In this document: positions 1 through 49,628 of the stretch, piece after piece | How the letters are laid out: each line of letters begins with the position of its first letter | How positions within the stretch are numbered: the first letter of the stretch is position 1 | Position numbers and translations under genes: made by a program | Notes under the pieces: model-generated | The model's input: the letters and a program-made list of their open reading frames with translations, nothing else | Database searches by the model: none | What the model was told of the DNA's origin: nothing | Origin: a phage | Direction: 5' to 3' (one strand) | Sequence record: PZ721903.1 | DNA: 49,628 nt

Positions 1-24
1 ATGTTAAACAAAGAGGATGGATTT

Positions 25-549
25 ATGAGTGAACATAAAAACGCTCCCGTTGTTCAGGGAGGTAATTTCAAAGAGCTATACAAGAAAAAGTTCGGCACTG
101 TTCTTGCTAAGAATCGGGCAATGACGCCTGAGCAACTATTCGATCTGTCAGTTAAGTATTTCGAATGGGCTGAAGACAATGCGATCAAGGCTTCTGAGTC
201 TGCCAGCTTTCAGGGTGGCGTTTATGAATCGCTAGTTCATAAGCCGCGCGTCTTCACCTGGACCGGATACCGACTATTCATCGGTGCAAGCGAGGCCGCA
301 ATCATTAAGTGGAAGCGAGAGGAAGAATACAGTGAGGTTATGGAGTTTGTGGAATCGGTAATCAACGAGCAAAAATTCCAGCTTGCCGCCAACGGTGTTA
401 TTAACGCCTCATTTATCGGTAAGGATCTCGGAATCGACAAGCCAGCCTCAATCAATATCGAAAACTCGTCAGCTTCCGCATCGACCGCTGTCGCCACTAC
501 TGAGGACGCAATGAAAGAGGCTGTAAACAGTATTCTTGACATGCTTTAA
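25..549 (+). CDS. terminase small subunit (putative)
   Basis: First gene upstream of the large terminase; ATG at 25 follows RBS aaagagga; the ATG at 1-3 lies inside the junction copy of the palindromic box. Identity from position only. Confidence 0.5.
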   Translation: MSEHKNAPVVQGGNFKELYKKKFGTVLAKNRAMTPEQLFDLSVKYFEWAEDNAIKASESASFQGGVYESLVHKPRVFTWTGYRLFIGASEAAIIKWKREEEYSEVMEFVESVINEQKFQLAANGVINASFIGKDLGIDKPASINIENSSASASTAVATTEDAMKEAVNSILDML

Positions 550-587
550 CGTTACGGGCGCGCAAGCGCCCATACAGGAGAATTGAT

Positions 588-2156
588 ATGATTCAATGGG
601 AAGAACTCGACGCAACTCAGAAGTTGGCGATCAAAAAAATGAGCGAGGCCAATTTCGAAAAAATGATTCGGATCTGGTTTCAGCTTATGCAGGCTCAGCA
701 GTTCCAGCCTAACTGGCATCACCTTTACCTATGTCACGAAGTGGAGGAAATTATTGCAGGCCGACGCGGTAACACTATCTTTAACGTCACGCCAGGCTCC
801 GGTAAAACTGAGGTGTTCTCAATTCACCTTCCGGTGTACGCAATGCTCAAGTGTAAAAAGGTGAGAAACCTTAACGTGTCGTTTGCCGACAGCTTAGTTA
901 AGCGTAACAGTAAGCGTGTCCGTGAGATTATCAGCAGCAACGAATTTCAAGAGCTATGGCCTTGCAAGTTCGGTACATCGAAAGACGAGGAGATGCAGGT
1001 TCTTAATGAAGACGGAAAGGTTTGGTTTGAGCTAATCTCCGCAGCGGCTGGTGGTCGTATTACTGGTTCGCGTGGTGGGTACATGATGCCAGGATTCTCA
1101 GGTATGGTAATGCTCGACGATATCGACAAGCCTGATGATATGTTCTCAAAGGTTAAGCGTGAGCGTACGCACATGCTATTGAAAAACACCATTCGATCCC
1201 GTCGTATGCATAACGAAACGCCAATTATCGCAATTCAGCAGCGACTACATGCTCAGGATTCAACCTGGTTCATGATGAATGGCGGGATGGGTATTGAGTT
1301 TGACCAAATCTCAATCCCGGCGCTGGTGACGGAAGAATACGGAAAGACACTTCCTGATTGGTTGCAGCCTTACTTTGAGCGTGATGTTTTATCGTCTGAG
1401 TATGTAGAATTGGATGGCGTTAAGCATTACTCTTTTTGGCCCAGCAAGGAAAGCGTTCACGACCTGTTAGCCTTGCGAGAAGCTGATCAGTACACCTTTG
1501 ACTCTCAGTATCAGCAGAAGCCGATCGCGCTTGGTGGCTCCGTGTTTAACTCGGAGTGGTGGACCTATTACGGCAGCAGCCTTGACGCTGACGAGCCAGA
1601 TCCTGGTAAATATGATTACCGTTTTATCACAGCAGATACCGCTCAGAAGACGGGTGAGCTAAACGACTACACGGTCTTTTGTTTATGGGGTAAGAAAAAC
1701 GATAAGGTTTACTTTATCGACGGCATTCGCGGCAAGTGGGAAGCGCCTGATATGGAGAAACAATTTACCGCCTTTGTGAATCAGGCATGGAGGCACAATA
1801 AATCAATGGGCGTGCTTCGCAAAATCTACGTGGAAGATAAAGCGAGCGGAACGGGCTTGATTCAGAACTTAAGGAAAAAGACCACGATCTCAATTACACC
1901 ATTGCAACGTAACAAAGATAAAGTTACCCGAGCGATGGATGCGCAGCCAGTTATTAAGGCCGGGCGTGTAGTTCTTCCAGAAGAGCACCCTATGCTTGCG
2001 GAAATCATCGCAGAGCATAGCGCTTTCACATATGATGACACACATCCGCATGATGACATTGTCGATAACTTCATGGATGCGGCGAACATTGAATTGCTGA
2101 CTATTGACGATCCTATTGAGCGAATGAAGCGACTTGCCGGGATGGTTAAGCGGTAA
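588..2156 (+). CDS. terminase large subunit
   Basis: 522 aa; ATPase N-terminal region and C-terminal nuclease-like region (DTAQKTGELNDYTVFCLWG); RBS caggag before the ATG. Confidence 0.85.
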   Translation: MIQWEELDATQKLAIKKMSEANFEKMIRIWFQLMQAQQFQPNWHHLYLCHEVEEIIAGRRGNTIFNVTPGSGKTEVFSIHLPVYAMLKCKKVRNLNVSFADSLVKRNSKRVREIISSNEFQELWPCKFGTSKDEEMQVLNEDGKVWFELISAAAGGRITGSRGGYMMPGFSGMVMLDDIDKPDDMFSKVKRERTHMLLKNTIRSRRMHNETPIIAIQQRLHAQDSTWFMMNGGMGIEFDQISIPALVTEEYGKTLPDWLQPYFERDVLSSEYVELDGVKHYSFWPSKESVHDLLALREADQYTFDSQYQQKPIALGGSVFNSEWWTYYGSSLDADEPDPGKYDYRFITADTAQKTGELNDYTVFCLWGKKNDKVYFIDGIRGKWEAPDMEKQFTAFVNQAWRHNKSMGVLRKIYVEDKASGTGLIQNLRKKTTISITPLQRNKDKVTRAMDAQPVIKAGRVVLPEEHPMLAEIIAEHSAFTYDDTHPHDDIVDNFMDAANIELLTIDDPIERMKRLAGMVKR

Positions 2157-2174
2157 TAAATGAGATATAATCAA

Positions 2175-2200
2175 GGCTGTCAATTGACGGCCTTTTTTAT
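2175..2200 (+). terminator. hairpin + T-run attenuator between terminase and portal, followed by RBS
   Basis: ggctgtcaattgacggcc then tttttt, then tggaggaaacATG. Confidence 0.5.
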
Positions 2201-2210
2201 TGGAGGAAAC

Positions 2211-3494
2211 ATGAAAATTGTTAAACATGATGGATATAACGATATCTTTAACGGCGGCGCGGACGGTTCACCAAAGCCATTTTTTATGTCAGACGCATCA
2301 TATCACGTAGGATCTTTCTATAACGATAACGCAACAGCGAAGCGAATTGTAGATGTGATCCCGGAAGAAATGGTGACGGCTGGATTTAAAATTTCAGGCG
2401 TTAAGGATGAAAAAGAGTTCAAATCTCTGTGGGATAGTTACAAAATTGATCCTAGCTTGGTTGATGCTCTTTGCTGGGCGCGCTTATACGGTGGGGCGGC
2501 TATTGTAGCAATCATTAATGACAACAGAATGCTAACCAGTCCAGTTAAGCCTGGGGCTAAACTTGAAGGTGTGCGTGTTTACGATAGGTTCGCAATTACA
2601 ATCGAAAAAAGAGTAACCAATGCGCGATCGCCTCGCTATGGTGAGCCTGAGATCTATAAGGTGTCACCTGGTGACAATATTCAACCTTACTTAATCCACC
2701 ACACAAGAATTTTCATTGCTGATGGTGAGAGAGTTACCCCTCAGATGAGGAAGCAGAATCAGGGGTGGGGTGCTTCAGTTTTGAATAAGTCACTGATTGA
2801 TGCAATCTGCGACTACGACTATTGCGAATCACTTGCGACTCAGATCCTTCGGCGTAAGCAACAGGCGGTATGGAAGGTCAAAGGTCTTGCCGAAATGTGC
2901 GATGATGACGATGCTCAGTATGCGGCGCGTCTGCGACTTGCTCAGGTTGATGATAACTCCGGCGTAGGCCGCGCGATCGGTATCGATGCTGAGACGGAAG
3001 AATACGATGTTCTAAACTCTGATATCAGCGGAGTACCTGAGTTCTTATCAAGCAAGATGGATCGTATTGTTTCCCTTTCCGGGATTCATGAGATTATCAT
3101 CAAAAATAAGAACGTAGGCGGCGTATCAGCGAGCCAAAACACGGCGCTTGAGACTTTCTATAAGTTGGTAGATCGTAAGCGTGAGGAAGATTACAGGCCG
3201 CTTCTTGAGTTCTTGCTGCCGTTCATTGTTGACGAGCAAGAGTGGTCGATCGAGTTCGAGCCTTTATCTGTTCCGAGCAAGAAAGAGGAATCAGAGATCA
3301 CGAAGAATAACGTTGAGTCGGTTACGAAAGCTATCACTGAGCAAATCATCGATCTGGAAGAGGCTCGCGATACGTTGCGCTCTATCGCCCCTGAGTTTAA
3401 GCTAAAGGACGGTAATAACATCAACATTCGCGAACCGGAAGAGCCAACCGAACCGGAGCCGGGATTAGGGGAGAAGTTAGAAGATGAAAATTAA
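2211..3494 (+). CDS. portal protein
   Basis: Large ORF directly after terminase; start moved to ATG 2211 behind RBS tggagga, which follows a hairpin and T-run at 2175-2198. Confidence 0.75.
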   Translation: MKIVKHDGYNDIFNGGADGSPKPFFMSDASYHVGSFYNDNATAKRIVDVIPEEMVTAGFKISGVKDEKEFKSLWDSYKIDPSLVDALCWARLYGGAAIVAIINDNRMLTSPVKPGAKLEGVRVYDRFAITIEKRVTNARSPRYGEPEIYKVSPGDNIQPYLIHHTRIFIADGERVTPQMRKQNQGWGASVLNKSLIDAICDYDYCESLATQILRRKQQAVWKVKGLAEMCDDDDAQYAARLRLAQVDDNSGVGRAIGIDAETEEYDVLNSDISGVPEFLSSKMDRIVSLSGIHEIIIKNKNVGGVSASQNTALETFYKLVDRKREEDYRPLLEFLLPFIVDEQEWSIEFEPLSVPSKKEESEITKNNVESVTKAITEQIIDLEEARDTLRSIAPEFKLKDGNNINIREPEEPTEPEPGLGEKLEDEN

Positions 3495-4245
3495 TGGCGT
3501 TGCTACTCAGTGGCGCTATCCTGAAATGAGCGAGCGCGCAATGTCGCGCTCCCTACAGGATGTAGCAGCCAAACTAACTGAAAAAATGCGTGACGAATTA
3601 AAGCCTATGAAATTTGATGCTACCGACGAAGAGATAGATCAGGCAGAAAGGTCATTGCTTGATTACGTTGAATCGCTCATCTCGCCGATTATAGGTTCTC
3701 TATCATCCGTTGCGCTCACGATCTATAAATTCAACTCTAAGCAGTGGCTGCGCATCGCTCGCAATGCTGGAGGTAAGAAGAATCAAGCCGTGATGCTACT
3801 TGCCCTGATTGGTCCTACCGCTGACGAAAGCTGGTACTCAGGACAATATAATCTGTGGCGATCGCAGGTTACTACTTCTATCAGGAAATTTGCCGCCAAC
3901 ATGGTTACTGATTTCACTGATAAACTTCGTGCGGCATCCGGTCAGGGTAAAAGCAAGGATTTTGTTGTTGAACTTGCTAAGGAACGATTTGGTATTTACC
4001 GGAACTGGGCCAAAAATAGAGCGTCGGGAATTGTCGGAACATGGAACAGTAGACTGATGCGGCAGCGTGTAAAAGACGCTGGTGTATCTTACTATTTCTG
4101 GCGCGGGGTGATGGATTTACGCGAACGTGAAAAACATGTAAGATGGGAAGGTAAGCGCATAGCGGTAGATTCCGATCACGTATTCCCGGGTGAAGAATAC
4201 AACTGCCGTTGTTGGGCTGTTCCAGACTTTTCCACAGGAGATTAA
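3484..4245 (+). CDS. head morphogenesis protein (Mu F-like / SPP1 gp7-like)
   Basis: C-terminal YFWRGVMDLREREKH...NCRCW resembles the Mu F minor head protein domain; sits after the portal. Confidence 0.65.
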   Translation: MKINGVATQWRYPEMSERAMSRSLQDVAAKLTEKMRDELKPMKFDATDEEIDQAERSLLDYVESLISPIIGSLSSVALTIYKFNSKQWLRIARNAGGKKNQAVMLLALIGPTADESWYSGQYNLWRSQVTTSIRKFAANMVTDFTDKLRAASGQGKSKDFVVELAKERFGIYRNWAKNRASGIVGTWNSRLMRQRVKDAGVSYYFWRGVMDLREREKHVRWEGKRIAVDSDHVFPGEEYNCRCWAVPDFSTGD

Positions 4246-4247
4246 AA

Positions 4248-5360
4248 ATGAAGGCAAAGCAAAGATTCGATTCGGTAAAAATCAAGGCACACTTTGATGA
4301 TAATGGTTTTTTGGTTGATCGCCCCATCGTGGCGAGAATTGGTGCTCAGGTTTACAAGACTCCACACGGCGATCGCGTTGAGTTCCGTCCGGCGTCCGAA
4401 GTTTTCAAGCAAGATTCATTGCAAAGTTTTGCAGGCAAGCCGATTACAGTAGGTCACGTAACGGTAACTCCCCAAAATGCTAAGGATGTTGTTGTCGGAT
4501 CGTGTGCTGGCGCTGGTATTGCTTCAGGGGTTGGCGTTGAAGTTCCTTTGAGTATTTACAGCGACTACGCGATCAGCAAAGCTAAAGCGAAGGAGGCCGG
4601 GGAATTATCTGTAGGGTATACGTCGGTAGATATTGATAAGCCCGGCTGGGGTTCAAATGAGACTGGAGAATATATCTTCGAAGAGGATATGAAACAGGAC
4701 GAAGCGCCGCCTGAAGGTTGGGTGAAATTCGACGCGGTACAGACTAATATCAAGGTCAACCATATTGCCCTAGTTTTTAAAGGTCGTGCGGGAATTGCTA
4801 AATTAAATCTTGATGCCGAACAGGAGTTCCCGTATGATAATAACGTTCAATTAACTAACGAGGACAAGCAAATGAAAAAAATTAAGATCGACTCAGTTGA
4901 TGTGGAAGTAACCGAAGACGTTGCGAACCATATCGAAAAATTAACCGCTCAGATTGCCACCATTCAGGGGAAAGCTGATGGCTTCGAAGCTGAGCGCGAT
5001 GCGCTGAAGGTTAAGGTTGACTCTCTGCCGGAACTTGTGAAGGCCGAGGTAGAGAAGCAAAAAGCCGATGCCGCCGCACGCGCAGAAGTTACCGCAGTAG
5101 CAGAAACCGCAGGCGTCAAACATGATGGTCTTGATATCAAAGACGTCAAGATTGCCGTAGTTAAAGCCATGCTTGATAAAGATGTTAGTGAAAAATCTGA
5201 TGCATATATCGACGCTATGTTTGATGTTGCTAAAGATTCTGATATCATGGCTATTCAGCGTAAAGCAGTAAAAGGCGACTCTATCGAAGGCGGTAAGCCG
5301 GAAGAGAAAAACGACGCCGCGCCTGTTACGCCAAATTCACGTTTAAGCAAAGTAATGTAA
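4248..5360 (+). CDS. head scaffolding / prohead protease-like protein
   Basis: Start at ATG 4248 (RBS ggag); charged, Ala/Lys/Glu-rich coiled-coil-like C-terminal half typical of scaffolds; position between portal and capsid genes. Confidence 0.45.
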   Translation: MKAKQRFDSVKIKAHFDDNGFLVDRPIVARIGAQVYKTPHGDRVEFRPASEVFKQDSLQSFAGKPITVGHVTVTPQNAKDVVVGSCAGAGIASGVGVEVPLSIYSDYAISKAKAKEAGELSVGYTSVDIDKPGWGSNETGEYIFEEDMKQDEAPPEGWVKFDAVQTNIKVNHIALVFKGRAGIAKLNLDAEQEFPYDNNVQLTNEDKQMKKIKIDSVDVEVTEDVANHIEKLTAQIATIQGKADGFEAERDALKVKVDSLPELVKAEVEKQKADAAARAEVTAVAETAGVKHDGLDIKDVKIAVVKAMLDKDVSEKSDAYIDAMFDVAKDSDIMAIQRKAVKGDSIEGGKPEEKNDAAPVTPNSRLSKVM

Positions 5361-5371
5361 GGGGAAATATC

Positions 5372-5848
5372 ATGGCACAAATTAATGCATCTTATCAGCG
5401 AGATATGGCGATTGCGCTTCCGGGTATGGTTGCGGATACTTCAAAGTACAATATTGACGGCGCTTGTGTCGTTAATGAAGGTGATGTTCTTGTTGGCGCT
5501 GCCGTACAAGTTGTTCAAGCTCAGGCGGTTGATGGTCATAAGTTGGTTAAGGCTCTTACTACCGGAACCACTCCTTACGGCGTGGCAATCCGATCTCACT
5601 GGCAGACTGTTAACGCTCAAAATCAGATGATTTACGAAGATGGCGGCGCTATCAACGTGATGACTTCAGGCCGAGTATGGATGCTTTCCAAATCCACCGA
5701 AGCACCAACTTTCGGCTCTGCCGTTAAACTTGATGTTGATGGTCAGGAAAAATCTGATGGCACGATCGAAACAACCTGGACCTACGCTGGCGGTTGGACT
5801 AAATACAAAGATATTCAGCTTGTTGAGGTTCAGTTGCATCAACTGTAA
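5372..5848 (+). CDS. capsid decoration-like protein, paralog A
   Basis: 158 aa; clearly paralogous to the next ORF (DTSKYNIDGACV...TPYG[VI]A[IF]RS...HGRVW); followed by a terminator. Confidence 0.45.
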   Translation: MAQINASYQRDMAIALPGMVADTSKYNIDGACVVNEGDVLVGAAVQVVQAQAVDGHKLVKALTTGTTPYGVAIRSHWQTVNAQNQMIYEDGGAINVMTSGRVWMLSKSTEAPTFGSAVKLDVDGQEKSDGTIETTWTYAGGWTKYKDIQLVEVQLHQL

Positions 5849-5863
5849 TTAGCGTTTAATATG

Positions 5864-5897
5864 GGGACTATCTTTTTTTTGGATAGTCCTTTTTTTA
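5864..5897 (+). terminator. intrinsic terminator/attenuator followed directly by RBS
   Basis: ggactatc / gatagtcc stem with T-rich loop, T7 run, then ATGGAGAAATCattATG. Confidence 0.6.
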
Positions 5898-5910
5898 TGG
5901 AGAAATCATT

Positions 5911-6429
5911 ATGGCTTACGAAAATTTGTTCTTGCGCCCCGCGTGTCCGGGAAATATTTCTGATACTTCAACCTACAATATTGATGGAGCTTGTGTGGCT
6001 CAAGGTGACATTGGGTTCGGCTCAGCGGTTCAGGTTGTAGGCATCGTTGACGGTGTAAAAGTTGTGGCGGCGCTTCCTGATGGTGGAACTCCTTACGGTA
6101 TCGCTTTCCGTTCCCAATATGAACACCTGAGCGGTAAAATCCTTGACGGTGAAGTGTGCAACGTCGTTTCTCACGGTCGCGTATGGACTCTTACTTCTCT
6201 TGGTGAGGCTCCCAGCTTGTTCTCAAAGTTACAGTTTGGGTCTGGTGGAGTTGTTACTGGGGGATCTGGTTCCGCAGGTTGGACATTTGCGGGTGGCTTT
6301 GTTAAGCATGAAGATGGCTACATCATTGAGGTTCAGGTGAAACAAAATGCTTTCATCGCTCCACCGCCACCGCCCCCTGTCGTTCTTGTTGAATCTGCTA
6401 CAATCGCCACTGACAAGGAAAGCCCTTAA
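5911..6429 (+). CDS. capsid decoration-like protein, paralog B, with poly-Pro linker
   Basis: Paralog of 5372..5848 extended by PPPPPP linker and the first strand of a Big_2-like domain; ends at in-frame TAA 6427-6429. Confidence 0.45.
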   Translation: MAYENLFLRPACPGNISDTSTYNIDGACVAQGDIGFGSAVQVVGIVDGVKVVAALPDGGTPYGIAFRSQYEHLSGKILDGEVCNVVSHGRVWTLTSLGEAPSLFSKLQFGSGGVVTGGSGSAGWTFAGGFVKHEDGYIIEVQVKQNAFIAPPPPPPVVLVESATIATDKESP

Positions 6430-6678
6430 CCAAACAATGTTACGATCCAGTGTGTAGCTAATGCTCTTCCGGATAATGCAACCGATAAGACTGGTAAATG
6501 GTCAATCGACGCTACCAATATCGCCACTGTCGATCCGGACTCAGGTCTTGTAACTCCTGTTGGTGGAGAGGTAGTCGGTGATTTCAATATTACCTGGACG
6601 GCTAACGATGCCAGCAAGACGACGGCAACTATTGCTTATCGCGTAGAAGCAGTGCCAACGCCAGAGGTTGATGCATAA
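6430..6678 (+). other. in-frame extension encoding a Big_2-like Ig domain beyond TAA (possible readthrough product or pseudogenised C-terminus)
   Basis: Same frame as 5911..6429; 82 sense codons (PNNVTIQCVANALPDNATDKTGKWSIDATNIATVDPDSGLVTPVGG...TATIAYRVEAV) with no in-frame ATG/GTG/TTG until 8 codons from the end. Confidence 0.5.
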
Positions 6679-6698
6679 CATAAAAACACTTTGACGCT

Positions 6699-6715
6699 TT
6701 AACAAAAAGTGCTAT
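6699..6715. promoter_or_regulatory. palindromic box copy (late region)
   Basis: ttaacaaaaagtgctat; lies between a TTGACG hexamer and attatt, upstream of hairpin 6722. Confidence 0.6.
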
Positions 6716-6721
6716 TATTGA

Positions 6722-6750
6722 AGCCGTGAACATAATCACGGCTTTTTTAT
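6722..6750 (+). terminator. hairpin + T-run upstream of the capsid gene
   Basis: agccgtga-acataa-tcacggct followed by tttttatt; sits just downstream of box copy 6699 and a TTGACG hexamer. Confidence 0.5.
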
Positions 6751-6769
6751 TAACTACGGAGAAGTAATA

Positions 6770-7729
6770 ATGACTACTAAAAAATTTGATGAAGCAGATA
6801 AAAGCAATGTTGAAATGTATCTGATCCAGGCTGGCGTAAAACAGGATGCAGCCGCAACGATGGGTATCTGGACCGCTCAGGAACTACACCGCATCAAGAG
6901 TCAGTCCTATGAAGAAGACTACCCGGTCGGCTCCGCTCTACGAGTATTCCCGGTTACAACCGAACTCTCTCCGACCGACAAGACGTTTGAGTACATGACC
7001 TTTGATAAGGTTGGTACTGCTCAGATTATCGCTGACTATACCGATGACCTGCCTCTGGTTGATGCACTTGGTACTTCTGAATTTGGTAAGGTGTTCCGTT
7101 TGGGTAACGCGTATCTGATCTCAATCGACGAAATCAAAGCAGGTCAGGCAACTGGTCGCCCACTGTCAACCCGTAAGGCGAGCGCGTGCCAGTTGGCGCA
7201 TGATCAGCTTGTTAACCGCCTGGTGTTCAAAGGTTCCGCACCGCACAAGATTGTGTCCGTGTTTAACCATCCGAACATCACTAAAATTACCTCCGGTAAG
7301 TGGATTGATGCATCTACTATGAAGCCGGAAACTGCGGAAGCTGAGCTAACTCAAGCGATCGAAACCATCGAGACGATTACTCGGGGTCAGCACCGCGCAA
7401 CCAACATCCTGATCCCGCCTTCCATGCGTAAGGTTTTGGCGATTCGTATGCCTGAGACAACCATGTCTTATCTGGACTATTTTAAGTCTCAGAACTCCGG
7501 TATCGAAATCGACTCTATCGCAGAGCTTGAGGATATTGACGGCGCAGGCACCAAAGGCGTACTGGTGTACGAAAAGAATCCGATGAACATGTCCATCGAG
7601 ATCCCGGAAGCATTTAATATGCTGCCAGCACAACCGAAAGACTTGCACTTTAAAGTGCCTTGCACTTCTAAGTGTACTGGTCTTACAATTTATCGCCCGA
7701 TGACTATTGTCTTAATCACTGGCGTGTAA
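6770..7729 (+). CDS. major capsid protein (putative)
   Basis: 319 aa ORF with strong RBS ggag in the expected position after scaffold/decoration genes; high-expression context (own promoter/attenuator upstream). Identity from position and size. Confidence 0.6.
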   Translation: MTTKKFDEADKSNVEMYLIQAGVKQDAAATMGIWTAQELHRIKSQSYEEDYPVGSALRVFPVTTELSPTDKTFEYMTFDKVGTAQIIADYTDDLPLVDALGTSEFGKVFRLGNAYLISIDEIKAGQATGRPLSTRKASACQLAHDQLVNRLVFKGSAPHKIVSVFNHPNITKITSGKWIDASTMKPETAEAELTQAIETIETITRGQHRATNILIPPSMRKVLAIRMPETTMSYLDYFKSQNSGIEIDSIAELEDIDGAGTKGVLVYEKNPMNMSIEIPEAFNMLPAQPKDLHFKVPCTSKCTGLTIYRPMTIVLITGV

Positions 7730-7736
7730 TATTATA

Positions 7737-7765
7737 GGGGCTAACTTAGTTAGTCCCTTTTTTAT
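7737..7765 (+). terminator. intrinsic terminator/attenuator followed directly by RBS
   Basis: ggggctaac-tta-gttagtccc stem, ttttttatt, then GGAGAAATCaaaATG. Confidence 0.6.
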
Positions 7766-7778
7766 TGGAGAAATCAAA

Positions 7779-8066
7779 ATGGCTAAAGAAAAAACTGTTG
7801 TTATCGTAAACGTTGGTGTAGCTCTTCAGATGTTCCGTCTTGAAGATGGTTCCTTTGCTAAAGTTCTTCCAGATGAAGAGGTCACGCTTCCGGCGTCCGT
7901 TCTTGATTTACCTGGCCTGCGTTGCTTAATTGCTCGCGAAGAAATCGAAGTTAAAGACGACAGTGCAACCAACCGCAAAATCCGCGCTGAAATGGCAAAG
8001 ATCACTAAGCCAGATCCGTGGGATAGCAAAAGCGTTAAAGAGCTTGAGGACGGCGGCGAATATTAA
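7779..8066 (+). CDS. hypothetical head-module protein
   Basis: 95 aa ORF after a terminator+RBS module (ttttttattGGAGaaatcaaaATG). Confidence 0.5.
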   Translation: MAKEKTVVIVNVGVALQMFRLEDGSFAKVLPDEEVTLPASVLDLPGLRCLIAREEIEVKDDSATNRKIRAEMAKITKPDPWDSKSVKELEDGGEY

Positions 8067-8072
8067 TCATCA

Positions 8073-8097
8073 AGGCGCTCATGTAGCGCCTTTTTTT
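8073..8097 (+). terminator. intrinsic terminator/attenuator followed directly by RBS
   Basis: aggcgct-catgt-agcgcc stem, T7 run, then ATGGGGGTAATTATG. Confidence 0.6.
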
Positions 8098-8109
8098 ATG
8101 GGGGTAATT

Positions 8110-8520
8110 ATGAATCAAGAAACTTTAATTGCAGCTGTTGAGCAAATGCGAAAGCTGGTTCCGGCACTTCGTAAGGTTCCAGACGAAACGCTTTATGCGT
8201 GGGTAGAAATGGCTGAGCTTTTTGTATGCCAGAAGACCTTTAAAGACGCATACGTCAAAGCGATCGCTCTTTATGCATTACACCTTGCTTTCCTTGATGG
8301 GGCGCTAAAAGGTGAAGATGAGGATCTGGAATCGTACTCACGCCGCGTTACGTCATTCTCACTGAGCGGTGAATTTAGCCAGACTTTCGGAGAGGTTACG
8401 AAGAACCAGTCAGGGAACATGATGCTTTCTACGCCGTGGGGTAAGATGTTCGAACAGCTTAAAGCGAGACGCCGTGGTAGATTCGCATTAATGACAGGAC
8501 TCCGTGGAGGATGCCACTAA
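8110..8520 (+). CDS. head-tail connector / adaptor (putative)
   Basis: Start at ATG 8110 behind ggggg RBS after terminator 8073-8097; position between capsid and tail genes. Confidence 0.45.
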   Translation: MNQETLIAAVEQMRKLVPALRKVPDETLYAWVEMAELFVCQKTFKDAYVKAIALYALHLAFLDGALKGEDEDLESYSRRVTSFSLSGEFSQTFGEVTKNQSGNMMLSTPWGKMFEQLKARRRGRFALMTGLRGGCH

Positions 8521-8891
8521 TGAACTACTCACAGATTGAAAGAATGGCTCGCAAAGGCGTGGCTTTCTTCACCGATCCGTCAAGACCTATGAACCTGATA
8601 AAACAAGGTGAATACGGATATGATGAAAACGGATTCGAGATCCCACCGATGGAACAGGTTATTCCAATATCCGGCGCGACGAGAAGACCGAACGCGCGTG
8701 AGATTGACGGGGAAACTATCCGCGCCTCAGATATTTTGGGGATCTTCAATAATGATCATGAAATAAACGAAGGTGACTATATAGAGATTGATGGCATTCG
8801 TCATGTTGTCGTTGATGCTCGCCCGGTTCAGGCGTCACTGGAACCAGTTGCCTATCGTCCAGTGTTGCGGAGGGTATCAGTCGGTGGCTAA
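8520..8891 (+). CDS. head closure / neck protein (putative)
   Basis: Start at ATG 8520 (RBS ggagg at 8506-8510); gene order. Confidence 0.4.
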   Translation: MNYSQIERMARKGVAFFTDPSRPMNLIKQGEYGYDENGFEIPPMEQVIPISGATRRPNAREIDGETIRASDILGIFNNDHEINEGDYIEIDGIRHVVVDARPVQASLEPVAYRPVLRRVSVGG

Positions 8892-9327
8892 TTATCAGAT
8901 TCGTAGATTTCAAGGCGAGATTGATGCGTGGATTAAGGCAGCTGAAAGCACGTTAGAACATGCCATTGAGATATTCGTAAGGGATGTTCACGACGCTCTT
9001 GTTAGCCGCTCCCCTGTTGATACAGGTCGATTCAAGGGTAACTGGCAGATAACTTTTAACGAAATCCCTAACCACGCATTAAACCGATACGATAAAACTG
9101 GCAGTGTCGTAAGAGGTGAGGAGCAGGCCAAAACTTATGGCATGTTCAGCCGTGGCGGCGCGATAACATCAGTTCACTTTTCAAACATGTTGATTTATGC
9201 AAACGCTCTTGAGTACGGTCATTCACAGCAAGCACCGAGCGGAGTTGTCGGTCTTGTGGCATTAAGGCTGAGATCATATATGGCTGACGCAATCAAGCAG
9301 GCAAGGAGACAGCAAAATGCACTATGA
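8884..9327 (+). CDS. HK97 gp10-like tail-component protein
   Basis: Motif SPVDTGRFKGNW typical of the HK97 gp10 family; start set at GTG 8884 (RBS ggaggg) instead of the track start at 8788, which would overlap the upstream gene by about 100 nt. Confidence 0.45.
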   Translation: MANYQIRRFQGEIDAWIKAAESTLEHAIEIFVRDVHDALVSRSPVDTGRFKGNWQITFNEIPNHALNRYDKTGSVVRGEEQAKTYGMFSRGGAITSVHFSNMLIYANALEYGHSQQAPSGVVGLVALRLRSYMADAIKQARRQQNAL

Positions 9328-9715
9328 GTTATCAGCGGCGGCGCGAGCCGCTTTTCTATCAAAGTACAGAGACTTTCCTCACTACATGGAAAACAGAAAT
9401 TTCACACCTCCTAAGGATGGCGGCATGTGGCTGAGGTTCAACTACATTGAGGGGGATACGCTTTATCTATCCATTGACAGAAAGTGTAAATCTTACATCG
9501 CAATCGTTCAGATCGGCGTAGTGTTCCCTCCAGGCTCCGGCGTTGACGAAGCAAGATTGAAGGCAAAAGAGATTGCTGATTTTTTCAAAGATGGTAAAAT
9601 GCTTAACGTTGGTTATATTTTCGAGGGTGCAATCGTGCATCAAATTGTTAAACATGAAAGCGGGTGGATGATTCCGGTTCGCTTTACAGTACGAGTAGAC
9701 ACAAAGGAGACTTAA
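9317..9715 (+). CDS. tail terminator-like protein (putative)
   Basis: 132 aa ORF immediately upstream of the major tail gene; RBS aaggaga. Confidence 0.4.
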   Translation: MHYELSAAARAAFLSKYRDFPHYMENRNFTPPKDGGMWLRFNYIEGDTLYLSIDRKCKSYIAIVQIGVVFPPGSGVDEARLKAKEIADFFKDGKMLNVGYIFEGAIVHQIVKHESGWMIPVRFTVRVDTKET

Positions 9716-9716
9716 T

Positions 9717-10385
9717 ATGCACTTACCAAATGGCGCGCAAATTTTCGTGGAAACCTCTCGCGGAGAAGAGATAGAGGCGACCGCTGTCACTAACGAAAAA
9801 AATCCTGTTGCTACAGTTGCATCTAAGGGCGACTTAGCAAAAGGCGATTACGTTATTGTAACTCAGTCAACCTGGGCCAAGATGGTCAGTCGAGTGCTAA
9901 TTGTTACTGACGCTCAGGAAACAAGCATCACTCTTGCTGGGATTGACACCTCTGATACTCTTGTTTTCCCGGCTGGCGGTACGATGAGCTTTGCAAAAAT
10001 TACTGGCTGGACTGAGATTCCTTGCGTACAGGAGATTGGTCAGGACGGCGGCGAGCAGCAGTATTATACTTATCAGTGCTTGTCAGACGATAAAGAACAG
10101 CAGATCCCAACGTTTAAATCTGCGATCTCGCTAACGTACACTTTCGCGCACGAATTTGATAACCCGATCTACCAGATTCTGCGCAAGCTGGATTCGTCTG
10201 GTCAGGTAACAGCGGTTCGAATGTACGTTCCGAAAGCGAGCGAAATGCGTATGTGGGCTGGCATCTTGTCGTTTAACGATATCCCATCCACGCAGGTTAA
10301 CGAAATGGAAACGGTGGAACTCGCCGTATCCCTGAAAGGTGACTTTACTTTCATTTCCTCCACTCTGGCATCGCCTGGTGCTTAA
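9717..10385 (+). CDS. major tail protein (putative)
   Basis: 222 aa ORF directly before the G/GT chaperone pair and tape measure; followed by hairpin 10397-10413. Confidence 0.55.
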   Translation: MHLPNGAQIFVETSRGEEIEATAVTNEKNPVATVASKGDLAKGDYVIVTQSTWAKMVSRVLIVTDAQETSITLAGIDTSDTLVFPAGGTMSFAKITGWTEIPCVQEIGQDGGEQQYYTYQCLSDDKEQQIPTFKSAISLTYTFAHEFDNPIYQILRKLDSSGQVTAVRMYVPKASEMRMWAGILSFNDIPSTQVNEMETVELAVSLKGDFTFISSTLASPGA

Positions 10386-10396
10386 ATCCTATCCAT

Positions 10397-10432
10397 AGGG
10401 GGCTTGCGCCCCCTTGTTCATTTCTGTAAAAT
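10397..10432 (+). terminator. hairpin (gggggc/gccccc) followed by TGTAAAAT -10-like box
   Basis: GC hairpin after the major tail gene, weak T-run, then ctgtaaaat; box copy 10461 and RBS follow. Confidence 0.45.
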
Positions 10433-10460
10433 CATCCTATCAACTTTATTCGATTAACTT

Positions 10461-10477
10461 TTAACAAAAAGTGCTAT
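10461..10477. promoter_or_regulatory. palindromic box copy directly upstream of the chaperone RBS
   Basis: ttaacaaaaagtgctat followed by caaCCAATCAGGAGaaacatcATG. Confidence 0.6.
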
Positions 10478-10498
10478 CAACCAATCAGGAGAAACATC

Positions 10499-10816
10499 AT
10501 GGCTAAATTCAATTTCGTGTTGGGCCAACTTCCAGACTTCAAACTTCCGGTGACATTCACCATGCCAAACGGCGAGGATGCGACTATTATTTTTACAGTA
10601 CGCCACCTTTCCAGTAAAGAAGTGCAAGATATGTATGCGAAGCAGGGCGAAATGAATGATAGCGATTTCATCACTAAGATCGCGTCAGGCTGGAATCTGG
10701 AAGAAGAATTTAACGAAGAGAATGCGCGTAAACTGGTACAGTATTATCCTTCCGCAGCGTACAACCTGACGGCAACTTACATCAAGGCGCTTGCCGGACA
10801 CCGCGCAAAAAACTAA
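10499..10816 (+). CDS. tail assembly chaperone (lambda G-like)
   Basis: 105 aa acidic protein directly upstream of the tape measure; ends with slippery heptamer A AAA AAC immediately before TAA. Confidence 0.7.
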   Translation: MAKFNFVLGQLPDFKLPVTFTMPNGEDATIIFTVRHLSSKEVQDMYAKQGEMNDSDFITKIASGWNLEEEFNEENARKLVQYYPSAAYNLTATYIKALAGHRAKN

Positions 10817-11133
10817 AAAGGGCGGTTTATCTGTTATATCAGAAACCGCCGACAGAAGAGCAATTACGATCGGTTGGCCTCAGTCTTTCTGACTATGAAG
10901 ACGAGGAACCGGAAACGATAATCGGCGATACTGAAATGGTGAAGGCGTGGAATGTTTTTACGTCAATGCTCACTCAGTGGAGAAGTTCAGGCGCTGGAGC
11001 TTATGGTCTTGACTATAATGTTTTGCCTATGTTGTTCAAAATCTATAAAATAGAAGATGAAGAACTGGCATTGCAGGACGTTAGAATCATGGAAGCGAAA
11101 GCGCTTGAAATGGTTGCTAAGCAAAACAACTAA
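10499..11133 (+). CDS. tail assembly chaperone G-T fusion via programmed -1 frameshift
   Basis: The -1 frame from the slippery site at 10807-10813 is open for 107 codons to TAA 11131-11133 ([17 protein letters not shown]...MVKAWNVF...AKQNN). Confidence 0.6.
10807..10813 (+). promoter_or_regulatory. -1 ribosomal frameshift slippery site A AAA AAC
   Basis: X XXY YYZ heptamer in the zero frame, 1 codon before the G stop; conserved G/GT arrangement of siphoviruses. Confidence 0.6.
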
Positions 11134-11156
11134 GCCGCCGTTTGGCGGTTTTTTCG
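11134..11156 (+). terminator. hairpin + T-run after the G-T ORF
   Basis: ccgccgtttggcgg followed by tttttt, immediately before the tape-measure RBS. Confidence 0.55.
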
Positions 11157-11171
11157 TATATAGGGGGTTAT

Positions 11172-14045
11172 ATGGTTGATAAGGTAGCAGGTCTGTCGCT
11201 TGACGTTGATGTGTCAACAGTGCAGCGCGCCGTCAAGTCACTGAAAGAGTTTTCAAAGGCCAACGACCAGGCCGCTGATTCTATGGGTTCTTTAATCAAT
11301 GAGTCAGAGGTTGCAAAACAGAAGGCCAAAGAACACGCTGAACAACTAAGGCGCCAGAGAAAAGAGTATGAGGCCGTGGAGAAGGCAATCGATCCTACAG
11401 TATCAAAAATGGAAAGGTTGAAGATTGCATCTCAGCAGCTTGATAAACTCTGGCAGCAGGGAGTCGTTCCAGATGAGACGTTTTTCCGTTTGGGTGAAAT
11501 GCTGGATCTGCAAAACGCAAAACTTGCTCGCAGCCGGGCTATGCTTACGGAAGAAGGTCAGGCGGCATTGCAGGAAGCGAAAGCAAAAGAGCAGGCGGCA
11601 GCACGAAGCAAGGCGTTCATGGATGCCCTGAATGGTCAAGTTAACGCGATCGGCAAGACTCATGCTGAATTGATGGAACTGAAAGCGGCTGAGCTTGGTT
11701 TATCGAAAGAAGCAGCACCACTAATCGCAAAACTTAAAGATCAAGGCCGGGCTATGAATGCAGCAGGTATTAGCGCCGGGGAATACAGGCAGGCAATGCG
11801 AATGCTTCCTGCACAGATTACCGACGTCGTTACATCTCTTGCATCCGGCATGCCAGTTTGGATGGTTGCCATCCAGCAAGGCGGTCAAATCAAGGACTCG
11901 TTCGGCGGGATCAGTAATACGTTTAAAGTGTTGCTGAGTTATATTAATCCAGTCACAGCAGGGGTTGGCGTTCTCGTTGGCTCGTTAGGTCTTCTGGCGA
12001 AAGCTGGTTATGACTCTTACAAGTCAATAACTGATATTCAGAATGCGCTTATTGAGACTGGCGGTTATGCAGGTGTTACGGCTGAAGAGCTTGATTCAGT
12101 GTCTAAAAAGATCGCACAGACAAGCAACTCAACCATTGGGAGTATTCGCGATATTGTAACGGAGTTGGCGAGTTCTGGTAAGTACACCCGCGAGCAGATC
12201 CAGAACATCACTAAGGCTACCGCAGAGTGGTCAGCGTCAACAGGAAAATCAGCAAGCCAAATTATTTCTGAGTTCGACAAAATCGCAAGCGATCCGGTAA
12301 AAGGCCTGAAGAAGTTAAACGAGCAATATAATTTCCTTGAAAAAGGGCAACTTACCTATATCGATACATTAAGCCGGACGAAAGGAGAAACTGAGGCAGT
12401 ATCAGAGGCTACCAAACTATTCGCAGACGTAATGGAAAAGCGAATGAAGTCGATCGCGGATAACGCTACTCCTCTGGAAAAGATGTGGAGCGATATTAAA
12501 CAATGGGCTTCGGACGCGTGGGGATGGGTTGGTGATCATACACTCGGGGCGCTAAACCTGATTGTCGACGTTGTTCAGGGTACAGTGATTCAGGTTAAAA
12601 TGATTCTTGCGAAGGGTGATGAGTACATCTCAAACTTTATCGCCTCAGCCATAAAGGCAACTCAGTCACTACCTGGAATGAGTGATTTCGGCGCTGATGT
12701 GCTGAAGGAGCAGGAGAACATCGTAAAAAGTTCTCGCGACAACTACGACCAGTTGGCTTCAGAGCTTGATGCTATTAACGCTCGCGTAGAAAAAGGCGAG
12801 ATGGGATACGTTGAAGCGATGAAGCAGCGTCGAACTCTTGAAAAGCAGTACAGTGAGGAAACTAGGGAGGCAATAAGGAAAGAAGCAGAAGAGATCGAGA
12901 AGCGAAACCGAGAAAGAAATAAGCAGTCGAAAATTGTACGCTCACCGACAGAGCAATTCGACAAGGAGTTAATTTCACTCAAGGCTCAACTTAAGGTATT
13001 GCAGGAGCATAAGGAGATCGGTCAAAAACTTTCCGCGCAGAGAAAGGCGCTGTTTACTACCGAGGCTACGATTGCTGTTCTTCGTGAAGCCAGCTCTAAG
13101 CGTCAGTTGTCTGCGGAAGAAAAAGCGTTGCTGGCAAGTCAGGAGAGAGTTATTGAGCTTGCGAAACAGAAGGCCGAGATTGGCGATCAGATTGTTAAGC
13201 AACAACAGTTGAATGATCTTACCGATAAATCTCTGAAGTTTGTCAATGAGATGACGGCAGCTACAGAACAGCTAAACGCGTCTCGAGGGATGAGCACCCG
13301 AGAAATGGAAAGGCAAGCTGAGTTGGCTAAGATCACTACTGATTATATTAATGCAGGTGGCAGCGAAGGAGATGAAAAACTCCAGAACATGATCAAGGCA
13401 CAAAATGATTACTATGCTGCGGAAGATGCCAAGCGTTCTGACTGGTTAGCAGGTGCTGAAAGTGCATTTGCAGATTACGGCGATTCTGCAATGGATATGT
13501 ACGGCAATGTGTATGATATCGCGTCAAGTTCACTTAACGGAATGAGTGACATGATGACCCAATTCCTGACTACAGGTAAGGCAAATTTTGAGGACTTTGC
13601 GAAAAACATCATTAGCATGATTATTAAGATGATTGCTCAAATGGTAATCTTCAATACGATCTCAGGCATGATGGGCGGTAAGACGTGGAGCTTTGCTGGA
13701 GGGGTGTCGCCTGGTGCTTCTGCGGTATCACAGGCAACTCCTACGCCTGCCGTCTCTGGTTTTAGGTCTTTATCTTCAGGCGTCGCTGTTACCTCGCTTG
13801 CTGCCGCTGCGGGTAGTGTTGCAACATCTGGATTTAACGCATCTAAATCCGCACCGAAGGCAGTGAACCAATCAGCAGGCGGGACGGTCGTTGATGTTAG
13901 GGGTATGGAGGTTAAAGTTGACAACGGTTCAGATCCGAGAGGAATTTCTCAGGGCGTAGAAATGATGTTCAAAAAAATGATTCGAGAGTCTTGTTCACAG
14001 GGCGGAGAGGTTTACAATTACATTCAGGAAAAAACAGGAGGCTAA
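11172..14045 (+). CDS. tail tape measure protein
   Basis: 957 aa, long alpha-helical/coiled-coil region, Gly/Ser-rich C-terminus; start at ATG 11172 behind RBS ggggg. Confidence 0.85.
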
Positions 14046-14047
14046 TA

Positions 14048-14401
14048 ATGGCGACACTTGACACTTTCAGTTGGTGTACGCAGGTTCAAGGGGGCGGCGG
14101 CTCCCTTACCACTACCAACAATGACAGATCCATACAGTTTGGAAACGGCCACATGCAGCTTGCATCTTCTGGATTTAACACCACGCGACGCGAGTATTCA
14201 GTTGTCTATGCTGGGGAAGATTTCATGGCTGTTTACGACTTCTGTGATTCTCACCGCATTAAACCTTTCGCATGGACGCCGCCGGACGGGAAGATCGGAA
14301 TATGGGTTGTTAAGCCTAACAGCCTGGGCGCGAAGCCAGTATCACGCGACGTGATGGAAATTAATGTCACGTTTATGGAGCAGTTTACATCTATGGAATA
14401 G
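14048..14401 (+). CDS. minor tail protein (lambda M-like)
   Basis: Start ATG 14048 (RBS aggagg); N-terminal MATLDTFSW and size resemble lambda gpM; position after the tape measure. Confidence 0.65.
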   Translation: MATLDTFSWCTQVQGGGGSLTTTNNDRSIQFGNGHMQLASSGFNTTRREYSVVYAGEDFMAVYDFCDSHRIKPFAWTPPDGKIGIWVVKPNSLGAKPVSRDVMEINVTFMEQFTSME

Positions 14402-14416
14402 CACTTCATGACAAAA

Positions 14417-14452
14417 GCCCGCCTTGCGCGGGTTTTTTTGTAGCTGTAGAAT
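14417..14452 (+). terminator. terminator gcccgccttgcgcggg+T7 followed by TGTAGAAT box (copy 1 of duplicated module)
   Basis: Hairpin and T-run are identical to 16597-16619; followed by ctgtagaat. Confidence 0.65.
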
Positions 14453-14480
14453 GGTTGCAACTAAACAAGAGGAAAAGACA

Positions 14481-15263
14481 ATGAGCGAAAACAAAAAACT
14501 TTATGATGAAGAAAGCGGGAAGAGCCTGTTTCACAACTGCCTTCAATCACTATACCCTGGAGAGATAATCACTCTGATTGAAGTTGATGGCAGCAAGTTC
14601 GGCGCTCAGGTGTACCGTTTCCACGGGGAAAATATCCAGTACACTCCAGAAGAAATCATGCAGGCACAGCAAACCGGAACGCTACCGCCGAAAGAAATCA
14701 CCTTCCGTGGCGAGCAATACGGCGCGCGACCTTTCGGTATATCCGGGATCTCGTTCGACAGTTCCGGCAAGGCCACAAAGCCACAATTAACGGTGGCAAA
14801 CATCGATAGTCGCGTATCTGCGATGATTCGTGCATATAACGGACTAATGCAAGCTAAGGTGACTATCTGGATCACTCAAAAGGACTTAATTCAACATAAC
14901 GGCTCAATCGCTGACGGAGCTTACCGAAAACTGGTATACTATATCGAACGCCCGAGCTATGTCGATAAGAGTGTCGCCAGGTTCGATCTAACGTCTCCTT
15001 ATGATATGGATGGAATCATGATACCGTCACGACTAACTCAAAGCGTTTGCTATTGGGCGCAGAGGGGATGGTATAAAACCGGGAAGGGGTGCGGATACAA
15101 CGGGCAAAATGGTTACTTCGATAAAGACAATAATCCGGTAGACGATCCTTCGCTGGATTTTTGCCCGGGAACGGTAACGGCCTGCCGCCTGAGATTCGGC
15201 GCAAACAATGAATTGGATTTTGGCGGTTGCGCAGTCGCTTCACTACAGAGGAAAAATCAATGA
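14481..15263 (+). CDS. minor tail protein (lambda L-like) with C-terminal Cys cluster
   Basis: Start ATG 14481 (RBS aagagga); C-terminal cysteines (CYW...GCGYNG...FCPG...ACRL...GGCAV) as in the gpL Fe-S region. Confidence 0.7.
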   Translation: MSENKKLYDEESGKSLFHNCLQSLYPGEIITLIEVDGSKFGAQVYRFHGENIQYTPEEIMQAQQTGTLPPKEITFRGEQYGARPFGISGISFDSSGKATKPQLTVANIDSRVSAMIRAYNGLMQAKVTIWITQKDLIQHNGSIADGAYRKLVYYIERPSYVDKSVARFDLTSPYDMDGIMIPSRLTQSVCYWAQRGWYKTGKGCGYNGQNGYFDKDNNPVDDPSLDFCPGTVTACRLRFGANNELDFGGCAVASLQRKNQ

Positions 15264-15994
15264 TTAGTGCAAAAATTAAACTTGAAATTATGACTCACGC
15301 TCAAGAAGAATATCCTCGCGAATGCTGTGGGGTAGTCACCCAAAAGGGCCGCGTACAAAAATACCATCGCGTTGATAATGTACACCGCGATCCCGAGAAT
15401 CATTTCATGATGGATGCTGTACAATACGCTTGCATTGAGGACGATGCGGAATCAACAACAATAGCAATTGTTCACAGCCACACAGGAGACGGGGCTACAA
15501 CTCTACCAAGCGCTCACGATACGTGCATGTGCAACGAGATGGAAGTTACCTGGATTATTGTTAGCGTGCCGGAAGGGGATATGCGATTTGTGAAGCCGGA
15601 GAAATTGCCTCTGATTGGTCGTCCGTGGTCATTAGGATCATTCGACTGTTACGGTCTTGTTATGGCGTGGCACAAAGAGCACGGCGTAGAATTGCGCGAT
15701 CGCCGATTGAATTTTGAATGGTGGAAACCTGAGTACGGAATTAATCTCTATCAGGATTATTACAAGCAGGATGGCTTCGTTGAGATTCCAGATCAGAATA
15801 ATCCGTCATTCGGTGATATGGTAATCATGCAGATAGGGCAAAACGTTCCGGTATGGAACCATGCAGGGATTTACCTGGGAGATAATCAGATCTTGCATCA
15901 TGCCTTCGGCAAGCTATCTCGTCGTGATATTTATTCCGGATGGTATCAGGATCATACTGTTTTAATCGTTCGCCATAAGGATCTTAAATTATGA
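15260..15994 (+). CDS. tail tip protein (lambda K-like; JAB/MPN + NlpC/P60)
   Basis: ECCGVV...HSHTGDG JAMM-like motif and FDCYGLV...H NlpC/P60-like Cys/His; start ATG 15260. Confidence 0.75.
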   Translation: MISAKIKLEIMTHAQEEYPRECCGVVTQKGRVQKYHRVDNVHRDPENHFMMDAVQYACIEDDAESTTIAIVHSHTGDGATTLPSAHDTCMCNEMEVTWIIVSVPEGDMRFVKPEKLPLIGRPWSLGSFDCYGLVMAWHKEHGVELRDRRLNFEWWKPEYGINLYQDYYKQDGFVEIPDQNNPSFGDMVIMQIGQNVPVWNHAGIYLGDNQILHHAFGKLSRRDIYSGWYQDHTVLIVRHKDLKL

Positions 15995-16590
15995 ATGATG
16001 TAAAAGTAATTAAATTGTCAGGTTCACTTGGGAGACGCTTCGGCGTCTTTCACCGTTACGCTGTTGACTCTTACCCGGAAGCCATACGGGCGCTATCCAG
16101 TCAGGTGGACGGATTTAAAGAATACATGCAAAGCGAGGTAGGATCTCGTAGCAAGTTTTCAATATTTGTGGATGGCGTTAACGTGGGACACCATGAAGAG
16201 GAAAAATTCAAGTGCGCGAAAGAGATAAGAATCGTACCGATCCCTACTGGCTCTAAGACAGGAGGTCTATTTCAGGTTGTATTGGGCGCGGCAATAATGG
16301 TTGCAGCATTCTATACTGGCGGCGCGTCTCTGGCTTTAATGGGCACAATGTCCTCTTCTCTGTTTATGATGGGCGGCGCTATGGTGTTGGGTGGAGTGAT
16401 GCAGATGATTTCACCGCAGCCGGGAGGCGCAAACTTTGAAGTTCAATCAAGCAAGAATAAACCTTCTTACGCGTTCGGCGGTGCTGTCAATACGACGGCG
16501 GCTGGATACCCTCTCCCGGTCCCGTATGGATATCGCGCCGGAGGTGGCGCAACTTTCTCAGCAGGTTCTTATGCCGAGGATATGAGTTAA
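15991..16590 (+). CDS. tail assembly protein (lambda I-like)
   Basis: 199 aa, Gly/Ala/Met-rich hydrophobic C-terminal half; position between K-like and J-like genes. Confidence 0.65.
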   Translation: MNDVKVIKLSGSLGRRFGVFHRYAVDSYPEAIRALSSQVDGFKEYMQSEVGSRSKFSIFVDGVNVGHHEEEKFKCAKEIRIVPIPTGSKTGGLFQVVLGAAIMVAAFYTGGASLALMGTMSSSLFMMGGAMVLGGVMQMISPQPGGANFEVQSSKNKPSYAFGGAVNTTAAGYPLPVPYGYRAGGGATFSAGSYAEDMS

Positions 16591-16596
16591 AATTAA

Positions 16597-16630
16597 CCCG
16601 CCTTGCGCGGGTTTTTTTTCGCCTGTATAA
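16597..16630 (+). terminator. terminator cccgccttgcgcggg+T8 followed by TGTATAAT box (copy 2)
   Basis: Same hairpin as 14417; followed by cctgtataat upstream of the J-like gene. Confidence 0.65.
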
Positions 16631-16667
16631 TGAGTCCACCGATAAATAGCACAAAAAGGTAAACATC

Positions 16668-19600
16668 ATGATTCAAAAAGTGATAAGTGGATCTAAAGGC
16701 GGCTCGCCTAAGCCTCATAATCCAGTTGAGATGGAAGACAATCTAATCTCAATCAACAAAATCAAGATCCTGTTAGCTGTATCTGATGGTGAAATTGACG
16801 AAACATTCAGCCTGAAGCAGTTGATGTTTAACTCAGTCCCGGTGCAAAACGAGGATGGATCGTTCAACTTCGAAGGGGTAAAGGCTGAGTTCAGGCCGGG
16901 AACTCAGACGCAGGAATACATCAAGGGCATGGAGGATAGTTCCAGCGAGGTAACTGTAAATCGTGAGGTTACTACCGATAACCCATACACGATCTCAGTG
17001 ACCAATAAAACACTATCGGCAATACGCATCAAAATGTTCATGCCTCGCGGCGTACGAATTGAAAGTAACGGTGATAAAAATGGCGTAAGAGTTGAGTATG
17101 AGGTGCAACAAGCTGTTGATGGCGGTTCGTTTGAGACTGTTCTTACTGACGTAATTGAAGGCAAAACAATGTCAGGTTACGACAGAAGTCGACGTGTAAA
17201 CCTGCCTAGCTTTAACAACCAGGTAATATTCAGAGTTGTTCGAAAGACTCCAGACTCTAACGACTCTAACGTTGTTGATGCGATCCAGGTAAAGAGCTAT
17301 GCCGAGGTGATTGATGCCAAATTCCGTTACCCTCTGACAGGTCTTCTTTTCGTCGAGTTCGACTCGAAGATGTTCCCAAACCAGTTACCTACGATCTCAA
17401 TTCGTAAGCGCTGGAAGATTGTAAGCGTTCCGTCGAACTACGACCCAGAATCGCGAACATACAACGGCAATTGGGATGGCACTTTCAAAAAAGCATGGAC
17501 GAACAATCCGGCGTGGGTTCTTTATGACCTGATGATTAATCAGCGTTACGGCTTGGATCAGAAAGAGCTTGGTATCGCTGTCGATAAATGGGCGCTCTAC
17601 GAGGCTGCGCAATATTGCGATCAGATGGTTCCTGATGGGAAGGGCGGGACGGAACCTCGATACCTTTGCGACGTGATAATCCAGTCTCAGACTGACGCTT
17701 ACAAGGTTATTCGAGATATTTGCTCAATCTTTCGAGGTATGAGCTTTTGGAATGGCGAAAGCATTTCGGTAATCATCGATAGGCCGCGTGAGCCTGCGTA
17801 CATCTTCACTAACGACAACGTGGTTAATGGTGACTTCTCCTACACGTTTGCAAGCGAAAAGAGCATGTACACGACGTGTAATGTGATGTTTGACGACGAG
17901 CAAAACATGTATCAGCAGGACGTTGAGCCAGTATTCGATCGTGAGGCTACTCTACGGTTCGGGAACAACGTAACGAGCATTACAGCGATCGGCTGCACAC
18001 GTCGAAGCGAGGCCAACCGACGCGGGAGATGGATTCTGAAAACTAACCTCCGCAGCACTACGGTAAACTTCGCTACCGGACTTGAGGGTATGATTCCGAC
18101 AATCGGAGATGTTGTGGCAATAGCTGATAACTTCTGGTCAAGTAACTTGACGATGAACCTATCAGGGCGCTTGCTCGAAGTATCCGGTAGTCAGATTTTC
18201 TTGCCGCTCCGGGTGGATGCACGCGCGGGTGACTTTATTATCGTAAATAAGCCAGATGGCAAGCCCGTGAAGCGCACAATATCAAGTGTTAGTGCGGATG
18301 GTAAGACTATAGAGGTTAACATTGGCTTTGGCTTTCCTGTGAAGCCTAACACGGTATTCGCTATCGACCGCACCGACATTGCGTTACAGCAGTACGTCGT
18401 GACAAAAATCGATAAGGGCGATGATGATGAGGAATTTACCTACAAAATAACGGCGGTGGAGTACGATCCTAACAAGTACGATGAGATTGATTACGGAGTT
18501 AATATCGACGACCGACCGACGAGCATCGTTGAACCAGATCAGATCCCTAGACCGGAAAACGTGCAAGTGTCCTCAGAGTCACGAATCGTCCAGGGGATGA
18601 GCGTAGAAACGATGATTGTTAGCTGGGATAAAGTGCCGTACGCAGTTTTCTATGACGTCCAGTGGCGAAAGGATAACGGCAACTGGCAAAATGTACCGCA
18701 GACAGCAAACAAAGAGGTATACGTTGAAGGTATTTACGCTGGCAACTATCAGGTTCGCGTTCGCTCCGTAGCTGGTTCCGGTACGACTTCAGGATGGTCA
18801 AATGTCGTAGCTGCGACGCTGACGGGCAAACAAGGTGAGCCGGGTGGACCGATTAACCTTACAGCTACGGATGATGTTGTTTTTGGTATCCGTACAAAAT
18901 GGGGGTTCTCTGATGGTTCTGGAGATACGGCCTATACAGAGTTGCAACAGTCACCAGATGGAACAGTGGATAACGCAAGTTTGCTTTCTTTGATTCCGTA
19001 CCCGCAGCATGAGTATTATCACTCACCGATGCCTGGAGGGAATATTGTTTGGTATCGTGTAAGGACGGTTGATAGGATCGGTAACGTGTCTCAGTGGACT
19101 GATTTTGTCAGAGGTATGGCATCAACAAACGTTGACGATATCATTGGGGAGATTTCTGTCGATATCGAAAACTCGCCGGGTTACGAGTGGCTTGTTGATA
19201 ACGCAACCGACAACGCGGCGCAGAACGCAGCTAACGCAGAGGCAGCAATAGAAAACGCGCTCGCCAATGACAAAGACGCGATCTACATGAAGAAGGAGAA
19301 CGGAAAACGAAAAGCTGAGTACACGAAATCACTGAAACTTATTGCTGATGAGACGCAGGCGCGAGTGACGGCGATCGAGCAATTGAAGGCAAGTTTTGGC
19401 GATCAGATTAGCGCTAGCAACAGCGAATTGCGTGAAGTTATCGCAACTGAGACTGGAGCGCTATCGCGTGAAATTGACCAACTCAGGGCAGAGATTGGTG
19501 ATGATATCCAGGCAAGTTTGACCGATATCAGAGAGGCTATAGCAAACGAGACTGAGGCGAGAACGCAAGCTGACTTGTCGTTAAGCGCGAGGCTTGGGAA

Positions 19601-20087
19601 TAATGAGGCAGCACTTTCTCAAAAACTTGATTCGTGGAGCAATGCAGATTCGACTGGTGCAATGTACGGCGTCAAGCTCGGTCTGAAGTATAACGGCCAA
19701 GAATACAGTGCAGGCATGGCTATGTCTCTGATTGGTTCCGGAGCTGCGGTTAAGGCGCAGATTTTGTTTGAGGCATCACGATTTGCCATCATGAATGGAA
19801 TGAATGGTCAGACTCAGTACCCATTCGTTGTTGAGAATGGCCAGGTTATTTTAAGTAGCGCGATTATCAAGAACGGATTCATCACGAATGCGATGATTGG
19901 TAATGTTATTCAATCGAATAACTATGTCGTTAACAAGGCTGGCTGGATACTTGACAAGGGTGGAACATTAGAAAACTACGGAAGTGACGCTGAGGGTGCA
20001 ATGAAGCAAACTAATACCACAATATCTGTTAGGGATGCGAGTGGTCGCCTGAGGGTTCAGATTGGCAGGTTGACTGGTTCATGGTAA
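16668..20087 (+). CDS. central tail fibre / host specificity protein (lambda J-like)
   Basis: 1139 aa; largest tail gene after the I-like gene; FN3-like repeats in the middle, coiled region near the C-terminus. Confidence 0.85.
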   Translation: MIQKVISGSKGGSPKPHNPVEMEDNLISINKIKILLAVSDGEIDETFSLKQLMFNSVPVQNEDGSFNFEGVKAEFRPGTQTQEYIKGMEDSSSEVTVNREVTTDNPYTISVTNKTLSAIRIKMFMPRGVRIESNGDKNGVRVEYEVQQAVDGGSFETVLTDVIEGKTMSGYDRSRRVNLPSFNNQVIFRVVRKTPDSNDSNVVDAIQVKSYAEVIDAKFRYPLTGLLFVEFDSKMFPNQLPTISIRKRWKIVSVPSNYDPESRTYNGNWDGTFKKAWTNNPAWVLYDLMINQRYGLDQKELGIAVDKWALYEAAQYCDQMVPDGKGGTEPRYLCDVIIQSQTDAYKVIRDICSIFRGMSFWNGESISVIIDRPREPAYIFTNDNVVNGDFSYTFASEKSMYTTCNVMFDDEQNMYQQDVEPVFDREATLRFGNNVTSITAIGCTRRSEANRRGRWILKTNLRSTTVNFATGLEGMIPTIGDVVAIADNFWSSNLTMNLSGRLLEVSGSQIFLPLRVDARAGDFIIVNKPDGKPVKRTISSVSADGKTIEVNIGFGFPVKPNTVFAIDRTDIALQQYVVTKIDKGDDDEEFTYKITAVEYDPNKYDEIDYGVNIDDRPTSIVEPDQIPRPENVQVSSESRIVQGMSVETMIVSWDKVPYAVFYDVQWRKDNGNWQNVPQTANKEVYVEGIYAGNYQVRVRSVAGSGTTSGWSNVVAATLTGKQGEPGGPINLTATDDVVFGIRTKWGFSDGSGDTAYTELQQSPDGTVDNASLLSLIPYPQHEYYHSPMPGGNIVWYRVRTVDRIGNVSQWTDFVRGMASTNVDDIIGEISVDIENSPGYEWLVDNATDNAAQNAANAEAAIENALANDKDAIYMKKENGKRKAEYTKSLKLIADETQARVTAIEQLKASFGDQISASNSELREVIATETGALSREIDQLRAEIGDDIQASLTDIREAIANETEARTQADLSLSARLGNNEAALSQKLDSWSNADSTGAMYGVKLGLKYNGQEYSAGMAMSLIGSGAAVKAQILFEASRFAIMNGMNGQTQYPFVVENGQVILSSAIIKNGFITNAMIGNVIQSNNYVVNKAGWILDKGGTLENYGSDAEGAMKQTNTTISVRDASGRLRVQIGRLTGSW

Positions 20088-20092
20088 TATCA

Positions 20093-20119
20093 AGGGCATC
20101 GAGAGATGCTCTTTTCTTT
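20093..20119 (+). terminator. terminator/attenuator followed by RBS
   Basis: gggcatc-gaga-gatgctc stem, ttttctttt, then GGAGGatttattATG. Confidence 0.55.
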
Positions 20120-20132
20120 TGGAGGATTTATT

Positions 20133-20438
20133 ATGGCGTACGGTATATCAACTTGGGACGCAAATGGCGTTTATAATAACTATGGAATTAAGCCTGTTAC
20201 GGTTGTTGGTTGGAACTTTTTGTCAGCAGGACAGAATTCAGCATCGTTCAGCTATCAAGTTCCTCCTGGTATGCATGTGAACTACGTTATAAGCCTTGAC
20301 AATGGCGCCATTAGTGGGCCTGGCAGGAAAATTATTGCTAGCGGTAATACGATAACAGTAACGCCAACAAACTCACCCGGGCCAAACGTGTACCCATCAT
20401 CAAACTGTTACTTAATAGCATATCTGGAGAATGATTAA
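20133..20438 (+). CDS. hypothetical tail-associated protein
   Basis: Start ATG 20133 after terminator+RBS module (ttttcttttGGAGGatttattATG). Confidence 0.45.
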   Translation: MAYGISTWDANGVYNNYGIKPVTVVGWNFLSAGQNSASFSYQVPPGMHVNYVISLDNGAISGPGRKIIASGNTITVTPTNSPGPNVYPSSNCYLIAYLEND

Positions 20439-21127
20439 TGTCATACGGTGCTTTTATAGATGTAAACGGAAACCCATTCATAACCCCGTTATCCACGCCA
20501 TTCGCCTTATATGAGAGAGGGGAAATTCAATCAGTAAATGTTAGTGGTTCACAGGTTGCGGAGAGATATGTTCGGATACCTACAGGTGTTCCGGTTATAG
20601 CTTTTTGCAAAACAACAAACACGCAGCAGGGGACCGCGCTTTCAGCCTTTACTTTCAGAAGCGGACCCAATGTTGGAACTGTTTATATAAGGGGGACAAA
20701 TCCAGCAAACCAATCATACACGCTAACATACTACATATTTGCCATATTTGAGCAGTCACTACCGAGCTGGGGTATGGCAATATGGGATTCGTCAGGAAAG
20801 CTAGTGCTGACAAATGAGACAAAAGTCCTTAGTGATTTGGTTACAATCGGCACTCCTGGATACGCTGGAGGTGGATTAAACATAGACACAACACTCAGCG
20901 GAAGCTACGCAGTTGTTCCAACTATACTTGGCAACTATCAAATTGTTATTGGCAGGCTGCCAACTGGGCAACCCATAATAGGAAACTCAACAGCAGGCAG
21001 CTCATGCAGATACAACGGGAGCACAACGAGAATAAATGCAGCAGCAACCACTGCGGCAGGTCGGATATTGAACACCACGAATAATGGAAATATTATAACA
21101 GCAATAAAAACGGCAGCATACGACTAA
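20438..21127 (+). CDS. hypothetical tail-associated protein (possible receptor-recognition accessory)
   Basis: 229 aa; ATGA overlap with the upstream gene; ATA/AGA-rich codon usage unlike the core genome; last gene before the late terminator. Confidence 0.45.
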   Translation: MSYGAFIDVNGNPFITPLSTPFALYERGEIQSVNVSGSQVAERYVRIPTGVPVIAFCKTTNTQQGTALSAFTFRSGPNVGTVYIRGTNPANQSYTLTYYIFAIFEQSLPSWGMAIWDSSGKLVLTNETKVLSDLVTIGTPGYAGGGLNIDTTLSGSYAVVPTILGNYQIVIGRLPTGQPIIGNSTAGSSCRYNGSTTRINAAATTAAGRILNTTNNGNIITAIKTAAYD

Positions 21128-21150
21128 GCCCCTTTCGGGGCTTTTCTTTT
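21126..21150 (+). terminator. late-operon terminator
   Basis: agcccc-tttc-ggggct followed by tttctttt after the last tail gene. Confidence 0.65.
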
Positions 21151-21376
21151 ACATCGAGCAATCGTGAGACTTGAAGTTATTCTCTGATACGTAATGGAAT
21201 GAGAATGGATACCCAGCACGTAACAGCATCTCATCACCGCGCATCTTTGATCCAAAAACGGAAACCGAGTACTCTGCGTCACCTGATTCATAAATCGCAG
21301 TACAAGTGCGATCAGGCATCGATGAGCAACCAGTCAGGATGAATGCCGCAGCAATAATGGTGATTAATTTTTTCAT
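21149..21376 (-). CDS. cor: Cor-like superinfection exclusion lipoprotein
   Basis: Start at MKKLITIIAAAFILTGCSS (lipobox LTGC) behind RBS gagga; small lipoprotein encoded antisense just downstream of the J-like gene, as in T1/phi80/N15-type phages. Confidence 0.55.
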   Translation of the reverse strand: MKKLITIIAAAFILTGCSSMPDRTCTAIYESGDAEYSVSVFGSKMRGDEMLLRAGYPFSFHYVSENNFKSHDCSM

Positions 21377-21442
21377 TTGCATGTCCTCGTCGTTAGTGTG
21401 ATTGCATTGTATGTCGCATTTACTTTTATTGCAATAGCGCAA

Positions 21443-21845
21443 TTACAATTTTTTTTCGTGTAACGGGTGTCTATTTTTGTAACTGGAGATGGTGTTACAA
21501 AATCTACCCAATCCGAACGCAGGTAGATATGATAAAAACTCTATATAATATATATAGATAGATAATATTTAATTTTAGCTTTATATATATAATTATTGTT
21601 GTGTAACAGTTGTCTATCGTGTAACTGGTGATTTGATTGATTCGTCAAATTTCTATCATATATGTTCAAAATTTAATCAATATGGATTCTACTTGTAGCT
21701 ATCCCTGTATTTCTAAGAAAAAGCGGTTACAAGTATTACACAGTAGACATCACATAAAAATAGACTTAAGCCATTGATTCCGTTAATGCTGGTTGTAACT
21801 TGAGCGATATAGACACGCTATTACACACCAATTACATGTATCCGA
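21443..21845. promoter_or_regulatory. AT-rich noncoding region 1 with iterons (candidate origin / operator cluster)
   Basis: About 400 nt without ORFs; direct and inverted copies of GTGTAAC-N3-4-GTCTAT (21459-21476, 21604-21620, inverted near 21728-21749 and 21800-21818) plus the 17-mer ctatataatatatatag (21541-21557). Confidence 0.55.
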
Positions 21846-21873
21846 TTGACTAAACGCTGTTAATGGCTATAAT
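21846..21873 (+). promoter_or_regulatory. sigma70-like promoter (TTGACT-16-TATAAT) for the rightward recombination operon
   Basis: Near-consensus -35 at 21846-21851 and -10 at 21868-21873, followed by the CATCGtAAACGA box and RBS gggag before ATG 21905. Confidence 0.6.
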
Positions 21874-21904
21874 GGATTCATCGTAAACGAGGGAGATAAA
21901 CGCA

Positions 21905-22969
21905 ATGTTCCAGGTGTTCACATCAAGTCAGCTTTCTAATGACGAGTATCATAGCAACGAAGGTTGGGCGGCAGAGTATGTAAGCGGTTCTAGCCTTGCA
22001 GAAATTTATCAGACTTGCCCGGCTAACTGGAGATTCAAGAAGAATGAGACAACGAAGGCGCTGGAGTTTGGTACTCAGTCGCATACCAACTTTGAGAGCC
22101 GAGATCTGTTTACTGCAACGTATGCACGTTGTCCGGCTCCGTCAGAGTTCAAGGATCTGATTACGTCACAAGCCGCACTGGCTGCAAAATTAAAATCTTT
22201 CGGCCTGAAAGGTACATCCGGTAAGCAGTACCCGGACCTCATCAAGATGATGGTTGATTGCGGTGAAGAGCTAAACGTCCAATATCTGATCGAGTTGATT
22301 GCGGAAGCAGAGGCGCGCTCTGAAGGAAAGAAATTGGTTGACGCTGACAAATACGACGCTTGCATGAAGATGAGAGCAATCCTTGAACAAAATCCTGATC
22401 ACGAAGCGTGCATCAACAGTGAAACGGCGCAGCGTGAGATTTCAATCTTCGGTGAGATATCCGGCGTCAAGGTTAAGGTTCGACTTGACCATCTGGACTA
22501 CAAAGAGAATGTTCCAGGTCGTGTCCTGACTGGTTATGATGAGAATGGAGATCCGGTATTCGAAGATGTTATTTTCCCTGAAGCACTGATTATCACTGAC
22601 TTCAAAACAACAATGAGCGCCAACCCGTTAGAGTTCCCGAGACTGGCATACAATCACGGGTATTATCTGAAAATGGCCTTGCAGCATGATCTGCTACGAC
22701 GCGCAATCCAGGCTGGCGCTTTTGAAGGCAACTTCCCGGAAGATATCCCGATCGTAGTTCGATTGCTGGCTCAGGAGAAAAAAGAGCCTTACATCGCACT
22801 TGCTTACCGTATGACTATGGAGCAAATCAGGATCGGTCGTAGCCAGTATGTTAGCGTAGTCCACACTTACAAGGCTTGCTCTGAAATGGATGTTTGGCCT
22901 GGGTACGCTGGCGACGCAAGCGAGATTGAACTTGAAACGCCATCATGGGTGCGTTACCAAAATAAGTAA
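21905..22969 (+). CDS. PD-(D/E)xK family recombination exonuclease (putative)
   Basis: 354 aa; IITDFKTT-type D...E.K nuclease motif; located upstream of Erf and SSB. Confidence 0.5.
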   Translation: MFQVFTSSQLSNDEYHSNEGWAAEYVSGSSLAEIYQTCPANWRFKKNETTKALEFGTQSHTNFESRDLFTATYARCPAPSEFKDLITSQAALAAKLKSFGLKGTSGKQYPDLIKMMVDCGEELNVQYLIELIAEAEARSEGKKLVDADKYDACMKMRAILEQNPDHEACINSETAQREISIFGEISGVKVKVRLDHLDYKENVPGRVLTGYDENGDPVFEDVIFPEALIITDFKTTMSANPLEFPRLAYNHGYYLKMALQHDLLRRAIQAGAFEGNFPEDIPIVVRLLAQEKKEPYIALAYRMTMEQIRIGRSQYVSVVHTYKACSEMDVWPGYAGDASEIELETPSWVRYQNK

Positions 22970-23043
22970 ACGGCACAAATAGCTAAACAAATAATTAATG
23001 AGGTGTTATAATGCACCTCATACACCAATCAGGAGAAGTTAAG

Positions 23044-23691
23044 ATGCAATTATCACCAGAAACAAACGAAATTCTTCCCGCACTGTTCAATGCTCGCAAC
23101 AAATTTGCTAAAGCAAAGAAGGACGCAAAAAACAATCACCTGAAAAATTCATACGCAACCCTTGATGCAATGATGGCGGCCGTTAGCCCGGCGCTCACCG
23201 ATAACGATATTATGATCCTGCAATCAATGCTGGACACCAGCACGGAAACAACCTTCCATCTTGAAACGATGCTGATTCACAAATCCGGGCAATGGGCCAA
23301 GTTCTTCATGATGATGCCTATTGCAAAGCGCGATCCTCAAGGTGTAGGCTCAGCGATGACGTATGCGCGGCGTTACTCATTAGCCGCAGCGCTGGGGATT
23401 AGCCAGAGTGATGACGATGCTCAGCTTGCAGTGAAATCTGTCAAGGACTGGAAAAAAGAACTTGATGCGTGTGAAGATATCGAATCACTGAAAGAGGTAT
23501 GGGCTAACGCTTACCGCCAGACGGACACGGCAAGCAAGTCAATCATTCAGGATCACTACAACGCACTTAAGGCTAAGTTTGAGATCGGTAAAGCTCGTGG
23601 TATTCGCCCGGCGCAACCGGAGCAGAAAAAACAGGTTGAAGCAACGAGCGCGAAGCCTGTACAATCTCAATCAATCACCAACTTCGAATAA
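23044..23691 (+). CDS. erf: Erf-family single-strand annealing protein
   Basis: KNSYATLDAMMAAV...MTYARRYSLAAALG resembles the ERF family core; start ATG 23044 behind RBS aggag. Confidence 0.7.
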   Translation: MQLSPETNEILPALFNARNKFAKAKKDAKNNHLKNSYATLDAMMAAVSPALTDNDIMILQSMLDTSTETTFHLETMLIHKSGQWAKFFMMMPIAKRDPQGVGSAMTYARRYSLAAALGISQSDDDAQLAVKSVKDWKKELDACEDIESLKEVWANAYRQTDTASKSIIQDHYNALKAKFEIGKARGIRPAQPEQKKQVEATSAKPVQSQSITNFE

Positions 23692-23737
23692 TCATCAGGA
23701 CGGCTTCGGTCGCCCATAAATTTTAGGAGAGAAAATC

Positions 23738-24151
23738 ATGCATATTATCACTGGAGAGATCCGAAAAGAACCTAAGATTCTTGAACGTAACGGCGGGAAT
23801 ACTTATATAATCGAACTGGCAGAGAGCTACAAGCCTCGAGATGGAGATCGAGAATACACCAACTACACATTCTTTTTTAGCGACGGTGGAAAGCCTGGCC
23901 TTGCTGACTGGTATCGTGAAGCATTCCAGGTTGGTCGCGTCGTATCAGTATCATGCGAGACGTTGAAGATCTCATCCCGTGAACACAATGGAACGGTTTA
24001 CAATTCATTGCAGGCCGCTGACTTCCCGAAGTTGGTATTTAGTCAACGAGGACAAAGCAATCAACAACGAGCACCGCAGCAACAACAGCGAACGCAATCA
24101 CAGCCACAGCCAAATCCTCAATCAACTTTCGATGATGATATCCCGTTCTAA
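23738..24151 (+). CDS. ssb: single-stranded DNA-binding protein
   Basis: 137 aa OB-fold-sized protein with Gln/Pro-rich tail ending in the acidic SSB signature DDDIPF. Confidence 0.85.
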   Translation: MHIITGEIRKEPKILERNGGNTYIIELAESYKPRDGDREYTNYTFFFSDGGKPGLADWYREAFQVGRVVSVSCETLKISSREHNGTVYNSLQAADFPKLVFSQRGQSNQQRAPQQQQRTQSQPQPNPQSTFDDDIPF

Positions 24152-24152
24152 C

Positions 24153-24180
24153 AAAAATCCCCGCAATGCGGGGATTTTAT
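24153..24180. terminator. bidirectional terminator between ssb (+) and tail fibre (-)
   Basis: aaaaatccccgcaatgcggggatttt: stem flanked by an A-run and a T-run. Confidence 0.65.
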
Positions 24181-25685
24181 CATTTGGACTTCAACATTTT
24201 TATCTCTTCTTGTAACTCTTCAACTTTCTTTATTGTATCCTGTAAAGCTCTCATAGTGTCAAGCAATAAAGGAGTTGTATCAAGCTCAAGCCTTTCAACT
24301 TTTGGCCCGTTTAGCTCGTGGCTCTCATACACCCTTCTCTTAACATATAGATTGTCGATCTCTTCTATCTCCTGAGCTATAACACCTCTCCTTACCCTTT
24401 CTTGCTCATCATCGTTAAATATAAAGTTCCTAAATCTCATTGATTTTATGTTGTTGTATGCAATGCTTGATTCATCATCCTTTATGCCGTGCTTTATATT
24501 TCTGTCAGATGCCGGAACCTGTTGGAAACTTCCAGCCCCTTGCGGTCCAGCGTAAGATATTTGCCCTGAAGCCATAAACCTGAAATGCATTTGCAGACCA
24601 ATATTGCCTGCTCCATCCCTATCTTGAGTGCCTACTGATATTTGTGCCCTGGGCCATTCAGGATTACCCGTAGTCATCATGCCAAATGCTACGCCGCCAA
24701 CGTATCCCTGACCTCTGGTGTCACACGATCCAGCAATAAGTGATTGATAGTTTTCAGCACCACTATCAGCGGTGTAAGCATTACCCTGGAAGCATGAAGC
24801 AGACCACATCTGGTTGTAACCCATAGATGTTTTCTGGCATAAAAACTGATTAGCTCTGAATCTATTGTTAGTCTCGAAGTAGTTTGCCCCCTCATAAAAT
24901 AATAAAGCCCCAGCATAACCATTATCGCTACGTTCTTTTCTGACGTAAATACCTGGCGTAGATATTCCATCAGGTGACATAATCATCAATGATGACAATA
25001 TGGACTGACTACCCCAGCTAGAACCGTCCCATGAATTCCTTCCTGCACCTATAGCGCCAGTGGTGTTAATAGCAAGAAAGTTAACAGCATCATTTTCACC
25101 TAACCCAATATTTTTTCTTGACTCTTTTTTATCCTCAAGACCAGCTAAATTGCCATCCTTAGTTAAAAGATTTTCAGCATTGATGCTGTTAGCTGCGTCT
25201 TTTGCTTCTTGAGCACTTACCGCAGCCGCATCTTTTGAGCTTACCGCATCGTCACGCGCTAATTCAGCCTGATTTTGCGCAGCTTGAGAATCAGATTTCG
25301 CCTGATTCACATCAGCAACTATTTGCTCAAGTTTATTCATATCAAGCTGATTTATCAGGTCTATAGCTGCCGCAATCTCAGTCTCTTTGCTTTGATAGTA
25401 TCGAAGAGTCTCGGCGACGTTTTGAGCTAATCCGTTAACGGTTAGAGAGTCATTAAGTAGGATCACATACTTACCGTCATCGGCAGTCTGACCATCAGTA
25501 GAGATAGCCTTTAATTCTGTATCACTAACGATATCGCTAATCACAGCTAGCTTAATTGGTTGCTCAAGGAACACGATAGTTGCACCTACGCGAATAAGAG
25601 CAAGCTGGTCTTTCCATTTTGTATCGGTTCCGTGAACCGTTCCGTCTGCATCCATTGATGCAGTACCGCGTCGATATAAAGCCAT
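24180..25685 (-). CDS. tail fibre with C-terminal intramolecular chaperone (peptidase S74-like)
   Basis: 501 aa; C-terminal region with SDRNIKHGIKD...RFRNFIF...coiled-coil tail typical of self-cleaving tail-fibre chaperone domains; RBS aaggag. Confidence 0.7.
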   Translation of the reverse strand: MALYRRGTASMDADGTVHGTDTKWKDQLALIRVGATIVFLEQPIKLAVISDIVSDTELKAISTDGQTADDGKYVILLNDSLTVNGLAQNVAETLRYYQSKETEIAAAIDLINQLDMNKLEQIVADVNQAKSDSQAAQNQAELARDDAVSSKDAAAVSAQEAKDAANSINAENLLTKDGNLAGLEDKKESRKNIGLGENDAVNFLAINTTGAIGAGRNSWDGSSWGSQSILSSLMIMSPDGISTPGIYVRKERSDNGYAGALLFYEGANYFETNNRFRANQFLCQKTSMGYNQMWSASCFQGNAYTADSGAENYQSLIAGSCDTRGQGYVGGVAFGMMTTGNPEWPRAQISVGTQDRDGAGNIGLQMHFRFMASGQISYAGPQGAGSFQQVPASDRNIKHGIKDDESSIAYNNIKSMRFRNFIFNDDEQERVRRGVIAQEIEEIDNLYVKRRVYESHELNGPKVERLELDTTPLLLDTMRALQDTIKKVEELQEEIKMLKSK

Positions 25686-25704
25686 AATATAAACTCCTTA
25701 AGTA

Positions 25705-25723
25705 AATAGCACGAATTGCTAAA
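25705..25723. promoter_or_regulatory. palindromic box copy in the tail-fibre 5' UTR / start-site region
   Basis: atagcacgaattgctaaac between the -10 (25728-25733) and RBS of the - strand tail-fibre gene. Confidence 0.6.
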
Positions 25724-25727
25724 CACA

Positions 25728-25756
25728 GATTTTATCATCGCGCCACGAGTCTTGCA
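25728..25756 (-). promoter_or_regulatory. sigma70-like promoter (TTGCAA-17-TAAAAT) for the tail-fibre gene
   Basis: On the - strand: -35 at 25751-25756, -10 at 25728-25733; a palindromic box copy (25705-25723) lies over the predicted start site and 5' UTR. Confidence 0.5.
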
Positions 25757-25761
25757 ACGGG

Positions 25762-25785
25762 CAATAAAAAACCGCCCGAAGGCGG
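25762..25785 (-). terminator. terminator after the primase gene (- strand)
   Basis: ccgcccgaaggcgg hairpin followed on the - strand by a T-run (aataaaaaa on +). Confidence 0.6.
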
Positions 25786-26721
25786 TTATAGTAGATCACT
25801 TGCTGAGAATAACTTAGCTTGCATTCCTGAGCGGTATCCTCCCTGATTCGGGATGATTATTTTTAATTGTCTGTCGTCTGCCATGTATAAAGTTTCTTTA
25901 TCAGATGGTTCGCACGCCACCCTTACCTCCCGATCTCCCTTGTATCTGTACGCAACCATTTCTATATTTTCAGGAGTGAAGCAGGCCCATACCTCTTGCT
26001 TTGTGTGAAATGCAATATGCTGAGCATCAATCCAATTAAGGCATAAGTAGATCGCTTTTTCAGTTTTACCAGTCACGGCAACCGAGCAACTTGTGTATTT
26101 CTTTGCATAAAATGACTCCCTACCCTCCTCATCAATAATCAAAATATTGCAAAACTCTTCATCAAGACCGTCCTCGTGTACAAGTTGACATGGTATGGTG
26201 TGAAATACACTCTCGCCGCCATCCTCTCGACGTTTTACGCCAACGTCGAATGATTCAGTAGGTAGCGACTCAAACATGCTTAGAGGTGTGTTTATGCGCT
26301 TCTCTGTGCGCTCCATAACTTTCATCACTGCCTCGTGTTCTGCCATCATAACATTGACGCCAGCTACCGGAGTTCTTCGCGCTTTTTTGTTGGCCTTGAC
26401 AATGTATTCCTGCGGAACCTTGCCGAGAAATCTTCCCAGGATATTTATACATTCGCTGTACGGCATACCAGTTAATTTCATCAACCAACCGACTCCAGAG
26501 TCGTTACCGCATGAGTTGCAGATCGCACCGCCGTCGCCCGGAGTGTTAAGGTTATCAGTCCAGCGAAAGCGGTCCTTACCCCCGCAGTTAGGGCAAGGTT
26601 GGTGTTTCTTATTAAAAACATCATTCGGCAATCCGCAGATTGATTGGAAAGCCTCGCGCCATAACCCCTTCATGTACGGCAAAACGTCCTCTTTCTGAAA
26701 CATCATAAATTCTTCGTTCAC
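25786..26721 (-). CDS. DNA primase (zinc-binding, putative)
   Basis: N-terminal CPNCGGKDRFRW...CNSCGN zinc-finger motif typical of phage/plasmid primases; 311 aa. Confidence 0.65.
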   Translation of the reverse strand: MNEEFMMFQKEDVLPYMKGLWREAFQSICGLPNDVFNKKHQPCPNCGGKDRFRWTDNLNTPGDGGAICNSCGNDSGVGWLMKLTGMPYSECINILGRFLGKVPQEYIVKANKKARRTPVAGVNVMMAEHEAVMKVMERTEKRINTPLSMFESLPTESFDVGVKRREDGGESVFHTIPCQLVHEDGLDEEFCNILIIDEEGRESFYAKKYTSCSVAVTGKTEKAIYLCLNWIDAQHIAFHTKQEVWACFTPENIEMVAYRYKGDREVRVACEPSDKETLYMADDRQLKIIIPNQGGYRSGMQAKLFSASDLL

Positions 26722-26731
26722 TTCCAGATCT

Positions 26732-26774
26732 CCAAAATAAAAAACGCGTAGAAGGATGTTAACCCGCTACGCGT
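26732..26774 (-). terminator. possible terminator/attenuator between the HTH gene and primase (- strand)
   Basis: acgcgtag...ctacgcgt 8-bp stem with long loop, T-run on the - strand. Confidence 0.4.
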
Positions 26775-26778
26775 CGTT

Positions 26779-26797
26779 TGTTTTAACTAAAAATGCT
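26779..26797. promoter_or_regulatory. palindromic box copy (variant)
   Basis: ttttaactaaaaatgctat overlapping the 3' end of the HTH gene (- strand). Confidence 0.5.
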
Positions 26798-27235
26798 ATT
26801 GGTCGTCCCGATATCTTCCTTCTTCACGACGCGCATAAATTTCTTGTTCTTGCATCGCTTCTCAAGGCACTTGCCGTTACCGTCAAACTTCAGGTCGAAT
26901 CGCAACCATGCGGCACGAAATCCTTTACACCCCTGTCGTCGGTAAGCACGATGCGCAGCTTCAGCACCTTGCCACGAAATCATGTTGCGTTCTTTCCAGC
27001 CTTGCACCGTCTGATTGCTAACCTTTAGAGCTTTTGCGCAGGCCGCAGGGCCACCATAATATTCGATAAGCGCATCAAGTCGCGCTCGCAATCCGGCGCG
27101 TGTTTCTTCTTTATGAATATAGAAGCCGCAGCGCTGTCGAGGCTTTTTATCTTTACCGCGTCGTGTTCCGTTGTTACCATTGATGTGACGTTTATCGATT
27201 TCACCAGTTGACTCTGCGATACGTTGAATACTCAT
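26783..27235 (-). CDS. HTH DNA-binding protein (Cro/YdaS-like, putative regulator)
   Basis: Helix-turn-helix-like segment GGPAACAKALKVSNQTVQGWKER and basic N-terminus; divergent from the helicase gene; stop codon lies inside a palindromic box copy. Confidence 0.45.
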   Translation of the reverse strand: MSIQRIAESTGEIDKRHINGNNGTRRGKDKKPRQRCGFYIHKEETRAGLRARLDALIEYYGGPAACAKALKVSNQTVQGWKERNMISWQGAEAAHRAYRRQGCKGFRAAWLRFDLKFDGNGKCLEKRCKNKKFMRVVKKEDIGTTNSIFS

Positions 27236-27247
27236 CTTAATTCTCCT

Positions 27248-27267
27248 ATAGCACTTTTTGCTAAAAA
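27248..27267 (+). promoter_or_regulatory. palindromic box + -10 (tattat) upstream of the helicase gene
   Basis: atagcactttttgctaaaaa, 22-nt spacer with inverted repeat aacgtttac/gtaaacgtt flanking tattat. Confidence 0.6.
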
Positions 27268-27328
27268 CGTTTACTGTATGCCGTGTATTATAGCGTAAAC
27301 GTTACAACGATTCAAAGGATTAATAGAC

Positions 27329-29347
27329 GTGACAATGAACATTAAAAAGCAGATTGCATTACTTGGCGAGGACTATATAAAGCGAACTCAGGAGCGATTC
27401 ACTGTCGGTGAGGTTGTTCCTTATCCGTACCAGGTTGTTGCTTATGCTGAGATCGCGAAACGCCTATCAAATTACGAGCATCCATTCTTTGTTAAAGCGT
27501 CAGTATCTGCTGGTAAGACCATCATTTTTGCTATGGTTGCAAAGCAGTGTCAGAAAATGGGCTTAAAAATGCTCGTTCTGGCTCGCCAGGGTGAGATTGT
27601 CGATCAGGATAGCGAGGAGATTGACAACTTTGGGGTAACTAACTCCATATTCTCAGCCTCATTAGGTATTAAGTCCTGCTATTTTCCTATCGTGGTAGGC
27701 TCAGAGGGTACTGTTGCAAATGGCCTCGACAATGAGCTTGCTGATTTCGTCCCGCATGTAATTGGGATCGACGAATGTCACCAGGTGGATTGGGAAGACC
27801 TTGCGCAAGCCATTGAGGGCAAGGAAACAATGGAACAAATGAGGGGCGAGAAGGGAAAAATCATCATGGATGGAGATATTCCCCTGATTGGTAATGATGG
27901 AAAACCTTTGCTTGGGACTAAGCGCAGTCAGTACACAATCGTAATCATGGAAATGATGCGGCGCTGTAAAAAGGTTCACGGTCACGATCTCAGAATATTT
28001 GGTATGACTGGATCTGAATTTCGTGGCGTAGTTCCTATTCTGGTAGAGAATCCGAAAGCATTGGGATTCTGGCGTGAGCGAGTAACTGATATCGACACAA
28101 ACTATCTGATTGAGTTCGGTTCTGTTGTGCCGACAATATTCGGTTCAACAGACGGAGTTCATTACGATCTGGATAAGTTCAAGGCGTCGAGCGAGGACGG
28201 AGTGCAGGACTTTACAGAGAAAGACATGAAGGCTATGGAAGATGAGATCCTTCATGATAAATCTCTTACTCAGCGAATCATGCAAATGGTTGCCAAAAAG
28301 GCTGAAGAGCGTAACGCGGTACTGATTACATGTGCTGGTGTGCGCCACTGCAAAGAGGCAGCGGCAGCACTTCCTCCGGGAAGCACCTATGCAATTATTA
28401 CTGGCGACACAGACAACAAAACGCGCAAGAAGATTCTGGACGATGTAAGGGCCGGAAAAATTAAATACACCTTTCAGGTAATGGCGCTCACTACTGGTGT
28501 TAACGTTCCAAATTGGGATTTCAGTGTCATACTCCGCAAAATAGGGTCGCTCACACTGTTGATTCAACTTTTGGGTAGGGGTATGCGTCTGCTTAAATCC
28601 TGGCAGGTTGCTGAGGGAATGGTTAAGCAGGACCATCTGGTATGGGATTTCGCAGGTACGATGGATGAGTTGGGCCAGCTTTATTTCGATCCGATACTTG
28701 AGCAGGCGCAATTCCAAAAGCGTTTTGAAAACGGCAAAGATCCGAAAACATGTCCGAAATGCGGTTGCGTAAATAGCTTCTATGCTCGACGATGCGTTAA
28801 TGTCATTGATGGTGAACGTTGTGATCATTTCTGGACTTCTCAGGTTTGTGAGGACCAGGTTGACGAGCGCACCGGAAAAATCCTTGTTAAAGGATGCGGC
28901 GCAGAGAATGACGTTGTGGCCAGAGTCTGTCGTTGCTGTGATGTTTCGCTTGTCGATCCTAACCTGAAGTTATCCGGTAAGGCGTACACTAAGAATGACT
29001 GGTATGAAGTAAAGAATTTTGAGGTTACGCTAACCAAAAACCAGAAAGGCATAATATACAAATACACTCTTATTAACGATGATGGTGATGAGTTCAAGGC
29101 GTATGAAAAATTCTTCCCCGAGTCTGACTCTAAGATTTGCGGTACGCTATGGAAAACTAAAGGTGTATTGCCACACGTATCGGATCCTAAAATGCGCCGA
29201 TACTTTATCGGAATGAAGAACGCCATCAAGATTTTGCAATACTCACATCATATTGCTCACCCGGTGCGCGTAACTCATCGTCGCAACCAGAAGAAAGAAG
29301 ATATTATCTCACGAAAAGACTTTGGTATGGAGGATATCCCGGAATGA
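27329..29347 (+). CDS. SF2 DNA helicase with C-terminal zinc-finger region
   Basis: Walker A SAGKT, DEAH-like IDECH box, Cys clusters CPKCGC...C..C near the C-terminus; GTG start 27329 (RBS aagga). Confidence 0.75.
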   Translation: MTMNIKKQIALLGEDYIKRTQERFTVGEVVPYPYQVVAYAEIAKRLSNYEHPFFVKASVSAGKTIIFAMVAKQCQKMGLKMLVLARQGEIVDQDSEEIDNFGVTNSIFSASLGIKSCYFPIVVGSEGTVANGLDNELADFVPHVIGIDECHQVDWEDLAQAIEGKETMEQMRGEKGKIIMDGDIPLIGNDGKPLLGTKRSQYTIVIMEMMRRCKKVHGHDLRIFGMTGSEFRGVVPILVENPKALGFWRERVTDIDTNYLIEFGSVVPTIFGSTDGVHYDLDKFKASSEDGVQDFTEKDMKAMEDEILHDKSLTQRIMQMVAKKAEERNAVLITCAGVRHCKEAAAALPPGSTYAIITGDTDNKTRKKILDDVRAGKIKYTFQVMALTTGVNVPNWDFSVILRKIGSLTLLIQLLGRGMRLLKSWQVAEGMVKQDHLVWDFAGTMDELGQLYFDPILEQAQFQKRFENGKDPKTCPKCGCVNSFYARRCVNVIDGERCDHFWTSQVCEDQVDERTGKILVKGCGAENDVVARVCRCCDVSLVDPNLKLSGKAYTKNDWYEVKNFEVTLTKNQKGIIYKYTLINDDGDEFKAYEKFFPESDSKICGTLWKTKGVLPHVSDPKMRRYFIGMKNAIKILQYSHHIAHPVRVTHRRNQKKEDIISRKDFGMEDIPE

Positions 29348-29760
29348 TTACAGACAAAGGTGATTATTTAGAATTTTACGAGAGAGATCCAAGCGACACT
29401 CGAAAGGAGGACGCTCATCAGGTGGATTGTGTATCCTGGCTGAAATACAATTTTCCTCACCTTCTATTTTGGCACACTGTCAATGAAGGTGAAAAAACAA
29501 TCACATCGGCGCTCAGGGATGAGCAGGCCGGATTACTTAAAGGCGTGTCAGACTTCGTTATCCTGATTGGTGTTAACTCACGATACCCGTTTGCAGCAAT
29601 CGAACTTAAGCGGGTTAATAAGTCAGGCAAAGGAAAGGCGTCACCAGTCAGCGACAAGCAAAGGGAATTTCTCCAAAAGGTCCGGGAGCGTGGCGGCTTC
29701 TCTGCCGTCGCATACGGATTCGGGCAATTCAAGATCGCAATTTACGAAATGATGAAATAG
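29344..29760 (+). CDS. VRR-NUC-like nuclease (putative)
   Basis: 138 aa; DFVIL...ELK...Q motif pattern consistent with a PD-(D/E)xK VRR-NUC domain. Confidence 0.5.
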   Translation: MITDKGDYLEFYERDPSDTRKEDAHQVDCVSWLKYNFPHLLFWHTVNEGEKTITSALRDEQAGLLKGVSDFVILIGVNSRYPFAAIELKRVNKSGKGKASPVSDKQREFLQKVRERGGFSAVAYGFGQFKIAIYEMMK

Positions 29761-29776
29761 CACTTTTTGTTAAAAC
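29757..29776 (+). promoter_or_regulatory. palindromic box upstream of the Dam gene
   Basis: atagcactttttgttaaaac containing the TAG stop of the upstream gene; hairpin, attat, RBS gagagga follow. Confidence 0.6.
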
Positions 29777-29827
29777 TGCCGGGATGGAATCTGGCATTAT
29801 TATCTCACCAAAACGAGAGGAATAAAA

Positions 29828-30541
29828 ATGAAAGACTTTAATGATATCGAAACTATCGACTTTGCAGAAACTGGTTGCTCATTCACTCGCGAAGCAATAG
29901 CATCAGGCGGTTATTATCAGGCATTGAAAACGCCAACCTGCAAAGAGATTTCAGGGCGTCGATACAAGGGGACAAATACCCCTGACGCTGTTCGTGATTT
30001 ATGGTCAACCCCGCGCGAGGTTATCGCATACCTTGAGGGTCGTTACGGAAAATATGATCTAGACGCTGCGGCAAGCGAAGAAAATAAAGTTTGCGAGAAG
30101 TTTTATTCCCAGGAAACAAACTGCTTAAAACGTTGGTGGGGTAAAAATAAGCACGTATGGTTAAATCCTCCTTATAGTCGACCTGATATATTCGTCAAGA
30201 AGGCGATCGAGCAAATGGAGCACAACAATCAGATTGATATTCTGTTGCCTGCCGATAATTCCACAGCGTGGTTTACTGAGGCGAGACAGAACGCGGCTGA
30301 GATTATCTGGATTGAAGCTGACTTGACTGAAGATATCGACGGTAACGAGTACGCCAGATCTGGTCGCCTGGCTTTCATATCCGGTGAAACTGGAAAGGCG
30401 GTTGACGGCAATAACAAGGGTTCGGTAATTTTCATAATGCGCGAACTTAAAGAGGGTGAGACACAGCAAACTCACTATATCCCAATCACAAGCATTTGCC
30501 CTTCGGTGAAAAACAAGCGCGCAAAAGTGAGGAAAGTATGA
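29828..30541 (+). CDS. dam: DNA N6-adenine methyltransferase (phage Dam-like)
   Basis: Catalytic NPPY motif (WLNPPYS) and DLDAAAS region typical of phage N6-adenine methyltransferases. Confidence 0.75.
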   Translation: MKDFNDIETIDFAETGCSFTREAIASGGYYQALKTPTCKEISGRRYKGTNTPDAVRDLWSTPREVIAYLEGRYGKYDLDAAASEENKVCEKFYSQETNCLKRWWGKNKHVWLNPPYSRPDIFVKKAIEQMEHNNQIDILLPADNSTAWFTEARQNAAEIIWIEADLTEDIDGNEYARSGRLAFISGETGKAVDGNNKGSVIFIMRELKEGETQQTHYIPITSICPSVKNKRAKVRKV

Positions 30542-30789
30542 TGAACGAGAAAATGATTCCGGTTAAGTTAACTGATCAAGGTTTATGGCTGCTTTATCGA
30601 GCTACCTGCTGCGAAATCATGGAACAAAACGGATTGACGCAGGATGTTATTGGTTGCGATCTGTGGGAGTTCACTAGCTCTCTTGATATGTCTTTCGATG
30701 AGATAAAAAATGAATACATAGAGAATTGGCCTTCAATCATACAGAGAGACGTAGAGGAACTTAAAGCTGATATGATCGTTCAGCACTAA
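30538..30789 (+). CDS. hypothetical protein
   Basis: ATGA overlap with the Dam stop; RBS gaggaaagt; stop inside a palindromic box copy. Confidence 0.5.
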   Translation: MMNEKMIPVKLTDQGLWLLYRATCCEIMEQNGLTQDVIGCDLWEFTSSLDMSFDEIKNEYIENWPSIIQRDVEELKADMIVQH

Positions 30790-30800
30790 TTGCTAAAACT
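30783..30800 (+). promoter_or_regulatory. palindromic box copy (variant) + TATAGT
   Basis: agcactaattgctaaaac with TAA stop inside; hairpin cccggcgaaagtcggg then tatagt. Confidence 0.55.
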
Positions 30801-30855
30801 ACCCGGCGAAAGTCGGGTATAGTTATTTCATCGAGACGAAATGAGGAATCAAAAG

Positions 30856-31065
30856 ATGGCACGCATTAACGCAAACTTTTTCAATATCGCTCAACAGTCC
30901 GCAAAAATGGCTGTTCATATCACTGACAAGAAAGGCGGCAACTTTGATTGGGATATTGCTATGAACTTCCTTAAAATGGCTTATTACCTCTGCTCAGTCA
31001 AAGATGTTGAGTGTTTTATTGAAAGCGTGGAGAAACCAACCAATGCTGATAAAAAAACAAGGTAA
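30856..31065 (+). CDS. hypothetical protein
   Basis: Preceded by a full cassette (box, hairpin, TATAGT, CATCGAGACGA, RBS gagga). Confidence 0.5.
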   Translation: MARINANFFNIAQQSAKMAVHITDKKGGNFDWDIAMNFLKMAYYLCSVKDVECFIESVEKPTNADKKTR

Positions 31066-31315
31066 ACGAGAGGTTTGGGATCACGCGAAGGAGTGCGGAA
31101 TCTCAGACGATATAGCACTAATAGCAAAATATTTCGATATAAAGGATGTTAGCATCATCTCAAACGGAAAGATTTCATTTATGGAAGATATGCCGAGAAA
31201 AATGCATAGAGTGCCAGCCACCCCATCACTTGAATTTTATCGTGAAGAAGGAAAGAGAATTGAGCGAGAACGAAAAACAGCAAAGAACAACAAGTCTTCC
31301 AGGCTTAAACATTAA
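31043..31315 (+). CDS. hypothetical protein
   Basis: ORF with ATG 31043 behind ggag; overlaps neighbours, boundaries uncertain. Confidence 0.35.
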   Translation: MLIKKQGKREVWDHAKECGISDDIALIAKYFDIKDVSIISNGKISFMEDMPRKMHRVPATPSLEFYREEGKRIERERKTAKNNKSSRLKH

Positions 31316-31547
31316 CGCAGAAGATTATCAGACTATCTGGATCGGAAAAAAGCAGGTTAAGAAAATCCCTTTCTCTGATTGGTTGCCTCCTGACTTCGTT
31401 AATGTGCTTTGCACCATCGGTATGGAACAGGAGTTGCATATAGGTTATTACTCACCAGGTAGAAACAGCATAATGCTTGAGGTTGATGGGAAACTTGTTG
31501 AGTTTAAATCTTCAGATCTCGGATTCTGGTTAAAGGCTGTGGCATGA
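31146..31547 (+). CDS. hypothetical protein (start uncertain)
   Basis: 133 aa ORF overlapping 31043..31315 in another frame; an alternative TTG start at 31260 behind aagga is possible. Confidence 0.3.
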   Translation: MLASSQTERFHLWKICREKCIECQPPHHLNFIVKKERELSENEKQQRTTSLPGLNINAEDYQTIWIGKKQVKKIPFSDWLPPDFVNVLCTIGMEQELHIGYYSPGRNSIMLEVDGKLVEFKSSDLGFWLKAVA

Positions 31548-31625
31548 ATCTTTATTTTGCTGTAGTATTAACACCGCTAATTTCATTTTTAGTAATGTAT
31601 TTCATTATCATGTAAGGATTAAAAT

Positions 31626-32777
31626 ATGTCACAAGCTAAAATCACTACCGAACAACTTGTCGAAGAGCGCATGAACGGCCTAACACTTCGCGAGATCGCG
31701 GAAAAGTACGGTATGCACATTCGAACTGTTGAAGCTCGCCACGCAAAGTTGGCAAAAGAAGGTCACTTCCACGGTAACGAGCATGTTGCTAAGAACGTAC
31801 CGGAAGGATTCATGGTAAAAGGCACATCAACGATGATTCGCGGCGATGGGACCGAGGTGGTGCGCTGGGTTAAGACCGATCAGGACCGTGAGAAGATTGC
31901 AGCAATGATGGAAGCGGCGCGTATTGCATTCTGTGAAGATCTGCCGCGAGCAAAGCCAACTGAGCTACTAACCTCACAAGGGCTTACTACAGCGATGGGT
32001 AAGCTGGCACTCTATCCGGTATTCGATCTTCATATTGGCGCGCTTGCTCATAAGCATGAATGCGGAGAGAACTATTCTACCGATGTAGCGGAAAAAGTGC
32101 TGAGTGACTTCTTTAATTACGCGATCGATATTGCTCCGAACGCAGAGAAGGCTGTTCTGTTAATCGGCGGTGACTTCCTGCACTCTGACGGACTTGATGC
32201 AGTTACTCCGGCAAGCGGCCACGTTCTTGATCAGGATTCACGATATGCTAAATTGGTGCATGTAGCGATTCGATCGGTGCGACGAGCTATAGACAAAATG
32301 CTGACGAAACACAAAGAGGTCGAAGTTCAGGTTATCGAAGGAAACCACGACCAGGCCGGGATGATTTGGTTACGCGCAGCAATGGCAGCATACTATGAAG
32401 ACGAGCCGCGAGTATTCGTTGACGTCAGTCCTATGATTCTGCATAAGACTCGTTGGGGAAATACCTTGTTGGGATACACTCACGGGCACACTATGAAAAA
32501 GGCAGACACGCGACTTGCAGCGATGGCAGCAGATTTCCGATCGGATTTCGGCGAGAGCAAGTATGTGTATACTCATAGCGGGCACTGGCATCACCAGACA
32601 ATCACTGAGCACTCGCTAGGTATTGATGAAGTACACGGTCAGTTAGGCGCGAAAGATGCATACGCAGCACGCGGAGGGTGGCGCTCATATCGCCAGGCGG
32701 CGGTAATTGTTTACGATAAGCAGTTTGGTGAAATCGGTCGATTCATCTATCGTCCAGAAATGACAGGATCGCACTAA
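31626..32777 (+). CDS. calcineurin-like metallophosphoesterase with N-terminal HTH
   Basis: Metallophosphatase motifs DLHIG, GGDFLH, GNHD, HGH, GHWH; N-terminal LTLREIAEKYGM helix-turn-helix-like segment. Confidence 0.7.
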   Translation: MSQAKITTEQLVEERMNGLTLREIAEKYGMHIRTVEARHAKLAKEGHFHGNEHVAKNVPEGFMVKGTSTMIRGDGTEVVRWVKTDQDREKIAAMMEAARIAFCEDLPRAKPTELLTSQGLTTAMGKLALYPVFDLHIGALAHKHECGENYSTDVAEKVLSDFFNYAIDIAPNAEKAVLLIGGDFLHSDGLDAVTPASGHVLDQDSRYAKLVHVAIRSVRRAIDKMLTKHKEVEVQVIEGNHDQAGMIWLRAAMAAYYEDEPRVFVDVSPMILHKTRWGNTLLGYTHGHTMKKADTRLAAMAADFRSDFGESKYVYTHSGHWHHQTITEHSLGIDEVHGQLGAKDAYAARGGWRSYRQAAVIVYDKQFGEIGRFIYRPEMTGSH

Positions 32778-32788
32778 TTGATAAAAAC
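32770..32788 (+). promoter_or_regulatory. palindromic box copy (degenerate) + TATAGT
   Basis: cgcactaattgataaaaac, hairpin cccgaagggattcggg, tatagt, CATCGAAAACaaagaggat. Confidence 0.45.
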
Positions 32789-32840
32789 GCCCGAAGGGAT
32801 TCGGGTATAGTAACCACATCGAAAACAAAGAGGATATATC

Positions 32841-33017
32841 ATGAAGCGAGTTAAGTGCATCCGAAATGACTCCAAAACACTTCCATTCCGCGTAAATCAG
32901 ATCTATAGTGTTGGTTATGATTTCGGTGGGGGATTATTTGAGATTTACGACGGGCGAGGTTCAGCAATTCAGGCTCCTCTGAACGGTAGCTATCTGGAAT
33001 TTATTGCGATAGATTAA
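32841..33017 (+). CDS. small hypothetical protein (58 aa)
   Basis: Below the 60-aa track cutoff; preceded by a complete cassette and RBS aagagga; followed by terminator 33039-33071. Confidence 0.4.
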   Translation: MKRVKCIRNDSKTLPFRVNQIYSVGYDFGGGLFEIYDGRGSAIQAPLNGSYLEFIAID

Positions 33018-33038
33018 CAATATCATTCATCACCTTAC

Positions 33039-33071
33039 AGGCTGGCATGATTTACATGCTAGCCTTTTTGC
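33039..33071 (+). terminator. terminator upstream of the lysis cassette
   Basis: aggctggcatg...catgctagcct stem followed by ttttt. Confidence 0.6.
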
Positions 33072-33135
33072 GTTGTATCAAGTAAATTTGAAGGTTAAAA
33101 TCGACTCACTTGTTCAAAAAATATATGGTGAGATT

Positions 33136-33351
33136 ATGAAAGAATTTTTAACAGCAGCTACGTCAAGCACGGGCGGTGCTTCATTAGTCGGGGCCGCTAC
33201 CGGGCAACTTTATATTGCTGGCGCTACATTCATTTGCTTTCTGCTTTTTGGTGCCTGGGGTGCATACTGGAAGTATCGTGATAGTAAGGCAATTCAGGAA
33301 GCGTTAAACGATGGCGATCTAAATAAGGCGCTTAAGATCAGGGGGAGATAA
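33136..33351 (+). CDS. holin (possible pinholin)
   Basis: 71 aa with hydrophobic core [21 protein letters not shown] and charged C-terminus; directly upstream of the SAR endolysin with ATGA overlap; start ATG 33136 rather than the TTG at 33073. Confidence 0.6.
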
Positions 33352-33839
33352 TGAGCTTAAAAAATAACGTTATAGGCGCATCGATCGGGGCTGCTTTGAC
33401 GTTGACACCCACCCTACTGGAACGAATCGAAGGTATAGAATACGAGGTGTATTACGATATAGCCGGAGTCCCTACCGTATGCAGCGGAATAACCGGGCCG
33501 GACGTCATACCTGGTAAGAAATACACTAAGCGAGAATGCGATGCATTGCTGATAAAACATATCGGCGTCGCTCAGCGATACGTTGACAAAAAGGTGAATG
33601 TTGATATTCCGGTAACGATGCGCGCGTCACTGTACAGCTTCACTTTCAACGTTGGAACTGGCGCGTTCGGATCTTCTACAATGCTTAAGCTAATAAATCA
33701 GAGTAAGCACAAGGAAGCGTGCAATCAGTTATGGCGATGGGTATACTACTACAACCCAAAAACCAAAAAGCGAGAAGTGTCTAGAGGACTCAAGAACCGA
33801 CGCGCTGAAGAATACGCGTATTGCGTTAAGGAATTATGA
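33351..33839 (+). CDS. SAR endolysin (T4 lysozyme-like, GH24)
   Basis: N-terminal signal-anchor-release-like segment [17 protein letters not shown] followed by the E...D...T catalytic region ([26 protein letters not shown]). Confidence 0.8.
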
Positions 33840-34240
33840 TGAAACTGAAGAAAACGTGCATTGCGATTACAGTGGCTGTTGGTGTTATTTCTCTATCCGG
33901 TTGCTCTACGGCATCTGCCCTGAGCGGTTTAATCGGATCTAAACCGGAAGTTACAGCACAAATCGGAGAGGAGAACACAAAGCAATTAGCAGGAGTAACC
34001 GCAAAATCCGAAGATAAGCGAGATGTTAAAGTTGAGAAGTCCAATGTAGGAAAGATTGACTCTTCCTTGAAGAAGTCAATTGAAGTGTCAACCATTAAGG
34101 CTAACACGGTTAACGCTGAAAGCATCACAATAACAAAGCCAGAAAACTGGTACGATGCAATTGTAGGATGGACTCTCGTTTTCATTGGCCTATTGCTGGT
34201 TTATTTTTCAATTCGTAAGGACGAAAAAAAAGGAGGCTAA
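33836..34240 (+). CDS. unimolecular spanin (lipoprotein with C-terminal TMD)
   Basis: Lipobox ISLSGCS at the N-terminus and C-terminal [25 protein letters not shown], the architecture of T1 gp11-type u-spanins. Confidence 0.7.
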
Positions 34241-34256
34241 GCCTCCTTTTCTTTTA
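34223..34256. terminator. bidirectional terminator between spanin (+) and leftward early operon (-)
   Basis: aaaaaaaaggaggctaagcctccttttctttt: stem aggaggc/gcctcct with an A-run and a T-run; the spanin stop TAA sits in the loop. Confidence 0.65.
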
Positions 34257-34472
34257 TGCATCTGCCCACATGTAACTCTCGTTAGTGAGTTTTGCATATT
34301 CTCGAACTTCAAACTCGCAAGTGTCACCGTACATCTCAGCAACCTTCTTCTCGTTAGCTACCGCTGATTCTTCGGTCCACCCATCAGCTTTACTGTAAAG
34401 AGTAGGAATCTCACTGCTAGTACCGTTTGAGTGATTGTAAACGCGAACTACTAAAAATTTGTTAGCCGTGAT
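34254..34472 (-). CDS. hypothetical protein lacking a canonical start codon
   Basis: Open frame of about 72 codons downstream of a complete leftward cassette and RBS gaagga; the codon at start position is ATC (34472-34470); no ATG/GTG/TTG in frame until 20 codons before the stop. Confidence 0.3.
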   Translation of the reverse strand: MTANKFLVVRVYNHSNGTSSEIPTLYSKADGWTEESAVANEKKVAEMYGDTCEFEVREYAKLTNESYMWADA

Positions 34473-34531
34473 GTTTTCCTTCAGGTCGTTTCGTTTCGAT
34501 GAAACAAATATACCCGATGCGAGATCGGGTG

Positions 34532-34550
34532 TTTTAACAAAAAGTGCTAT
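34532..34550 (-). promoter_or_regulatory. palindromic box copy, leftward cassette
   Basis: ttttaacaaaaagtgctat on +; on the - strand followed by a hairpin, tatatt and CATCGAAACGAAACGA. Confidence 0.6.
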
Positions 34551-34658
34551 TTGTACCTTTTTACGTGAAGGAGTAACCCCCCCTCCTTGTCGCAAAGATT
34601 ATGCTCGCTTTCGTTACTGGCCCTCATTGAAGTGAGTAACAGACTCAACAACCCTTGC

Positions 34659-35066
34659 TCAAATTCTTCTTTCGTAAGCTGGAGCCTTGCGCACAATTCG
34701 ACGTTCCGATCTATCAATGTTTCTACGTTCGCCAAACAAATCTTCATCACTCATCTCTCCAATGTGCATCATTTCCCACGTATACCGATTGTTGTAGCCA
34801 TCAATACACATCAGCTTCATCATTACCGGGCGCTTAATCTTTCCCTTGCACCAGTAAACTCCATCCTTGCGATCTAAGTAACCCTCAGTCACGCAACGAG
34901 CGCAAAACTCCTTAGATAGCGCGCTTGTAAATTCACGGCGAGTCATTCCAGCAGCCTTAGCAAATCGCTCACTTTCCTTGTGGGCGTATATAAATTTCGC
35001 TATGTGCTGTCGAGTGTATTTGTCGTAACCTTCGCAGAATATGAACAGATCTAGAAGAAGCAGCAT
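34659..35066 (-). CDS. hypothetical protein
   Basis: 135 aa ORF in the leftward early operon. Confidence 0.5.
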   Translation of the reverse strand: MLLLLDLFIFCEGYDKYTRQHIAKFIYAHKESERFAKAAGMTRREFTSALSKEFCARCVTEGYLDRKDGVYWCKGKIKRPVMMKLMCIDGYNNRYTWEMMHIGEMSDEDLFGERRNIDRSERRIVRKAPAYERRI

Positions 35067-35070
35067 ATCA

Positions 35071-36639
35071 TTAACCCATCAGCCGAGGATTAATGAAAAC
35101 AATATCATCAATCCGGCAAGTGTAGTTCATCTCTTCGAGCGTGATAAGAAGACTATCGATTCGCTCAGATACTTTCTGTTGACCGTTGAAAGGCGTAACG
35201 TTCCGGCACTTTGCAACGATGCTATGAATAGGTGCGCGGCCTTTGTTTTTCTTCGCGATCTCAGTGATAACATCAATCAGCTTACGAGATTCAGCCTCAT
35301 CACCAGCATACCCGGCAGCGCTGGCAGACGACAGATAAGTCCTGGAAAGCTCATTGAAGATCATGATTGCTTCCTGCATTGTTTCAAGGTCAATCTCACG
35401 GTTGGAACGGTTCGGTGATTCACCCTCCCAATTCTTGATCGTGTGGAGAACTGAAGCAATACGCAAGGCGTGCTTATCGAACTTGCCGAGATGACCGCGT
35501 AGCATTGAGTGAGAGTATTTCCCACCTGCGGCGAAATCCGGTTCCATCGCCTGACGCGCAAGGTTTAATTCACGCATAGCATTACGGCTTACAGAGAGAA
35601 CAACGTTTTCCTCCTTCATGATGTTGTGAACGAGTCTGTAATATTTGCTAACCAGTCCTCGATCGACTTCTTTATACAATGCATCACCATTTTCATCACA
35701 AAGAATACGAGTACCTAAAAGCGGTTCCTCGCGAACTAACAGGAAGCGCTCAGATACACCGATACCTCGTTGGCCTGCGTCCATGATACCTTTGATTGTT
35801 TCATCCTGCGCAATTACGCAGATCGAGCCAACCGGGCAAAGAGACAAGTTGTTGTCCTGATTGGAGCGAGCGACCTCCATATGGTTTTTATCCCACGCCT
35901 TAAGAATAAGCTCACTGTTAGATTTCTTATCTGAACCTCCATACGTAAGACCGAGCAATGTATTGATTGCCGTTGCCTCATCAGAAATTACGGAAAAGTG
36001 GCCCTGAACAGCGGCTACTTTCGCAAGACCTTCAGGTGTAGGATCTGATACAGCAAAAACAATATCAGCCATCTTTTTGATCTTCTCTTCCAGTTTTTCT
36101 TTGTCCTCGTATAGTGCCGCAGTCGTGTTTCCTTTAGGATCATTCTTGATTTCCTTCTCAACCTGGCGTAGCTGACTGGTTAAACGAATACGTTCCTTTT
36201 TGCGCTCTTCATTCAGTCGCTGAATCTCCGCACGCATAGGTGTAATCGCCGCTGAGTTAATCGCGGACTTACCTGTTGATGGTGGCTGGCTGATTACCAT
36301 GTAAAGCGCGGTCGGCTGTTCCTCTCCGTGATATTGCACCCAAAACTTCCCGAGCATCGCGGCTGAGATGCAACCTATAAAATGAGCATACGCGGATGAA
36401 ACCGGGAACTGGACTGATTCAGCTTTTGCTTTTGCATATTCGAATACCAGGTTATCGCCACCTAACGAAATCAGAGGGAACTTATCGTTGCCGCTATTGA
36501 TATCGATCGGATCTTGCCAAAATGAAACTGAGTCACCATAGCTGTTTTCACGAATTGCGATCGCCACCGGATTAACTCCAGTGCTATTGGCGATCTCAAT
36601 AATCTGTTGGTAATTCAGTTTTGGCTTAATATTAAACAT
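35071..36639 (-). CDS. P-loop NTPase (putative replication-associated ATPase/helicase)
   Basis: Start at MFNIKPK behind RBS aaggag; Walker A-like SQPPSTGKS; 522 aa. Confidence 0.45.
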   Translation of the reverse strand: MFNIKPKLNYQQIIEIANSTGVNPVAIAIRENSYGDSVSFWQDPIDINSGNDKFPLISLGGDNLVFEYAKAKAESVQFPVSSAYAHFIGCISAAMLGKFWVQYHGEEQPTALYMVISQPPSTGKSAINSAAITPMRAEIQRLNEERKKERIRLTSQLRQVEKEIKNDPKGNTTAALYEDKEKLEEKIKKMADIVFAVSDPTPEGLAKVAAVQGHFSVISDEATAINTLLGLTYGGSDKKSNSELILKAWDKNHMEVARSNQDNNLSLCPVGSICVIAQDETIKGIMDAGQRGIGVSERFLLVREEPLLGTRILCDENGDALYKEVDRGLVSKYYRLVHNIMKEENVVLSVSRNAMRELNLARQAMEPDFAAGGKYSHSMLRGHLGKFDKHALRIASVLHTIKNWEGESPNRSNREIDLETMQEAIMIFNELSRTYLSSASAAGYAGDEAESRKLIDVITEIAKKNKGRAPIHSIVAKCRNVTPFNGQQKVSERIDSLLITLEEMNYTCRIDDIVFINPRLMG

Positions 36640-36694
36640 CACAATAAACTCCTTGGTTGACGGTGTAAATGATACACCGCCAATGGTACACGCG

Positions 36695-36712
36695 TTTTGC
36701 AAAAAGTGCTAT
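36695..36712 (-). promoter_or_regulatory. palindromic box copy, leftward
   Basis: ttttgcaaaaagtgctat; overlaps the stop of 36716..37132 and precedes the P-loop gene. Confidence 0.55.
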
Positions 36713-36715
36713 TGG

Positions 36716-37132
36716 TTATAAGTATTTGGCCTCAAAGGTTGTGCCGTCAGCTATGCTAAAACCGATCTCTTCGCGAAACAATGTCCAACGGCAACCATCC
36801 TCATCAAAAATATAACCAGCTACGCCGCCGAGAGCGCGACCGCTTTCCACCTGGTAACGCTTGCCAAGTTTGAATGATTTTTTCATCGGATTACGATGGT
36901 CAAGCCCGGTGCACTTGAGCGTCTTTGTTTTCAACTCAGCGAACTTCGCGAAGAAGATTTCATCAGATCCGTGAATCTGTAATTCATCATGCTTTTCAAG
37001 TTTTAAATACTTTCCGCATTTTAATTTTACTTCGCGAGTGCCATCATAGCGCTCACGACCTTTGTACAGGTTGTTTACTTCAAATCCTGTGATTTTATCT
37101 GCGGAAGTACATTTAAGTTTGATGGATTTCAT
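36716..37132 (-). CDS. hypothetical protein
   Basis: Preceded on the - strand by a complete cassette including CCAATCAGGAG. Confidence 0.55.
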   Translation of the reverse strand: MKSIKLKCTSADKITGFEVNNLYKGRERYDGTREVKLKCGKYLKLEKHDELQIHGSDEIFFAKFAELKTKTLKCTGLDHRNPMKKSFKLGKRYQVESGRALGGVAGYIFDEDGCRWTLFREEIGFSIADGTTFEAKYL

Positions 37133-37195
37133 TGCGTTAGCTCCTGATTGGTTATCTTGAATAAGGTCACTTTATCAAATGACCTTACGGCAATA

Positions 37196-37212
37196 TTAAC
37201 AAATCGTGCTAT
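37196..37212 (-). promoter_or_regulatory. palindromic box copy, leftward cassette
   Basis: ttaacaaatcgtgctat; on the - strand followed by hairpin, TGaTAAAGT, CCAATCAGGAG and ATG 37132. Confidence 0.6.
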
Positions 37213-37425
37213 TTACCAGGGAATATAATCGTCGTCGTCATTATCACCAGTATCATCGCCTGGCATATCGAAGTCGGGATTATATTCACTTTCTGCGTCC
37301 ATATCCATATTCCCTAGCGCGTCGTCAAGCGTAATTTCTTTATATGCAACCTTGATACACCATTCCGCACCAAGCCCGGCATCGAGCGCTGCAAAATAAC
37401 GAGTCCAGAAATTATCCTGTTCCAT
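37213..37425 (-). CDS. small highly acidic protein (candidate DNA mimic)
   Basis: 70 aa with about 22 Asp/Glu, ending DNDDDDYIPW; RBS tggag. Confidence 0.5.
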   Translation of the reverse strand: MEQDNFWTRYFAALDAGLGAEWCIKVAYKEITLDDALGNMDMDAESEYNPDFDMPGDDTGDNDDDDYIPW

Positions 37426-37428
37426 TAA

Positions 37429-37653
37429 TTAGCTCCATGAATTAATGTAAATCGAGTTATCCTCAAGCGTTGCGCGAACATCCGCATCTGTTGCATTTAT
37501 CAGTCGAGATCCCGGCACACTTCCGATAACGCTATTTCCGTTACGCGTCTTAGTTACCGTCATTGAAATAAAACCGGAAGACTTATCCATCTTGATAACT
37601 ACACGGCCTTTTGCGTTAAGATGCTTGATGATATTCTCAACTTTAATGCTCAT
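37429..37653 (-). CDS. hypothetical protein
   Basis: 74 aa ORF behind a cassette and RBS aagga. Confidence 0.5.
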   Translation of the reverse strand: MSIKVENIIKHLNAKGRVVIKMDKSSGFISMTVTKTRNGNSVIGSVPGSRLINATDADVRATLEDNSIYINSWS

Positions 37654-37714
37654 TTTTAATTCCTTTGTTTTGTTTGGTGTGTGAGTAATATACCTTACTC
37701 ACTATTTATTGTCT

Positions 37715-37731
37715 TTAGCAATTAGTGCTAT
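37715..37731 (-). promoter_or_regulatory. palindromic box copy, leftward
   Basis: ttagcaattagtgctat upstream (on the - strand) of 37429..37653. Confidence 0.55.
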
Positions 37732-37874
37732 CAGTACTCGGAAATTACTTGGCACTCCTTGATTGTTCCACCTAGAACTACTTTCTGCATCATTGCTTTT
37801 TGGTGACTATCGTAAACGCGAACATTTTTTACGCTGTTAAATTTGCCAGTATAGAAAGTGTGAATATAAATCAT
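37731..37874 (-). CDS. small hypothetical protein (47 aa)
   Basis: ATGA overlap with the stop of 37871..38191; stop codon lies in box copy 37715-37731. Confidence 0.25.
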   Translation of the reverse strand: MIYIHTFYTGKFNSVKNVRVYDSHQKAMMQKVVLGGTIKECQVISEY

Positions 37875-38191
37875 TTTTTACCGTCCCAGGTTTGATACGC
37901 CGTCACAAGGTTAATGCTATGGTCAAACTCGTCAATGCTAAGCGAACCTATTCGAACCAGTTCTTTATCATGCTTAATATCAATCATCCGGCTATATGGA
38001 TGACCTGGCACGTATTTGAACAGTCGCTTGCTGTCAGCAATGTCGGCGTTGATTCCATAGAATCGGCCTACTGCCGCCTTCACGCGCTCCATGATGTTTT
38101 TTTCGTGGATTGCTGCCGCGTTATTAAGCGCCGCAACCGTGCTTCCGTTAATCTTCGGTGACTTCGTTGTGATTTTATAAGTGTGGTTCAT
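37871..38191 (-). CDS. hypothetical protein
   Basis: Start set at MNHTYK behind RBS gggggaa. Confidence 0.45.
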   Translation of the reverse strand: MNHTYKITTKSPKINGSTVAALNNAAAIHEKNIMERVKAAVGRFYGINADIADSKRLFKYVPGHPYSRMIDIKHDKELVRIGSLSIDEFDHSINLVTAYQTWDGKK

Positions 38192-38207
38192 TATTCCCCC
38201 TAACCAG

Positions 38208-38408
38208 TCAGGATAGCTTTCTCGCTTCATCAATGATAACAGGTTCAAGACGCTCAAGTCTAACGCGGAACGAGTTCATAAATCCTTCGTTGTTCTTCAG
38301 TAGTTCGAATGCGTCTGTAGCTTCAATGGCGCTATTCCCCATGTAGGCAATTACTTTTTTCTGAGTCTTACGTGAGATCGCCACTACGCGGTAAATATTA
38401 TCACTCAT
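38208..38408 (-). CDS. hypothetical protein
   Basis: Start at MSDNIY behind RBS aaagagg; 8-nt ATGAGTGA overlap with the upstream gene. Confidence 0.45.
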   Translation of the reverse strand: MSDNIYRVVAISRKTQKKVIAYMGNSAIEATDAFELLKNNEGFMNSFRVRLERLEPVIIDEARKLS

Positions 38409-38772
38409 ACAATGCCTCTTTAACACGATCCGCTACACATGAGTTAACGGTGATTGAATAGTTAGCCACGCCCCATAATGCAATATTGCCAAGCTCGGTA
38501 CGCATTGATGGATTGTTTAGCTGAATGATTGTCTCGCCAGTATCTTTATCGACGAAGCGAGACACGCCAGAATGGTCCACCACGCGCGTTACTCGGTTCA
38601 CGCACTCCATTGCATCACTTACACCATAATAGGCGGTTAGGGCGGCTCTCACGGCCTTCTCTTGCTTGTTGTAAATCTTGCGAGCGATGTTCTCGATCGC
38701 TACGCTTTCTTTCTCGTCAGTCTGGATTGCCGTGCTGGCTGAGAAGTCCAGATCTGTGAACTGCTTAAACAT
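38401..38772 (-). CDS. hypothetical protein
   Basis: Start at MFKQFT behind RBS gagga; complete cassette upstream. Confidence 0.5.
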   Translation of the reverse strand: MFKQFTDLDFSASTAIQTDEKESVAIENIARKIYNKQEKAVRAALTAYYGVSDAMECVNRVTRVVDHSGVSRFVDKDTGETIIQLNNPSMRTELGNIALWGVANYSITVNSCVADRVKEALYE

Positions 38773-38830
38773 GATTATTTCCTCGTTTGCTGCTGATGGG
38801 ATGACTATACCAGCCATCCCGGATGCGCGT

Positions 38831-38847
38831 TTAGCAAAAAGTGCTAT
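38831..38847 (-). promoter_or_regulatory. palindromic box copy, leftward cassette
   Basis: ttagcaaaaagtgctat; on the - strand followed by a hairpin around TGgTATAGT and RBS gagga. Confidence 0.6.
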
Positions 38848-39033
38848 TTAGAATTTTACTTCCTCAACAAGCTCAACCATTTTATAACCCAGGCGATATG
38901 AGTCGCCGAACAACAACAGACCCATAAATTCATCGTTGGTTATCGACTCCTTACCAACAGTTTTAAGTTCTCCGTTGTGAATCACAGTATCGCCGATCTT
39001 GATTTCTGATTTATGCACTAATTTCGTTTTCAT
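38848..39033 (-). CDS. hypothetical protein
   Basis: 61 aa ORF in operon context. Confidence 0.45.
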   Translation of the reverse strand: MKTKLVHKSEIKIGDTVIHNGELKTVGKESITNDEFMGLLLFGDSYRLGYKMVELVEEVKF

Positions 39034-39048
39034 TTGTTAGCCTGTTAA

Positions 39049-39234
39049 TTAAAAGAACGCTACATAGTTTGCAATACCTTTTGCATCGTCGTTAGGCATC
39101 GCCTTGACAGCCAGGTCATAACCAGCCTCTACCTTCTGCTTTGCTGATTCTTCGTTGTATCCCCAAATAACCAGGATTTTAACTACGTTTTCTTTGTTCA
39201 GAACTTTAAGGTATTTAGTGATGCGACGTGCCAT
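39049..39234 (-). CDS. hypothetical protein
   Basis: Start at MARRITK behind gaggaaaaacaaa; complete cassette upstream. Confidence 0.5.
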   Translation of the reverse strand: MARRITKYLKVLNKENVVKILVIWGYNEESAKQKVEAGYDLAVKAMPNDDAKGIANYVAFF

Positions 39235-39293
39235 TTTGTTTTTCCTCAATCTCGTTTCGATGAGGTAATTATGCCAAATCGCACCGATCGAGT

Positions 39294-39312
39294 TTTAACA
39301 AAAAGTGCTATT
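39294..39312 (-). promoter_or_regulatory. palindromic box copy, leftward cassette
   Basis: ttttaacaaaaagtgctat; contains the methyltransferase stop; on the - strand followed by cataat and CATCGAAACGAG. Confidence 0.6.
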
Positions 39313-39999
39313 TGCGATCGCTTTGAAAAATCCACGAGGAGATAAGGAACGTATCAGCTTCGTTTTGGCAGACTTGCCGCCCAGCTTGTTTTGCTGTGCA
39401 GAGTACCCGTCAGGCAGGTTTACAGGCTTCCTTTCTGGCATGACAAAGTCGTCCGAAGTCCAAAGACAAGTTTTCTTCGGGTAAGCATCGCGCGGCGCAA
39501 TATACATCGGGAACCAGGGGTGTGCGTCATTCTCAGGAAGATAGCCGCCATACTCCCAGGGATTGAAAGTGTGGTCAGCCTTTCGCCAGGCTGATGACAG
39601 GACGCTAACCGGATTCTCAATGATGTAAGTCACACCCAGGCTATCACCGATGTTCGCGGCAATCCGGGCGGTGGCAACAGCTTTCTCCTGGAATAGCGGA
39701 TCACGTTTACGCTTGCTGGCAAAGTGTCGAGCACCACTAACGGCCAGGTCAGTGCACGGCGGGAAGGCCATAATGAAATCCGGCTTGCCATACACACCCG
39801 CGATCGCATCACGTTCGAACGTTTCATCAATGAACACGTTCACATACTCAATGTTGGGATGCTCTACCCGGGCATTGTACTTTGCATAATCTCCGTGATC
39901 GGCTCCGTCAAAGTTGAAGCACATCACTTTATGACCTTGCTTTGCCAGTTCATGACCAGCCAGGCCCGAGCCGTCGAATAGTGACCAGATTAATTTCAT
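39295..39999 (-). CDS. DNA cytosine-5 methyltransferase-like protein
   Basis: Motif I-like FDGSG, PC motif FPPCTDLA and ENP motif in the expected order for C5-MTases; short (234 aa), so the target-recognition region is minimal. Confidence 0.5.
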   Translation of the reverse strand: MKLIWSLFDGSGLAGHELAKQGHKVMCFNFDGADHGDYAKYNARVEHPNIEYVNVFIDETFERDAIAGVYGKPDFIMAFPPCTDLAVSGARHFASKRKRDPLFQEKAVATARIAANIGDSLGVTYIIENPVSVLSSAWRKADHTFNPWEYGGYLPENDAHPWFPMYIAPRDAYPKKTCLWTSDDFVMPERKPVNLPDGYSAQQNKLGGKSAKTKLIRSLSPRGFFKAIANSTFC

Positions 40000-40208
40000 T
40001 TCGTTACCTCCTGGAAAACAGTTTGTCCGCTATTGGTCAGGAAGCGCCCGATCTTATTCATTGACCGGAACACGCCGATCTGATTCTGATGATTGTCAGT
40101 CGCGAAGTAACCGCCATCAATAAGGTAGATTTCATACACTGATTGATTCGTGAAGCTGTCAGTGCTGACGCTAACACATCGTACGGTACATTCAAATTCT
40201 GGTTCCAT
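39996..40208 (-). CDS. hypothetical protein (first gene of leftward early operon)
   Basis: Preceded by a cassette with CCAATCAGAGGA RBS; ATGA coupling to the next gene. Confidence 0.5.
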   Translation of the reverse strand: MEPEFECTVRCVSVSTDSFTNQSVYEIYLIDGGYFATDNHQNQIGVFRSMNKIGRFLTNSGQTVFQEVTK

Positions 40209-40268
40209 TGCCTGAGTCCTCTGATTGGTTGATGTGATGAATCATACCCTGCCGACCTGGCTGAGTCG

Positions 40269-40285
40269 TTAGCAAAAAATGCTAT
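40269..40285 (-). promoter_or_regulatory. palindromic box copy, leftward early promoter
   Basis: ttagcaaaaaatgctat; on the - strand followed by TATGATTCATCACATCAACCAATCAGAGGA and ATG 40208. Confidence 0.6.
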
Positions 40286-40476
40286 TCCAATAATTGCTCA
40301 TTATTCCATCAATAGCGGAATAGGTGGAATAATTCTGATTGCGATTGATTGCAAATGATGAAACGTGATTATTGCATGGTTTTCAACAGTTGGTTGATTT
40401 GTTGCTTAGATTGCAATGATTGTGAGAGGGGGGGGAATCTAGTGTTGCCCGGTTCGCCTGGTAATCATCTCCATTT

Positions 40477-40493
40477 TTAGCAAAAAGTGCTAT
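40477..40493 (-). promoter_or_regulatory. palindromic box copy, leftward, in control region 2
   Basis: ttagcaaaaagtgctat about 200 nt upstream of the previous copy; no ORF between them. Confidence 0.5.
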
Positions 40494-40896
40494 CGATTAC
40501 ACTTTACCTTGTCACAGATGTAATATTTGTCTAGAATCGCACTTGTGACAAAATTACACACTGTGACGCCTCTAAATATACATATAGATATATGTATCTA
40601 TATAATATATATAGTGTTTTCTTTATTTATATATATAGATAATTATATTGTAATAGTTGTGTATAGTTGTCTTACATTGTCTAGCGTACTGTTGGCATAT
40701 TTCTATCTGCATGTTTATATATACAGTACTTTTTTGAGAGCTATATATTTCTATAGTGACTCTAGACAGCTAGACAAATGTTACACAGCTTAATATCGGC
40801 TCGCAGTCATTGACAGCTCTGTATCGCACTGTCACAATGTCAATTGTTGACACATTATGACGCCATTTACACACGAATAGACAAAGAGGATATATT

Positions 40897-41412
40897 ATGA
40901 GCAATACCAATCAGGAATTAAAAATCACCGATATGATTCGCCTAACCTGCGACGCAATGTATCGCGACAAAGGCATGAGTGAGTTCTCTTTCGTGGCTGA
41001 TGATATGGCCCTGGAAGGCGCACGATTCTACTTCCGTGGCCAGGAGGTAAGCGATAGCGATCTTGAATCTGCCGCTGCCGGATGGGTGGACCAGAACCAG
41101 GGTGAGGTGGAGAAGCGATTCAAGTCTGCTTTCATTACGCCAATCATTACCCGGCACTTTTGCAAGTATGGCAAGGTGGCAAAGGTGAAGGTAGGCCGGA
41201 ATGACGCTGCAATCACAATGATAACGGTTATCGTTACCGACGAAGAGATTCCCGTGAAGAAGCGCCGCAGCCGGAAAAAAGTTAGCCTGGCCGACTGCCT
41301 GGATTCGTTTGATGTTGATGTTGGCAAGCTATCGGATAGCGAGTTAATGGTTCGCGACGTGAATGAGATCGTACGCCAGATGAAAGCACATATCGAAAAG
41401 TGCGGGCTGTAA
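40897..41412 (+). CDS. hypothetical early protein
   Basis: 171 aa, RBS aagagga; first gene of the rightward early operon. Confidence 0.55.
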   Translation: MSNTNQELKITDMIRLTCDAMYRDKGMSEFSFVADDMALEGARFYFRGQEVSDSDLESAAAGWVDQNQGEVEKRFKSAFITPIITRHFCKYGKVAKVKVGRNDAAITMITVIVTDEEIPVKKRRSRKKVSLADCLDSFDVDVGKLSDSELMVRDVNEIVRQMKAHIEKCGL

Positions 41413-41426
41413 CGCTGATAGGTGAA

Positions 41427-41445
41427 ATAGCACTTTTTGTTAAAG
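41427..41445 (+). promoter_or_regulatory. palindromic box + tattat
   Basis: atagcactttttgttaaag, hairpin cccggtcgagcggatcggg, tattat. Confidence 0.55.
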
Positions 41446-41502
41446 CCCGGTCGAGCGGATCGGGTATTATCTTCTCATTGACACGATACAGAGGAATCGA
41501 AG

Positions 41503-41697
41503 ATGGAAACGCAAATTGACGTAGTGGTTGTTCAGCGAGACTCAACTCATGAAAAGGGTCTGTTCAAGAAAGGAACCGAAATCACGATCGACCTTGAGGA
41601 TATGGTTGCGTATCACTCTGGCCTCACTTGGAACGTGGTGCGCGTAGGCAGCGACTACAAACTCAAAGGCTTTAACACTTACTTTGCGGAGGTTTAA
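41503..41697 (+). CDS. hypothetical protein
   Basis: Cassette upstream; RBS gagga. Confidence 0.5.
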   Translation: METQIDVVVVQRDSTHEKGLFKKGTEITIDLEDMVAYHSGLTWNVVRVGSDYKLKGFNTYFAEV

Positions 41698-41699
41698 TT

Positions 41700-42170
41700 A
41701 TGGCGACAATTACCGTATTTCTTGCTAAAGATGAGCTTGATGGCGAAATGTCATTCTTCGCGTTTGAGCATAAAACCGGCTCGCACTGGCACACTTACAG
41801 CCATTACACGGTTATCTCAATCGAAGCGTACGACGGCGAACTGCTCACTGATAAACTGAGTAATTTCATTGAAGCCGTTAAAGCTAGCGGCGGCTGCGAG
41901 TGGAAGGAAGATCACGAAGTTATGCGAATGTTTGAGATGGTCAATCCGGTTCGCCTTGAGTCGTTCGAGCTTGATGCTAATGTGACTATCAAGGTGAGAA
42001 AGTCGGGTGAGTTATTGCCAGGGATGCGTGTACTGACTGGTTACTCTGGCCGTAAGGTGTGGCGCACTGTATCCAAGATTCGCCAGCGCTCGGCAACATG
42101 CTATAGCGTATTCTTTGATGATGGTTGGAATATGATGTCCGGTAGTGAGGTAAAGTATCTCACCAAATAG
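41700..42170 (+). CDS. hypothetical protein
   Basis: 156 aa; stop TAG lies in box copy 42167. Confidence 0.5.
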   Translation: MATITVFLAKDELDGEMSFFAFEHKTGSHWHTYSHYTVISIEAYDGELLTDKLSNFIEAVKASGGCEWKEDHEVMRMFEMVNPVRLESFELDANVTIKVRKSGELLPGMRVLTGYSGRKVWRTVSKIRQRSATCYSVFFDDGWNMMSGSEVKYLTK

Positions 42171-42186
42171 CACGAATTGTTAAAAC
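42167..42186 (+). promoter_or_regulatory. palindromic box + hairpin-embedded TATAGT
   Basis: atagcacgaattgttaaaac; 22 nt; TGcTATAGT inside ggggta...tacccc; CATCGAAACGA; CCAATCAGAGGAAT. Confidence 0.65.
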
Positions 42187-42248
42187 CTGATCGGGGTATC
42201 TTGCTATAGTTACCCCATCGAAACGAGATACCAATCAGAGGAATAACC

Positions 42249-42479
42249 ATGTCAATCGTCAAGAACCAGCAAGCCATCGATTCAACCAACAACAACCGCT
42301 TTGCTATTTTCATCACTCGCGACAACAAGCGTTTTGCGGTCAAGGTAGTACCGGGTGGATACAATACATACATGGAAGGTAACGGAAAATGGGTTCGGTG
42401 TGACAACCTCTCAAACTTCCTGGTCTGGAATGCAGAACTCCAGGGATTTGATGATATCAGCACTTTAATTGAGGAGTAA
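42249..42479 (+). CDS. hypothetical protein
   Basis: Complete cassette upstream (box, hairpin around TATAGT, CATCGAAACGA, CCAATCAGAGGAAT). Confidence 0.5.
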   Translation: MSIVKNQQAIDSTNNNRFAIFITRDNKRFAVKVVPGGYNTYMEGNGKWVRCDNLSNFLVWNAELQGFDDISTLIEE

Positions 42480-42484
42480 TAATC

Positions 42485-42712
42485 ATGCCACGTTACAGCA
42501 ACCTAACTCAACTAACCCGCGTCAACGGGCACATGATCCCGGCTAAATCTACTCACTGCGCGAAAGGCGCAAAGCACGGATTATATTTCAAGTGGCGCGG
42601 CCAATGGAACTTCACAGCTGTGAATAATTTCTACATGCGAGTTCCAGGTGATGACCCGCAATCAGTAGTAGAAAACTCAATCGGTGACAACAAGATCGAG
42701 GTACTAAAATGA
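42485..42712 (+). CDS. hypothetical protein
   Basis: 75 aa ORF in operon. Confidence 0.45.
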   Translation: MPRYSNLTQLTRVNGHMIPAKSTHCAKGAKHGLYFKWRGQWNFTAVNNFYMRVPGDDPQSVVENSIGDNKIEVLK

Positions 42713-42819
42713 ACTTTAATACAGTAGCGCTATGGTCTGCCGTCTGGTTCTTCTGCATGGGTCACGTCATGGTCGGCATCGTGGTAATGCTTCTCCTGTG
42801 TGCGGGGGCGTTCGAATGA
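42709..42819 (+). CDS. small membrane protein (36 aa, one TMD)
   Basis: Below the track cutoff; MNFNTVALWSAVWFFCMGHVMVGIVVMLLLCAGAFE; ATGA coupling at both ends. Confidence 0.35.
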   Translation: MNFNTVALWSAVWFFCMGHVMVGIVVMLLLCAGAFE

Positions 42820-42989
42820 TGCGTATATTGATTTGCATGATGGCTGCTGTCGCCCTGACTATCCTGGTAGTGTCCGGCTGCGGCGAGGTCAAAGAGCGAT
42901 GCCATGAAACCGGGAGCCAGGTTACTACTTTCGTGATGGTTGGCAACGTATTGCTACCAATCACATCAAATGAAATCACTTGCGAATAG
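42816..42989 (+). CDS. small lipoprotein (57 aa)
   Basis: Start ATG 42816 behind RBS ggggg; signal peptide with lipobox VVSGC (MMRILICMMAAVALTILVVSGCGEV). Confidence 0.45.
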   Translation: MMRILICMMAAVALTILVVSGCGEVKERCHETGSQVTTFVMVGNVLLPITSNEITCE

Positions 42990-42998
42990 GATGTTAAA

Positions 42999-43190
42999 AT
43001 GGCTGATTTTATGCACCAAATGATTGCAGTATTCAAATGTAGTGATGACCAGGAAGTTAAAGAGTGCTTCACCGTTGACAAGCCTTATAACGCATCGCTA
43101 ACCAGCTTCGGGAACATCTCATTGCTTGATGATAATGGCGACCCCTGGATATTCGACGAAGACACCGATTGCTTCGAAATTAAAGAATAG
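42999..43190 (+). CDS. hypothetical protein
   Basis: 63 aa; stop TAG inside box copy 43187. Confidence 0.45.
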   Translation: MADFMHQMIAVFKCSDDQEVKECFTVDKPYNASLTSFGNISLLDDNGDPWIFDEDTDCFEIKE

Positions 43191-43206
43191 CACTTTTTGT
43201 TAAAAA
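43187..43206 (+). promoter_or_regulatory. palindromic box + hairpin-embedded TATAGT
   Basis: atagcactttttgttaaaaa; TATAGT within ggggtt...aacccc; CATCGACAACGA. Confidence 0.65.
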
Positions 43207-43261
43207 TAAATTCCGGGGTTGCGATATAGTAACCCCATCGACAACGAACGAGGACGATAGC

Positions 43262-43750
43262 ATGAAAATCAAATTAATTTGCACTGGCGGTTACAAGGGA
43301 TTTACCCGAGATCTGGAAGCGGACCCTATCGTGGTTGATGCGGTGAAGTGTGATTCCAGTACTGGAGGCTACCGTGTTAAGGTTGACGATCTGGTAAAAG
43401 CTGGCGTGTACGATCTTGATTATGGGCTTTCGGTTAGCCCGGTATTTGGTCCGGCCGACTTCAACGAGAAAGACGGAACGATGTTCTTTTTTGAGTGGGA
43501 AGTGCAAGCGAACGTCAAGCCTCGTAAGGTTCGACTTCTCAACAATGGCGGCTACCCGATGAGACCAGGTTATGAGAATCGCACGTTCCCAGTTATTGTG
43601 GACTTCACCGAAATCACTAACAAACTGGTCTACGTCAGCAATGAGCATTTCCAGGCTGTAGGATTCACTGGCGGTATGCATAAAGAAGCGCTGTGCTTCG
43701 TTCGAGAAGAAATGCACGGTTACTATTCTGAGTGCGAGTTAGTTTACTAA
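43262..43750 (+). CDS. hypothetical protein
   Basis: 162 aa; cassette upstream. Confidence 0.5.
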   Translation: MKIKLICTGGYKGFTRDLEADPIVVDAVKCDSSTGGYRVKVDDLVKAGVYDLDYGLSVSPVFGPADFNEKDGTMFFFEWEVQANVKPRKVRLLNNGGYPMRPGYENRTFPVIVDFTEITNKLVYVSNEHFQAVGFTGGMHKEALCFVREEMHGYYSECELVY

Positions 43751-43767
43751 GAACGAATTGTTAAAAG
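43748..43767 (+). promoter_or_regulatory. palindromic box copy (degenerate) + TGgTATAAT
   Basis: aagaacgaattgttaaaagg; TGgTATAAT within gggga...tcccc. Confidence 0.5.
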
Positions 43768-43821
43768 GGGATTTGGCCTGACTGGTATAATCCCCGCATA
43801 AACCACTAAGAGGAAAGCATC

Positions 43822-44328
43822 ATGTTAAAATTAGAAGACGTAAAATTCCCGATTAAATTTATCAGCCTGGGTTGCGGTGAAATTACATTCACCAGTGAAG
43901 ATAAAGGCAAGTTGGCCACTGGTGAGGTGTCTCAGCTTAAGTTGGATTGGTTTATCAATCGGCACAATGAAGTAAATCCTGAAAACTCAGCCAAGAAGGA
44001 TTACCATTACATTATTAGTTGTAGTTATGATGCGTACGGAAAGTATGATGGTTGGAAAACTGATCGATCCATCTTCCACCCCTCAAAGCCAGAAGTCGAG
44101 CCATCGCTACAATGCACTCAGATCGAGAACATGCCATTGAGCGCTACGCTAAAGGGCGTCCAACTTGATAGCGAATCCTGGGCCGAGATTACAGCCACAC
44201 CTAAAACTATTGAGGTACATGATGATGTGGTGATTCTCCTGTTGCATTACGGCAGCTTTAAGCACAAAACGGTATCAGGTGAAATCAGCATTAAGCGCGG
44301 AACGCTTGTACGATATGAGGTGAAATAA
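43822..44328 (+). CDS. hypothetical protein
   Basis: 168 aa; cassette with TGgTATAAT upstream. Confidence 0.5.
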   Translation: MLKLEDVKFPIKFISLGCGEITFTSEDKGKLATGEVSQLKLDWFINRHNEVNPENSAKKDYHYIISCSYDAYGKYDGWKTDRSIFHPSKPEVEPSLQCTQIENMPLSATLKGVQLDSESWAEITATPKTIEVHDDVVILLLHYGSFKHKTVSGEISIKRGTLVRYEVK

Positions 44329-44477
44329 TGGCTGCGTGGGTCTTGATTATCTTGATGAGTACCGGTCCGGATCACGTATACATGGAAAGTCAGCAATCAT
44401 GCAACAAGGCTCGGGAGGTGATTTCAGAGAACAAGCCGTTCGGATACGAAGTAAAAACGATGTGCGTTAAACGATAG
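44328..44477 (+). CDS. small hypothetical protein (49 aa)
   Basis: Below track cutoff; TAATG overlap, RBS gaggtga; stop TAG in box copy 44474. Confidence 0.35.
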   Translation: MAAWVLIILMSTGPDHVYMESQQSCNKAREVISENKPFGYEVKTMCVKR

Positions 44478-44493
44478 CACGAATTGCTAAACC
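44474..44493 (+). promoter_or_regulatory. palindromic box + hairpin-embedded TATAGT
   Basis: atagcacgaattgctaaacc; TGaTATAGT within aaggcca...tggcctt; CCAATCAGAGGAAT. Confidence 0.65.
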
Positions 44494-44557
44494 TTCCGCA
44501 AGGCCATTTGATATAGTGGCCTTATTGAAGCAGAGCGACCAATCAGAGGAATCGGCT

Positions 44558-44689
44558 ATGAAAATCAGATTAACCAGTAGCTACTTTAACCGTGAATCTT
44601 TCAATCAGTACATAATCACAGACGGAATGAATACAGGCATCGTCCTTGATGTATCCCACAGGCGACGTTATGTTTGTATCAGCAACTGA
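44558..44689 (+). CDS. small ORF behind a complete cassette (possible 5' part of a frameshifted gene)
   Basis: ATG 44558 is the one positioned by the CCAATCAGAGGAAT RBS; 43 codons; overlaps the next ORF, which is in the +1 frame. Confidence 0.3.
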   Translation: MKIRLTSSYFNRESFNQYIITDGMNTGIVLDVSHRRRYVCISN

Positions 44690-44852
44690 GCTTGCAAAGT
44701 ACGCAAAGCCAGAACATCGCCACCTGGCAGAGCCGCACTTGAGCGATGGAAAGGTTACAGATTACGCATTCACCAAAGGTGAGTATGAAATCGTGAGATC
44801 TGGACCTTTCAGATTCTGGAACAAACTTAAATCAGGGGAGTTATTCAAATGA
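44649..44852 (+). CDS. hypothetical protein (start uncertain)
   Basis: Track ORF 44646..44852; no convincing RBS of its own. Confidence 0.35.
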   Translation: MYPTGDVMFVSATELAKYAKPEHRHLAEPHLSDGKVTDYAFTKGEYEIVRSGPFRFWNKLKSGELFK

Positions 44853-45136
44853 GCAAAACTCATAAGTTAAAAATCGCCCCTGTACATTTCATTGGTGTAA
44901 TGAACGGAACCAAAACGGCAGAGTTCCGCATCAATGACCGAAACTTCCAATCTGGCGATATCCTGGAGCTATGCGAGTTCGATCGAGATGAGTTTACCGG
45001 GTGGGAAGTTCACGCCAGGGTATCCGATGTTACCGATGTGACGCCATACATCAATCGCGGGTATGACGAGCAAGAATGCGACTTCACGCAATACGTGATG
45101 TTATCAATCAAGCCTTACAGGAAGGTTAGACCATGA
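44849..45136 (+). CDS. DUF3850/ASCH-like domain protein (putative)
   Basis: N-terminal KLKIAPVHF...KTAEFRINDRNFQSGDIL pattern resembles ASCH/DUF3850 proteins. Confidence 0.45.
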   Translation: MSKTHKLKIAPVHFIGVMNGTKTAEFRINDRNFQSGDILELCEFDRDEFTGWEVHARVSDVTDVTPYINRGYDEQECDFTQYVMLSIKPYRKVRP

Positions 45137-45771
45137 AATTTGAATGTGTGCTTAGTAACGGATCTGGATTTAAGTACGGCAAAATCTACGAAGGCGCTCG
45201 CGTCAATTGCAACAGCTTCGTTATCACGGATGAGCGCGGTAGAAATGTTAACGTTGTCCGGCGTCACGAATACCAGGAAATTTTCCTGCCGTACGGCAAT
45301 AGTTCAAAATACATCTTCCATCGAATCGTTGATGGTGTTAAATTTAAAGACGTAATCGAAGCAATCAACCAACTTCATAATAAAGAGGTAAAATTTATGA
45401 AATTCGAATGTATCAGCGATAACACCAAAAAATTTACTGTTGGCAAAATTTACGATGTTCCCTCTGAGCACGCTAAGCACACGGCTGTAATTACCGACGA
45501 CACGGGCCGCCACCGCATTGCAACCGTAACGCACAACGGTGAAGGTCTTCGCTGGAATAGCGGCGGCACTAAGTTCGCAACGTTCGGCAAGAAGCGCAAG
45601 CGCACTTTCTGCGTCAAGGGCAATGTTGCGGCGAACAAGACCCACAACGACAAGGCGTCACAAGTTGACCGCAAGCCAGCATTGAAGTTTGAAGAGAAAG
45701 CGGATTTATCCGGCCTGGCTGTTGCGCTTGTTCTCCTGGTAGCTTCGATTTCGCTGATGTTCATCATGTAA
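45133..45771 (+). CDS. membrane-anchored protein with internal tandem duplication
   Basis: Two homologous units (MKFECVLSNGSGFKYGKIYEG... and MKFECISDNTKKFTVGKIYDV...) and C-terminal TMD LSGLAVALVLLVASISLMFIM. Confidence 0.5.
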   Translation: MKFECVLSNGSGFKYGKIYEGARVNCNSFVITDERGRNVNVVRRHEYQEIFLPYGNSSKYIFHRIVDGVKFKDVIEAINQLHNKEVKFMKFECISDNTKKFTVGKIYDVPSEHAKHTAVITDDTGRHRIATVTHNGEGLRWNSGGTKFATFGKKRKRTFCVKGNVAANKTHNDKASQVDRKPALKFEEKADLSGLAVALVLLVASISLMFIM

Positions 45772-45824
45772 TTTTAACGGGGAATCGGATCTGAACGGTT
45801 CCCCTTTCTTTTGGAGAAAACACT

Positions 45825-45935
45825 ATGCCAGACTTTTCTAACTGGAATAACGAGCCGCCATCATTTCAGGAGTTGCTATTCTGCCTCCTGGTCCTGACAT
45901 TATCTCTTAAGGGTGTTTTATGGCTACTATCATGA
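45825..45935 (+). CDS. small hydrophobic peptide (36 aa)
   Basis: Preceded by a terminator+RBS module (cccctttcttttGGAGAAAACACTATG) identical in type to those of the late operon. Confidence 0.3.
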   Translation: MPDFSNWNNEPPSFQELLFCLLVLTLSLKGVLWLLS

Positions 45936-46138
45936 CAGTAGAAGATGCAGCACGCGATGCAGTGGAAGGAATGCGCCCAAATACCTCCAGAATAGCACAC
46001 TACTACAAATCTGAGGTGTCGGCAGTGCAATTGGTCCACGAAATTTTAAGGCTCCCACAAGTCGATTCAGCGCGAGTAGTGACGTGCTTAAAAAATTATT
46101 TTTGCATCACTATTAAAACGAATAGCACGAATTGCTAA
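45932..46138 (+). CDS. hypothetical protein
   Basis: ATGA overlap with the preceding peptide; stop TAA inside box copy 46122. Confidence 0.4.
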   Translation: MTVEDAARDAVEGMRPNTSRIAHYYKSEVSAVQLVHEILRLPQVDSARVVTCLKNYFCITIKTNSTNC

Positions 46139-46141
46139 AAC
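46122..46141 (+). promoter_or_regulatory. palindromic box + TGaTAGAAT
   Basis: atagcacgaattgctaaaac; TGaTAGAAT within aaggg...ccctt; CCAATCAGAGGAAT before ATG 46206. Confidence 0.65.
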
Positions 46142-46205
46142 TTGCTCAAGGGTATTTGATAGAATGCCCTTCGTTGAGTTAAGCAACCAATCAGAGGAAT
46201 AAATC

Positions 46206-46736
46206 ATGGATAAAATTACCATTTGGGGCCAGACTGTCAACCTGTTTCTCGGCACGCGCCGAGTGGCAATCTTTGACTTTGACGGGACACTTAGCGATGG
46301 ATCTGGTCGACTTCACCTGCTGCCAACAAAGGATTTGCACTTGACTGAAAGCTGGTCTGAGTTTAACCGAGCGGCAATATTTGATAACCCAATCCAGAGC
46401 ACGATCGATGTGATGAACTCTATTTTTGCCGCTGGGTATCATGTGATCATTTTAACCGGGCGAAGTGATGAGGTGCGTTACGCATCTGAGTTATGGCTTA
46501 AGCATCACGGCGCTCGATATGATTACTTAGTCATGCGACCGCATACCGACAACCGCAAAGACACGGTAATGAAAGAAGAGGCAGTGCGCGCTATCGGCAT
46601 TGATAACATTCTTGCGGCTTGGGATGACTCAGTGAATATAATAAAAAAATTCAGAGATCTAGGGATAACCACATATCAGGTTTGTGAATATGCCTGTGAT
46701 AGTCGAGAGGATTTAAATAGTCATGGTGTCGATTGA
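46206..46736 (+). CDS. HAD-superfamily phosphatase
   Basis: Motif I AIFDFDGTL and ILTGR motif; 176 aa. Confidence 0.6.
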   Translation: MDKITIWGQTVNLFLGTRRVAIFDFDGTLSDGSGRLHLLPTKDLHLTESWSEFNRAAIFDNPIQSTIDVMNSIFAAGYHVIILTGRSDEVRYASELWLKHHGARYDYLVMRPHTDNRKDTVMKEEAVRAIGIDNILAAWDDSVNIIKKFRDLGITTYQVCEYACDSREDLNSHGVD

Positions 46737-47217
46737 TAACAAATCAATGGTAAGAGAGTTATTTACTTATTCTGACGGCGTTCTGTATTGGAAGGCCAAA
46801 TCATCTAAATACAGTAGAGCTAAAATAGGAGGCGCGGCAGGAAGCAAGGATAAAGACGGATACATAATAATCAGAGTAAGAAACGAAACTAGAGGCGCTC
46901 ACAGGCTTGTATGGATATACCATAATGGCAAGATACCTGATGGAATGGAGGTAGACCATATGGATGGAGACATAACAAACAATAGAATAGAAAACCTAAG
47001 ATTGGTAACGAGAACCATAAATAACAGGAATCAAAAAAAGAGATCTGATAACACAACCGGAGTATCCGGTGTAACTTTCATGAAAGATAGAGGAAAGTAT
47101 AGGGCGCAAGTTAGAAACAAGAGACTCGGGCAGTTCGACACAATAGAAGAGGCCGCCAAAGCAGTAAAGGATGAGCGGGATAGATTAGGTTTATTCACAA
47201 AAAGACACGGGGTGTAA
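46723..47217 (+). CDS. HNH homing endonuclease with AP2 DNA-binding domain
   Basis: HRLVWIYHNGKIP...DHMDGDITNNRIENLRLVTRTINNRN (HNH) followed by SGVSGVTFMKDRGKYRAQVRNKRLGQFDTIEEAAKA (AP2-like); AGA/AGG/ATA-rich codon usage unlike neighbours. Confidence 0.75.
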   Translation: MVSIDNKSMVRELFTYSDGVLYWKAKSSKYSRAKIGGAAGSKDKDGYIIIRVRNETRGAHRLVWIYHNGKIPDGMEVDHMDGDITNNRIENLRLVTRTINNRNQKKRSDNTTGVSGVTFMKDRGKYRAQVRNKRLGQFDTIEEAAKAVKDERDRLGLFTKRHGV

Positions 47218-47219
47218 AC

Positions 47220-47792
47220 ATGAAAACAGCTATCATTTTAAACGGCGCACCTGGTGCGGGAAAGGACACTATCGGATGCATCCTTGCTGACACTTACGAT
47301 CACGTAGCCTTGCGCAGCTTCAAAGCGCCAATGTTTGAGATTGCCAGGGCAATCCTGGGTGAAGCTAACTACGAGTATTTCATGTTCTTGTATGAGGACC
47401 GTCGATATAAAGAAGAGCCAGCATCAATCCTGAACGGTAAAAGCCCGCGCCAGTTTATGATCTGGATTAGCGAGGAAGTCATCAAGCCGCAGTTCGGAAA
47501 TCGCTTCTTCGGTATGCGAGCGGAAAGCAAGGTGAAAGAGTCGCACTCCCTTTCGGTATTTACTGATGGTGGATTCAAAGACGAAATCTTGCAGATGATT
47601 GAAGGTGATATCCAGGTCAAGCTATGTCGAATACATCGCAACGGTTGCAGCTTTGATAACGACAGCCGCGACTATATCTATCTTGACGACATGATCGGGG
47701 TTAACGGTTATCAGGAATGTGACTTCTTTTCTGTCGAAGGTCATCCAGAAATTACCGCTCAGCACATAGCCGCCACGTTCATCAATAAATAG
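47220..47792 (+). CDS. P-loop kinase, dNMP-kinase-like
   Basis: Walker A GAPGAGKDT and LNGKSP segment resembling T4 gp1-type deoxynucleotide monophosphate kinases. Confidence 0.55.
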   Translation: MKTAIILNGAPGAGKDTIGCILADTYDHVALRSFKAPMFEIARAILGEANYEYFMFLYEDRRYKEEPASILNGKSPRQFMIWISEEVIKPQFGNRFFGMRAESKVKESHSLSVFTDGGFKDEILQMIEGDIQVKLCRIHRNGCSFDNDSRDYIYLDDMIGVNGYQECDFFSVEGHPEITAQHIAATFINK

Positions 47793-47808
47793 CACGAATT
47801 GCTAAAAC
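47789..47808 (+). promoter_or_regulatory. palindromic box + TGaTATAGT
   Basis: atagcacgaattgctaaaac; -10 at 47827-47832 puts the palindrome centre (47797) near -42; CATCGACAACGA at the predicted transcript start. Confidence 0.65.
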
Positions 47809-47864
47809 GTCGATGGGGTGATTTGATATAGTTACCTCATCGACAACGAAGAGAGAAAATCTAA

Positions 47865-48074
47865 ATGACGGTATCAACTGATAAGTTTTTCACTTGCACT
47901 AAAACTTCTGAAGTATTCGAACTGGTTCATACTGATAATGGTGATTTCATGCATGACGGTTGCGACGTTTTCATTGAAGTGAAAGAAAGCGACTATGACG
48001 ACGGAGTTTATTACAGCCCGGCAGTTAACACGCAGTTTTTTACCCCGATCGAGGAAGATGGAGAAGAGGCATGA
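47865..48074 (+). CDS. hypothetical protein
   Basis: 69 aa acidic protein behind a complete cassette. Confidence 0.5.
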   Translation: MTVSTDKFFTCTKTSEVFELVHTDNGDFMHDGCDVFIEVKESDYDDGVYYSPAVNTQFFTPIEEDGEEA

Positions 48075-48430
48075 TTACGATTAACCTGTCAGAGAAGCAA
48101 GCTCGTGAAATCCTGGACACGATCGGCGACCAGTTACACATCAAGGGCGCTACCGCCGAACTTCTTAACCAGATCGAAAGGCAGCTTACCCCAGCATCAA
48201 CGAATCAAGCTGAGTTCGCAGCATGGAAGAGTGAACGCATCTTGCCAAATATCATCAAGGCATGGAAGCGCAAGCATAAAAAAGAAATCAACGTTGAGGA
48301 TTTGTTTACCGACGAATTAAGCCCTTCAAAGGTTGCTCAATATCAGTTGCGATACATGGAATCAGTTTGCAATCAGGTTTTAGGTGTTAATTTTCATTTT
48401 GGAGAGGTAAATAATGTTCGGATTAAGTGA
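48071..48430 (+). CDS. hypothetical protein
   Basis: 119 aa; ATGA coupling. Confidence 0.5.
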   Translation: MITINLSEKQAREILDTIGDQLHIKGATAELLNQIERQLTPASTNQAEFAAWKSERILPNIIKAWKRKHKKEINVEDLFTDELSPSKVAQYQLRYMESVCNQVLGVNFHFGEVNNVRIK

Positions 48431-48644
48431 AGCGGAATGGAACGTGGTAAAGCGCGCGGCGAAGGAATTAAATAAATTCGTCAGTGGCATGAAGAAAGAA
48501 GATCGGAAAAACGACAAGATCATGATTGACGTTATTTCTACTCACCACAAAAAGGTCGAATTACTCATCGATCGCTACAAATTTGTCTGGACTGCCGGGT
48601 ATATTGCCGGGCGCGTAGGTAACAAAGAAGGGGATTACGAATAA
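48414..48644 (+). CDS. hypothetical protein
   Basis: 76 aa ORF in operon. Confidence 0.45.
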   Translation: MFGLSEAEWNVVKRAAKELNKFVSGMKKEDRKNDKIMIDVISTHHKKVELLIDRYKFVWTAGYIAGRVGNKEGDYE

Positions 48645-48847
48645 TGGCTAATTTACCGAAGAAAGGAGATCAGGTTCGATGCATCACTTCACGTAATGGC
48701 GATGCTTTCTCAGCTGGGTGCTTGTATGACGTTGAAAAAGTCAGTAAAGCAAAGAGGCTCGTATATGTGTACGGCGACGATGGAAACCTGCATGAGATTA
48801 ATTACCCGCAGGATATGACTAAGGGTCAATTTGAAATTAATGATTGA
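48644..48847 (+). CDS. hypothetical protein
   Basis: 67 aa; TAATG overlap. Confidence 0.45.
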   Translation: MANLPKKGDQVRCITSRNGDAFSAGCLYDVEKVSKAKRLVYVYGDDGNLHEINYPQDMTKGQFEIND

Positions 48848-49008
48848 CCTACGTCCCTGAGCGGTGATAGTATTAATCCCGTAGACAAACTAGGCGCAAT
48901 GAAGCGCAACGCGTGAGACGATTCTCACACTTCCAGCTAACAAGCTCGGTTGCATAGTGGTTAAGCAACGCCGCAGACCCGTAAGCGGCAACAATTCAAG
49001 AGGATTGC

Positions 49009-49173
49009 ATGATGCAAAACACCAAAGACGAATCAGTAAAAATTGAAATTAAAGTAACTCGCAACGGTGAAACCACTCGTTATAAAAAACGATTAAATCC
49101 GGGAGAGGCTGTTATTGGTCGAATTGCTGGCGTTATGATTAAGGCGCAGGAAGATGAAGCGATTCAAGGTTAA
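49009..49173 (+). CDS. small hypothetical protein (54 aa)
   Basis: Below track cutoff; RBS aagagga before ATG 49009. Confidence 0.35.
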   Translation: MMQNTKDESVKIEIKVTRNGETTRYKKRLNPGEAVIGRIAGVMIKAQEDEAIQG

Positions 49174-49339
49174 ATTAATTATTCGAAAGATGGGGATGTT
49201 TTGCCAGTCGTGCAAACAATCTTTCGAAACAGAATTATCTGCAACCAGTCAGGCAGAAGCCATCACGAAAGCAAAAAAACTTTCCGGCGCTAACCTTGAC
49301 ACTCACAAAATAAATATTGAATTAATCAAGGAGATTTAA
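49154..49339 (+). CDS. hypothetical protein
   Basis: 61 aa, basic; RBS aggaag. Confidence 0.4.
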   Translation: MKRFKVKLIIRKMGMFCQSCKQSFETELSATSQAEAITKAKKLSGANLDTHKINIELIKEI

Positions 49340-49340
49340 C

Positions 49341-49568
49341 ATGACAATTTTTTTATTGATTATCGCTGGTGTCATTATTTTTGGTGCTGGTTTGTTTGCT
49401 GGCTTCGCACTTGTGGCGGCAGCAATTGCGATGGACGCGAAGGATAAAACTGGTGTATGGCTGACCTACTCACCTAAGAAGGACCAATGGGAGATGACTG
49501 GCGACCTTGCTCACTGCTACTCTAAAGCTCAGACCCACCCTAAAGGAATTAAGCGACTATTGTCGTGA
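49341..49568 (+). CDS. small membrane protein
   Basis: N-terminal TMD IFLLIIAGVIIFGAGLFAGFALVAAAIA; RBS aaggag; followed by terminator 49578-49600. Confidence 0.5.
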   Translation: MTIFLLIIAGVIIFGAGLFAGFALVAAAIAMDAKDKTGVWLTYSPKKDQWEMTGDLAHCYSKAQTHPKGIKRLLS

Positions 49569-49577
49569 TAAACACTA

Positions 49578-49620
49578 ACCCGCTTCGGCGGGTTTTTTTA
49601 TGCCTGCAATATGGTAAAAT
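49578..49620 (+). terminator. terminator followed by TGgTAAAAT extended -10-like box upstream of terminase
   Basis: acccgcttcggcgggt + T7, then atggtaaaat (49611-49620); junction box copy and terS RBS follow across the window end. Confidence 0.65.
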
Positions 49621-49628
49621 AGCACTAA
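49619..49628. promoter_or_regulatory. palindromic box copy spanning the window junction (continues at 1..10)
   Basis: atagcactaa at 49619-49628 joins atgttaaaca at 1-10 to give atagcactaaatgttaaaca, matching atagcacgaattgttaaaac. Confidence 0.6.

Follow-up and report, generated by a model that had tools for sequence, protein, structure and literature searches.

Terminators fused to ribosome-binding sites, some abutted by promoter-like elements, suggest stop-and-restart units in the late region of a T1-like phage

The late region of the phage genome in record PZ721903.1 (the window is the whole stretch analysed, 49,628 nt) looks like a stop-and-restart chain, not one operon that is merely stepped down. 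It is probable that rho-independent terminators occupy minimal gaps between its genes, and that the fused modules, in which the U-tract would pass straight into the Shine-Dalgarno (SD) sequence of the next gene, are of two kinds, one crossed by read-through and the other reset by a promoter. The terminators would split the late region, behind abundant structural genes, into short units of transcription. They are found behind the genes for the decoration, Ig-like decoration, major capsid and major tail proteins, which fits a step-down after those genes.

The window belongs to Tunavirus and is 94% identical to T1 across positions 1-9000. Terminators of this type are a hallmark of T1-like phages and are not new. 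Five of the six sites named in the original prediction are annotated in the T1 GenBank record as rho-independent terminators abutting an RBS, and the T1 and Stevie records independently annotate matching terminators adjoining RBSs. The terminator before the portal gene is annotated in Stevie. A literature search turned up no transcriptome from the T1 group of phages.

Each of these six junctions does combine a GC-rich hairpin, a T-run, an SD sequence and a start codon. The window contains nine such fused modules, as three of the same build, at 6720, 11134 and (minus strand) 26773, had been missed before the major capsid, tape-measure and primase genes, respectively (Table 1). The hairpin of the early-region module starts at 45779, not at 45795 as first given. 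Fusion of the T-run to an RBS holds at the listed sites; the RBS at 8100 is GGGGG and not GGAG. A common RBS is no signature of the modules, because this phage uses GGAG or GAGG, with a spacer of 7-8 nt, as its SD sequence throughout the genome; the sole difference at the modules is a T, derived from the T-run, in place of A before the SD sequence. The bare motif TTTTTATTGGAGAAA was marginally enriched, with 6 matches at up to 3 mismatches against 2.8±1.7 expected.

Table 1. Terminators in the window with adjoining elements. Positions are those of the window; ΔG in kcal/mol; z relative to dinucleotide shuffles; T1 coordinates from the T1 GenBank record.
Junction	Span	Strand	Promoter-like or other adjoining element	Hairpin	T-run	SD	Start	ΔG	z	T1 annotation
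Fused modules
TerL to portal	2173-2213	+	TATAAT 2166-2171, 1 nt before hairpin; no -35 TTG	2173-2194	2193-2198	GGAGG 2202-2206	ATG 2211	-13.3	-5.8	none
Decoration to Ig-like decoration gene	5834-5913	+	5834-5862: TTGCAT 5834-5839, 17 nt, TAATAT 5857-5862	5864-5890	5890-5896	GGAG 5899-5902	ATG 5911	-14.1	-5.6	terminator 14237-14269, RBS directly after
Ig-like to major capsid gene	6691-6772	+	6691-6718: TTGACG 6691-6696, 16 nt, extended -10 TGcTATTAT 6710-6718	6720-6745	6743-6748	GGAG 6758-6761	ATG 6770	-14.6	-5.4	promoter 15062-15089, terminator 15095-15121
Major capsid to ORF46 (DUF7444)	7707-7781	+	7707-7735: TTGTCT 7707-7712, 17 nt, TATTAT 7730-7735	7736-7758	7758-7763	GGAG 7767-7770	ATG 7779	-13.4	-4.3	terminator 16107-16137, then RBS
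ORF46 to head-tail connector 1	8072-8112	+	none	8072-8092	8091-8097	GGGGG 8100-8104	ATG 8110	-11.5	-3.7	
Tape-measure chaperone to tape-measure gene	11132-11174	+	none	11132-11151	11149-11154	GGGGG 11163-11167	ATG 11172	-11.9	-3.1	
Tail fibre J to ORF32	20062-20135	+	20062-20090: TTGGCA 20062-20067, 17 nt, TGgTAATAT (-10 at 20085-20090)	20092-20113	20112-20120, interrupted	GGAGG 20121-20125	ATG 20133	-11.9	-3.3	terminator 28568-28594, RBS directly after
ORF68 to ORF67 (early region)	45779-45827	+	none	45779-45804	45805-45812, interrupted	GGAG 45813-45816	ATG 45825	-16.7	-3.4	terminator 4001-4034, RBS directly after
Regulator to primase	26719-26775	-		26775-26743	present	TTTTGGAG (GGAG 26733-26730)	GTG 26721	-16.7	-5.1	terminator 35930-35969 abutting primase RBS
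Non-fused terminators
After major tail gene	10397-10432	+	-10-like TAAAAT 10427-10432	10397-10414						
After tipM	14414-14452	+	TAGAAT 14447-14452	14414-14436						terminator
After tipI, upstream of J	16595-16652	+	TATAAT 16626-16631; ATAGCAC repeat 16646-16652	16595-16613	T6					terminator
Upstream of TerS	49577-49625	+	extended -10 TGGTAAAAT 49612-49620; ATAGCAC repeat 49619-49625	49577-49594	present					

All nine fused hairpins fold better than their dinucleotide shuffles (z -3.0 to -5.8). A stringent scan (hairpin ≤30 nt, ΔG ≤-10, at least four T in the next five bases) gave 25 terminators in the window versus 2.1±1.4 (maximum 6) in 30 dinucleotide shuffles. Of these 25, 21 lie between genes and have the same orientation as the genes on either side. 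Distances between the end of the hairpin and the start codon fall into two groups, 16-24 nt for the nine fused modules and 31-84 nt elsewhere; a T-tract, SD sequence and spacer need a minimum of ~19-21 nt. Upstream stop codons lie 5-41 nt before the hairpin start. The elements possess every sequence property of intrinsic terminators.

Among the Drexlerviridae, hairpins recur at the same junctions, and their stem sequences have turned over (3-11 distinct stems per junction). The hairpin between TerL and portal genes is present in 12 of 17 members (gap 16-22 nt), 11 of which have an adjoining TAnnnT hexamer. Hairpin, T-run and RBS precede the connector 1 gene (gap 17-25 nt) in 16 of 17 relatives and in 38 distinct IMG/VR variants, which share ancestry and are not independent events. 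The tape-measure module is likewise found in 16 of 17 relatives (gap 18-25 nt), with an RNAalifold consensus of -13 kcal/mol and compensatory change in three of seven pairs. Judged by their sequences, these junctions are genuine transcription terminators conserved family-wide.

The first kind of module, a pure terminator-RBS unit, would be represented by those before connector 1 (8072) and the tape-measure gene (11134). With only 17-22 nt from hairpin to start codon and no conserved promoter, these essential genes would be reached by read-through alone; hence, as a deduction from anatomy, termination at both sites must be partial, and it would lower the dose of the low-copy proteins encoded downstream. 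The partial termination of the original prediction is thus retained at these two junctions, but not its monotonic step-down along one operon, as promoter-like elements abut four other hairpins.

These sigma-70-type elements precede the Ig-like, major capsid, ORF46 and ORF32 genes. The pattern TTGnnn-16..18-TAnnnT ends ≤4 nt from 4 of 16 plus-strand hairpins in the window, compared with 0.41% of random positions (binomial P about 5e-7 by our own arithmetic). Across the family, 10 of 17 hairpins upstream of ORF46 show this geometry, as do 8 of 13 at the capsid gene and 5 of 8 at the Ig-like gene, with a background of 0.6%. None of the 16 hairpins before connector 1 and none of the 16 before the tape-measure gene has it, nor does any of the 38 distinct IMG/VR variants of the connector 1 junction, which served as an internal negative control. 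At about half of the junctions, a conserved promoter appears to be butted against the hairpin.

The junction after the capsid gene is the most extensively sampled. All 36 distinct fused IMG/VR variants, again related by ancestry and not independent events, carry TTGnnn-17-TAnnnT 0-2 nt before the hairpin. Among them are 11 distinct -35 and 7 distinct -10 hexamers, together with 18 distinct hairpins; the stop codon lies 6-16 nt before the hairpin, and the codon phase of the TTG differs between lineages. Seven compared phages lack the promoter-before-hairpin geometry here, and five of them have a -10 hexamer of good quality (TATAAT or TACAAT) 16-34 nt past the hairpin; these five would keep stop-and-restart with an altered geometry.

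The promoter of the capsid gene comes closest to consensus (10/12 plus the extended -10), as befits the most abundant protein, and is conserved family-wide, including Webervirus and ESCO41, even where no hairpin adjoins. Two of the four abutting elements are weak matches, TTGCAT/TAATAT scoring 7/12, and the portal junction has a -10 only. BrunoManser and atuna keep the geometry at the Ig-like junction, using other hexamers; at the ORF32 junction the geometry is that seen in the window, and the T1 record gives the terminator. Candidate -10 elements also follow non-fused terminators. After the major tail gene, where 84 nt separate the hairpin from the following start codon, 13 of the 15 listed phages have such an element (TAAAAT, TAGAAT, TAATAT or CATAAT) 10-13 nt past the hairpin. 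The tipM terminator is separated from tipL by 44 nt, and the extended -10 upstream of TerS is conserved in NJS2, K6PH25C3 and 12397III.

From this layout we infer a second kind of module, promoter-terminator-RBS, before the Ig-like, major capsid, ORF46 and ORF32 genes and possibly the portal gene. A host sigma-70-type promoter would end 0-2 nt before the hairpin, and a start about 7 nt past the -10 would land in the 5' arm. Transcripts begun there would lack the complete stem and escape the terminator, while those arriving from upstream would be stopped, so each such junction would reset the level of expression, not merely lower it. In predicted folds, a start 6-9 nt past the -10 leaves a residual hairpin of 0 to -7.7 kcal/mol versus -11.8 to -14.5 for the full one, though if transcription began just 1-2 nt upstream of the assumed site, much of the stem would re-form.

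An alternative is a single late operon with one upstream promoter, in which every hairpin is a partial terminator and the -35/-10-like hexamers are not promoters. The serial arrangement of real terminators and the read-through needed at the two promoterless junctions are in keeping with it, the same step-down principle has been shown in LUZ7 and T7 (PMC9163698), and the authors of the TLS study, using strict criteria, reported just three intergenic sigma-70 promoters. However, the decoration, Ig-like and major capsid proteins, the most abundant in the virion, are encoded past the first one to three terminators, and pure step-down cannot deliver such abundance and would put the doses in the wrong order. 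Nor does it explain, if the hexamers have no function, why TTG-17-TAnnnT is universal after the capsid gene and missing at the next junction, or why the near-consensus capsid-gene promoter persists where no hairpin adjoins. We regard this explanation as unlikely.

More doubtful still is a mainly post-transcriptional role, with the hairpins as 3' barriers that would stabilise upstream mRNAs for abundant proteins or as 5'-terminal stem-loops on mRNAs begun locally, the U-run beside the SD sequence as a translational enhancer binding ribosomal protein S1, and termination secondary, although this would be compatible with stop-and-restart units. In its favour, translation benefits from U-rich tracts 5' of the SD sequence, and 5' stem-loops shield messages from RNase E. 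In predicted folds of read-through RNA, the SD sequence is unpaired at four of six sites and weakly paired at 20092 and 45779. In some relatives (L035, L044, L054 and L064) the hairpin that follows the capsid-gene promoter is retained with its T-tract weak or missing, and there it may have a non-termination role. Against this, the stem is directly followed by a T-tract in the window and at the majority of junctions in relatives, which a stability element would not need, and a start within the 5' arm (7-9 nt past the -10) would leave a weak 5' stem of 0 to -5 kcal/mol.

It is equally improbable that efficient terminators are suppressed late by a phage factor of the lambda Q or N type or a put-like RNA, giving temporal gating instead of dosage control: several hairpins do look strong (ΔG -13 to -15, 5-7 uninterrupted T), five to ten of them in series would nearly abolish unaided distal transcription, and other phages are known to show read-through that varies with time (PMC9163698), but the early proteins that were scanned yielded only DUF3850/ASCH and Cro-like HTH domains and no antiterminator-like protein, an Rfam search found no known RNA family, and abutting or downstream promoters supply the distal genes more simply.

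The term attenuation-type, applied to these sites in the original prediction, is a misnomer, as there is no leader, alternative antiterminator fold or riboswitch, and nothing resembles classical attenuation. The pure terminator-RBS modules instead correspond to the idea of partial termination put forward there, which is the known principle of the leaky terminator; stepwise read-through of leaky terminators is documented in phages (PMC9163698).

Over positions 1-9000 the window is 100% identical to Escherichia phage FCWL1, 95.9% to JMPW1 and 94.4% to phage T1, and mapping of the T1 proteins onto the window gave a collinear gene map. The gene order is TerS, TerL, portal, morphogenesis protein, protease, decoration, Ig-like decoration, major capsid, ORF46, connectors and tail genes, followed by the replication and early genes. 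This identity and the collinear map identify the window, by sequence, as a Tunavirus (Drexlerviridae), and it is probably the entire genome opened near TerS. The FCWL1 annotation was rejected as a gene map, and T1 was used instead, because the minus-strand genes are flipped in place in the FCWL1 record (L004, PP558327.1). As compared with window 24180-40208, each of these genes is reverse-complemented while the spacers keep their orientation, and all CDSs consequently carry a plus-strand annotation; between T1 and the window there is no such disagreement. This looks like a deposition artefact. The FCWL1 annotation also starts two genes at upstream in-frame ATGs, 8098 and 2160 (regions 8098-8112 and 2160-2213), which would put the RBS, or the whole hairpin, within coding sequence; the T1 starts at 8110 and 2211 have proper Shine-Dalgarno sequences (SDs) and agree with the conserved junction anatomy. 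In the Ig-like decoration gene (5911-6678; its product has 255 aa in T1 and FCWL1), the window has an in-frame TAA at 6427-6429 in place of CAA in FCWL1, which truncates the protein at residue 172, probably with loss of the C-terminal Ig-like part.

The original prediction described six junctions at which a hairpin and T-run are followed immediately by an RBS and ATG. All six, named here by hairpin start (2173, 5864, 7736, 8072, 20092 and 45779), have the hairpin, T-run, SD and ATG, and the ATGs are those used in the T1 annotation. The sixth module is real, with its hairpin starting at 45779 and not at 45795, and the RBS at 8100, which had been assigned to the GGAG type, reads GGGGG. At the six sites the T-run starts within the 3' arm of the hairpin or directly behind it, and the SD lies 4-8 nt 5' of the ATG. 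Further modules of this kind that had been missed are included in the table, and the nine are referred to as fused, the hairpin, T-run, SD and start codon following one another with minimal gap. All nine hairpins have dG values of -11.5 to -16.7 kcal/mol and z scores of -3.0 to -5.8 versus 200 dinucleotide shuffles. Seven of them (2173, 5864, 6720, 7736, 8072, 11134 and 26773) have 5-7 T that lie within 0-2 nt of the stem, and the T-run is interrupted (TTCTTTT, TTTCTTTT) at 20092 and 45779. The spacing between the end of the hairpin and the start codon falls into two classes, 16-24 nt for the nine fused modules and 31-84 nt for the others, and the fused gap is about the physical minimum for a T-tract, SD and spacer.

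A stringent scan of the window revealed 25 terminator-like sites, as compared with 2.1±1.4 (maximum 6) in 30 dinucleotide shuffles, and 21 of them lie between genes, in the same orientation as their genes. A second terminator scanner, applied to the first 20 kb, agrees (31 versus 18.6±4.1). A permissive first search (71 and 68 hits, long sloppy hairpins among them) was replaced by stricter versions. The RBS form had been presented as part of the shared architecture. SDs throughout this genome generally read GGAG or GAGG with a 7-8 nt spacer, and a special RBS was rejected, the sole difference of the module SDs being a preceding T instead of A. The idea that the module is a repeated or mobile sequence was also rejected, as the hairpins have no common sequence and the T-run plus SD motif barely exceeds chance.

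Features of the late and early junctions in the window, and occurrence of the junction hairpins in the 17-phage set
Feature	Coordinates	Strand	Remarks
Fused module absent from the original prediction	6720-6745	+	before the major capsid gene
Fused module absent from the original prediction	11134-11149	+	before the tape-measure gene
Fused module absent from the original prediction	26773-26745	minus	before the primase gene; tail TTTTTTATTTTGGAG
Non-fused late terminators with -10-like element	10397-10432, 14414-14452, 16595-16631, 49577-49620	+	-10-like hexamer 10-21 nt past hairpin
Candidate sigma-70-type promoter sites	5834-5862, 6691-6718, 7707-7735, 20062-20090	+	TTGnnn-16..18-TAnnnT
Hairpin before portal			12/17 phages; gap to start codon 16-22 nt
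Hairpin before capsid gene			13/17 phages; gap 17-27 nt in 8 of these
Hairpin before ORF46			10/17 fused and 7 non-fused; gap 20-25 nt
Hairpin before connector1			16/17 phages; gap 17-26 nt in 14 of these
Hairpin before tape-measure gene			16/17 phages; gap 18-25 nt

Two other hairpins were noted. A strong one at 9337-9352 (-10.8 kcal/mol), with a T-rich tail (GGCGGCGCGAGCCGCT TTTCTATC), lies 9 nt past the ORF43 stop, within the tail-terminator gene that overlaps there (start 9317). T1 and XJA18 have it too, and it may act inside the gene as a terminator or pause site. The second is at 10821-10850, where the tape-measure chaperone gene ends (10805-10850); it has a 10-bp stem (GGCGGTTTAT...CAGAAACCGCC) and comes 3-4 nt after a slippery, A-rich run, GCAAAAAACTAA, an arrangement that fits the annotated G/GT-type frameshift of T1.

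Conservation of the junctions was assessed over the head-to-tail region of 15 Drexlerviridae (at least seven genera) and T1, with the genes mapped and one terminator finder used throughout. The proteins of the compared phages are 36-78% identical to those of T1. There are 3-11 distinct stems per junction, each still pairing, in a base-of-stem register comparison, which shows that stems differ at each junction and is no proof of base-by-base homology. A clean alignment was obtained for the junction before the tape-measure gene (RNAalifold -13 kcal/mol), and three of its seven pairs are changed on both sides. The MAFFT and RNAalifold consensus structures before ORF46 and before portal were discarded, since the alignments were out of register, stem and loop lengths being variable. 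That the stems differ between phages yet each pairs, with compensatory changes before the tape-measure gene, argues that the position and structure of the hairpin are under selection and its sequence is not. In stem, U-tract, placement and conservation the nine modules match intrinsic (Rho-independent) terminators, and release of transcripts is predicted at them.

A promoter scanner gave three matches in which the -10 ends 1-2 nt before a hairpin (6720, 7736 and 20092). The promoter pattern listed in the table, when required to end within 4 nt of the hairpin, is present at four of the 16 plus-strand hairpins of the window (5864, 6720, 7736 and 20092) versus 0.41% of random positions. Across the 17 phages, it was found before ORF46 in 10/17, before the capsid gene in 8/13 and before the Ig-like gene in 5/8, against a background of 0.6%, and was found neither before connector1 (0/16) nor before the tape-measure gene (0/16). 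Before portal, a -10 alone is present in 11/12. A promoter before the portal hairpin of the window appears doubtful, because no -35 is located 16-18 nt from its TATAAT.

The sample was enlarged by 63 IMG/VR loci that surround homologues of the capsid gene. Of the distinct junction sequences that follow this gene, 42 include a hairpin and 36 of these are fused. The promoter pattern occurs in all 36 fused variants, with a spacer of 17 nt every time, although counts of this kind overstate independent support as the junction variants are related by descent. The 36 variants include 11 different -35 hexamers, seven -10 hexamers and 18 hairpins, and the hairpin begins 6 to 16 nt past the stop codon. 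The codon phase of the TTG in the capsid C-terminus varies between lineages; hence, protein coding does not explain its conservation. At the next junction, 300 nt away and before connector1, hairpin, T-run and RBS were found in 38/38 distinct variants but the promoter pattern in 0/38, which makes this junction a clean internal control.

The capsid-gene promoter of the window, TTGACG-16-TGcTATTAT, is near-consensus and conserved family-wide, and is kept in Webervirus and ESCO41, where it is apart from the terminator. In sequence, spacing and conservation the abutting elements match sigma-70 promoters, and initiation at them is predicted; two of them are weak matches, and the portal junction offers a -10 alone. 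The -10-like hexamers after the non-fused terminators (TAAAAT, TAGAAT, TATAAT and TGGTAAAAT) are conserved in relatives. Of seven fetched phages that have no promoter before the post-capsid hairpin, five have a good -10 after the hairpin instead; in Rtp, JK06, 12397III, NJS2 and K2alpha62, TATAAT or TACAAT lies 16-34 nt past the hairpin and is followed by a long leader.

Before the capsid gene, four IMG/VR relatives (L035, L044, L054 and L064) keep the hairpin after the capsid promoter, with the T-tract down to 2-3 T or with A instead, and among IMG/VR relatives substitutions in the stem core GCCGT/ACGGC are compensatory. This hairpin may serve the capsid transcript itself (5' stability, regulation), beyond termination. 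The spacer of the capsid-gene promoter also contains a reversed copy of ATAGCAC (6709-6715; a second reversed copy is at 10471-10477). ATAGCAC occurs 24 times in the window versus 5.2±2.2 expected, for example at 27248, 29757, 41427, 42167, 43187, 44474, 46122, 47789 and 49619 on the plus strand and at 34550, 36712, 37212, 37731, 38847, 39311 and 40493 on the minus strand, and is the core of a known 21-22 nt repeat of T1, TLS and Stevie (aaATAGCACnnnTTGnTAAAA). In the early regions, the ATAGCAC repeat is followed ~5-10 nt on by an inverted repeat whose arms, 6-7 bp long, vary by copy. At least eight copies have an extended -10 in the loop of the inverted repeat (TGATATAGT, TGATAGAAT, TGGTATAGT, TGCTATAGT), after which come a conserved leader, CATCGAAACGAG, and an RBS. 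The unit looks like a repeated early-promoter module with its putative -10 embedded in a hairpin.

Transcription usually starts 6-9 nt after the -10. At the abutting promoters such a start would fall at nucleotides 5-9 of the hairpin and leave a residual stem of 0 to -7.7 kcal/mol, as compared with -11.8 to -14.5 kcal/mol for the full stem. On the most likely reading, RNA started locally would escape the terminator and RNA arriving from upstream would stop. It is tentatively proposed, with confidence falling a little short of even, that the promoter-terminator-RBS junctions are 'self-bypassing' terminators, in which a sigma-70 start is fixed inside the 5' arm of the hairpin, so that an element of ~75 bp would stop upstream RNA polymerase, launch stem-less transcripts and deliver these onto the SD. 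A polymerase parked at the abutting promoter could also be a roadblock that tunes the termination of upstream traffic.

On the most likely reading, the late region would begin with the terminator at 49577 and a promoter-like element, serving TerS and TerL, followed by the terminator at 2173 with its abutting -10, serving portal through decoration. Promoter-like elements with the terminators at 5864, 6720 and 7736 would serve the Ig-like gene, the capsid gene and ORF46, respectively. The promoter-free terminator at 8072 would lead into the connectors through the major tail gene, the terminator at 10397 with a -10-like element into the chaperones, and the promoter-free terminator at 11134 into the tape-measure gene and tipM. 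Terminators with -10-like elements at 14414 and 16595 would precede tipL through tipI and J, respectively, a promoter-like element and the terminator at 20092 would precede ORF32 and ORF31, and the terminator at 21126 would end the late block. The abutting promoters would supply high capsid and decoration expression, and leak at 8072 and 11134 would lower the dose of low-copy proteins (connectors and tape measure) after high-copy ones. In the annotation of phage Rtp, T1 gp47-49 are 'abundant capsid-related proteins', and the decoration protein is a member of a cement-protein family.

Partial termination at each site, as originally proposed, fits part of the junctions. At 8072 and 11134, where the gap is 17-22 nt and the promoter pattern is absent (0/16, 0/16 and 0/38), read-through appears obligatory: since the essential genes past these hairpins have no possible promoter of their own, the predicted termination there must leak. 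For the rest the proposal is incomplete, as abutting promoter-like elements are available to the genes downstream of 5864, 6720, 7736 and 20092, and these junctions have the look of terminate-and-restart sites. A factor that acts at the junctions by antitermination is conceivable, although none was recognised among the early proteins with Pfam, where a Q-like or N-like protein was looked for, and no qut- or nut-like element was recognised with Rfam. A pure step-down along the operon cannot account for strong expression of the capsid and decoration genes, which lie past those of the terminase. Attenuation-type control in the classical sense finds no place at hairpins that lie 5-41 nt past the upstream stop without a leader, in gaps whose minimum-energy folds are the terminator hairpin only and in which an Rfam search gave no family at gathering score.

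Most of these terminators have been annotated before. In the re-annotated T1 record (AY216660.1), the homologues of 45779, 5864, 6720, 7736, 8072, 11134, 20092 and 26773 are marked as rho-independent terminators. In that record the RBS begins on the next base after the terminator at the homologues of 5864, 7736, 8072, 20092, 45779 and 26773 and 6-8 nt past it at those of 6720 and 11134, and a promoter is annotated directly 5' of the 6720 homologue; the terminator between TerL and portal (2173) has no annotation there. In phage Stevie, from another subfamily, terminators are annotated between TerL and portal, after the decoration gene, between capsid and the next gene, before the connector gene, after the major tail gene, before the tape-measure gene and after tipM. 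A literature search found no Term-seq, RNA-seq or transcriptome study of any T1-group phage. The junction observation is real, non-random and conserved, yet such junctions have already been documented as a hallmark of T1-like phages; the mechanism as first stated is familiar, and the finding as originally written adds little.

The comparison yields a clear and testable map of how very different protein doses could be obtained from tightly packed genes with host RNA polymerase alone. Two junction types can be separated by sequence alone, those with an abutting promoter and those with none. The promoter-free type predicts obligatory read-through, and the promoter type predicts terminate-and-restart with the start inside the hairpin. 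If the latter is true, promoter-terminator coupling would extend to phages, in reverse orientation, and the elements would be compact insulating parts for synthetic operons. Both readings, in which function is inferred from sequence, would be directly testable by 5' and 3' end mapping.

Classical attenuators, such as the trp and his leaders and riboswitch platforms, share with the window junctions a terminator hairpin and U-tract upstream of coding sequence; unlike them, the junctions have no leader region, leader peptide, ligand-binding domain or alternative antiterminator fold. The late operon of lambda, controlled by Q, shares the long co-oriented morphogenesis block with terminators that RNA polymerase must pass, whereas terminators are much more numerous in T1-type phages, where every one belongs to a gene junction. 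Closer to the T1-type arrangement, stepwise read-through has been measured in LUZ7 and inefficient terminators are present in T7 (PMC9163698). Common to all are serial intrinsic terminators in a co-oriented structural block, located after highly expressed genes, and downstream dependence on read-through. However, read-through was measured in those phages and is deduced here for two junctions, and the T1-type junctions are packed much more tightly, their T-tracts reaching right up to the SD, and about half of them carry an abutting promoter.

The late region of T1 has been described as modules flanked by terminators, with RpoD promoters inside (PMC11447400 and PMC4319613, citing Roberts et al. 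2004, PMID 14972552). As far as those citing papers relate them, the 'transcriptons' and Rho-independent terminators of Roberts et al. correspond to the elements of the window, junction for junction. The T1 descriptions in the citing papers do not include a -10 ending 0-2 nt 5' of the hairpin, an invariable 17-nt spacer, a start in the 5' arm, or a division of fused junctions into promoter-bearing and promoter-free ones. Hence, to the extent that these papers cover the earlier work, the reversed promoter-terminator geometry with its fixed spacer and the clean split between the two junction types seem not to have been spelled out before.

Promoter-coupled terminators have been described in bacteria, phages being outside the subject of that paper (Fletcher et al., bioRxiv 10.64898/2026.08.19.745784); in these, transcription starts ~10 bp past the point of termination, and the DNA of the stem-loop also serves as the -35. 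As in those systems, a single short intergenic stretch holds the terminator of one tandem unit and the promoter of the adjacent one, and the same order, terminator then -10, is seen at 10397, 14414, 16595 and 49577 of the window and in the five relatives with a -10 after the post-capsid hairpin. In sequence terms, a -10 just past the T-tract with a start at most 35 bp downstream was found only at these four non-fused terminators and at none of the nine fused modules, in which the T-tract runs directly into the SD and start codon. The fused T1-type modules are reversed relative to the bacterial order: the promoter is upstream, the predicted start falls in the 5' arm, and the predicted termination site would lie ~25-30 nt downstream of the start.

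Follow-up and report, generated by a model that had tools for sequence, protein, structure and literature searches.

A private in-frame TAA codon, probably a very recent nonsense mutation, in the gene for the Ig-bearing cement protein of a T1-like phage

The gene for the Ig-bearing cement protein of this T1-like phage carries an in-frame TAA at codon 173, and this codon is probably a very recent, lineage-private nonsense mutation (Gln173 to stop) in the orthologue of T1 gp48 and FCWL1 gp29. The interrupted gene is, by descent, an orthologue of the Tunavirus Ig-bearing cement protein, present here as a truncated allele. The window (the whole stretch of DNA that was analysed, 49,628 nucleotides) is a complete T1-like phage genome (Drexlerviridae, Tunavirinae, Tunavirus) beginning at the small terminase gene; among deposited genomes, those of Escherichia phage phiD2-2 (OR861627) and FCWL1 (PP558327) are closest to it. 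When compared with phiD2-2, it has 26 substitutions and no indels over window positions 1-32739 (32,739 nt, 99.92% identity), and when compared with FCWL1 it has 19 substitutions and no indels over the 24,179 nt of the terminase-to-tail block. The possibility that the window is phage JMPW1 was rejected, as the identity to this phage is only about 88-95.5% across the aligned blocks and indels are present.

The interrupted ORF opens with the ATG at 5911 and extends on the plus strand to 6429, comprising 172 sense codons followed by the TAA at 6427-6429. Beyond this TAA the frame continues unchanged for 82 sense codons (6430-6675), starting with PNNVTIQ, up to a second TAA at 6676-6678. The features of the locus and of its surroundings are the following.

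5372..5848, plus strand: 158-aa cement protein paralogue, orthologue of T1 gp49 and FCWL1 gp28 (PF22758, E 2.2e-30)
5863..5891, plus strand: terminator-like hairpin with a T-run, separating the two cement genes; the corresponding site of T1 (AY216660) has an annotated rho-independent terminator
5911..6429, plus strand: truncated 172-aa ORF, encoding the entire beta-tulip domain that binds the capsid, the poly-Pro linker and Ig strand A (from the ORF, the profile match, the T1 structure and the model)
6261..6261, plus strand: second private substitution, GGT to GGG in Gly117, synonymous (from the comparison with relatives)
6361..6378, plus strand: linker between the cement and Ig parts, six proline codons, residues 151-156 (from the sequence; low-confidence segment 144-161 of the model)
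6427..6429, plus strand: premature TAA, in which the T at 6427 replaces the C of CAA (Gln173) (from the comparison with JMPW1, SH2, FCWL1 and phiD2-2)
6430..6678, plus strand: orphaned remainder of the Big_2 domain, 82 codons and the ancestral TAA at 6676-6678, the same as in the intact close relatives
6691..6745, plus strand: promoter-like site TTGACG-16-TATTAT (6691-6718) and terminator-like hairpin (6720-6745) in the gap between the Ig-cement and major capsid genes; equivalents are annotated in T1
6770..7729, plus strand: major capsid protein gene, orthologue of T1 gp47 (from the ORF list and the annotation of the relatives)

In a profile search, residues 8-143 of the 172-aa ORF match PF22758 (Phage_cement, 'structural cement protein E217 gp24/Pam3 gp6') with an E value of 1.1e-17 and 64.9 bits, above the curated cut-off of 27 bits. 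This match, and the presence of the same domain in the neighbour at 5372-5848, bear out the earlier note made from the sequence, which had described the product as a decoration or cement protein paralogue. The note had also read the frame after the TAA as 82 codons of an Ig-like domain, with the trivial omission of the first Pro, and this is confirmed by the match of the extension alone to PF02368 (Big_2; E 9.6e-9, 35.5 bits, gathering score 22.8 bits), which covers profile positions 18-78 of 79, the first approximately 17 positions being missing from the extension. As the note had further pointed out, the only in-frame ATG, GTG or TTG of the extension lies near its end, being the GTG at codon 75 of 82, eight codons from the end, and therefore the Ig part cannot be made on its own.

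The position of the stop within the fold can be seen from the AlphaFold2 model of a 93%-identical 255-aa orthologue, which has the same numbering and a mean pLDDT of 85. In this model the cement domain extends to about residue 143 and is followed by a low-confidence, unstructured linker (residues 144-161, holding six prolines) and by a confident Ig domain (pLDDT 95-97 over residues 161-250). Strand A of the Ig domain is formed by residues 162-167 and the next long strand by residues 179-186, which places codon 173 between the first two Ig strands, in agreement with the earlier claim that the TAA sits inside the Ig domain. No single translation product of the window allele thus contains the complete Big_2 fold, strand A being encoded 5' of the stop and strands B onward 3' of it, and, with the TAA at codon 173, the cement and Big_2 parts do not form one uninterrupted ORF of about 255 aa.

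The same locus is one 768-nt CDS, encoding 255 aa, in JMPW1, SH2, FCWL1, phiD2-2 and T1, and it is annotated in T1 and FCWL1 as 'IgG-domain-containing decoration protein'. With Gln173 restored, the window protein is identical to FCWL1 gp29 (PDB 9KMH, 'Decoration protein gp29') at 255 of 255 residues and aligns over 254 residues with T1 gp48 (PDB 9KZJ, chain H); the best Foldseek matches are likewise 9kzj_H and 9kmh_ak. The 158-aa paralogue is 100% identical to GP47 of phiD2-2 and corresponds to the 'cement protein II' of PDB entries 9KMG and 9KZJ. The fold, the copy number and the place in the capsid of the Ig-bearing cement protein are already published for T1 and FCWL1. In the T=7 head of T1, 80 homotrimers of the 158-aa gp49 and 60 heterotrimers (one gp48 and two gp49) occupy the threefold and quasi-threefold axes (PMC11945409). 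Residues 2-153 of T1 gp48 form the beta-tulip domain, which is bound to the capsid surface, whereas residues 154-255 are flexible, are seen only as weak protruding density and have been modelled by AlphaFold3; it is suggested by the authors that these residues aid adsorption (PMC11945409). The deposited PDB chains model only about 150 residues, which agrees with this weak density. The locus and the domain order (beta-tulip, proline linker, Big_2) are common to T1 gp48, FCWL1 gp29 and the window gene, but T1 gp48 and FCWL1 gp29 are intact, whereas the window allele stops at codon 173 and the Ig fold is missing except for strand A.

The origin of the stop is apparent from the comparison with the relatives. 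When the window gene is compared base by base with those of JMPW1, SH2, FCWL1 and phiD2-2, exactly two differences are found, at 6261 and 6427, both private to the window. The change at 6427 is a C to T transition, converting CAA into TAA; in T1, codon 173 is CAG, so that all five of the close relatives compared as DNA have a sense codon at this position. Past the stop, a stretch of 249 nt (6430-6678) is identical in JMPW1, SH2, FCWL1 and phiD2-2, and since this region is undecayed and the same as in the intact genes, the nonsense event must be very recent; this base-for-base identity also means that the open frame beyond the stop did not arise by chance. The allele is thus one step away from the sense codon of the relatives, with an undecayed downstream frame, as is characteristic of a recent nonsense allele. 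More distant members of the Drexlerviridae (SRT8, tunzivis, swan01 and a Klebsiella phage, n=4) also have a single CDS, of 260-337 aa, and among 35 protein-cluster representatives, drawn from a collection of 5.8 billion proteins and standing for several hundred member sequences, the codon-173 column holds Gln in 31, Ser in three and Leu in one. The check proposed in the earlier note, a search for a sense codon in homologs, therefore gave such a codon (Gln, rarely Ser or Leu) in every relative examined, and two of the alternatives listed there, a very recent nonsense mutation or a sequencing error, fit a one-step CAA change that is private and followed by an undecayed frame.

The TAA allele has been seen only once, in the window genome. 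With a 60-nt query that has the stop at its centre, matches were obtained in 41 deposited phages, at best with 59 of 60 positions identical (in 12 records), so that the stop allele is absent from the deposited phages searched with this query, and in every annotated record among the 41 the segment lies inside a single CDS. Exact scans with a 33-mer of the T allele gave zero matches in IMG/VR, in GTDB (one genome per species) and in the JGI metagenomes, and a codon-agnostic pattern also gave zero matches in metagenomes, which therefore give no picture of the alleles in the wild. In IMG/VR, a Y/R-degenerate pattern found only two contigs, and these carry the C, since the T-only scan of IMG/VR was empty. 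The complete E. coli genomes gave no match to the segment, and an exact look-up of the 172-aa product among 153 billion gene positions was empty. Two further candidates were rejected. An apparent second interruption in SRT8, where two proteins lie under one tblastn piece, is a single 783-nt CDS with a small antisense ORF. Deamination at a Dcm-site hot spot does not apply, as the mutated C sits in CCTCAACC and not in CCWGG.

It is also possible, although rather unlikely, that codon 173 of the phage is truly CAA and that the T was introduced by a wrong base call at 6427, through low coverage or because a minority variant of a mixed stock prevailed in the consensus. In favour of this, the T allele is unique among all the sequences searched and it breaks an otherwise conserved ORF. 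The second private change lies 166 nt away in the same gene, and two of the six isolated private substitutions in 32,739 nt fall in this 768-nt gene (P of about 0.008, calculated post hoc), which could reflect relaxed constraint, a locally poor region of the sequence or chance. Against an error, the window aligns with its closest genome over 32.7 kb without any indel, and most of its private substitutions, as judged against phiD2-2 and FCWL1, are synonymous and hence look like real divergence in a clean assembly. Only one of the 77 CDSs of phiD2-2, that of the Ig-cement protein, has a stop in the window, no other gene being broken. Substitution errors are uncommon in phage consensus assemblies. 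Moreover, real, independent disruptions of the Ig-cement gene occur elsewhere, one of which is reproduced in at least 10 separate run assemblies.

The window has further private differences elsewhere. In the large terminase there is a private change of Pro433 to Thr (position 1884) with respect to phiD2-2 and FCWL1, and this is the only isolated private amino-acid change besides Q173* in the 32.7-kb colinear block. At 10759-11530 (770 nt), 14 private substitutions with respect to the same two phages are clustered, most of them synonymous. This patch, which is likely to be a short recombination tract, extends over the tail assembly chaperone gene (PF08748, 10499-10816), the extension frame that follows it and the beginning of the tape measure gene. 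The TTG 'start' of the annotated gp57 of phiD2-2 is a TTA in the window, which suggests that the gp57 ORF is a frameshift extension of the chaperone and not an independent gene.

The open frame beyond the stop, which encodes a perfect remainder of a Big_2 domain, raises the question of functional recoding, in which the TAA is read through, either in a programmed manner or by an ochre suppressor of the host or the phage, such that a fraction of the 60 subunits shows the Ig domain. A precedent for such an arrangement is the A1 readthrough protein of Q-beta, where an in-frame stop is also followed by an open frame for a surface-display domain. In Q-beta this stop is a leaky UGA. Ig-like domains are reportedly added to phage virion proteins by frameshifting, as Fraser et al. 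are said to have described in 2006. In the window, frameshifting at a slippery site was rejected, since no X XXY YYZ heptamer is present at the site, the Ig part shares the frame of the ORF before the stop and both remaining frames are soon closed. In true cases of recoding, relatives share the stop or slip site, and the stop codon is generally a leaky one. Unlike in these cases, the window stop is a TAA that is private to one genome, with a sense codon in a single CDS in every relative examined, and programmed readthrough, for which a conserved stop is needed, is therefore unsupported. UAA is recognised by both release factors and is the least leaky stop codon in E. coli.

With regard to suppression, Gln is the residue that one class of ochre suppressor would restore, and Gln is ancestral at position 173. 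However, ARAGORN gives zero tRNA genes for the window and an in-frame TAA occurs in no other gene, so neither a phage suppressor nor a change of the code is indicated, and the window has neither of the marks of suppressor-dependent decoding (a phage suppressor tRNA or several in-frame stops). The stop context is a Pro codon, the TAA and a C, with flanks that are unchanged from those of the relatives without the stop. Having Pro as the last sense codon and C after the stop may slow termination. Nevertheless, the open downstream frame is fully explained by the recency of the change, and at 60 copies per capsid, basal readthrough at a level far under 1% would supply a virion with less than one Ig domain. 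Functional recoding is thus exceedingly unlikely, and neither of the mechanisms that the earlier note had put forward along these lines, readthrough of the TAA and suppressor-dependent display of the Ig domain, could be upheld. In E. coli, proline at the C-terminus has been connected with stalling and ssrA tagging, not with productive readthrough (Hayes et al. 2002, cited in PMC7246954). Stalling and tagging at the C-terminal proline could lower the level of the 172-aa product.

Assuming that the nonsense mutation is real, as is preferred here, translation would end at codon 172. The product would keep the whole beta-tulip capsid-binding domain (T1 residues 2-153), the proline linker and an orphan Ig strand A. 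All the contacts with the capsid and with the partner subunits that are seen in the T1 structure are retained in this part, and hence the 172-aa product should still be able to assemble with two copies of the 158-aa paralogue into each of the 60 heterotrimers at the quasi-threefold sites. The capsid would then be cemented normally, lacking only the 60 flexible, outward-facing Ig domains. The truncated product would essentially be a plain cement subunit of the beta-tulip type of lambda gpD and E217 gp24. Lambda gpD, TW1 gp56 and E217 gp24/Pam3 gp6 (PF22758) share fold and role with the N-terminal 150 residues of the window protein, but these proteins form homotrimers of one protein, whereas the Tunaviruses use two paralogues, one of which normally bears the Ig domain.

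An outward-facing, Ig-like capsid module is also present in T4 Hoc, T5 pb10 and N4 gp17. These proteins are monomers with unrelated capsid-binding domains, Hoc and pb10 being located at the hexon centres and N4 gp17 at quasi-threefold axes, whereas the Tunavirus Ig domain is fused to a beta-tulip cement subunit, which is part of a 1:2 heterotrimer at the quasi-threefold axes. Ig proteins of the Hoc, pb10 and gp17 type are described as devices for adhesion that contribute little to stability, and phages can do without hoc (PMC7602432). As modules of this type are accessory and Hoc is dispensable, loss of the Ig part is predicted to be tolerated, and, by analogy, the phage is probably fully viable in laboratory culture.

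Polar effects of the stop on the major capsid gene should be limited, because the interrupted gene lies between terminator-like hairpins and a separate promoter-like site (6691-6718, a match of 10 of 12 positions, with a TG) stands in front of the capsid gene. The gene order head protease, 158-aa paralogue, Ig-cement protein and major capsid protein is common to JMPW1, SH2, T1, FCWL1, SRT8, tunzivis, swan01 and K50. It was also observed that the Ig-cement gene is flanked by terminator-like hairpins and that the upstream paralogue is not separated in this way from the protease gene. Attenuated transcription of the second cement gene would fit the 60:360 stoichiometry of the two cement proteins that is reported for the T1 capsid.

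Other disruptions of this gene, and other arrangements of its Ig part, are found in the family. A T1-like lineage from runs SRR3470625-41 (Logan assemblies L012-L021), which is about 1.5% diverged from the window over 6.5 kb, has lost one A from the GGAAAGCCC run (AAA to AA). The lost base aligns to window positions 6419-6421, 5-7 nt upstream of the window stop, and the resulting product is 181 aa long and ends in ...DKEALNQTMLRSSV. This 181-aa product is found on 18 contigs, and the deletion is the same in 10 of the 10 that were read at the DNA level, which are separate run assemblies; a literature search found no paper on the study behind the SRR34706xx runs. In Shigella phage vB_SsoS_008 (P0031, 254 aa) there is a frameshift inside the Ig domain near residue 222, and in a 176-aa protein (P0033), encoded on a contig of 50,028 nt, the frameshift is in the N-terminal cement half, the ORF call starting in an alternative frame. 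There are also orthologues that have no Ig domain: two proteins of 165-167 aa (P0037 and P0038), which share 62% identity where their N-terminal region aligns, have a short acidic tail of Pro, Asp and Glu in place of the Ig domain, and Ig-less orthologues occupy the slot between the 158-aa paralogue and the capsid gene (L022 and L023, 2501-2998). Conversely, some orthologues of 336-339 aa have two Ig domains in tandem, as in swan01 (L010 1201-2214, 337 aa), P0019, P0020, P0025, P0030 and P0034. The number of Ig modules on the cement protein thus varies from zero to two across the Drexlerviridae, and the module is repeatedly gained, duplicated and lost. The independent disruptions, taken together with the natural Ig-less orthologues, suggest that the phages can do without the Ig domain in at least some conditions of propagation.

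From these observations it could also be thought that the truncation is real and positively selected, Ig-less capsids faring better on laboratory E. coli such that independent lineages lose the domain. This agrees with the position of the deletion in the SRR3470625-41 lineage so close to the window stop, with the further disrupted alleles of vB_SsoS_008 and P0033, with the natural Ig-less orthologues and with the isolation of many close relatives on laboratory strains such as JM109, JM110, DH5a, BL21 and MC1061. However, the intact gene is kept in the laboratory-strain isolates JMPW1, JMPW2, SH2, FCWL1, phi2013 and IME167, and two lesions that are a few nucleotides apart in a dispensable region of about 100 codons are only weakly surprising and were noticed post hoc. 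The data are accounted for equally well by the neutral loss of a domain that is not needed, and this is the simpler reading, since several laboratory-strain isolates keep the gene intact; adaptive loss is accordingly considered very unlikely. The broader proposal, in which a real truncation in the window would be one case of the recurrent loss of the Ig domain, possibly under selection, at the junction of the cement and Ig parts in T1-like phages circulating in laboratory and fermenter E. coli, is unlikely.

Elsewhere in the window, the region 46632-47216 is without a match in phiD2-2. A 164-aa ORF at 46723-47217 on the plus strand is homing-endonuclease-like (HNH_3, E 2.1e-22, and a weak AP2 match) and overlaps the 3' end of a PNKP-phosphatase-like gene (46206-46736), the product of which is 176 aa long here and 203 aa long in phiD2-2. 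This looks like a mobile endonuclease insertion that has remodelled the C-terminus of the kinase/phosphatase gene. In the FCWL1 record (PP558327), the segments 32476-33981 and 43367-44935 align in reversed orientation to window positions 24180-25685 and 35071-36639; all CDSs of FCWL1 are annotated on the plus strand, whereas the corresponding genes are on the minus strand in phiD2-2 and in the window. The reversed segments are possibly an assembly or annotation artefact in the FCWL1 record.

The finding matters little for biology at large, as the protein is already known and a private nonsense change is the commonest lesion of a gene. In annotations, the locus ought to be entered as a truncated or disrupted allele of an Ig-domain cement protein, rather than marked as a recoding site or split into two genes. 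Should the base be confirmed, this phage would be a natural Ig-less variant, 19 substitutions away from FCWL1 over the 24-kb terminase-to-tail block. Such an Ig-minus phage, if real, would be convenient for probing what the 60 Ig domains contribute to adsorption, aggregation and environmental persistence. The window allele is also one more data point for the recurrent loss of the Ig domain, and, if that reading holds true, the phage would be a ready-made Ig-minus mutant with which the role of Ig domains in siphophages, such as adhesion to hosts or surfaces and dispersal, may be addressed.

Follow-up and report, generated by a model that had tools for sequence, protein, structure and literature searches.

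[quoted passage not shown]

The locus and its neighbourhood

The window, that is the whole stretch of 49,628 nt that was analysed (record PZ721903.1), comes from a Tunavirus, a T1-like E. coli siphophage (Drexlerviridae). Its first 25 kb are 99.9% identical to Escherichia phage phiD2-2, and the segment 10300-11400 shows 97-99% identity to JMPW2, SH2, SH6 and T1. The genes are ordered as major capsid gene, connector genes, major tail protein, a G/T pair, tape measure protein and distal tail genes (Table 1). The pair, at 10499-11133, lies between the major tail and tape measure genes, which is the position occupied by the G/GT-type chaperones of tailed phages, a class with a programmed frameshift that was reportedly defined by Xu, Hendrix and Duda in 2004.

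Table 1. Features of the chaperone locus and its neighbours (positions in the window).
Feature	Position	Strand	Remarks
Major tail (tube) protein gene	9717..10385	+	T1 homologue CPTT1_037 annotated 'major tail protein'
Terminator-like GC hairpin and T-rich tail after the major tail gene	10397..10424	+	7-bp stem (6 GC pairs) 10397-10414, then TGTTCATTTC
Shine-Dalgarno AGGAG, 7 nt 5' of the G start	10487..10491	+	anti-SD duplex; corresponding ribosome binding site annotated in T1
G-like tail assembly (tape measure) chaperone, zero-frame product, 105 aa, 11.9 kDa	10499..10816	+	ATG 10499, TAA 10814-10816
Putative GT fusion, 211 aa, 24.1 kDa	10499..11133, join 10499..10813, 10813..11133	+	computed; homologous joined CDS in T1, Solomon, LL5, Shelby
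Slippery heptamer A_AAA_AAC	10807..10813	+	X_XXY_YYZ register with the G frame
T-like -1-frame extension with DUF1799 domain	10813..11133	+	106 codons and stop; PF08809
G stop TAA, abutting the heptamer; may contribute as a 'shifty stop'	10814..10816	+	position conserved, stop identity varies (TAA, TGA, TAG)
Stem-loop, candidate frameshift stimulator	10821..10850	+	7 + 4 bp, 2-nt bulge, loop of 6 nt; spacer of 7 nt from the heptamer
Mechanical ORF of 65 aa within the T extension	10936..11133	+	weak SD; ATG unconserved; truncates the DUF1799 match
Terminator-like hairpin and T run between T and tape measure	11132..11156	+	8-bp stem 11132-11151, then TTTCGTATAT
Tape measure protein gene	11164..14045	+	likely start ATG 11164; T1 start and ribosome binding site at the homologous place

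Two terminator-like hairpins, at 10397-10424 and 11132-11156, bracket the G/GT cistron. The second had been proposed in a preliminary description of this DNA as a terminator hairpin after 11133, and this was borne out: the stem occupies 11132/11135-11151 and is followed by a T run, and T1, Solomon and Shelby carry a rho-independent terminator annotation at the corresponding site. The mechanical list of open reading frames starts the tape measure gene at TTG 11142, within this hairpin; from the T1 annotation and a GGGGG ribosome binding site, the true start is likely to be ATG 11164. A scan of the intergenic stretch 10415-10498 returned no promoter-like site. A promoter-like TTGCCT and TAAAAT pair with a 17-nt spacer was seen on the + strand at 11023-11051, inside the T coding region and upstream of the tape measure gene, and it coincides with a dip in synonymous diversity at fusion residues 180-191 (0.15 vs a mean of 0.35), which is among the deepest.

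A G-like chaperone and its extension in the -1 frame

The zero-frame product matches Pfam family PF08748 (Phage_TAC_4) with 128.2 bits and E 2.6e-37, residues 1-105 aligning with profile positions 1-124, and thereby exceeds the gathering threshold of that family (21.1 bits). It also matches phrog_569 and phrog_17368, and an exact-sequence look-up found the same protein deposited under the names 'tape measure chaperone' and 'tail assembly chaperone'. The predicted duplex of its start region with the anti-Shine-Dalgarno sequence has an energy of -7.4 kcal/mol, compared with -8.7 kcal/mol for the major tail gene. A single-sequence AlphaFold model of G was poor (pLDDT 47.3), and sequence and profile searches of the PDB gave chance matches only and no relative.

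The -1 frame is open from 10732 to the TAA at 11131-11133, and the ORF 10936..11133 lies in this same frame. It had been claimed that the frame is open from the heptamer to 11133, and we find this to be so, with 106 codons plus the stop when counted from 10813. Residues 24-100 of the extension match PF08809 (DUF1799) with 46.3 bits and E 5e-12, above the gathering threshold of 26 bits, and phrog_17368 spans both parts of the locus, its first half falling on G and its second half on the extension. A search of a large protein database with the fusion returned two DUF1799 fragments only.

Many GenBank records annotate the two parts as independent genes, and the 65-aa product is recorded as a separate protein; on such a reading the DUF1799 protein would be made from a start of its own, ATG 10936 or another codon, and no frameshift would be needed. 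Several observations argue against it. No ATG, GTG or TTG occurs in the -1 frame between 10732 and 10936. At ATG 10936 itself the anti-SD duplex is negligible (-2.1 kcal/mol) and the Met is not conserved among relatives, and the DUF1799 match begins about 18 codons 5' of this codon. Searching with the extension by tblastn gave matches in 1155 phage records, and among the matches listed nearly all start at residue 1 or 5 of the extension, that is, directly after the slip site; the coding sequence conserved across families thus begins at the slip site, about 40 codons 5' of ATG 10936. Gene callers have given the T ORF ten different lengths (48, 55, 63, 65, 87, 89, 98, 99, 100 and 104 aa). Independent genes are therefore extremely improbable, and the earlier statement that 10936..11133 has no plausible independent start holds on each of these counts: weak Shine-Dalgarno, unconserved ATG, inconsistent calls and conservation that reaches to the slip site. 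What is found is a downstream ORF that overlaps the end of G in the -1 frame and lacks a functional start of its own, as in the G/GT class.

The slippery heptamer and the G stop

The G frame ends GCA AAA AAC TAA, with AAC as the last sense codon and 0 nt between heptamer and stop. The heptamer had been located correctly at 10807-10813 in the preliminary description, which set it one codon before the stop; the latter does not hold, since the heptamer abuts the TAA.

The sequence AAAAAAC is present in 19 copies in the window against 15 expected, a difference that is not significant, and we dropped the rarity of the heptamer as an argument. The six frames contain 97 ORFs of 80 aa or more. A long -1 continuation is present in 24 of them, most being plain overlaps between neighbouring genes. 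G alone among the 97 combines an in-register X_XXY_YYZ sequence near its stop with a long -1 extension, so that the G/T site stands out because the combination of features, and not the bare heptamer, is unusual in this window.

Conservation of the shift site

AAAAAAC followed by TAA is invariant in 34 loci of the T1/TLS type (Tunavirinae/Tempevirinae), where identity of the G protein goes down to 51%. We extended the comparison to 167 DUF1799 loci, collected by three single-protein scans from phages of enterobacteria, Ralstonia and Stenotrophomonas and from environmental contigs. In 119 of the 167, either A_AAA_AAC or G_GGA_AAC lies directly against the G stop, and all three stop codons (TAA, TGA, TAG) are seen; G_GGA_AAC takes the identical position in 33 related loci. 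A canonical in-register slippery sequence within the overlap is thus conserved in relatives, which is a further property of the G/GT class.

Seven kinds of codon precede AAA AAC (GAA, GTA, GCA, AGA, ACA, CAA, CGA) and all end in A, while the three kinds that precede GGA AAC (CTG, CGG, TTG) all end in G. This covariation of the wobble base with the class of heptamer keeps the heptamer and not the protein. The location of the shift is also constrained by the -1 frame. Dhillonviruses have a TGA in the -1 frame that directly precedes the heptamer, and therefore the change of frame is possible on the heptamer only; in another locus (L004) the -1 ORF overlaps G by just 28 nt. Synonymous diversity across the fusion falls to 0.17-0.24 around the site compared with a mean of 0.35, two further dips of similar depth being present elsewhere.

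Some members of the collection depart from this pattern. Most Klebsiella Weberviruses (L047, L109-L146) have GCA AAA GTT/GTC/GCC TAA in place of the full heptamer; the remnant A_AAA_G would need slippage of a single tRNA in the P site, and the curated Shelby record still annotates a frameshift product. In ten environmental loci (L162, L163, L173, L177, L178, L180, L181, L183, L185 and L179) G ends GGC ATT GGC TGA or CAG AGC TAG, a canonical heptamer is absent at the G stop, and a ...KRGN or ...EKN motif is found a few codons upstream of it. Two IMG/VR contigs (L036, L038) have premature stops in the G ORF, and the match length in L036 is not a multiple of three; these broken ORFs look like assembly errors or pseudogenes.

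The same collection bears on whether the frame is changed by the ribosome or by RNA polymerase. The site is a homopolymeric run of six A's (10807-10812), on which the polymerase could add one A, and the product predicted from such transcriptional slippage, ...AKK/LKR... (the slash marks the junction), equals the deposited T1 sequence. Six-A runs, for their part, give little slippage with E. coli RNA polymerase. The 33 loci with G_GGA_AAC have three A's only, which are unable to support polymerase slippage; since this is a classic ribosomal heptamer and has no homopolymer run, we favour ribosomal over transcriptional slippage in DUF1799 loci. The strict X_XXY_YYZ register, which includes the preceding wobble base, is a ribosomal signature, and hairpins at a spacer of 5-8 nt, described below, fit ribosomal stimulation. 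Taken with these points, transcriptional slippage at this locus is highly improbable.

A stable hairpin downstream of the heptamer

Proposed checks on the frameshift had included a search for a stimulatory structure downstream. A stable hairpin was found at 10821-10850 (-16.1 kcal/mol, z -3.8), and none of 200 shuffled sequences folds as well. It is retained in most T1/TLS relatives and is lost via synonymous changes in L028/L029/L031 and in L045. Support from covariation within this clade was not obtained: 86.5% of cells are paired vs 85.6% in shuffles, with one double change. Nor does conservation of the hairpin sequence by itself prove selection on the structure, because its arms encode conserved Ala and Pro-Pro residues.

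Other clades carry different GC-rich hairpins at a spacer of 5-8 nt, such as GGCGGCG...CGCCGCC in Dhillonviruses and GCCGCCG...CGGCGGC in environmental contigs. In order to compare folding across the collection we used the 45 nt after the heptamer from 86 unique sequences and 860 control windows from the same genes. The mean energies were -14.4 and -9.3 kcal/mol respectively, and z was below -2 in 41% of the sites vs 4% of the controls (Mann-Whitney p = 3e-11, a value that rests on phylogenetically non-independent data, since the 86 sequences share ancestry). On these folding predictions the hairpin at 10821-10850 is a probable, though unproven, stimulator.

Upstream of the heptamer no SD-like stimulator was found, the best duplex having an energy of -3.2 kcal/mol. 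A second, longer stem-loop is predicted at 10863-10925, and the region 10780-10930 folded as a whole gives a total of -43.7 kcal/mol (z -2.75).

A model for the production of G and GT

Register, protein families, synteny and conservation all support what had been proposed for this site, a -1 frameshift at A AAA AAC that yields a G-T fusion, and we consider it very probable that programmed -1 ribosomal frameshifting lets the T1-type chaperone gene give two proteins. The majority of ribosomes would translate 10499..10813 and stop at TAA 10814, yielding the 105-aa G-like chaperone. A minority would shift by -1 on A_AAA_AAC, take CTA at 10813 as the next codon and go on to 11133, and this slipped product would be the GT-like fusion with the DUF1799 domain as its C-terminal half; its computed size agrees with the roughly 24 kDa given previously. 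The slip would probably be aided by the 11-bp hairpin that starts 7 nt downstream, and a pause may be contributed by the slowly decoded stop, which follows AAC into the A site, an idea known as the 'shifty stop' (cited in PMC5009743). In our literature searches neither T1 nor any relative yielded direct evidence of the fusion at the protein level, nor did data turn up for T1-like phages on a further trait of the G/GT class, namely that short and fusion protein are produced in a set ratio, are both required in tail assembly and are both missing from the virion.

The amount of fusion is likewise a matter of prediction. A_AAA_AAC induces far less frameshifting in E. coli than does A_AAA_AAG (PMC5009743), so frameshifting may be of low efficiency here. 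A weak site would fit a small fraction of fusion, because lambda needs only a low level, its G:GT ratio being about 30:1 (PMC5009743).

As to function, we infer the roles of the proteins from position and family name only, because neither shows detectable similarity to its lambda counterpart. The lambda precedent is that G forms a coat on the tape measure protein and T brings in the tube protein. By analogy, the tape measure protein here would be coated by G and by the G part of GT, with the T part bringing in the major tail protein, and neither G nor GT would be in the virion.

The immediate contact of heptamer and stop deserves separate consideration. In published phage sets the gap between the two averages about 26-36 nt. 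The adjacency could be functional in that slow termination is coupled to the frameshift (a -1 'shifty stop'), an interpretation that we regard as unlikely. If it were true, the G:GT ratio would respond to release-factor activity and the residue at the junction (Asn vs the deposited Lys) would reveal which tRNA slips.

Which tRNA slips: the junction residue

Tandem slippage on the heptamer predicts Asn at the junction, ...R-A-K-N/L-K-R..., whereas deposited records write Lys. In the exact-sequence look-up the fusions of T1 (AAP50000.2), LL5, Stevie, Solomon and U136B all read ...AKK/LKR..., and the Asn version, ...AKN/LKR..., returned no record. In a variant of ribosomal frameshifting a single tRNA slips in the P site rather than two in tandem, and this can take two forms. 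Either tRNA-Lys slips on A_AAA before AAC is decoded, so that residue 105 is Lys, or the slip is made by tRNA-Asn, from AAC to AAA, while the stop waits in the A site, and residue 105 is Asn. The Lys at the junction of the deposited proteins speaks for P-site slippage, as does the Webervirus site, for which we take GCA AAA GTT TAA as the example: it keeps A_AAA_G alone and allows P-site slippage only. The abutting stop in 119 of 167 loci, with each of the three stop codons represented, points the same way. Against these stands the conservation of the full heptamer including YYZ = AAC, although A_AAA alone would suffice for a single slip. On balance we hold P-site slippage to be a possibility of some substance, yet doubtful.

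The junction peptide would discriminate among these forms. A peptide reading ...GHRAKNLKRAVY... would support tandem or stop-coupled slippage, and one reading ...AKK... would support Lys-first slippage in the P site or transcriptional slippage. We found no experimental determination of this residue, Asn or Lys, in the literature. The question is not one that can be asked in lambda, because G_GGA_AAG gives the same residues in both frames.

Existing annotation and what the survey adds

The G/GT frameshift is real, strongly conserved and already known. The GenBank record of T1 has a joined CDS called 'tape measure chaperone, frameshift product', joined frameshift CDS are also present in the records of Solomon, LL5 and Shelby, and the conserved frameshift is mentioned in papers on the T1-like phages Stevie (PMC4319613), Skenny (PMC6763657) and U136B (PMC8104045). 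In phiD2-2, JMPW1/2, SH2, SH6, Henu5_2 and RefSeq copies, which are the nearest relatives of the window, G and a truncated T are listed as unrelated 'hypothetical' or 'tape measure' proteins. Some RefSeq records (e.g. NC_005833.1, NC_041873.1, NC_047828.1) give one name, 'tail length tape measure protein', to G, to the truncated T and to the genuine tape measure protein, and PHROG 569, 680 and 17368 put the same misleading tape measure label on chaperones.

The practical value of the analysis lies in the correction of many Tunavirus records, which should show a single gene giving two products, after the example of the curated T1 record. To this the survey adds that sequence alone suffices to place the shift on the heptamer itself, that the heptamer abuts the stop in most loci of the collection, and that A_AAA_AAC lets one junction residue identify the slipping tRNA, which is impossible with the lambda heptamer. 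The understanding of tail assembly is unchanged by these findings.

Comparison with known systems

The closest system is the homologous locus of phage T1 (CPTT1_038 / CPTT1_039; AY216660.1, AAP50000.2), with 97% nucleotide identity and the same heptamer, stop, downstream hairpin sequence and terminator. It differs by a few amino-acid substitutions, and by the Lys that its record carries at the junction where a tandem slip predicts Asn.

A comparison with lambda G/GT had also been suggested. Gene position and the layout of the -1 frameshift proved to be alike, both systems having a chaperone pair (between V and H in lambda) with a -1 shift near the end of G and a minor fusion; the sequence families did not, since lambda G and T belong to PF06894 and PF06223 and the proteins described here to PF08748 and PF08809. 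No similarity to lambda G and T could be detected (best BLASTP E 0.59; hhalign probability 0.1% for a 20-sequence G profile against lambda G), and homology with them was rejected by BLASTP, Pfam and hhalign. Between heptamer and G stop there are 15 nt in lambda and none here, and the codon in the A site differs too, being AAG in lambda as against AAC. Some relatives within the DUF1799 family use G_GGA_AAC, compared with G_GGA_AAG in lambda.

The E. coli dnaX signal resembles the present site in its A_AAA_AAN heptamer and in a stable downstream hairpin at a short spacer (PMC5009743). The tripartite arrangement of dnaX is found here in part: the hairpin is present, but the heptamer ends in AAC instead of AAG and the upstream SD-like element of dnaX is absent. 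The outcome is also different, as the frameshift lengthens the protein here and truncates it in dnaX. Finally, likened by heptamer, the haloarchaeal siphoviruses HCTV-1, -2 and -5, which have archaeal hosts, carry tail chaperone frameshifts with the same two AAC heptamers as the DUF1799 family.

Follow-up and report, generated by a model that had tools for sequence, protein, structure and literature searches.

In phage lambda, the late operon is transcribed by host RNA polymerase from one promoter, pR', with Q antitermination carrying transcription through all terminators. T1-like phages are frequent contaminants, and they are also candidates for use in phage therapy. To our knowledge their transcription programme has never been mapped, and our literature searches for mapped transcript 5' or 3' ends in T1-like infection, including by Term-seq or RNA-seq, gave nothing relevant. 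The late region of T1 itself has been described in terms of 'transcriptons', which are flanked by terminators and carry RpoD promoters (Roberts, Martin and Kropinski 2004, as cited in PMC11447400). The authors of a 2024 study of phage TLS could not confirm transcriptons with stricter promoter criteria, under which they called three sigma-70 promoters only, none of them at the sites considered here; their Table S1 lists orthologous terminators between M and L (T46) and between I and J (T49), with a direct repeat, DR8, between T49 and J (PMC11447400). The T1 records (NC_005833 and AY216660) annotate all three hairpins that concern us as rho-independent terminators (22793-22816, 24972-24994 and 8322-8344), among about 22 terminators and no promoters in the RefSeq and GenBank versions. 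A 21-nt direct repeat, aaATAGCACnnnTTGnTAAAA, occurs in TLS, T1, Rtp and Rogue1, with a function stated to be unknown (PMC11447400), and our literature search for the motif returned that paper only.

We analysed a stretch of phage DNA of 49,628 nt (PZ721903.1; hereafter the window), and report the sequences, fold, conservation and geometry of two near-identical units in its tail region. As the end of the window is contiguous with its start in relatives, the window is a whole T1-like genome (Tunavirus) in circularly permuted form; over positions 13900-17000 it matches Escherichia phages phiD2-2 and FCWL1 at 100% identity and phage T1 at 94%. The true start of the small terminase gene is the ATG at position 25, matching the T1 annotation. 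PHROG searches returned a lambda/N15-type order of tail genes, beginning with the tape measure gene (11142-14045) and continuing on the + strand with an M-like minor tail (tail tip) gene (14048-14401; phrog_14 minor tail protein, T1 ST37, lambda M-like), an L-like minor tail gene (14481-15263; phrog_18, T1 ST36), a K-like tail tip gene (15260-15994; phrog_30, T1 ST35), an I-like tail assembly gene (15991-16590; phrog_32, T1 ST34) and a J-like central tail fibre gene (16668-20087; phrog_31, T1 ST33).

Both units are intergenic and lie on the + strand, in the orientation of the genes, the first 16 nt past the M stop codon and the second 6 nt past that of I. The hairpin of unit 1 (14415-14439) comprises an A-tract, the stem CCCGC (14418-14422), the loop CTTGC, the stem GCGGG (14428-14432) and a run of seven T (14433-14439), and that of unit 2 (16595-16619) has the same stem (16597-16601 and 16607-16611) and loop, followed by eight T (16612-16619). 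As RNA they fold at -14.1 kcal/mol (z -3.2 against shuffled sequence) and -13.6 kcal/mol (z -3.0), respectively, and the hairpins taken together range from -12.7 to -14.7 kcal/mol (z -3 to -4). The stems pair through 5 GC pairs and a further 2-4 A-U pairs, the U-run directly follows the stem on its 3' side, and both hairpins were called by a terminator scan. An Rfam scan of the whole window gave no match at gathering score to any RNA family. Judged by their letters, the hairpins of units 1 and 2 have every property of intrinsic terminators, and we treat them as putative members of that class.

Their retention among relatives is consistent with this. Three sets of related loci were drawn from IMG/VR, covering the neighbourhoods of the I gene (72 loci), the major tail gene (53) and the capsid gene (63); individual loci carry L numbers below. 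A hairpin with a T-run occupies the I/J spacer in 61 of 62 loci (22 distinct hairpins), the M/L spacer in 57 of 60 (14 distinct) and the spacer after the major tail gene in 49 of 49 (20 distinct), counts which overstate the number of independent observations, because the relatives (about 60) share ancestry and are not phylogenetically independent. The same stem positions carry CG, GC or AT in different relatives, compensatory changes which preserve the stem; stems were tabulated by our own script, as a MAFFT alignment of the I/J spacers shifts some hairpins by one base.

A preliminary description of this locus had reported a 22-nt sequence that is present twice, and an exact-match search bears this out, placing CCCGCCTTGCGCGGGTTTTTTT at 14418-14439 and 16597-16618 and nowhere else in the window. 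Allowing up to 3 mismatches yielded no third copy elsewhere in the window, and 100 dinucleotide-preserving shuffles contained no match, with 0 expected by chance. The 22-mer sits inside a 36-nt in-register repeat (14418-14453 and 16597-16632; 86% identity) which takes in CTGTA(G/T)AATG, the two copies reading CTGTAGAATG and CTGTATAATG. The pair had also been said to bracket M, L, K and I; the M-like gene in fact lies upstream of the first hairpin, and as the first copy falls between M and L, the pair encloses L-K-I and leaves M outside.

The two hairpins are identical to each other only in Tunavirus and its nearest relatives (L019 and L020). Elsewhere they differ, the M/L hairpin of other genera being typically GCCGC-CTTTGT-GCGGC and the I/J hairpin CCCGC-CTTGC-GCGGG, and family-wide concerted evolution of the two hairpins was rejected on account of this restricted identity. 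Units 1 and 2 appear instead to be near-identical because the M/L unit of Tunavirus seems to derive, by copying, from one of the I/J type. The linker GTAGCTG, which L057 has at I/J, is that of the Tunavirus M/L unit, and in TLS an identical 22-mer precedes the terminase gene (as its terminator T28); we infer from this pair of matches, which suggest as much, that a unit can be copied or moved between sites.

Each hairpin is followed by a promoter-like box. These had been placed within 10 nt of the duplicated sequence, as they are: TAGAAT (14447-14452) begins 7 nt and TATAAT (16626-16631) 6 nt after the respective T-run. In both units the loop and descending stem, read as DNA, form the -35-like sequence TTGCGC (14424-14429 and 16603-16608), 17 bp upstream of the box. 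The predicted starts lie near 14459, which would give a 5' UTR of about 22 nt to the L ATG, and near 16638. TTGCGC matches the -35 consensus TTGACA at the TTG only (3/6). An extended -10 element had been implied as well; the TG of units 1 and 2 sits immediately before the hexamer (-14/-13), and the canonical TGn at -15/-14 is found only in the third of the three units then noted. Phage SA32RD has an annotated promoter ahead of terminator 1; this was also considered and set aside, as it is not conserved in the window, where its -10 position reads CATGAC.

An approximate weight matrix of sigma-70 consensus frequencies ranks unit 2 11th, unit 1 21st and a fourth unit described below 27th among about 496,000 windows of this genome, but their scores are matched by many sites that are probably meaningless, such that a single genome cannot separate the units from chance and the matrix is not used as evidence. 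The case for the boxes rests on their conservation in relatives. The spacer between the loop TTG and the box is exactly 17 bp in 34 of 39 unique I/J sequences and in 22 of 31 unique M/L sequences, and it holds even though the T-run varies from 5 to 9 nt and the linker from 5 to 10, the two lengths compensating for one another. When 21 representative I/J spacers are aligned, the box keeps its T, A, A and T unchanged beside 4-6 preceding nucleotides that vary, the T, A and final T being invariant across genera; TAGAAT, TATAAT or TACAAT is present in 30 of 34 unique M/L sequences. Three lineages (L021, L022 and L030) keep the M/L terminator and have no -10 box, which suggests that restart is dispensable in them, and the same three also lack TTG in the loop. 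The hairpin before the terminase gene has a TTCG (UUCG-type) loop, so TTG is evidently not needed for hairpin stability. On this comparative record, the downstream boxes appear to behave like real -10 elements.

The same record bears on the possibility that the hairpins are terminators only, reducing the dose of tail-tip proteins by attenuation, and that TAnnnT is non-functional, AT-rich spacer. The terminator features are strong and retained in relatives; elsewhere in the late region of the window, about seven further terminators are directly followed by a ribosome-binding site and no downstream box; the weight-matrix scores are unexceptional; three M/L lineages keep the terminator with no box; and the TLS authors called no promoters here (PMC11447400). 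A mere spacer, however, would hardly keep TA..AT invariant beside a varying linker, hold 17 bp to the loop TTG through compensating changes in length, or lose its box together with the TTG of the loop, and we regard this account as unlikely.

Taken together, the persistent hairpins, the persistent TAnnnT and the 17-bp spacing to TTG lead us to conclude that each unit is probably a rho-independent terminator which overlaps a sigma-70-type promoter on shared DNA. RNA polymerase coming in from the late genes upstream would transcribe the GC-rich stem-loop and 7-8 U, whereupon a fraction of complexes would terminate. The loop and descending stem would serve in DNA form as the -35-like element TTGCGC; the remaining stem, the T-run and the short variable linker would make up the 17-bp spacer, and TAGAAT or TATAAT the -10. 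Host RNA polymerase could then restart about 7 nt past the box, to produce one message for L-K-I and another for J, whose levels would be freed from sole dependence on read-through from the strongly expressed genes upstream. Units 1 and 2 belong to a chain of about a dozen late-region terminators of the T1 type, several of which carry a putative promoter. That transcription actually terminates and initiates at these points, and with what efficiencies, we infer from sequence. The preliminary description had proposed terminate-and-restart modules, and the units probably do work in that manner: the hairpins are conserved and annotated as terminators, the boxes are conserved at 17 bp, and the arrangement matches the published transcripton view. 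What falls away is the enclosure of M and the canonical TG, and some M/L lineages have no box. A further point against the composite reading is that an unregulated sigma-70 promoter ahead of late genes leaves late timing unexplained.

A third unit had been noted before the terminase gene, and here the earlier claim stands in its parts and less so in its organisation. The hairpin CCCGCTTCGGCGGG (49577-49599, + strand; -12.7 kcal/mol, z -4.1) has a TTCG loop followed by seven T and corresponds to the T1 terminator at 8322-8344; TGgTAAAAT (49612-49620) follows; and the terminase comes next, since in relatives the two ends of the window are contiguous. The unit is nevertheless organised differently from the other two, with two candidate -10 boxes within 49607-49620 on the + strand, of which CAATAT (49607-49612), 17 bp from the loop, holds the homologous geometry. 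The other, TGgTAAAAT, shares nucleotides with the 5' flank of a copy of the direct repeat spanning the window junction (49619-49628 and 1-9; AAATAGCACTAA continued by ATGTTAAAC), and ATGnTAAAAT is kept in L141 and L142.

A fourth unit, of the same design as units 1 and 2, follows the major tail gene (10397-10432, + strand). It consists of a hairpin (10397-10414), TTGCGC (10404-10409), a 17-bp spacer and TAAAAT (10427-10432), and the spacer between loop TTG and box is 17 bp in 29 of 34 unique sequences from this site. Back to back with the putative forward promoter there is a perfect antisense copy of the direct repeat (10459-10477) with its own extended -10, an arrangement which is kept across genera. 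A second design is also discernible in the late region, in which a -10-like hexamer directly adjoins the hairpin on its 5' side and is preceded by TTGnnn at a distance of 16-17 bp. Hairpins of this kind lie at 5863, 6720, 7736 and 20092 in the window, examples of the promoter-like sequences being TTGACG-16-TATTAT at 6691, TTGTCT-17-TATTAT at 7707 and TTGGCA-17-TAATAT at 20062 (5th, 16th and 9th by the same weight matrix, respectively), and the design is kept across genera around the capsid gene.

The 19-nt direct repeat ATAGCACnnnTTGnTAAAA is present in 26 copies in the window, where 2.2 were expected, and across the window, T1 and TLS, a -10-like hexamer lies exactly 19 nt downstream in 47 of 58 copies, with TG at -15/-14 in 26 of the 58. 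Sites combining repeat and hexamer look like about 20 early and middle promoters; many of these have an extended -10, and the repeat would fall at about -50 to -32. Sigma-54 was considered for the repeat, as TAGCAC...TTGC resembles TGGCAC-N5-TTGC, and was rejected because its spacing falls 2 nt short and because a sigma-70 -10 lies at a constant distance downstream; membership of the T4 MotA boxes was likewise rejected, the box being about 8 bp too far upstream. Degenerate copies of the 21-nt repeat of TLS, T1, Rtp and Rogue1 flank units 1-3, each as a separate element outside the terminator hairpin. The copy at 14398-14416 has 2 mismatches to ATAGCACnnnTTGnTAAAA and is not conserved in T1. 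That at 16646-16664 on the + strand (ATAGCACAAAAAGGTAAAC; 3 mismatches) lies in the predicted J 5' UTR, where it overlaps the Shine-Dalgarno sequence; it is kept across genera and corresponds to DR8 in TLS. The third is the copy that spans the window junction.

The composite units may also be one component of a wider and hitherto undescribed regulatory grammar in the Drexlerviridae, a proposal that we put forward tentatively and with considerable doubt. This grammar would comprise promoter-bearing terminators, with the -35 in the loop, as at M/L, I/J and the site following the major tail gene, or with the -10 abutting the 5' arm, such that a new transcript would begin within the hairpin and thereby evade it (5863, 6720, 7736 and 20092); the 19-nt repeat upstream of about 20 early and middle promoters; and the same repeat overlapping or following late promoters, including the antisense repeat-promoter after the major tail gene. 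If so, one repeat-binding factor could switch early to late expression in a phage that has neither RNA polymerase nor sigma factor of its own.

Another account, in which the promoters of the units are not simple constitutive sigma-70 promoters but depend on a phage-controlled factor, a regulator that binds the 19-nt repeat to time late transcription, seems to us improbable. The abundance of the repeat in the window and the fixed 19-nt distance to a -10 box in three genomes favour it, as does the position of the repeat, which overlaps or follows the late core promoters before the terminase, before the capsid gene, after the major tail gene and at I/J. A candidate regulator may also be named, as the 150-aa protein encoded at 26783-27235, designated a transcriptional regulator in the T1 annotation, has a weak Cro-like helix-turn-helix match. 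This match is below the Pfam cut-off, and Pfam scans of the small early proteins gave nothing else; a repeat-binding protein is hypothetical, the M/L and I/J copies of the repeat carry 2-3 mismatches, and the first of them lacks a conserved counterpart in T1.

The notion that the units are mainly recombination or module-boundary sequences, used for cassette exchange or insertion and not for transcription, could draw on the mosaicism and insertions seen at these spacers: a divergent J (67%) beside I (98%) with the hairpin destroyed in L011, an HNH_3 endonuclease gene inserted between I and J in L027 and L029, an HNH-like ORF inserted after terminator 1 in L026, and a 167-bp deletion that begins at the hairpin in L017. 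It is very improbable, since deletion between 22-bp direct repeats would be favoured and, with essential genes in between, lethal. Identity of the two copies is moreover confined to the Tunavirus clade, whereas the design of hairpin plus box extends through the family in differing sequences, and the compensatory stem changes point to selection on RNA structure.

If the composite units work as we propose, a phage that relies solely on host polymerase could set different doses of abundant products (capsid and tail tube) and rare ones (tail tip and J) from one co-oriented array, and the units themselves would offer compact, portable insulator parts. The gain from the present finding is modest, as the terminators were already annotated and the 'transcripton' idea was published in 2004, as far as its citation in PMC11447400 conveys.

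Indeed, set beside the described systems, the feature is essentially known: the hairpins are already annotated and the modular idea has already been hypothesised for T1-like phages. The terminators of T1 (22793-22816, 24972-24994 and 8322-8344) and of TLS (T46, T49 and T28) occupy the orthologous sites, between M and L, between I and J and before the small terminase gene, respectively, and their sequences are identical or nearly so. Those records annotate terminators only and mark neither the -10 boxes nor the loop TTG nor the exact duplication; the comparative support and the geometry that places the -35 in the loop are what is added here, and nothing else is new. In the terms of the T1 transcripton, and in silico, L-K-I lies between the terminators at 14415 and 16595 with TTGCGC-17-TAGAAT in front, and J between those at 16595 and 20092 with TTGCGC-17-TATAAT in front. 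Lambda shares with this genome the order of its tail genes (tape measure, M, L, K, I, J) and the use of host RNA polymerase; whereas its late operon is read from one promoter, the T1-type late region is broken by about a dozen intrinsic terminators, several of which have promoter-like sequences adjacent to them.

A 19-nt direct repeat, ATAGCACnnnTTGnTAAAA, occurs at 26 sites in the window, among them 47789-47807, 46122-46140 and 42167-42185 on the plus strand, and 38829-38847 and 34532-34550 on the minus strand. The TLS paper gives its function as unknown (PMC11447400). Of 58 copies counted over three genomes (the window, T1 and TLS), 47 have a -10 box, often TGnTATAGT, exactly 19 nt past the repeat. 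They resemble early and middle promoters, some 20 in all; many have an extended -10, and the repeat would occupy -50 to -32. A 150-aa protein encoded at 26783-27235 on the minus strand is labelled a transcriptional regulator in T1; its match to a Cro-like helix-turn-helix is sub-threshold only (E 4e-5; 23.6 bits, cut-off 30.2), and we regard it as a candidate binder of the repeat.

Many of these repeat-type promoters contain an inverted repeat that has the -10 box in its loop (42186-42215, 43206-43235 and 44493-44520, and on the minus strand 38828-38800 and 37712-37685); its arms vary between copies while remaining complementary (GGGGTA/TACCCC, GGGATG/CATCCC, AAGGCCA/TGGCCTT, GTGAGTA/TACTCAC), and a conserved ATCGAAACGA comes after it. 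At others, including window 41446-41470 and TLS T62, the 19-nt spacer is taken up by a GC hairpin, with the -10 box directly after the hairpin in the manner of a U-tract.

The stretch 1-24 of the window opens with part of another copy of the repeat, which crosses the window junction (49619-49628 plus 1-9), and the ATG at position 1 falls within that copy. That ATG was rejected as the terminase start; the actual start is at position 25, preceded by AAAGAGGA, as in the T1 annotation. The spacer separating the major tail gene from the chaperone gene carries, in region 10427-10477, a perfect minus-strand copy at 10459-10477, and 19 nt past it TGaTAGGAT (10434-10439) stands back to back with a forward TAAAAT box (10427-10432), an arrangement kept across genera. 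As the predicted divergent starts are only some 12 bp apart, the forward and minus-strand promoters would exclude each other.

A second terminator-promoter geometry, in which TTGnnn and 16-17 bp precede a TA(T/A)TAT that touches a terminator hairpin at its 5' arm, was seen at window 6691-6745, 7707-7758, 5834-5891 and 20062-20113. A transcript from such a promoter would begin within the hairpin and escape the terminator. The geometry is conserved near the capsid gene (63 loci), upstream of which the direct repeat, in reverse complement, makes up the promoter spacer and also provides the TGc.

The M/L and I/J spacers are insertion hot spots. In related loci L027 and L029, an HNH_3 homing-type endonuclease gene (4112-4615, minus strand) lies antisense between I and J in place of the usual terminator, and in L026 an HNH-like ORF (1537-2046, plus strand) is inserted between L and terminator 1, the M/L hairpin. 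A 167-bp deletion in locus L017 (about 2075-2111) begins exactly where that hairpin ends, and takes out the T-run, -10 box, ribosome-binding site and first 40 L codons; in the I/J hairpin of L011, beside a divergent J gene, 10 nt are replaced (CTTGCGCGGG to TCCGCATTCA). These two changes may be real variants or assembly errors.

In L071 and L072, from a distant phage with an I protein 43% identical, TTTTTTTATGGGCGCAATATGGTAAAC lies past the I/J hairpin, and the 13-mer GCAATATGGTAAA is common to this spacer and to window 49593-49618, within the pre-terminase unit, which may reflect chance or a mobile unit. In TLS, terminator T28 (8723-8744), upstream of the small terminase gene, reads CCCGCCTTGCGCGGGTTTTTTT, the same 22-mer as in the window's M/L and I/J units.

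Follow-up and report, generated by a model that had tools for sequence, protein, structure and literature searches.

In lambda and P22, two control regions, OL and OR, carry shared short sites at early promoters, which are recognized by CI and Cro. In SPP1 (oriL/oriR, with G38P) and P4 (ori/crr, with alpha), one initiator acts on repeated short boxes situated at two distant places by AT-rich DNA. A further arrangement is found in the origins of staphylococcal pathogenicity islands (SaPI), in which 6–12 copies of 5–6-nt iterons lie in opposite directions on both sides of an AT-rich centre (PMC9371898). These iterons are element-specific, and their reader is the C-terminal winged helix of Rep, a self-loading helicase that has SF3/SF6 (MCM-like) features (PMC9371898). 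For the family of T1-like phages, no origin or iterons were found according to the genome papers (PMC11447400, PMC7718038), and our literature search yielded no origin mapping or transcription start-site data for the T1 family.

The window analysed here, a stretch of 49,628 nt (sequence record PZ721903.1), is a complete T1-like phage genome (Tunavirus, Drexlerviridae), and it contains two intergenic regions, R1 and R2, that invite comparison with these systems. R1 very probably represents a real, selected protein–DNA assembly site, being one of two paralogous modules conserved in the family. The first-pass annotation had proposed that R1 is an origin of replication or a multi-operator switch; the part common to both proposals, namely conserved protein-binding sites that are arrayed about an AT-rich core and duplicated in R2, is borne out by the analysis. 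Most likely, R1 is an origin of replication that has so far escaped mapping; otherwise, it would be a switch of early genes with multiple operators. With respect to the SaPI origin, which is characterized by six or more short iterons, R1 contains 11 TGTAAY and 4 conserved GTCTA sites. Its AT-rich core (21526–21598) lies near the centre with sites on both sides, and the phage encodes a counterpart of the self-loading helicase with a C-terminal winged helix, as indicated by a DUF3987 match and a structural model. The SaPI origin lies directly downstream of the initiator gene, whereas the helicase gene of this phage occupies 35071–36639. The features of R1 and its borders are as follows.

21377–21904: R1, the whole intergenic region from cor to the exoVIII-erf-ssb operon
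Start codon at 21376, minus strand: cor, the left neighbour of R1
21406–21434, minus strand: candidate sigma-70 promoter for cor (TTGCAA-17-TACAAT, 9/12 in a consensus scan; 97% identical to T1)
21442–21447, minus strand: outermost left hexamer, 7 nt from the −35 element of cor (ATTACA on the plus strand; 5/6 positions invariant in 7 tunaviruses)
21458–21483, plus strand: left array, GTGTAAC-GGG-TGTCTA-TTTT-TGTAAC, with three sites about 9.5 bp apart
21475–21502: palindrome, TTTTGTAAC-N10-GTTACAAAA, which supplies the minus-strand site beside the left side of the core
21526–21598: AT-rich core, a putative DNA unwinding element, containing the 18-mer TCTATATAATATATATAG at 21540–21557
21599–21625, plus strand: right-proximal array, TGTGTAAC-AGT-TGTCTAT-CG-TGTAAC, within a 128-nt stretch that aligns with R2
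21637–21777, plus strand: 46-codon ORF (CPTT1_049 in the T1 record), probably not a gene
21726–21749, minus strand: right-distal inverted array, GTTACA-AGTA-TTACAC-AG-TAGACA, at +190 to +208 from the core
21794–21836: outer right array, TGTAAC (plus strand) followed by ATAGACAC-GCT-ATTACAC-ACCA-ATTACA (minus strand, 21809–21836)
21846–21873, plus strand: sigma-70 promoter of exoVIII-erf-ssb (TTGACT-16-TATAAT, 11/12 match)
From 21905, plus strand: exoVIII-erf-ssb recombination operon, the right neighbour of R1

All the repeats reported in the first-pass annotation are present, within 0–3 nt of the positions given there. The two direct copies, GTGTAAC-GGG-TGTCTAT-TTT-TGTAAC and GTGTAAC-AGT-TGTCTAT-CG-TGTAAC, start at 21458 and 21601 (previously 21459 and 21604), and the inverted copies, formerly placed at about 21723 and about 21791, are found at 21725–21749 and 21791–21836. 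The AT tract described as recurring in R2 is the exact 18-mer, which occurs at 21540 and 40597. The repeats that had been assigned to a unit of roughly 40 nt are real, but a more fitting description of this unit is a hexamer triplet with a phasing of mostly 9–10 bp, close to a single turn of the helix. The sites in R1 form four composite arrays, each comprising about three sub-sites at this spacing, together with single hexamers at 21442 (minus strand), 21494 (minus strand), and 21794 (plus strand). The term iteron is appropriate in the SaPI sense of 5–6-nt repeats and does not apply in the sense of plasmid and lambda origins, since the unit is a hexamer and not an iteron of 17–22 bp.

A repeat content no higher than background had been set beforehand as the outcome speaking against the proposal. 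Between 21440 and 21845, TGTAAY occurs 11 times, compared with 1.3 ± 1.2 in dinucleotide-preserving shuffles, none of which (0/1000) reaches 11. Counting TGTAAY or TGTCTA, 15 sites are found in the same interval against 1.6 expected, and conserved GTCTA occurs four times in R1 against 0.7 expected. Genome-wide, there are five TGTAAY-N3-5-GTCTA composites, three of them in R1, two in R2, and none elsewhere. In an alignment of the R1 arms from seven tunaviruses, 87% of the hexamer positions are invariant, compared with 64% of the other positions (Fisher p = 1e-4); the hexamers are conserved, and the spacers between them vary freely. The palindrome follows the same pattern, with invariant arms and a variable N10 centre.

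Both candidate promoters at the edges of R1 point outward, and a hexamer is situated 7–9 nt upstream of each −35 element (about −47). The outer right array ends 9 nt before the −35 element of the exoVIII promoter, which is also annotated in the T1, Chapo, and SA12KD records, and the juxtaposition of hexamer and promoter recurs in SRT8 and PeterMerian. Since the outermost sites abut the −35 regions of cor and exoVIII, protein binding at the arrays probably modulates these promoters as well. Promoter scans of the AT core revealed no convincing −35/−10 pair at a conserved position; in most lineages, the core starts with a TATAAT-like hexamer. A ATCCGCGCAAAA-like box, here at 21510–21523, occurs in several genera after the left array and before the core. 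This box is not lineage-specific, unlike the hexamers, and may be read by a conserved factor.

The R1 region is 99.8–100% identical to those of JMPW2 and SH2 and about 92% identical to that of T1. Although non-coding, R1 is constrained: its 92.4% identity to T1 exceeds that of the third codon positions in cor (72%) and exoVIII (79%), and the 73 nt of the AT core (21526–21598) are 100% identical in T1. The higher identity of R1 relative to the flanking third codon positions indicates purifying selection on non-coding DNA. No match to R1 was detected in 72,556 plasmids and 5,426 E. coli genomes. The GC skew tracks gene orientation without a change at R1 and is uninformative.

The window is a mosaic around the conserved modules. 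Six genes flanking R2 (38848–40208 and 41503–42170) have no T1 counterpart; among them, the 234-aa product encoded at 39295–39999 has homologues annotated as DNA methylase in other phage records. The tail-fibre gene (24180–25685) matches T1 over just 193 of 501 residues.

R2, named control region 2 in the first-pass annotation, is a colinear paralogue of R1. Its components are listed below.

40209–40896: R2, between two divergent operons of small early genes
40510–40535, plus strand: R2 array
About 40575–40648: R2 core
40649–40685, plus strand: R2 array
40762–40787, minus strand: R2 array
40866–40884, minus strand: R2 array
40897–41412: gene of the R2-adjacent 171-aa protein, the first rightward gene (51% identical to T1 ORF77)

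The longest word common to R1 and R2 has 18 nt, compared with a maximum of 14 in 300 shuffles that kept local composition, and further 9–13-mers are shared. Over about 128 nt, 21492–21620 aligns with 40543–40667, and the local alignment score is 56, against 27 ± 5 (maximum 46) in shuffles of the same kind. As with the shared operators of lambdoid phages, TGTAAY and TGTCTA sites are common to both regions. In R2, the sites overlap a predicted promoter (TTGTCA-17-TAGAAT). In the R2 arms, a further motif is present that is exchanged between members of the genus, being TGTCTAG in this phage and GTTAATC in T1. Four of the five genome copies of TGTCTAG lie within R2 (40510–40535, 40677–40685, 40762–40787, and 40866–40884), and the GTTAATC motif of T1 R2 includes three tandem ACGATTAAC repeats. 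Across this swap, the AT core and the replication proteins are still 95–99% identical. The R2 motif type corresponds to the type of the adjacent 171-aa early protein in 8/8 tunavirus genomes, a co-variation that is confounded by their physical adjacency. The model of the 171-aa protein (pLDDT 86) gave no significant match in the PDB, the best having E = 0.14.

Two further elements were observed in R2. A LexA-box-like sequence, ATGTTTATATATACAG, at 40711–40726 is invariant in five tunaviruses, and SRT8 R2 carries a perfect CTGT-N8-ACAG box, CTGTGTATATATACAG, at the same place, which is 36183–36198 in its own coordinates. In GenBank, the genomes of T1 and JMPW1 have been opened into linear records at one and the same point, which corresponds to 40371 of the window and belongs to the left portion of R2. 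This position falls within a TGATTG/GGAATA-rich segment (40209–40480) that is common to several Drexlerviridae lineages and absent from R1. The linearisation point could be a pac region or a copied convention.

Paired modules of about 400 nt, one of the R1 type and one of the R2 type, were found in every T1-like genome examined. In each of five genomes tested (the window, T1, SRT8, Alina, and PeterMerian), no duplex stretch is less stable than these two cores, at 4.5–6.3 SD; the next in rank reaches about 3.5 SD. In the window, the R2 core is the least stable 60-nt duplex (5.7 SD), followed by the R1 core (5.5 SD). We aligned 11 modules from seven Drexlerviridae phages on their least stable 60-nt window, and this superposition revealed a common geometry. 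On the left, plus-strand sites are located mostly at −95 to −50, with a minus-strand site just left of the core. On the right, plus-strand sites at +49 to +113 are followed by minus-strand sites at +147 to +212 and, farther out, by a plus-strand and then a minus-strand group at about +200 to +303. In 11/11 modules, the core is bordered most closely by a minus-strand site on the left and by a plus-strand site on the right, and the main clusters on both sides are plus-strand. The right-distal array keeps the same position relative to the core in all 11. Of 44 pairs of neighbouring sites with the same orientation, 34 have a spacing of 8–11 bp. Measured from the core, the rightward promoter is found at +293 to +310 in R1 modules (four genera) and at +222 to +248 in R2 modules. 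Since this distance varies and that between the sites and the core is fixed, the sites track the core and not the flanking promoters.

A non-coding stretch of 400–750 nt with an equal layout lies upstream of exoVIII in every Drexlerviridae genus examined, namely Sertoctavirus, Warwickvirus, Tlsvirus, Webervirus, and Wilsonroadvirus, and in an unclassified Braunvirinae member. The hexamer that occupies these positions is specific to the lineage: TGTAAY in the window phage and T1, TGTAAT in SRT8, YGTAAC in SU57 and Sd1, GTAAGA(T) in Alina, and TGTTAT/TGTTCY in PeterMerian, mar001J1, and Sazh. An R2 counterpart with the lineage's own motif is present in each of three further complete genomes examined. 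In Alina, 15 of the 17 genome-wide copies of GTAAGAT fall within the two modules, which share a colinear core, and R1 retains both arms between the co-directional primase and exoVIII genes. The apparent terminator hairpin of the Alina primase gene consists of two inverted iteron copies, GGTAAGA...TCTTACC, followed by a T-run. Different hexamers at equal positions in phages of the same host, E. coli K-12, indicate that the reader is phage-encoded and co-evolves with its sites.

Relatives outside Drexlerviridae carry exoVIII directly behind the helicase and nuclease genes without an upstream module, which argues that the module is not simply the exoVIII promoter. Two distant environmental phages, with a helicase identity of 35–37%, exhibit a similar layout with GC-rich iterons, GGGCTA or GGGCG; in both, an identical 12-mer, GGTATATAAGGG, is located at the left border of the AT core. 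Among 80 IMG/VR loci, an R2 module precedes the helicase gene in most of those with enough upstream flank, and automatic motif calling on these loci was too noisy for a co-variation statistic.

Two proteins of this phage are candidates for reading the hexamers.

35071–36639, minus strand: DUF3987/MCM-like replicative helicase (Pfam DUF3987, E = 3e-42; 'putative ATPase' in T1)
26783–27235, minus strand: Cro/C2-like protein of 150 aa with a helix-turn-helix, encoded upstream of the primase; the alternative candidate

DUF3987 has been assigned to MCM-like replicative helicases with a C-terminal winged helix (PMC4889955). The AlphaFold model of the helicase has a pLDDT of 88, and its top 50 Foldseek matches in the PDB are all MCM-containing entries (50/50). 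In this model, we read residues about 447–516 (H-S-H-H-S-S; about 35092–35301) as a winged helix, and we infer that this domain is the best candidate for the hexamer binder. The Cro-like protein shows a weak P22_Cro Pfam match and corresponds to phrog_2856, 'transcriptional regulator' (E = 1e-76). The protein is a conserved one within the family, with a recognition helix that differs by lineage. Between the orthologues of four lineages, variation is seen in this helix as well as in helix three of the helicase winged-helix domain, and does not discriminate between the two candidates. Sequence searches of solved structures gave no match for either protein. The phage also encodes a primase, and no Rep or O homologue was present among 10 proteins scanned.

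These observations favour an origin of the SaPI kind, linked with the early promoters on its flanks, over a pure switch, and judging from sequence features we assign this reading a probability of roughly 45%. It is favoured by the exceptionally low duplex stability of the cores, the site geometry fixed to the core, and the presence of an MCM-like winged-helix helicase. The distance of the modules from the helicase gene (about 13 kb for R1 and about 3.5 kb for R2) argues against it, as do several properties that an operator array would also display. The multi-operator switch, in which a regulator occupying the R1 and R2 arrays would turn the early promoters on or off together, is accordingly a real possibility, although we hold it to be somewhat doubtful. 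Its regulator would be the 150-aa Cro/C2-like protein, together in R2 with the 171-aa protein, and the AT core would act as a promoter or as bending DNA. The modules head early operons in nearly all phages examined, and the hexamers lie immediately upstream of the cor and exoVIII −35 elements, a placement kept in SRT8 and PeterMerian; in R2, the sites even overlap the predicted promoter. The 6-4-6 palindromes of Alina, GTAAGA-N4-TCTTAC, are typical for helix-turn-helix dimers and presumably resemble the P22 operator half-site. The family-conserved Cro-like protein with its variable recognition helix would suit such a role, and the TATAAT-like start of the core means that the core could hold promoters. 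The match between the R2 motif and the 171-aa protein type resembles an autoregulated switch, an argument weakened by the adjacency of the two. Against a switch, the sites are fixed relative to the AT core and not to the flanking promoters, and most of them are tandem direct repeats, not palindromes, at 100–300 nt from any predicted promoter. The core lacks a convincing −35/−10 pair, and its invariance and extreme duplex instability exceed the needs of a promoter. Moreover, Alina R1 retains its left arm, though no leftward-transcribed gene is present there. The origin and switch readings are compatible with each other, and telling them apart is beyond the reach of sequence.

The remaining explanations are far less probable. 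It is improbable that the modules serve another DNA transaction, either as a headful packaging site (pac) of the small terminase or as a hotspot of the phage recombination system. Hexamer arrays flank a central region in the P1 pac site, the T1 and JMPW1 records are linearised in R2, and R1 lies directly 5' of the recombination operon. In contrast, a headful phage needs one pac site, whereas two colinear modules are present here. The record start is positioned about 200 nt left of the R2 core in the TGATTG/GGAATA-rich segment that R1 lacks, and R1 has no link to the genome termini; the out-of-family relatives carry exoVIII without the module. Still less credible is a view of R1 as ordinary AT-rich promoter DNA bound by host factors only (DnaA, OmpR, CRP, IHF, or H-NS). 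By inspection, TGTGTAACA and TATTACACA agree with the relaxed DnaA box (TTWTNCACA) at 8/9 positions, and the GTTACA tandems resemble OmpR half-sites. However, host factors would predict a single motif, whereas T1 has TGTAAY and PeterMerian TGTTAT on the same host, E. coli K-12, and the Klebsiella phage Alina has GTAAGA instead. DnaA, OmpR, CRP, and LexA were rejected as general readers because the motif differs among phages of the same host. The least probable reading makes R1 the gene of a small protein or of a structured small RNA. The earlier description of the region as devoid of ORFs holds in substance; the T1 record does annotate the 46-codon ORF, which is open in 7/7 aligned tunaviruses. 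Its variable columns are distributed over codon positions 1/2/3 as 9/15/10, without third-position bias, the codon differences comprise 74 non-synonymous and 13 synonymous changes, and no counterpart exists in SRT8. A small protein was rejected for this absence of a coding signature. The whole window has no Rfam match, and RNAalifold on seven sub-regions of the 7-phage alignment, on both strands, gave z-scores all above −1.6 with negligible covariation, on which grounds a structured RNA in R1 was rejected.

As an origin, R1 would function as follows. A phage-encoded, sequence-specific protein would coat the hexamer arrays; once bound, it would melt the core, and helicase would be loaded at either flank. 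Bidirectional replication, which we infer to start at R1, would follow through the phage primase and the host polymerase. The SaPI origins operate in this manner. The same binding event would probably modulate the cor and exoVIII early promoters too. More broadly, and tentatively, T1-like phages and distant relatives with MCM-like helicases may replicate from two paralogous, iteron-flanked origins read by the helicase winged helix. These origins may be wired into early promoters, with R2 bearing swappable second sites matched to the adjacent gene, a suggestion that we hold just as tentatively.

T1 is a classic coliphage and a notorious laboratory contaminant. The two modules make the question of the family's missing origin directly testable. 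If the two-origin proposal is correct, they would give Drexlerviridae its first described origin and would exemplify, in a bacterial virus, the loading of MCM-type helicases to the left and right of an AT-rich centre. If the switch is correct, they would represent the circuit by which a virulent phage family controls its early genes, with an immunity-like swapping of operator and regulator between close relatives. Across genera, the modules provide motif variants with matching protein variants, a natural series that can be used to study DNA reading by an MCM-like phage helicase or by a Cro-like regulator.

Among described elements, the 21-nt direct repeats ATAGCACnnnTTGnTAAAA of TLS and other T1-like phages (PMC11447400) are likewise repeated intergenic elements of the same phage family. 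The corresponding 18-nt search pattern, ATAGCACNNNTTGNTAAA, has 17 exact occurrences in the window and 31 within 3 mismatches, against 5.9 expected. These comprise about 20 intergenic sites in 24000–49000 (for example, 27248–27265 and 40476–40493), with two in the left part of R2. None lies in 21377–21904, and the nearest is a 3-mismatch match at 22970. The copies in early regions are mostly co-oriented with genes. The repeat contains an inverted repeat, TAGCA-N5-TGCTA, and its TGTTA variant would still pair via G-U, so that an RNA or DNA hairpin is possible. Unlike the hexamers, this repeat is conserved across the family and not lineage-specific, has another sequence, and occurs as single copies between genes.

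In E. coli oriC, an unwinding element is situated beside phased initiator boxes of about 9 bp, with two sub-arrays facing each other, a layout that R1 resembles. In contrast to oriC, the R1 core lies between the arrays and not at one end, R1 has no GATC cluster, and the lineage specificity of the hexamer argues against DnaA as its reader. With SPP1 and P4, the modules share repeated boxes at two distant AT-rich places, which one phage initiator would serve here as well. The repeat sequences and the proteins differ: SPP1 oriL is inside the initiator gene, and P4 alpha is a primase–helicase fusion of another family. As in lambda and P22, separated regions carry common sites that differ between related phages and would co-evolve with a phage regulator. 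Lambdoid operators are palindromes of 17–18 bp overlapping the −35/−10 elements, whereas the sites here are mostly tandem hexamers up to 300 nt from promoters. The sole palindrome, TGTAAC-N10-GTTACA, is not of the roughly 17-bp lambdoid type, and the R1 sites stop 7–9 nt short of the −35 elements; in R2, one predicted promoter is overlapped. The sites in the window are centred on an invariant AT core that is absent in lambda, and the window phage is virulent. The T1-like modules depart from the SaPI origin, which is directly downstream of rep, in lying 3.5 and 13 kb from the helicase gene, in being two per genome, in adjoining early promoters, and in extending about 300 nt to one side with two further arrays. 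They share with it the short, element-specific iterons on both sides of an AT centre and the MCM-like helicase with a winged helix, predicted here.

Follow-up and report, generated by a model that had tools for sequence, protein, structure and literature searches.

The window, that is, the whole stretch of 49,628 nucleotides analysed here, is a complete, circularly permuted genome of a T1-like phage (Tunavirus, Drexlerviridae), as judged from the annotation of Escherichia phage phiD2-2 mapped onto it (Table 1). Over the 3.1 kb surrounding the gene of interest (23700-26800), it shows 99.9% identity with phiD2-2 and 92-97% identity with many Escherichia and Shigella Tunavirus phages. The gene, which encodes a tail fibre, lies on the minus strand between the Erf and OB-fold genes on the plus strand and the primase gene on the minus strand; it shares its strand with the primase and regulator genes, at a distance of roughly 3 kb from the tail operon. 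The initial annotation had placed it inside the replication module, on the opposite strand and isolated from the tail operon, and this description is borne out. The plus-strand structural block stops near 21127, with the fibre gene beyond it, and "replication module" is the correct context because the flanking genes are identified in the Pfam comparison as ERF-family, OB-fold-type, zinc-ribbon primase, weakly Cro-like HTH and helicase genes, the OB-fold-type (SSB-like) neighbour being without a Pfam match of its own. Two small-gene arrays are also present in the mapped annotation of this genome.

The opposite-strand position is not unusual, as it is syntenic across the Drexlerviridae. T1, JMPW1, IME347 and Sazh show the same order as here (Erf - SSB-like > < fibre < primase < regulator > helicase), and so does phiD2-2, where the fibre locus also lies between the recombination genes and the primase gene and runs against the structural genes. 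In the BASEL study, the recombination and primase/helicase genes on either side of the lateral fibre locus were reported to be fully syntenic in 13 Drexlerviridae, and only the 5' end of the lateral fibre gene was common among the 13 (PMC8594841).

Table 1. Features of the fibre locus and related elements in the window (positions in window coordinates).
Feature	Position	Strand	Details
Structural genes	1-21127	+	Mapped phiD2-2 annotation
Reversed box upstream of major capsid gene	6697-6715		Overlaps TTGACG-16-TATTAT promoter (spacer and -10)
Reversed box of tail-assembly-chaperone gene	10459-10477		21 nt before ATG; after terminator and TAAAAT -10
Recombination genes	21905-24151	+	Mapped phiD2-2 annotation
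Bidirectional intrinsic terminator	24154..24178	both	Common to SSB-like gene (+) and fibre gene (-)
Three-gene block including fibre gene	24180-27235	-	Mapped phiD2-2 annotation
Lateral tail fibre gene	24180..25685	-	ORF; 501 aa plus stop codon; 54.8-kDa precursor
Peptidase_S74 intramolecular chaperone	24183..24509	-	aa 393-501; 13.0 kDa
Lys398 codon	24492-24494	-	
Ser393 codon	24507-24509	-	
Beta-rich distal tip	24510..25169	-	aa about 173-392; presumed receptor-binding domain
Alpha-helical (coiled-coil) shaft	25170..25370	-	aa about 106-172; model helices 80-166, low confidence
N-terminal anchor domain	25371..25685	-	aa 1 to about 105; conserved among Drexlerviridae fibres and spikes
Ribosome-binding site (RBS) AAGGAG	25694..25699	-	8 nt 5' of ATG; read directly in the sequence
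Copy of T1-family repeat ATAGCACnnnTTGnTAAAA	25706..25724	+	14/15 matches; reversed relative to fibre gene
Sigma-70-like promoter of fibre gene	25729..25757	-	TTGCAA - 17 nt - TAAAAT, TG extended -10
Primase terminator, hairpin and T-run	25762..25787	-	Directly upstream of fibre promoter; pattern scan
Forward-box promoter of primase gene	26781-26799		Early/middle type
Cro-like HTH regulator gene	26783-27235		Two genes upstream of fibre gene; 150 aa
Reversed box in Cro-like regulator leader	27248-27266		
Sigma-70 promoter of regulator gene	27315..27287		10/12; promoter scan
Helicase, methylase and lysis genes		+	Mapped phiD2-2 annotation

The ORF of the fibre gene has the 501 codons that had been claimed for it. 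The homolog in phiD2-2 is annotated with a start that gives 491 aa; however, the position of the RBS favours the 501-aa start, and the first 10 residues align with the Klebsiella phage depolymerase 7VYV from its residue 1, as expected for the longer protein. Correcting the start codon from the 491-aa annotation in phiD2-2 to 501 aa is therefore of practical value. An identical 501-aa protein is on record in phage FCWL1, and identical or near-identical proteins occur in FCWL1, phiD2-2 and Eco_BIFF. The protein matches 14 tail-fibre families in PHROGs, the best being phrog_1980 ("tail fiber protein", E=1.5e-97, aa 14-501). Among 621 fibre homologs, PF13884 (Peptidase_S74) is found in nearly all of the matches listed, and in certain alleles of the locus it is replaced by PF12708 or PF25670.

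An S74-like chaperone had been proposed at the C-terminus, to be checked by a search for the Peptidase_S74 domain. The search detected PF13884 at aa 393-443 (E=3.3e-8, 34.1 bits against a cut-off of 22) as the sole Pfam domain of the protein, and the Ser-Lys motif S393-D-R-N-I-K398 is present at the start of the chaperone. Among 32 aligned fibre alleles, diverse in sequence (38-96% identical to the query), neither Ser393 nor Lys398 varies, and Asp394 is nearly invariant. The AlphaFold2 monomer model, built from a 32-sequence alignment, reaches a pLDDT of 70-87 across most of aa 400-500, with a helix at 470-500. When this chaperone model was used as a Foldseek query, the best match was 7DC3 (MyRF ICA; E=2.8e-5, target TM 0.60-0.64), followed by 3GW6 (endosialidase chaperone); these two S74-type chaperones are the only significant matches, and those beyond the first nine are noise. 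Outside the chaperone the model is poor (mean pLDDT 51.9 for the whole protein), which is to be expected of a monomer model if the fibre is an intertwined trimer. The fold of the tip is unusable, and we set the whole-protein model aside for everything except the chaperone. In T5 pb1, the Thr1263-Ser1264 bond is cleaved with Lys1269 activating, and cleavage unmasks receptor binding (PMC4690869). The Ser/+5 Lys geometry is the same here; cleavage is therefore predicted at Ala392-Ser393, and by this analogy it would yield a 41.9-kDa fibre and a 13.0-kDa chaperone. The identity of the gene product as a tail fibre with a chaperone of the self-cleaving S74 type thus agrees with both PHROG 1980 and PF13884 above its cut-off, with the cleavage itself predicted from T5 pb1.

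The remainder of the protein can be divided into an anchor, a shaft and a tip. The anchor of ~105 aa aligns over its full length to the N-terminus of the Klebsiella phage depolymerases 7VYV and 7LZJ (E=1e-43 for the whole hit), and it contains the majority of the invariant columns in the 32-allele alignment. Relative to the 594-aa alleles of Shigella phages, ~93 aa of the shaft are absent, and comparison with Sfin-3 puts the gap between aa 142 and 143. The present allele is a variant of the Shigella-phage fibre with a short shaft, a feature that may bear on host-range engineering. Thirty Tunavirus records from E. coli and Shigella contain the tip at an identity of at least 80%, which reaches 89% or more in 29 of the records, and the tip is 48-57% identical to the fibres of ~44-kb coliphages (e.g., Gluttony, jat and Bas83-85). 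The last 130 residues of the fibre align with the C-terminus of the L-shaped tail fibre protein of DT57C (8HQZ_d). With the 32-allele profile as a query, the match to this protein, DT57C LtfA, extends to the C-terminal 250 aa (E=3e-29), and the MyRF ICA domain, the S16 long tail fibre tip and the phi29 appendage chaperone are matched as well. One could argue from the N-terminal domain in common with the solved depolymerases, and from the alleles of this locus in which PF12708 or PF25670 takes the place of PF13884, that the protein is an enzymatic tailspike (depolymerase) instead of a binding fibre. However, the Pfam search of the fibre gave no enzyme domain, the similarity to 7VYV and 7LZJ ends by about aa 219, and the distal region is only ~220 aa long and homologous to the DT57C LtfA fibre tip. 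We consider a depolymerase extremely unlikely.

The gene is bracketed by terminators, as the initial annotation had it, with hairpins in the places it had given (Table 1). The downstream hairpin has an 11-bp stem, a 3-nt loop and T-runs on both strands, and it takes up the 28 nt that separate the SSB-like gene from the convergent fibre gene. Folded in a 51-nt context, it gives -21.9 kcal/mol on the minus strand (z -4.75) and -18.9 kcal/mol on the plus strand (z -4.35). The pattern scan for terminators missed this hairpin, probably because the T-run is consumed by A-T pairing in the extended stem. The upstream hairpin, AACCGCCTTCGGGCGGTT followed by TTTTATTG at 25787-25762 on the minus strand, overlaps the stop codon of the primase gene; its 7 pairs (G-C in 5/7) enclose a TTCG loop, the tail is TTTTATTG, and it is kept in 11/11 aligned relatives.

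The fibre promoter was found in the promoter scan as a match at 9/12 hexamer positions plus the TG of an extended -10, and transcription is predicted to start near 25722. The scan of the region found 14 such sites against 15.8 expected in shuffled sequence. The match is not above chance when taken alone, and what supports the promoter is its conservation among relatives. In 7 Tunavirinae, the -35 TTGC, TGATAAAATC and the box downstream are conserved, whereas variation is found in most of the 17-nt spacer and in the 7 nt that follow the -10. Three Tlsvirus phages and IsaakIselin have promoter-like elements of their own in the equivalent place, directly after the primase terminator. Of the near-consensus promoter that had been claimed for the gene, the promoter-like element is thus in place and conserved, although "near-consensus" overstates a 9/12 match with TG. 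The predicted promoter could also be modulated, or not be the one used, given the box that lies over the predicted start.

This box had been noted as a palindrome over the start site, and it is indeed located there. The palindrome TAGCACGAATTGCTA at 25707-25721 has a perfect core; the box follows the -10 at a distance of 7 nt, extends over the predicted +1 to about +15 and is separated from the ATG by 20 nt. Among the aligned relatives, 7 Tunavirinae and IsaakIselin, a member of a different subfamily, retain the reversed box in the fibre leader, whereas the 3 Tlsvirus phages lack it. The window contains 21 matches to the palindrome pattern TAGCAnnnnnTGCTA, a 15-fold enrichment over the 1.43 expected, and 26 box copies at a threshold of at least 12/15 matches; one further copy, in forward orientation, spans the window junction in the terS leader. 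Nineteen copies are forward, in the same direction as the downstream gene, and form a module consisting of the box, 19 nt, a TATAGT-like -10, a conserved CATCGAnAACGA and then the RBS and ATG. Such modules precede the primase, helicase and methylase genes and the small-gene arrays. Reversed copies are found in the leaders of the fibre, tail-chaperone and regulator genes and upstream of the capsid gene, and T1 carries the equivalent three in its fibre, capsid and tail-chaperone units.

The box corresponds to the 21-nt repeat aaATAGCACnnnTTGnTAAAA of TLS, T1, Rtp and Rogue1, whose function is listed as an open question, with stoperator, enhancer and UP-element readings offered by the TLS authors (PMC11447400). 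The repeats were described as having the orientation of the transcript, ~76 nt ahead of start codons (PMC11447400). The fibre copy departs from this orientation, as it is reversed relative to both the fibre and the primase genes, and when read in reverse it matches the repeat at 9/15 positions only (hand count). Several other roles for the copy were considered and rejected. As an antisense promoter towards the primase gene it would lack a -10, the sequence 19 nt after the box being CACGAG here and TACCTG in T1. If its end, GTGCTAT, served as the extended -10 of the fibre gene, the start would land within the Shine-Dalgarno sequence. As a sigma-54 promoter (GGCAC-N5-TTGC), its spacing is 2 nt short and GG is AG. 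As an RNA hairpin, the leader box gives -5.9 kcal/mol (z -0.67), which is indistinguishable from shuffles.

Domain content, catalytic residues, synteny and the conservation of regulatory elements, all observed here, point to a lateral (side) tail fibre of a T1-like siphovirus, with an S74 chaperone and encoded by a self-contained minus-strand unit, and we regard this conclusion as very likely. For trimerisation, cleavage, receptor class, promoter use and timing, we infer the following scheme by analogy with T5 pb1, K1F, DT57C and SH6. Three fibre chains would assemble into a homotrimer, as in the solved relatives, with the C-terminal 109-aa S74 chaperone nucleating trimer folding of the beta-rich tip. 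The chaperone would then remove itself by cutting the Ala392-Ser393 bond, with Lys398 activating Ser393, to leave a mature fibre of ~41.9 kDa with an exposed receptor-binding tip. The conserved N-terminal ~105 aa would dock the fibre on the tail, and the tip would probably bind first, and reversibly, to a surface glycan (O-antigen or LPS core). According to the BASEL (PMC8594841) and KanT1 papers, direct proof of what the lateral fibres of Drexlerviridae do has never been obtained. In terms of expression, the unit would consist, in order, of the primase terminator, the extended -10 promoter, the leader with the reversed box, the RBS, the gene and the bidirectional terminator, and the gene would be transcribed as a late unit from its own host-type promoter. 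This arrangement matches the terminator-promoter-gene-terminator layout, or "transcripton", described for the late region of T1 (PMC11447400).

The initial annotation had taken the palindromic box as a sign of temporal control separate from the other late genes. This is unsupported, as a reversed box also occurs upstream of the capsid and tail-chaperone genes; its presence upstream of these two other late units therefore links the fibre gene to them. The gene might still be timed separately, e.g., early with the flanking replication genes. Its strand is that of the primase and regulator genes, some 3 kb separate it from the tail operon, and its own promoter has a -35, TTGCAA, that is better than those of the late promoters of CCCGCCTTGCGCGGG-type modules (family D9). 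Nevertheless, a strong terminator separates the primase gene from the fibre gene, and the primase gene has a forward-box promoter of the early/middle type, whereas the fibre gene has none. Moreover, the reversed leader box is common to two other late units, the terminator-plus-promoter junction is the general layout of the T1 late region, and early production of a structural protein has no obvious rationale. Separate timing appears very unlikely to us, and transcription as a late unit is the preferred reading. A literature search for transcriptome or timing data on T1-like phages (Drexlerviridae) found none; one candidate paper concerned a T5-like phage.

That the box is reversed upstream of three late units may hint at the function of this 21-nt repeat. 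It could be an operator, at which a box-binding protein, with the Cro-like HTH protein as a candidate, would block the fibre promoter over +1 to +15. The same protein would act positively at the many early/middle promoters that have a box at about -50 to -32, and the fibre and other late units would turn on once it was titrated or lost. The core is a perfect palindrome, as for the site of a dimeric HTH protein, and is 15-fold enriched; the 19 forward copies sit 19 nt upstream of a TATAGT-like -10; reversed copies are upstream of three late units in the window and T1 alike; one reversed box is in the regulator's own leader, as in an autoregulated gene; and the regulator weakly matches P22_Cro-like proteins (E=4.4e-5, below the Pfam cut-off). 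On the other hand, the TLS authors list the function of the repeat as open, with several readings (PMC11447400), and the position of the box varies, from +1 in the fibre unit to about +19 in the tail-chaperone unit and the spacer and -10 of the capsid gene. In addition, the fibre leaders of Tlsvirus are without the box, and the terS leader has a forward copy. An operator at the fibre promoter is thus unlikely. A more general proposal, which we rate as quite unlikely, is that the reversed boxes in the fibre, tail-chaperone and regulator leaders and in the capsid spacer/-10 are candidate operator sites for one protein, perhaps the Cro-like one. This protein would hold the late units off and support ~19 early/middle promoters, and genome replication would titrate it and thereby release the late units. 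If true, this would give a function to a repeat for which it is listed as an open question in the T1/TLS literature, and would explain the early-to-late switch in a phage family that is not known to have its own sigma factor or RNA polymerase.

The fibre gene, its S74 domain, its locus position and its leader repeat are already known in T1-like phages. The SH6 paper of 2017 reported a "second tail fiber" with a Peptidase_S74 domain, and the homolog in this Tunavirus phage was found in virions by LC-MS/MS (17 peptides, 42% coverage; PMC5238451). The Sazh record notes a "C-terminal chaperone domain" on the fibre, and the UniRef name of the ADB-2 homolog is "Peptidase S74 domain-containing protein". 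Because the gene, the chaperone domain, the odd-looking position and the leader repeat have all been described for T1-like phages, the discovery value of the locus is small.

The closest known systems are T1 fibB (T1p25-26), SH6 ORF54 and the BASEL "lateral tail fiber protein", which are like the fibre here in locus, strand, N-terminal domain and S74. The T1 isolate examined has two ORFs, whereas the fibre here is a single polypeptide, and the Shigella-phage alleles of 594 aa contain ~93 aa of shaft that the 501-aa fibre does not. T5 pb1 and DT57C LtfA (4UW8, 8HQZ) come from a different phage family, are 1076-1396 aa long and have another N-terminal attachment; the DT57C LtfA tip and S74 chaperone are nevertheless homologous (E=3e-29 by profile), the catalytic Ser of pb1 has a Lys at +5 as here, and reversible glycan binding may be presumed for the present fibre as for these two. 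The K1F endosialidase chaperone (3GW6) and MyRF ICA (7DC3) are alike in the fold of the last ~110 aa and in the Ser-Lys autoprocessing motif, but are attached to a sialidase beta-helix and a eukaryotic transcription factor, respectively, so that only the chaperone module is in common. Depolymerases of the Depo32 type (7VYV, 7VZ3 and 7LZJ) share the ~105-aa anchor, which aligns fully and is followed by a helical neck as here; however, they continue into an enzymatic body of ~700 aa with no S74 match in the search, in contrast to the short tip and chaperone of this fibre. As for the leader, the fibre copy matches the T1/TLS repeat aaATAGCACnnnTTGnTAAAA of the Kropinski group (PMC11447400) at 14/15 positions, and the repeats are intergenic and present in many copies per genome in both cases. 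The published repeats run along transcription ~76 nt upstream of the start, whereas the copy in the fibre leader has the opposite orientation and precedes the ATG by 20 nt.

Among the intergenic copies of the 21-nt repeat shared with T1 and TLS-family phages (the box), only three are reversed with respect to the flanking genes, and each of them lies upstream of a late structural unit. T1 carries the same three reversed boxes (L013, a T1 stretch used for comparison, 15068-15086, 18832-18850 and 34888-34906), and two of the three stop 20-21 nt short of the ATG.

Forward boxes, which point in the same direction as the gene downstream, number 19 and span window 26781-47807. Each forward box is part of a module of ~62 nt, in which the box is followed by 19 nt, a TATAGT-like -10 and then CATCGAnAACGA. 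When the 42 nt 3' of the box were folded, 14 of the 19 modules gave a hairpin with z < -2, the mean z being -3.4. Stems differ in sequence from copy to copy and often bracket the -10; the hairpin looks like a conserved structure kept by compensating changes. One forward box, that of the helicase gene (27248-27266), falls within the leader of the weakly Cro-like regulator gene, 12 nt from the regulator ATG, in the divergent control region between the regulator gene (-) and the helicase gene (27236-27334). Such an arrangement would be consistent with an autoregulated gene whose control is coupled to activation of the helicase. Another copy is split across the window ends: positions 49612-49628 and 1-9 together make one box, with ATAGCACTAA at the end and ATGTTAAAC at the start joining into a forward box 16 nt 5' of the terS ATG (position 26). 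It follows that the window is circularly permuted, with the cut inside the terS leader.

The late region has compact terminator-promoter junctions. In these, the hairpin loop TTGCGC lies exactly 17 nt 5' of a TAGAAT, TATAAT or TAAAAT hexamer, and thus the terminator loop may also serve as a -35.

Positions of boxes, modules and promoter elements in the window
Feature	Position	Detail
Reversed box, major capsid gene	6697-6715	
Reversed box, tail assembly chaperone gene	10459-10477	
Reversed box, lateral fibre gene	25706-25724	
Forward box modules (examples)	47789-47850, 42167-42226, 44474-44530	
Terminator-promoter junctions, late region	14418-14453, 16597-16632, 49578-49613, 10399-10433	
Sigma-70 match, Cro-like regulator gene	27315..27287	TTGAAT-17-TATAAT; best in area

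The lateral fibre gene starts at Met11 in the record of the closely related Escherichia phage phiD2-2, giving 491 aa (window 25656-25685). The 501-aa start is favoured both by the ribosome-binding site and by residues 1-10, which align with residue 1 of the solved Klebsiella phage depolymerase 7VYV. The annotation of the T1 isolate MN153797.1 splits the fibre locus into two ORFs of 151 aa and 538 aa, separated by a 99-nt gap (L003 635-2806 = MN153797.1 32696-34867), whereas the window has a single ORF. The split in T1 could mean that the fibre really consists of two proteins, or it could be a frameshift or an artefact of sequencing.

The phiD2-2 genome is 291 bp shorter than the window. The polynucleotide kinase/phosphatase gene region has 906 nt in the window (46206-47111) but 612 nt in phiD2-2, a difference in length that suggests an insertion there relative to phiD2-2. 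In T1, a homing endonuclease adjoins the polynucleotide kinase/phosphatase gene.
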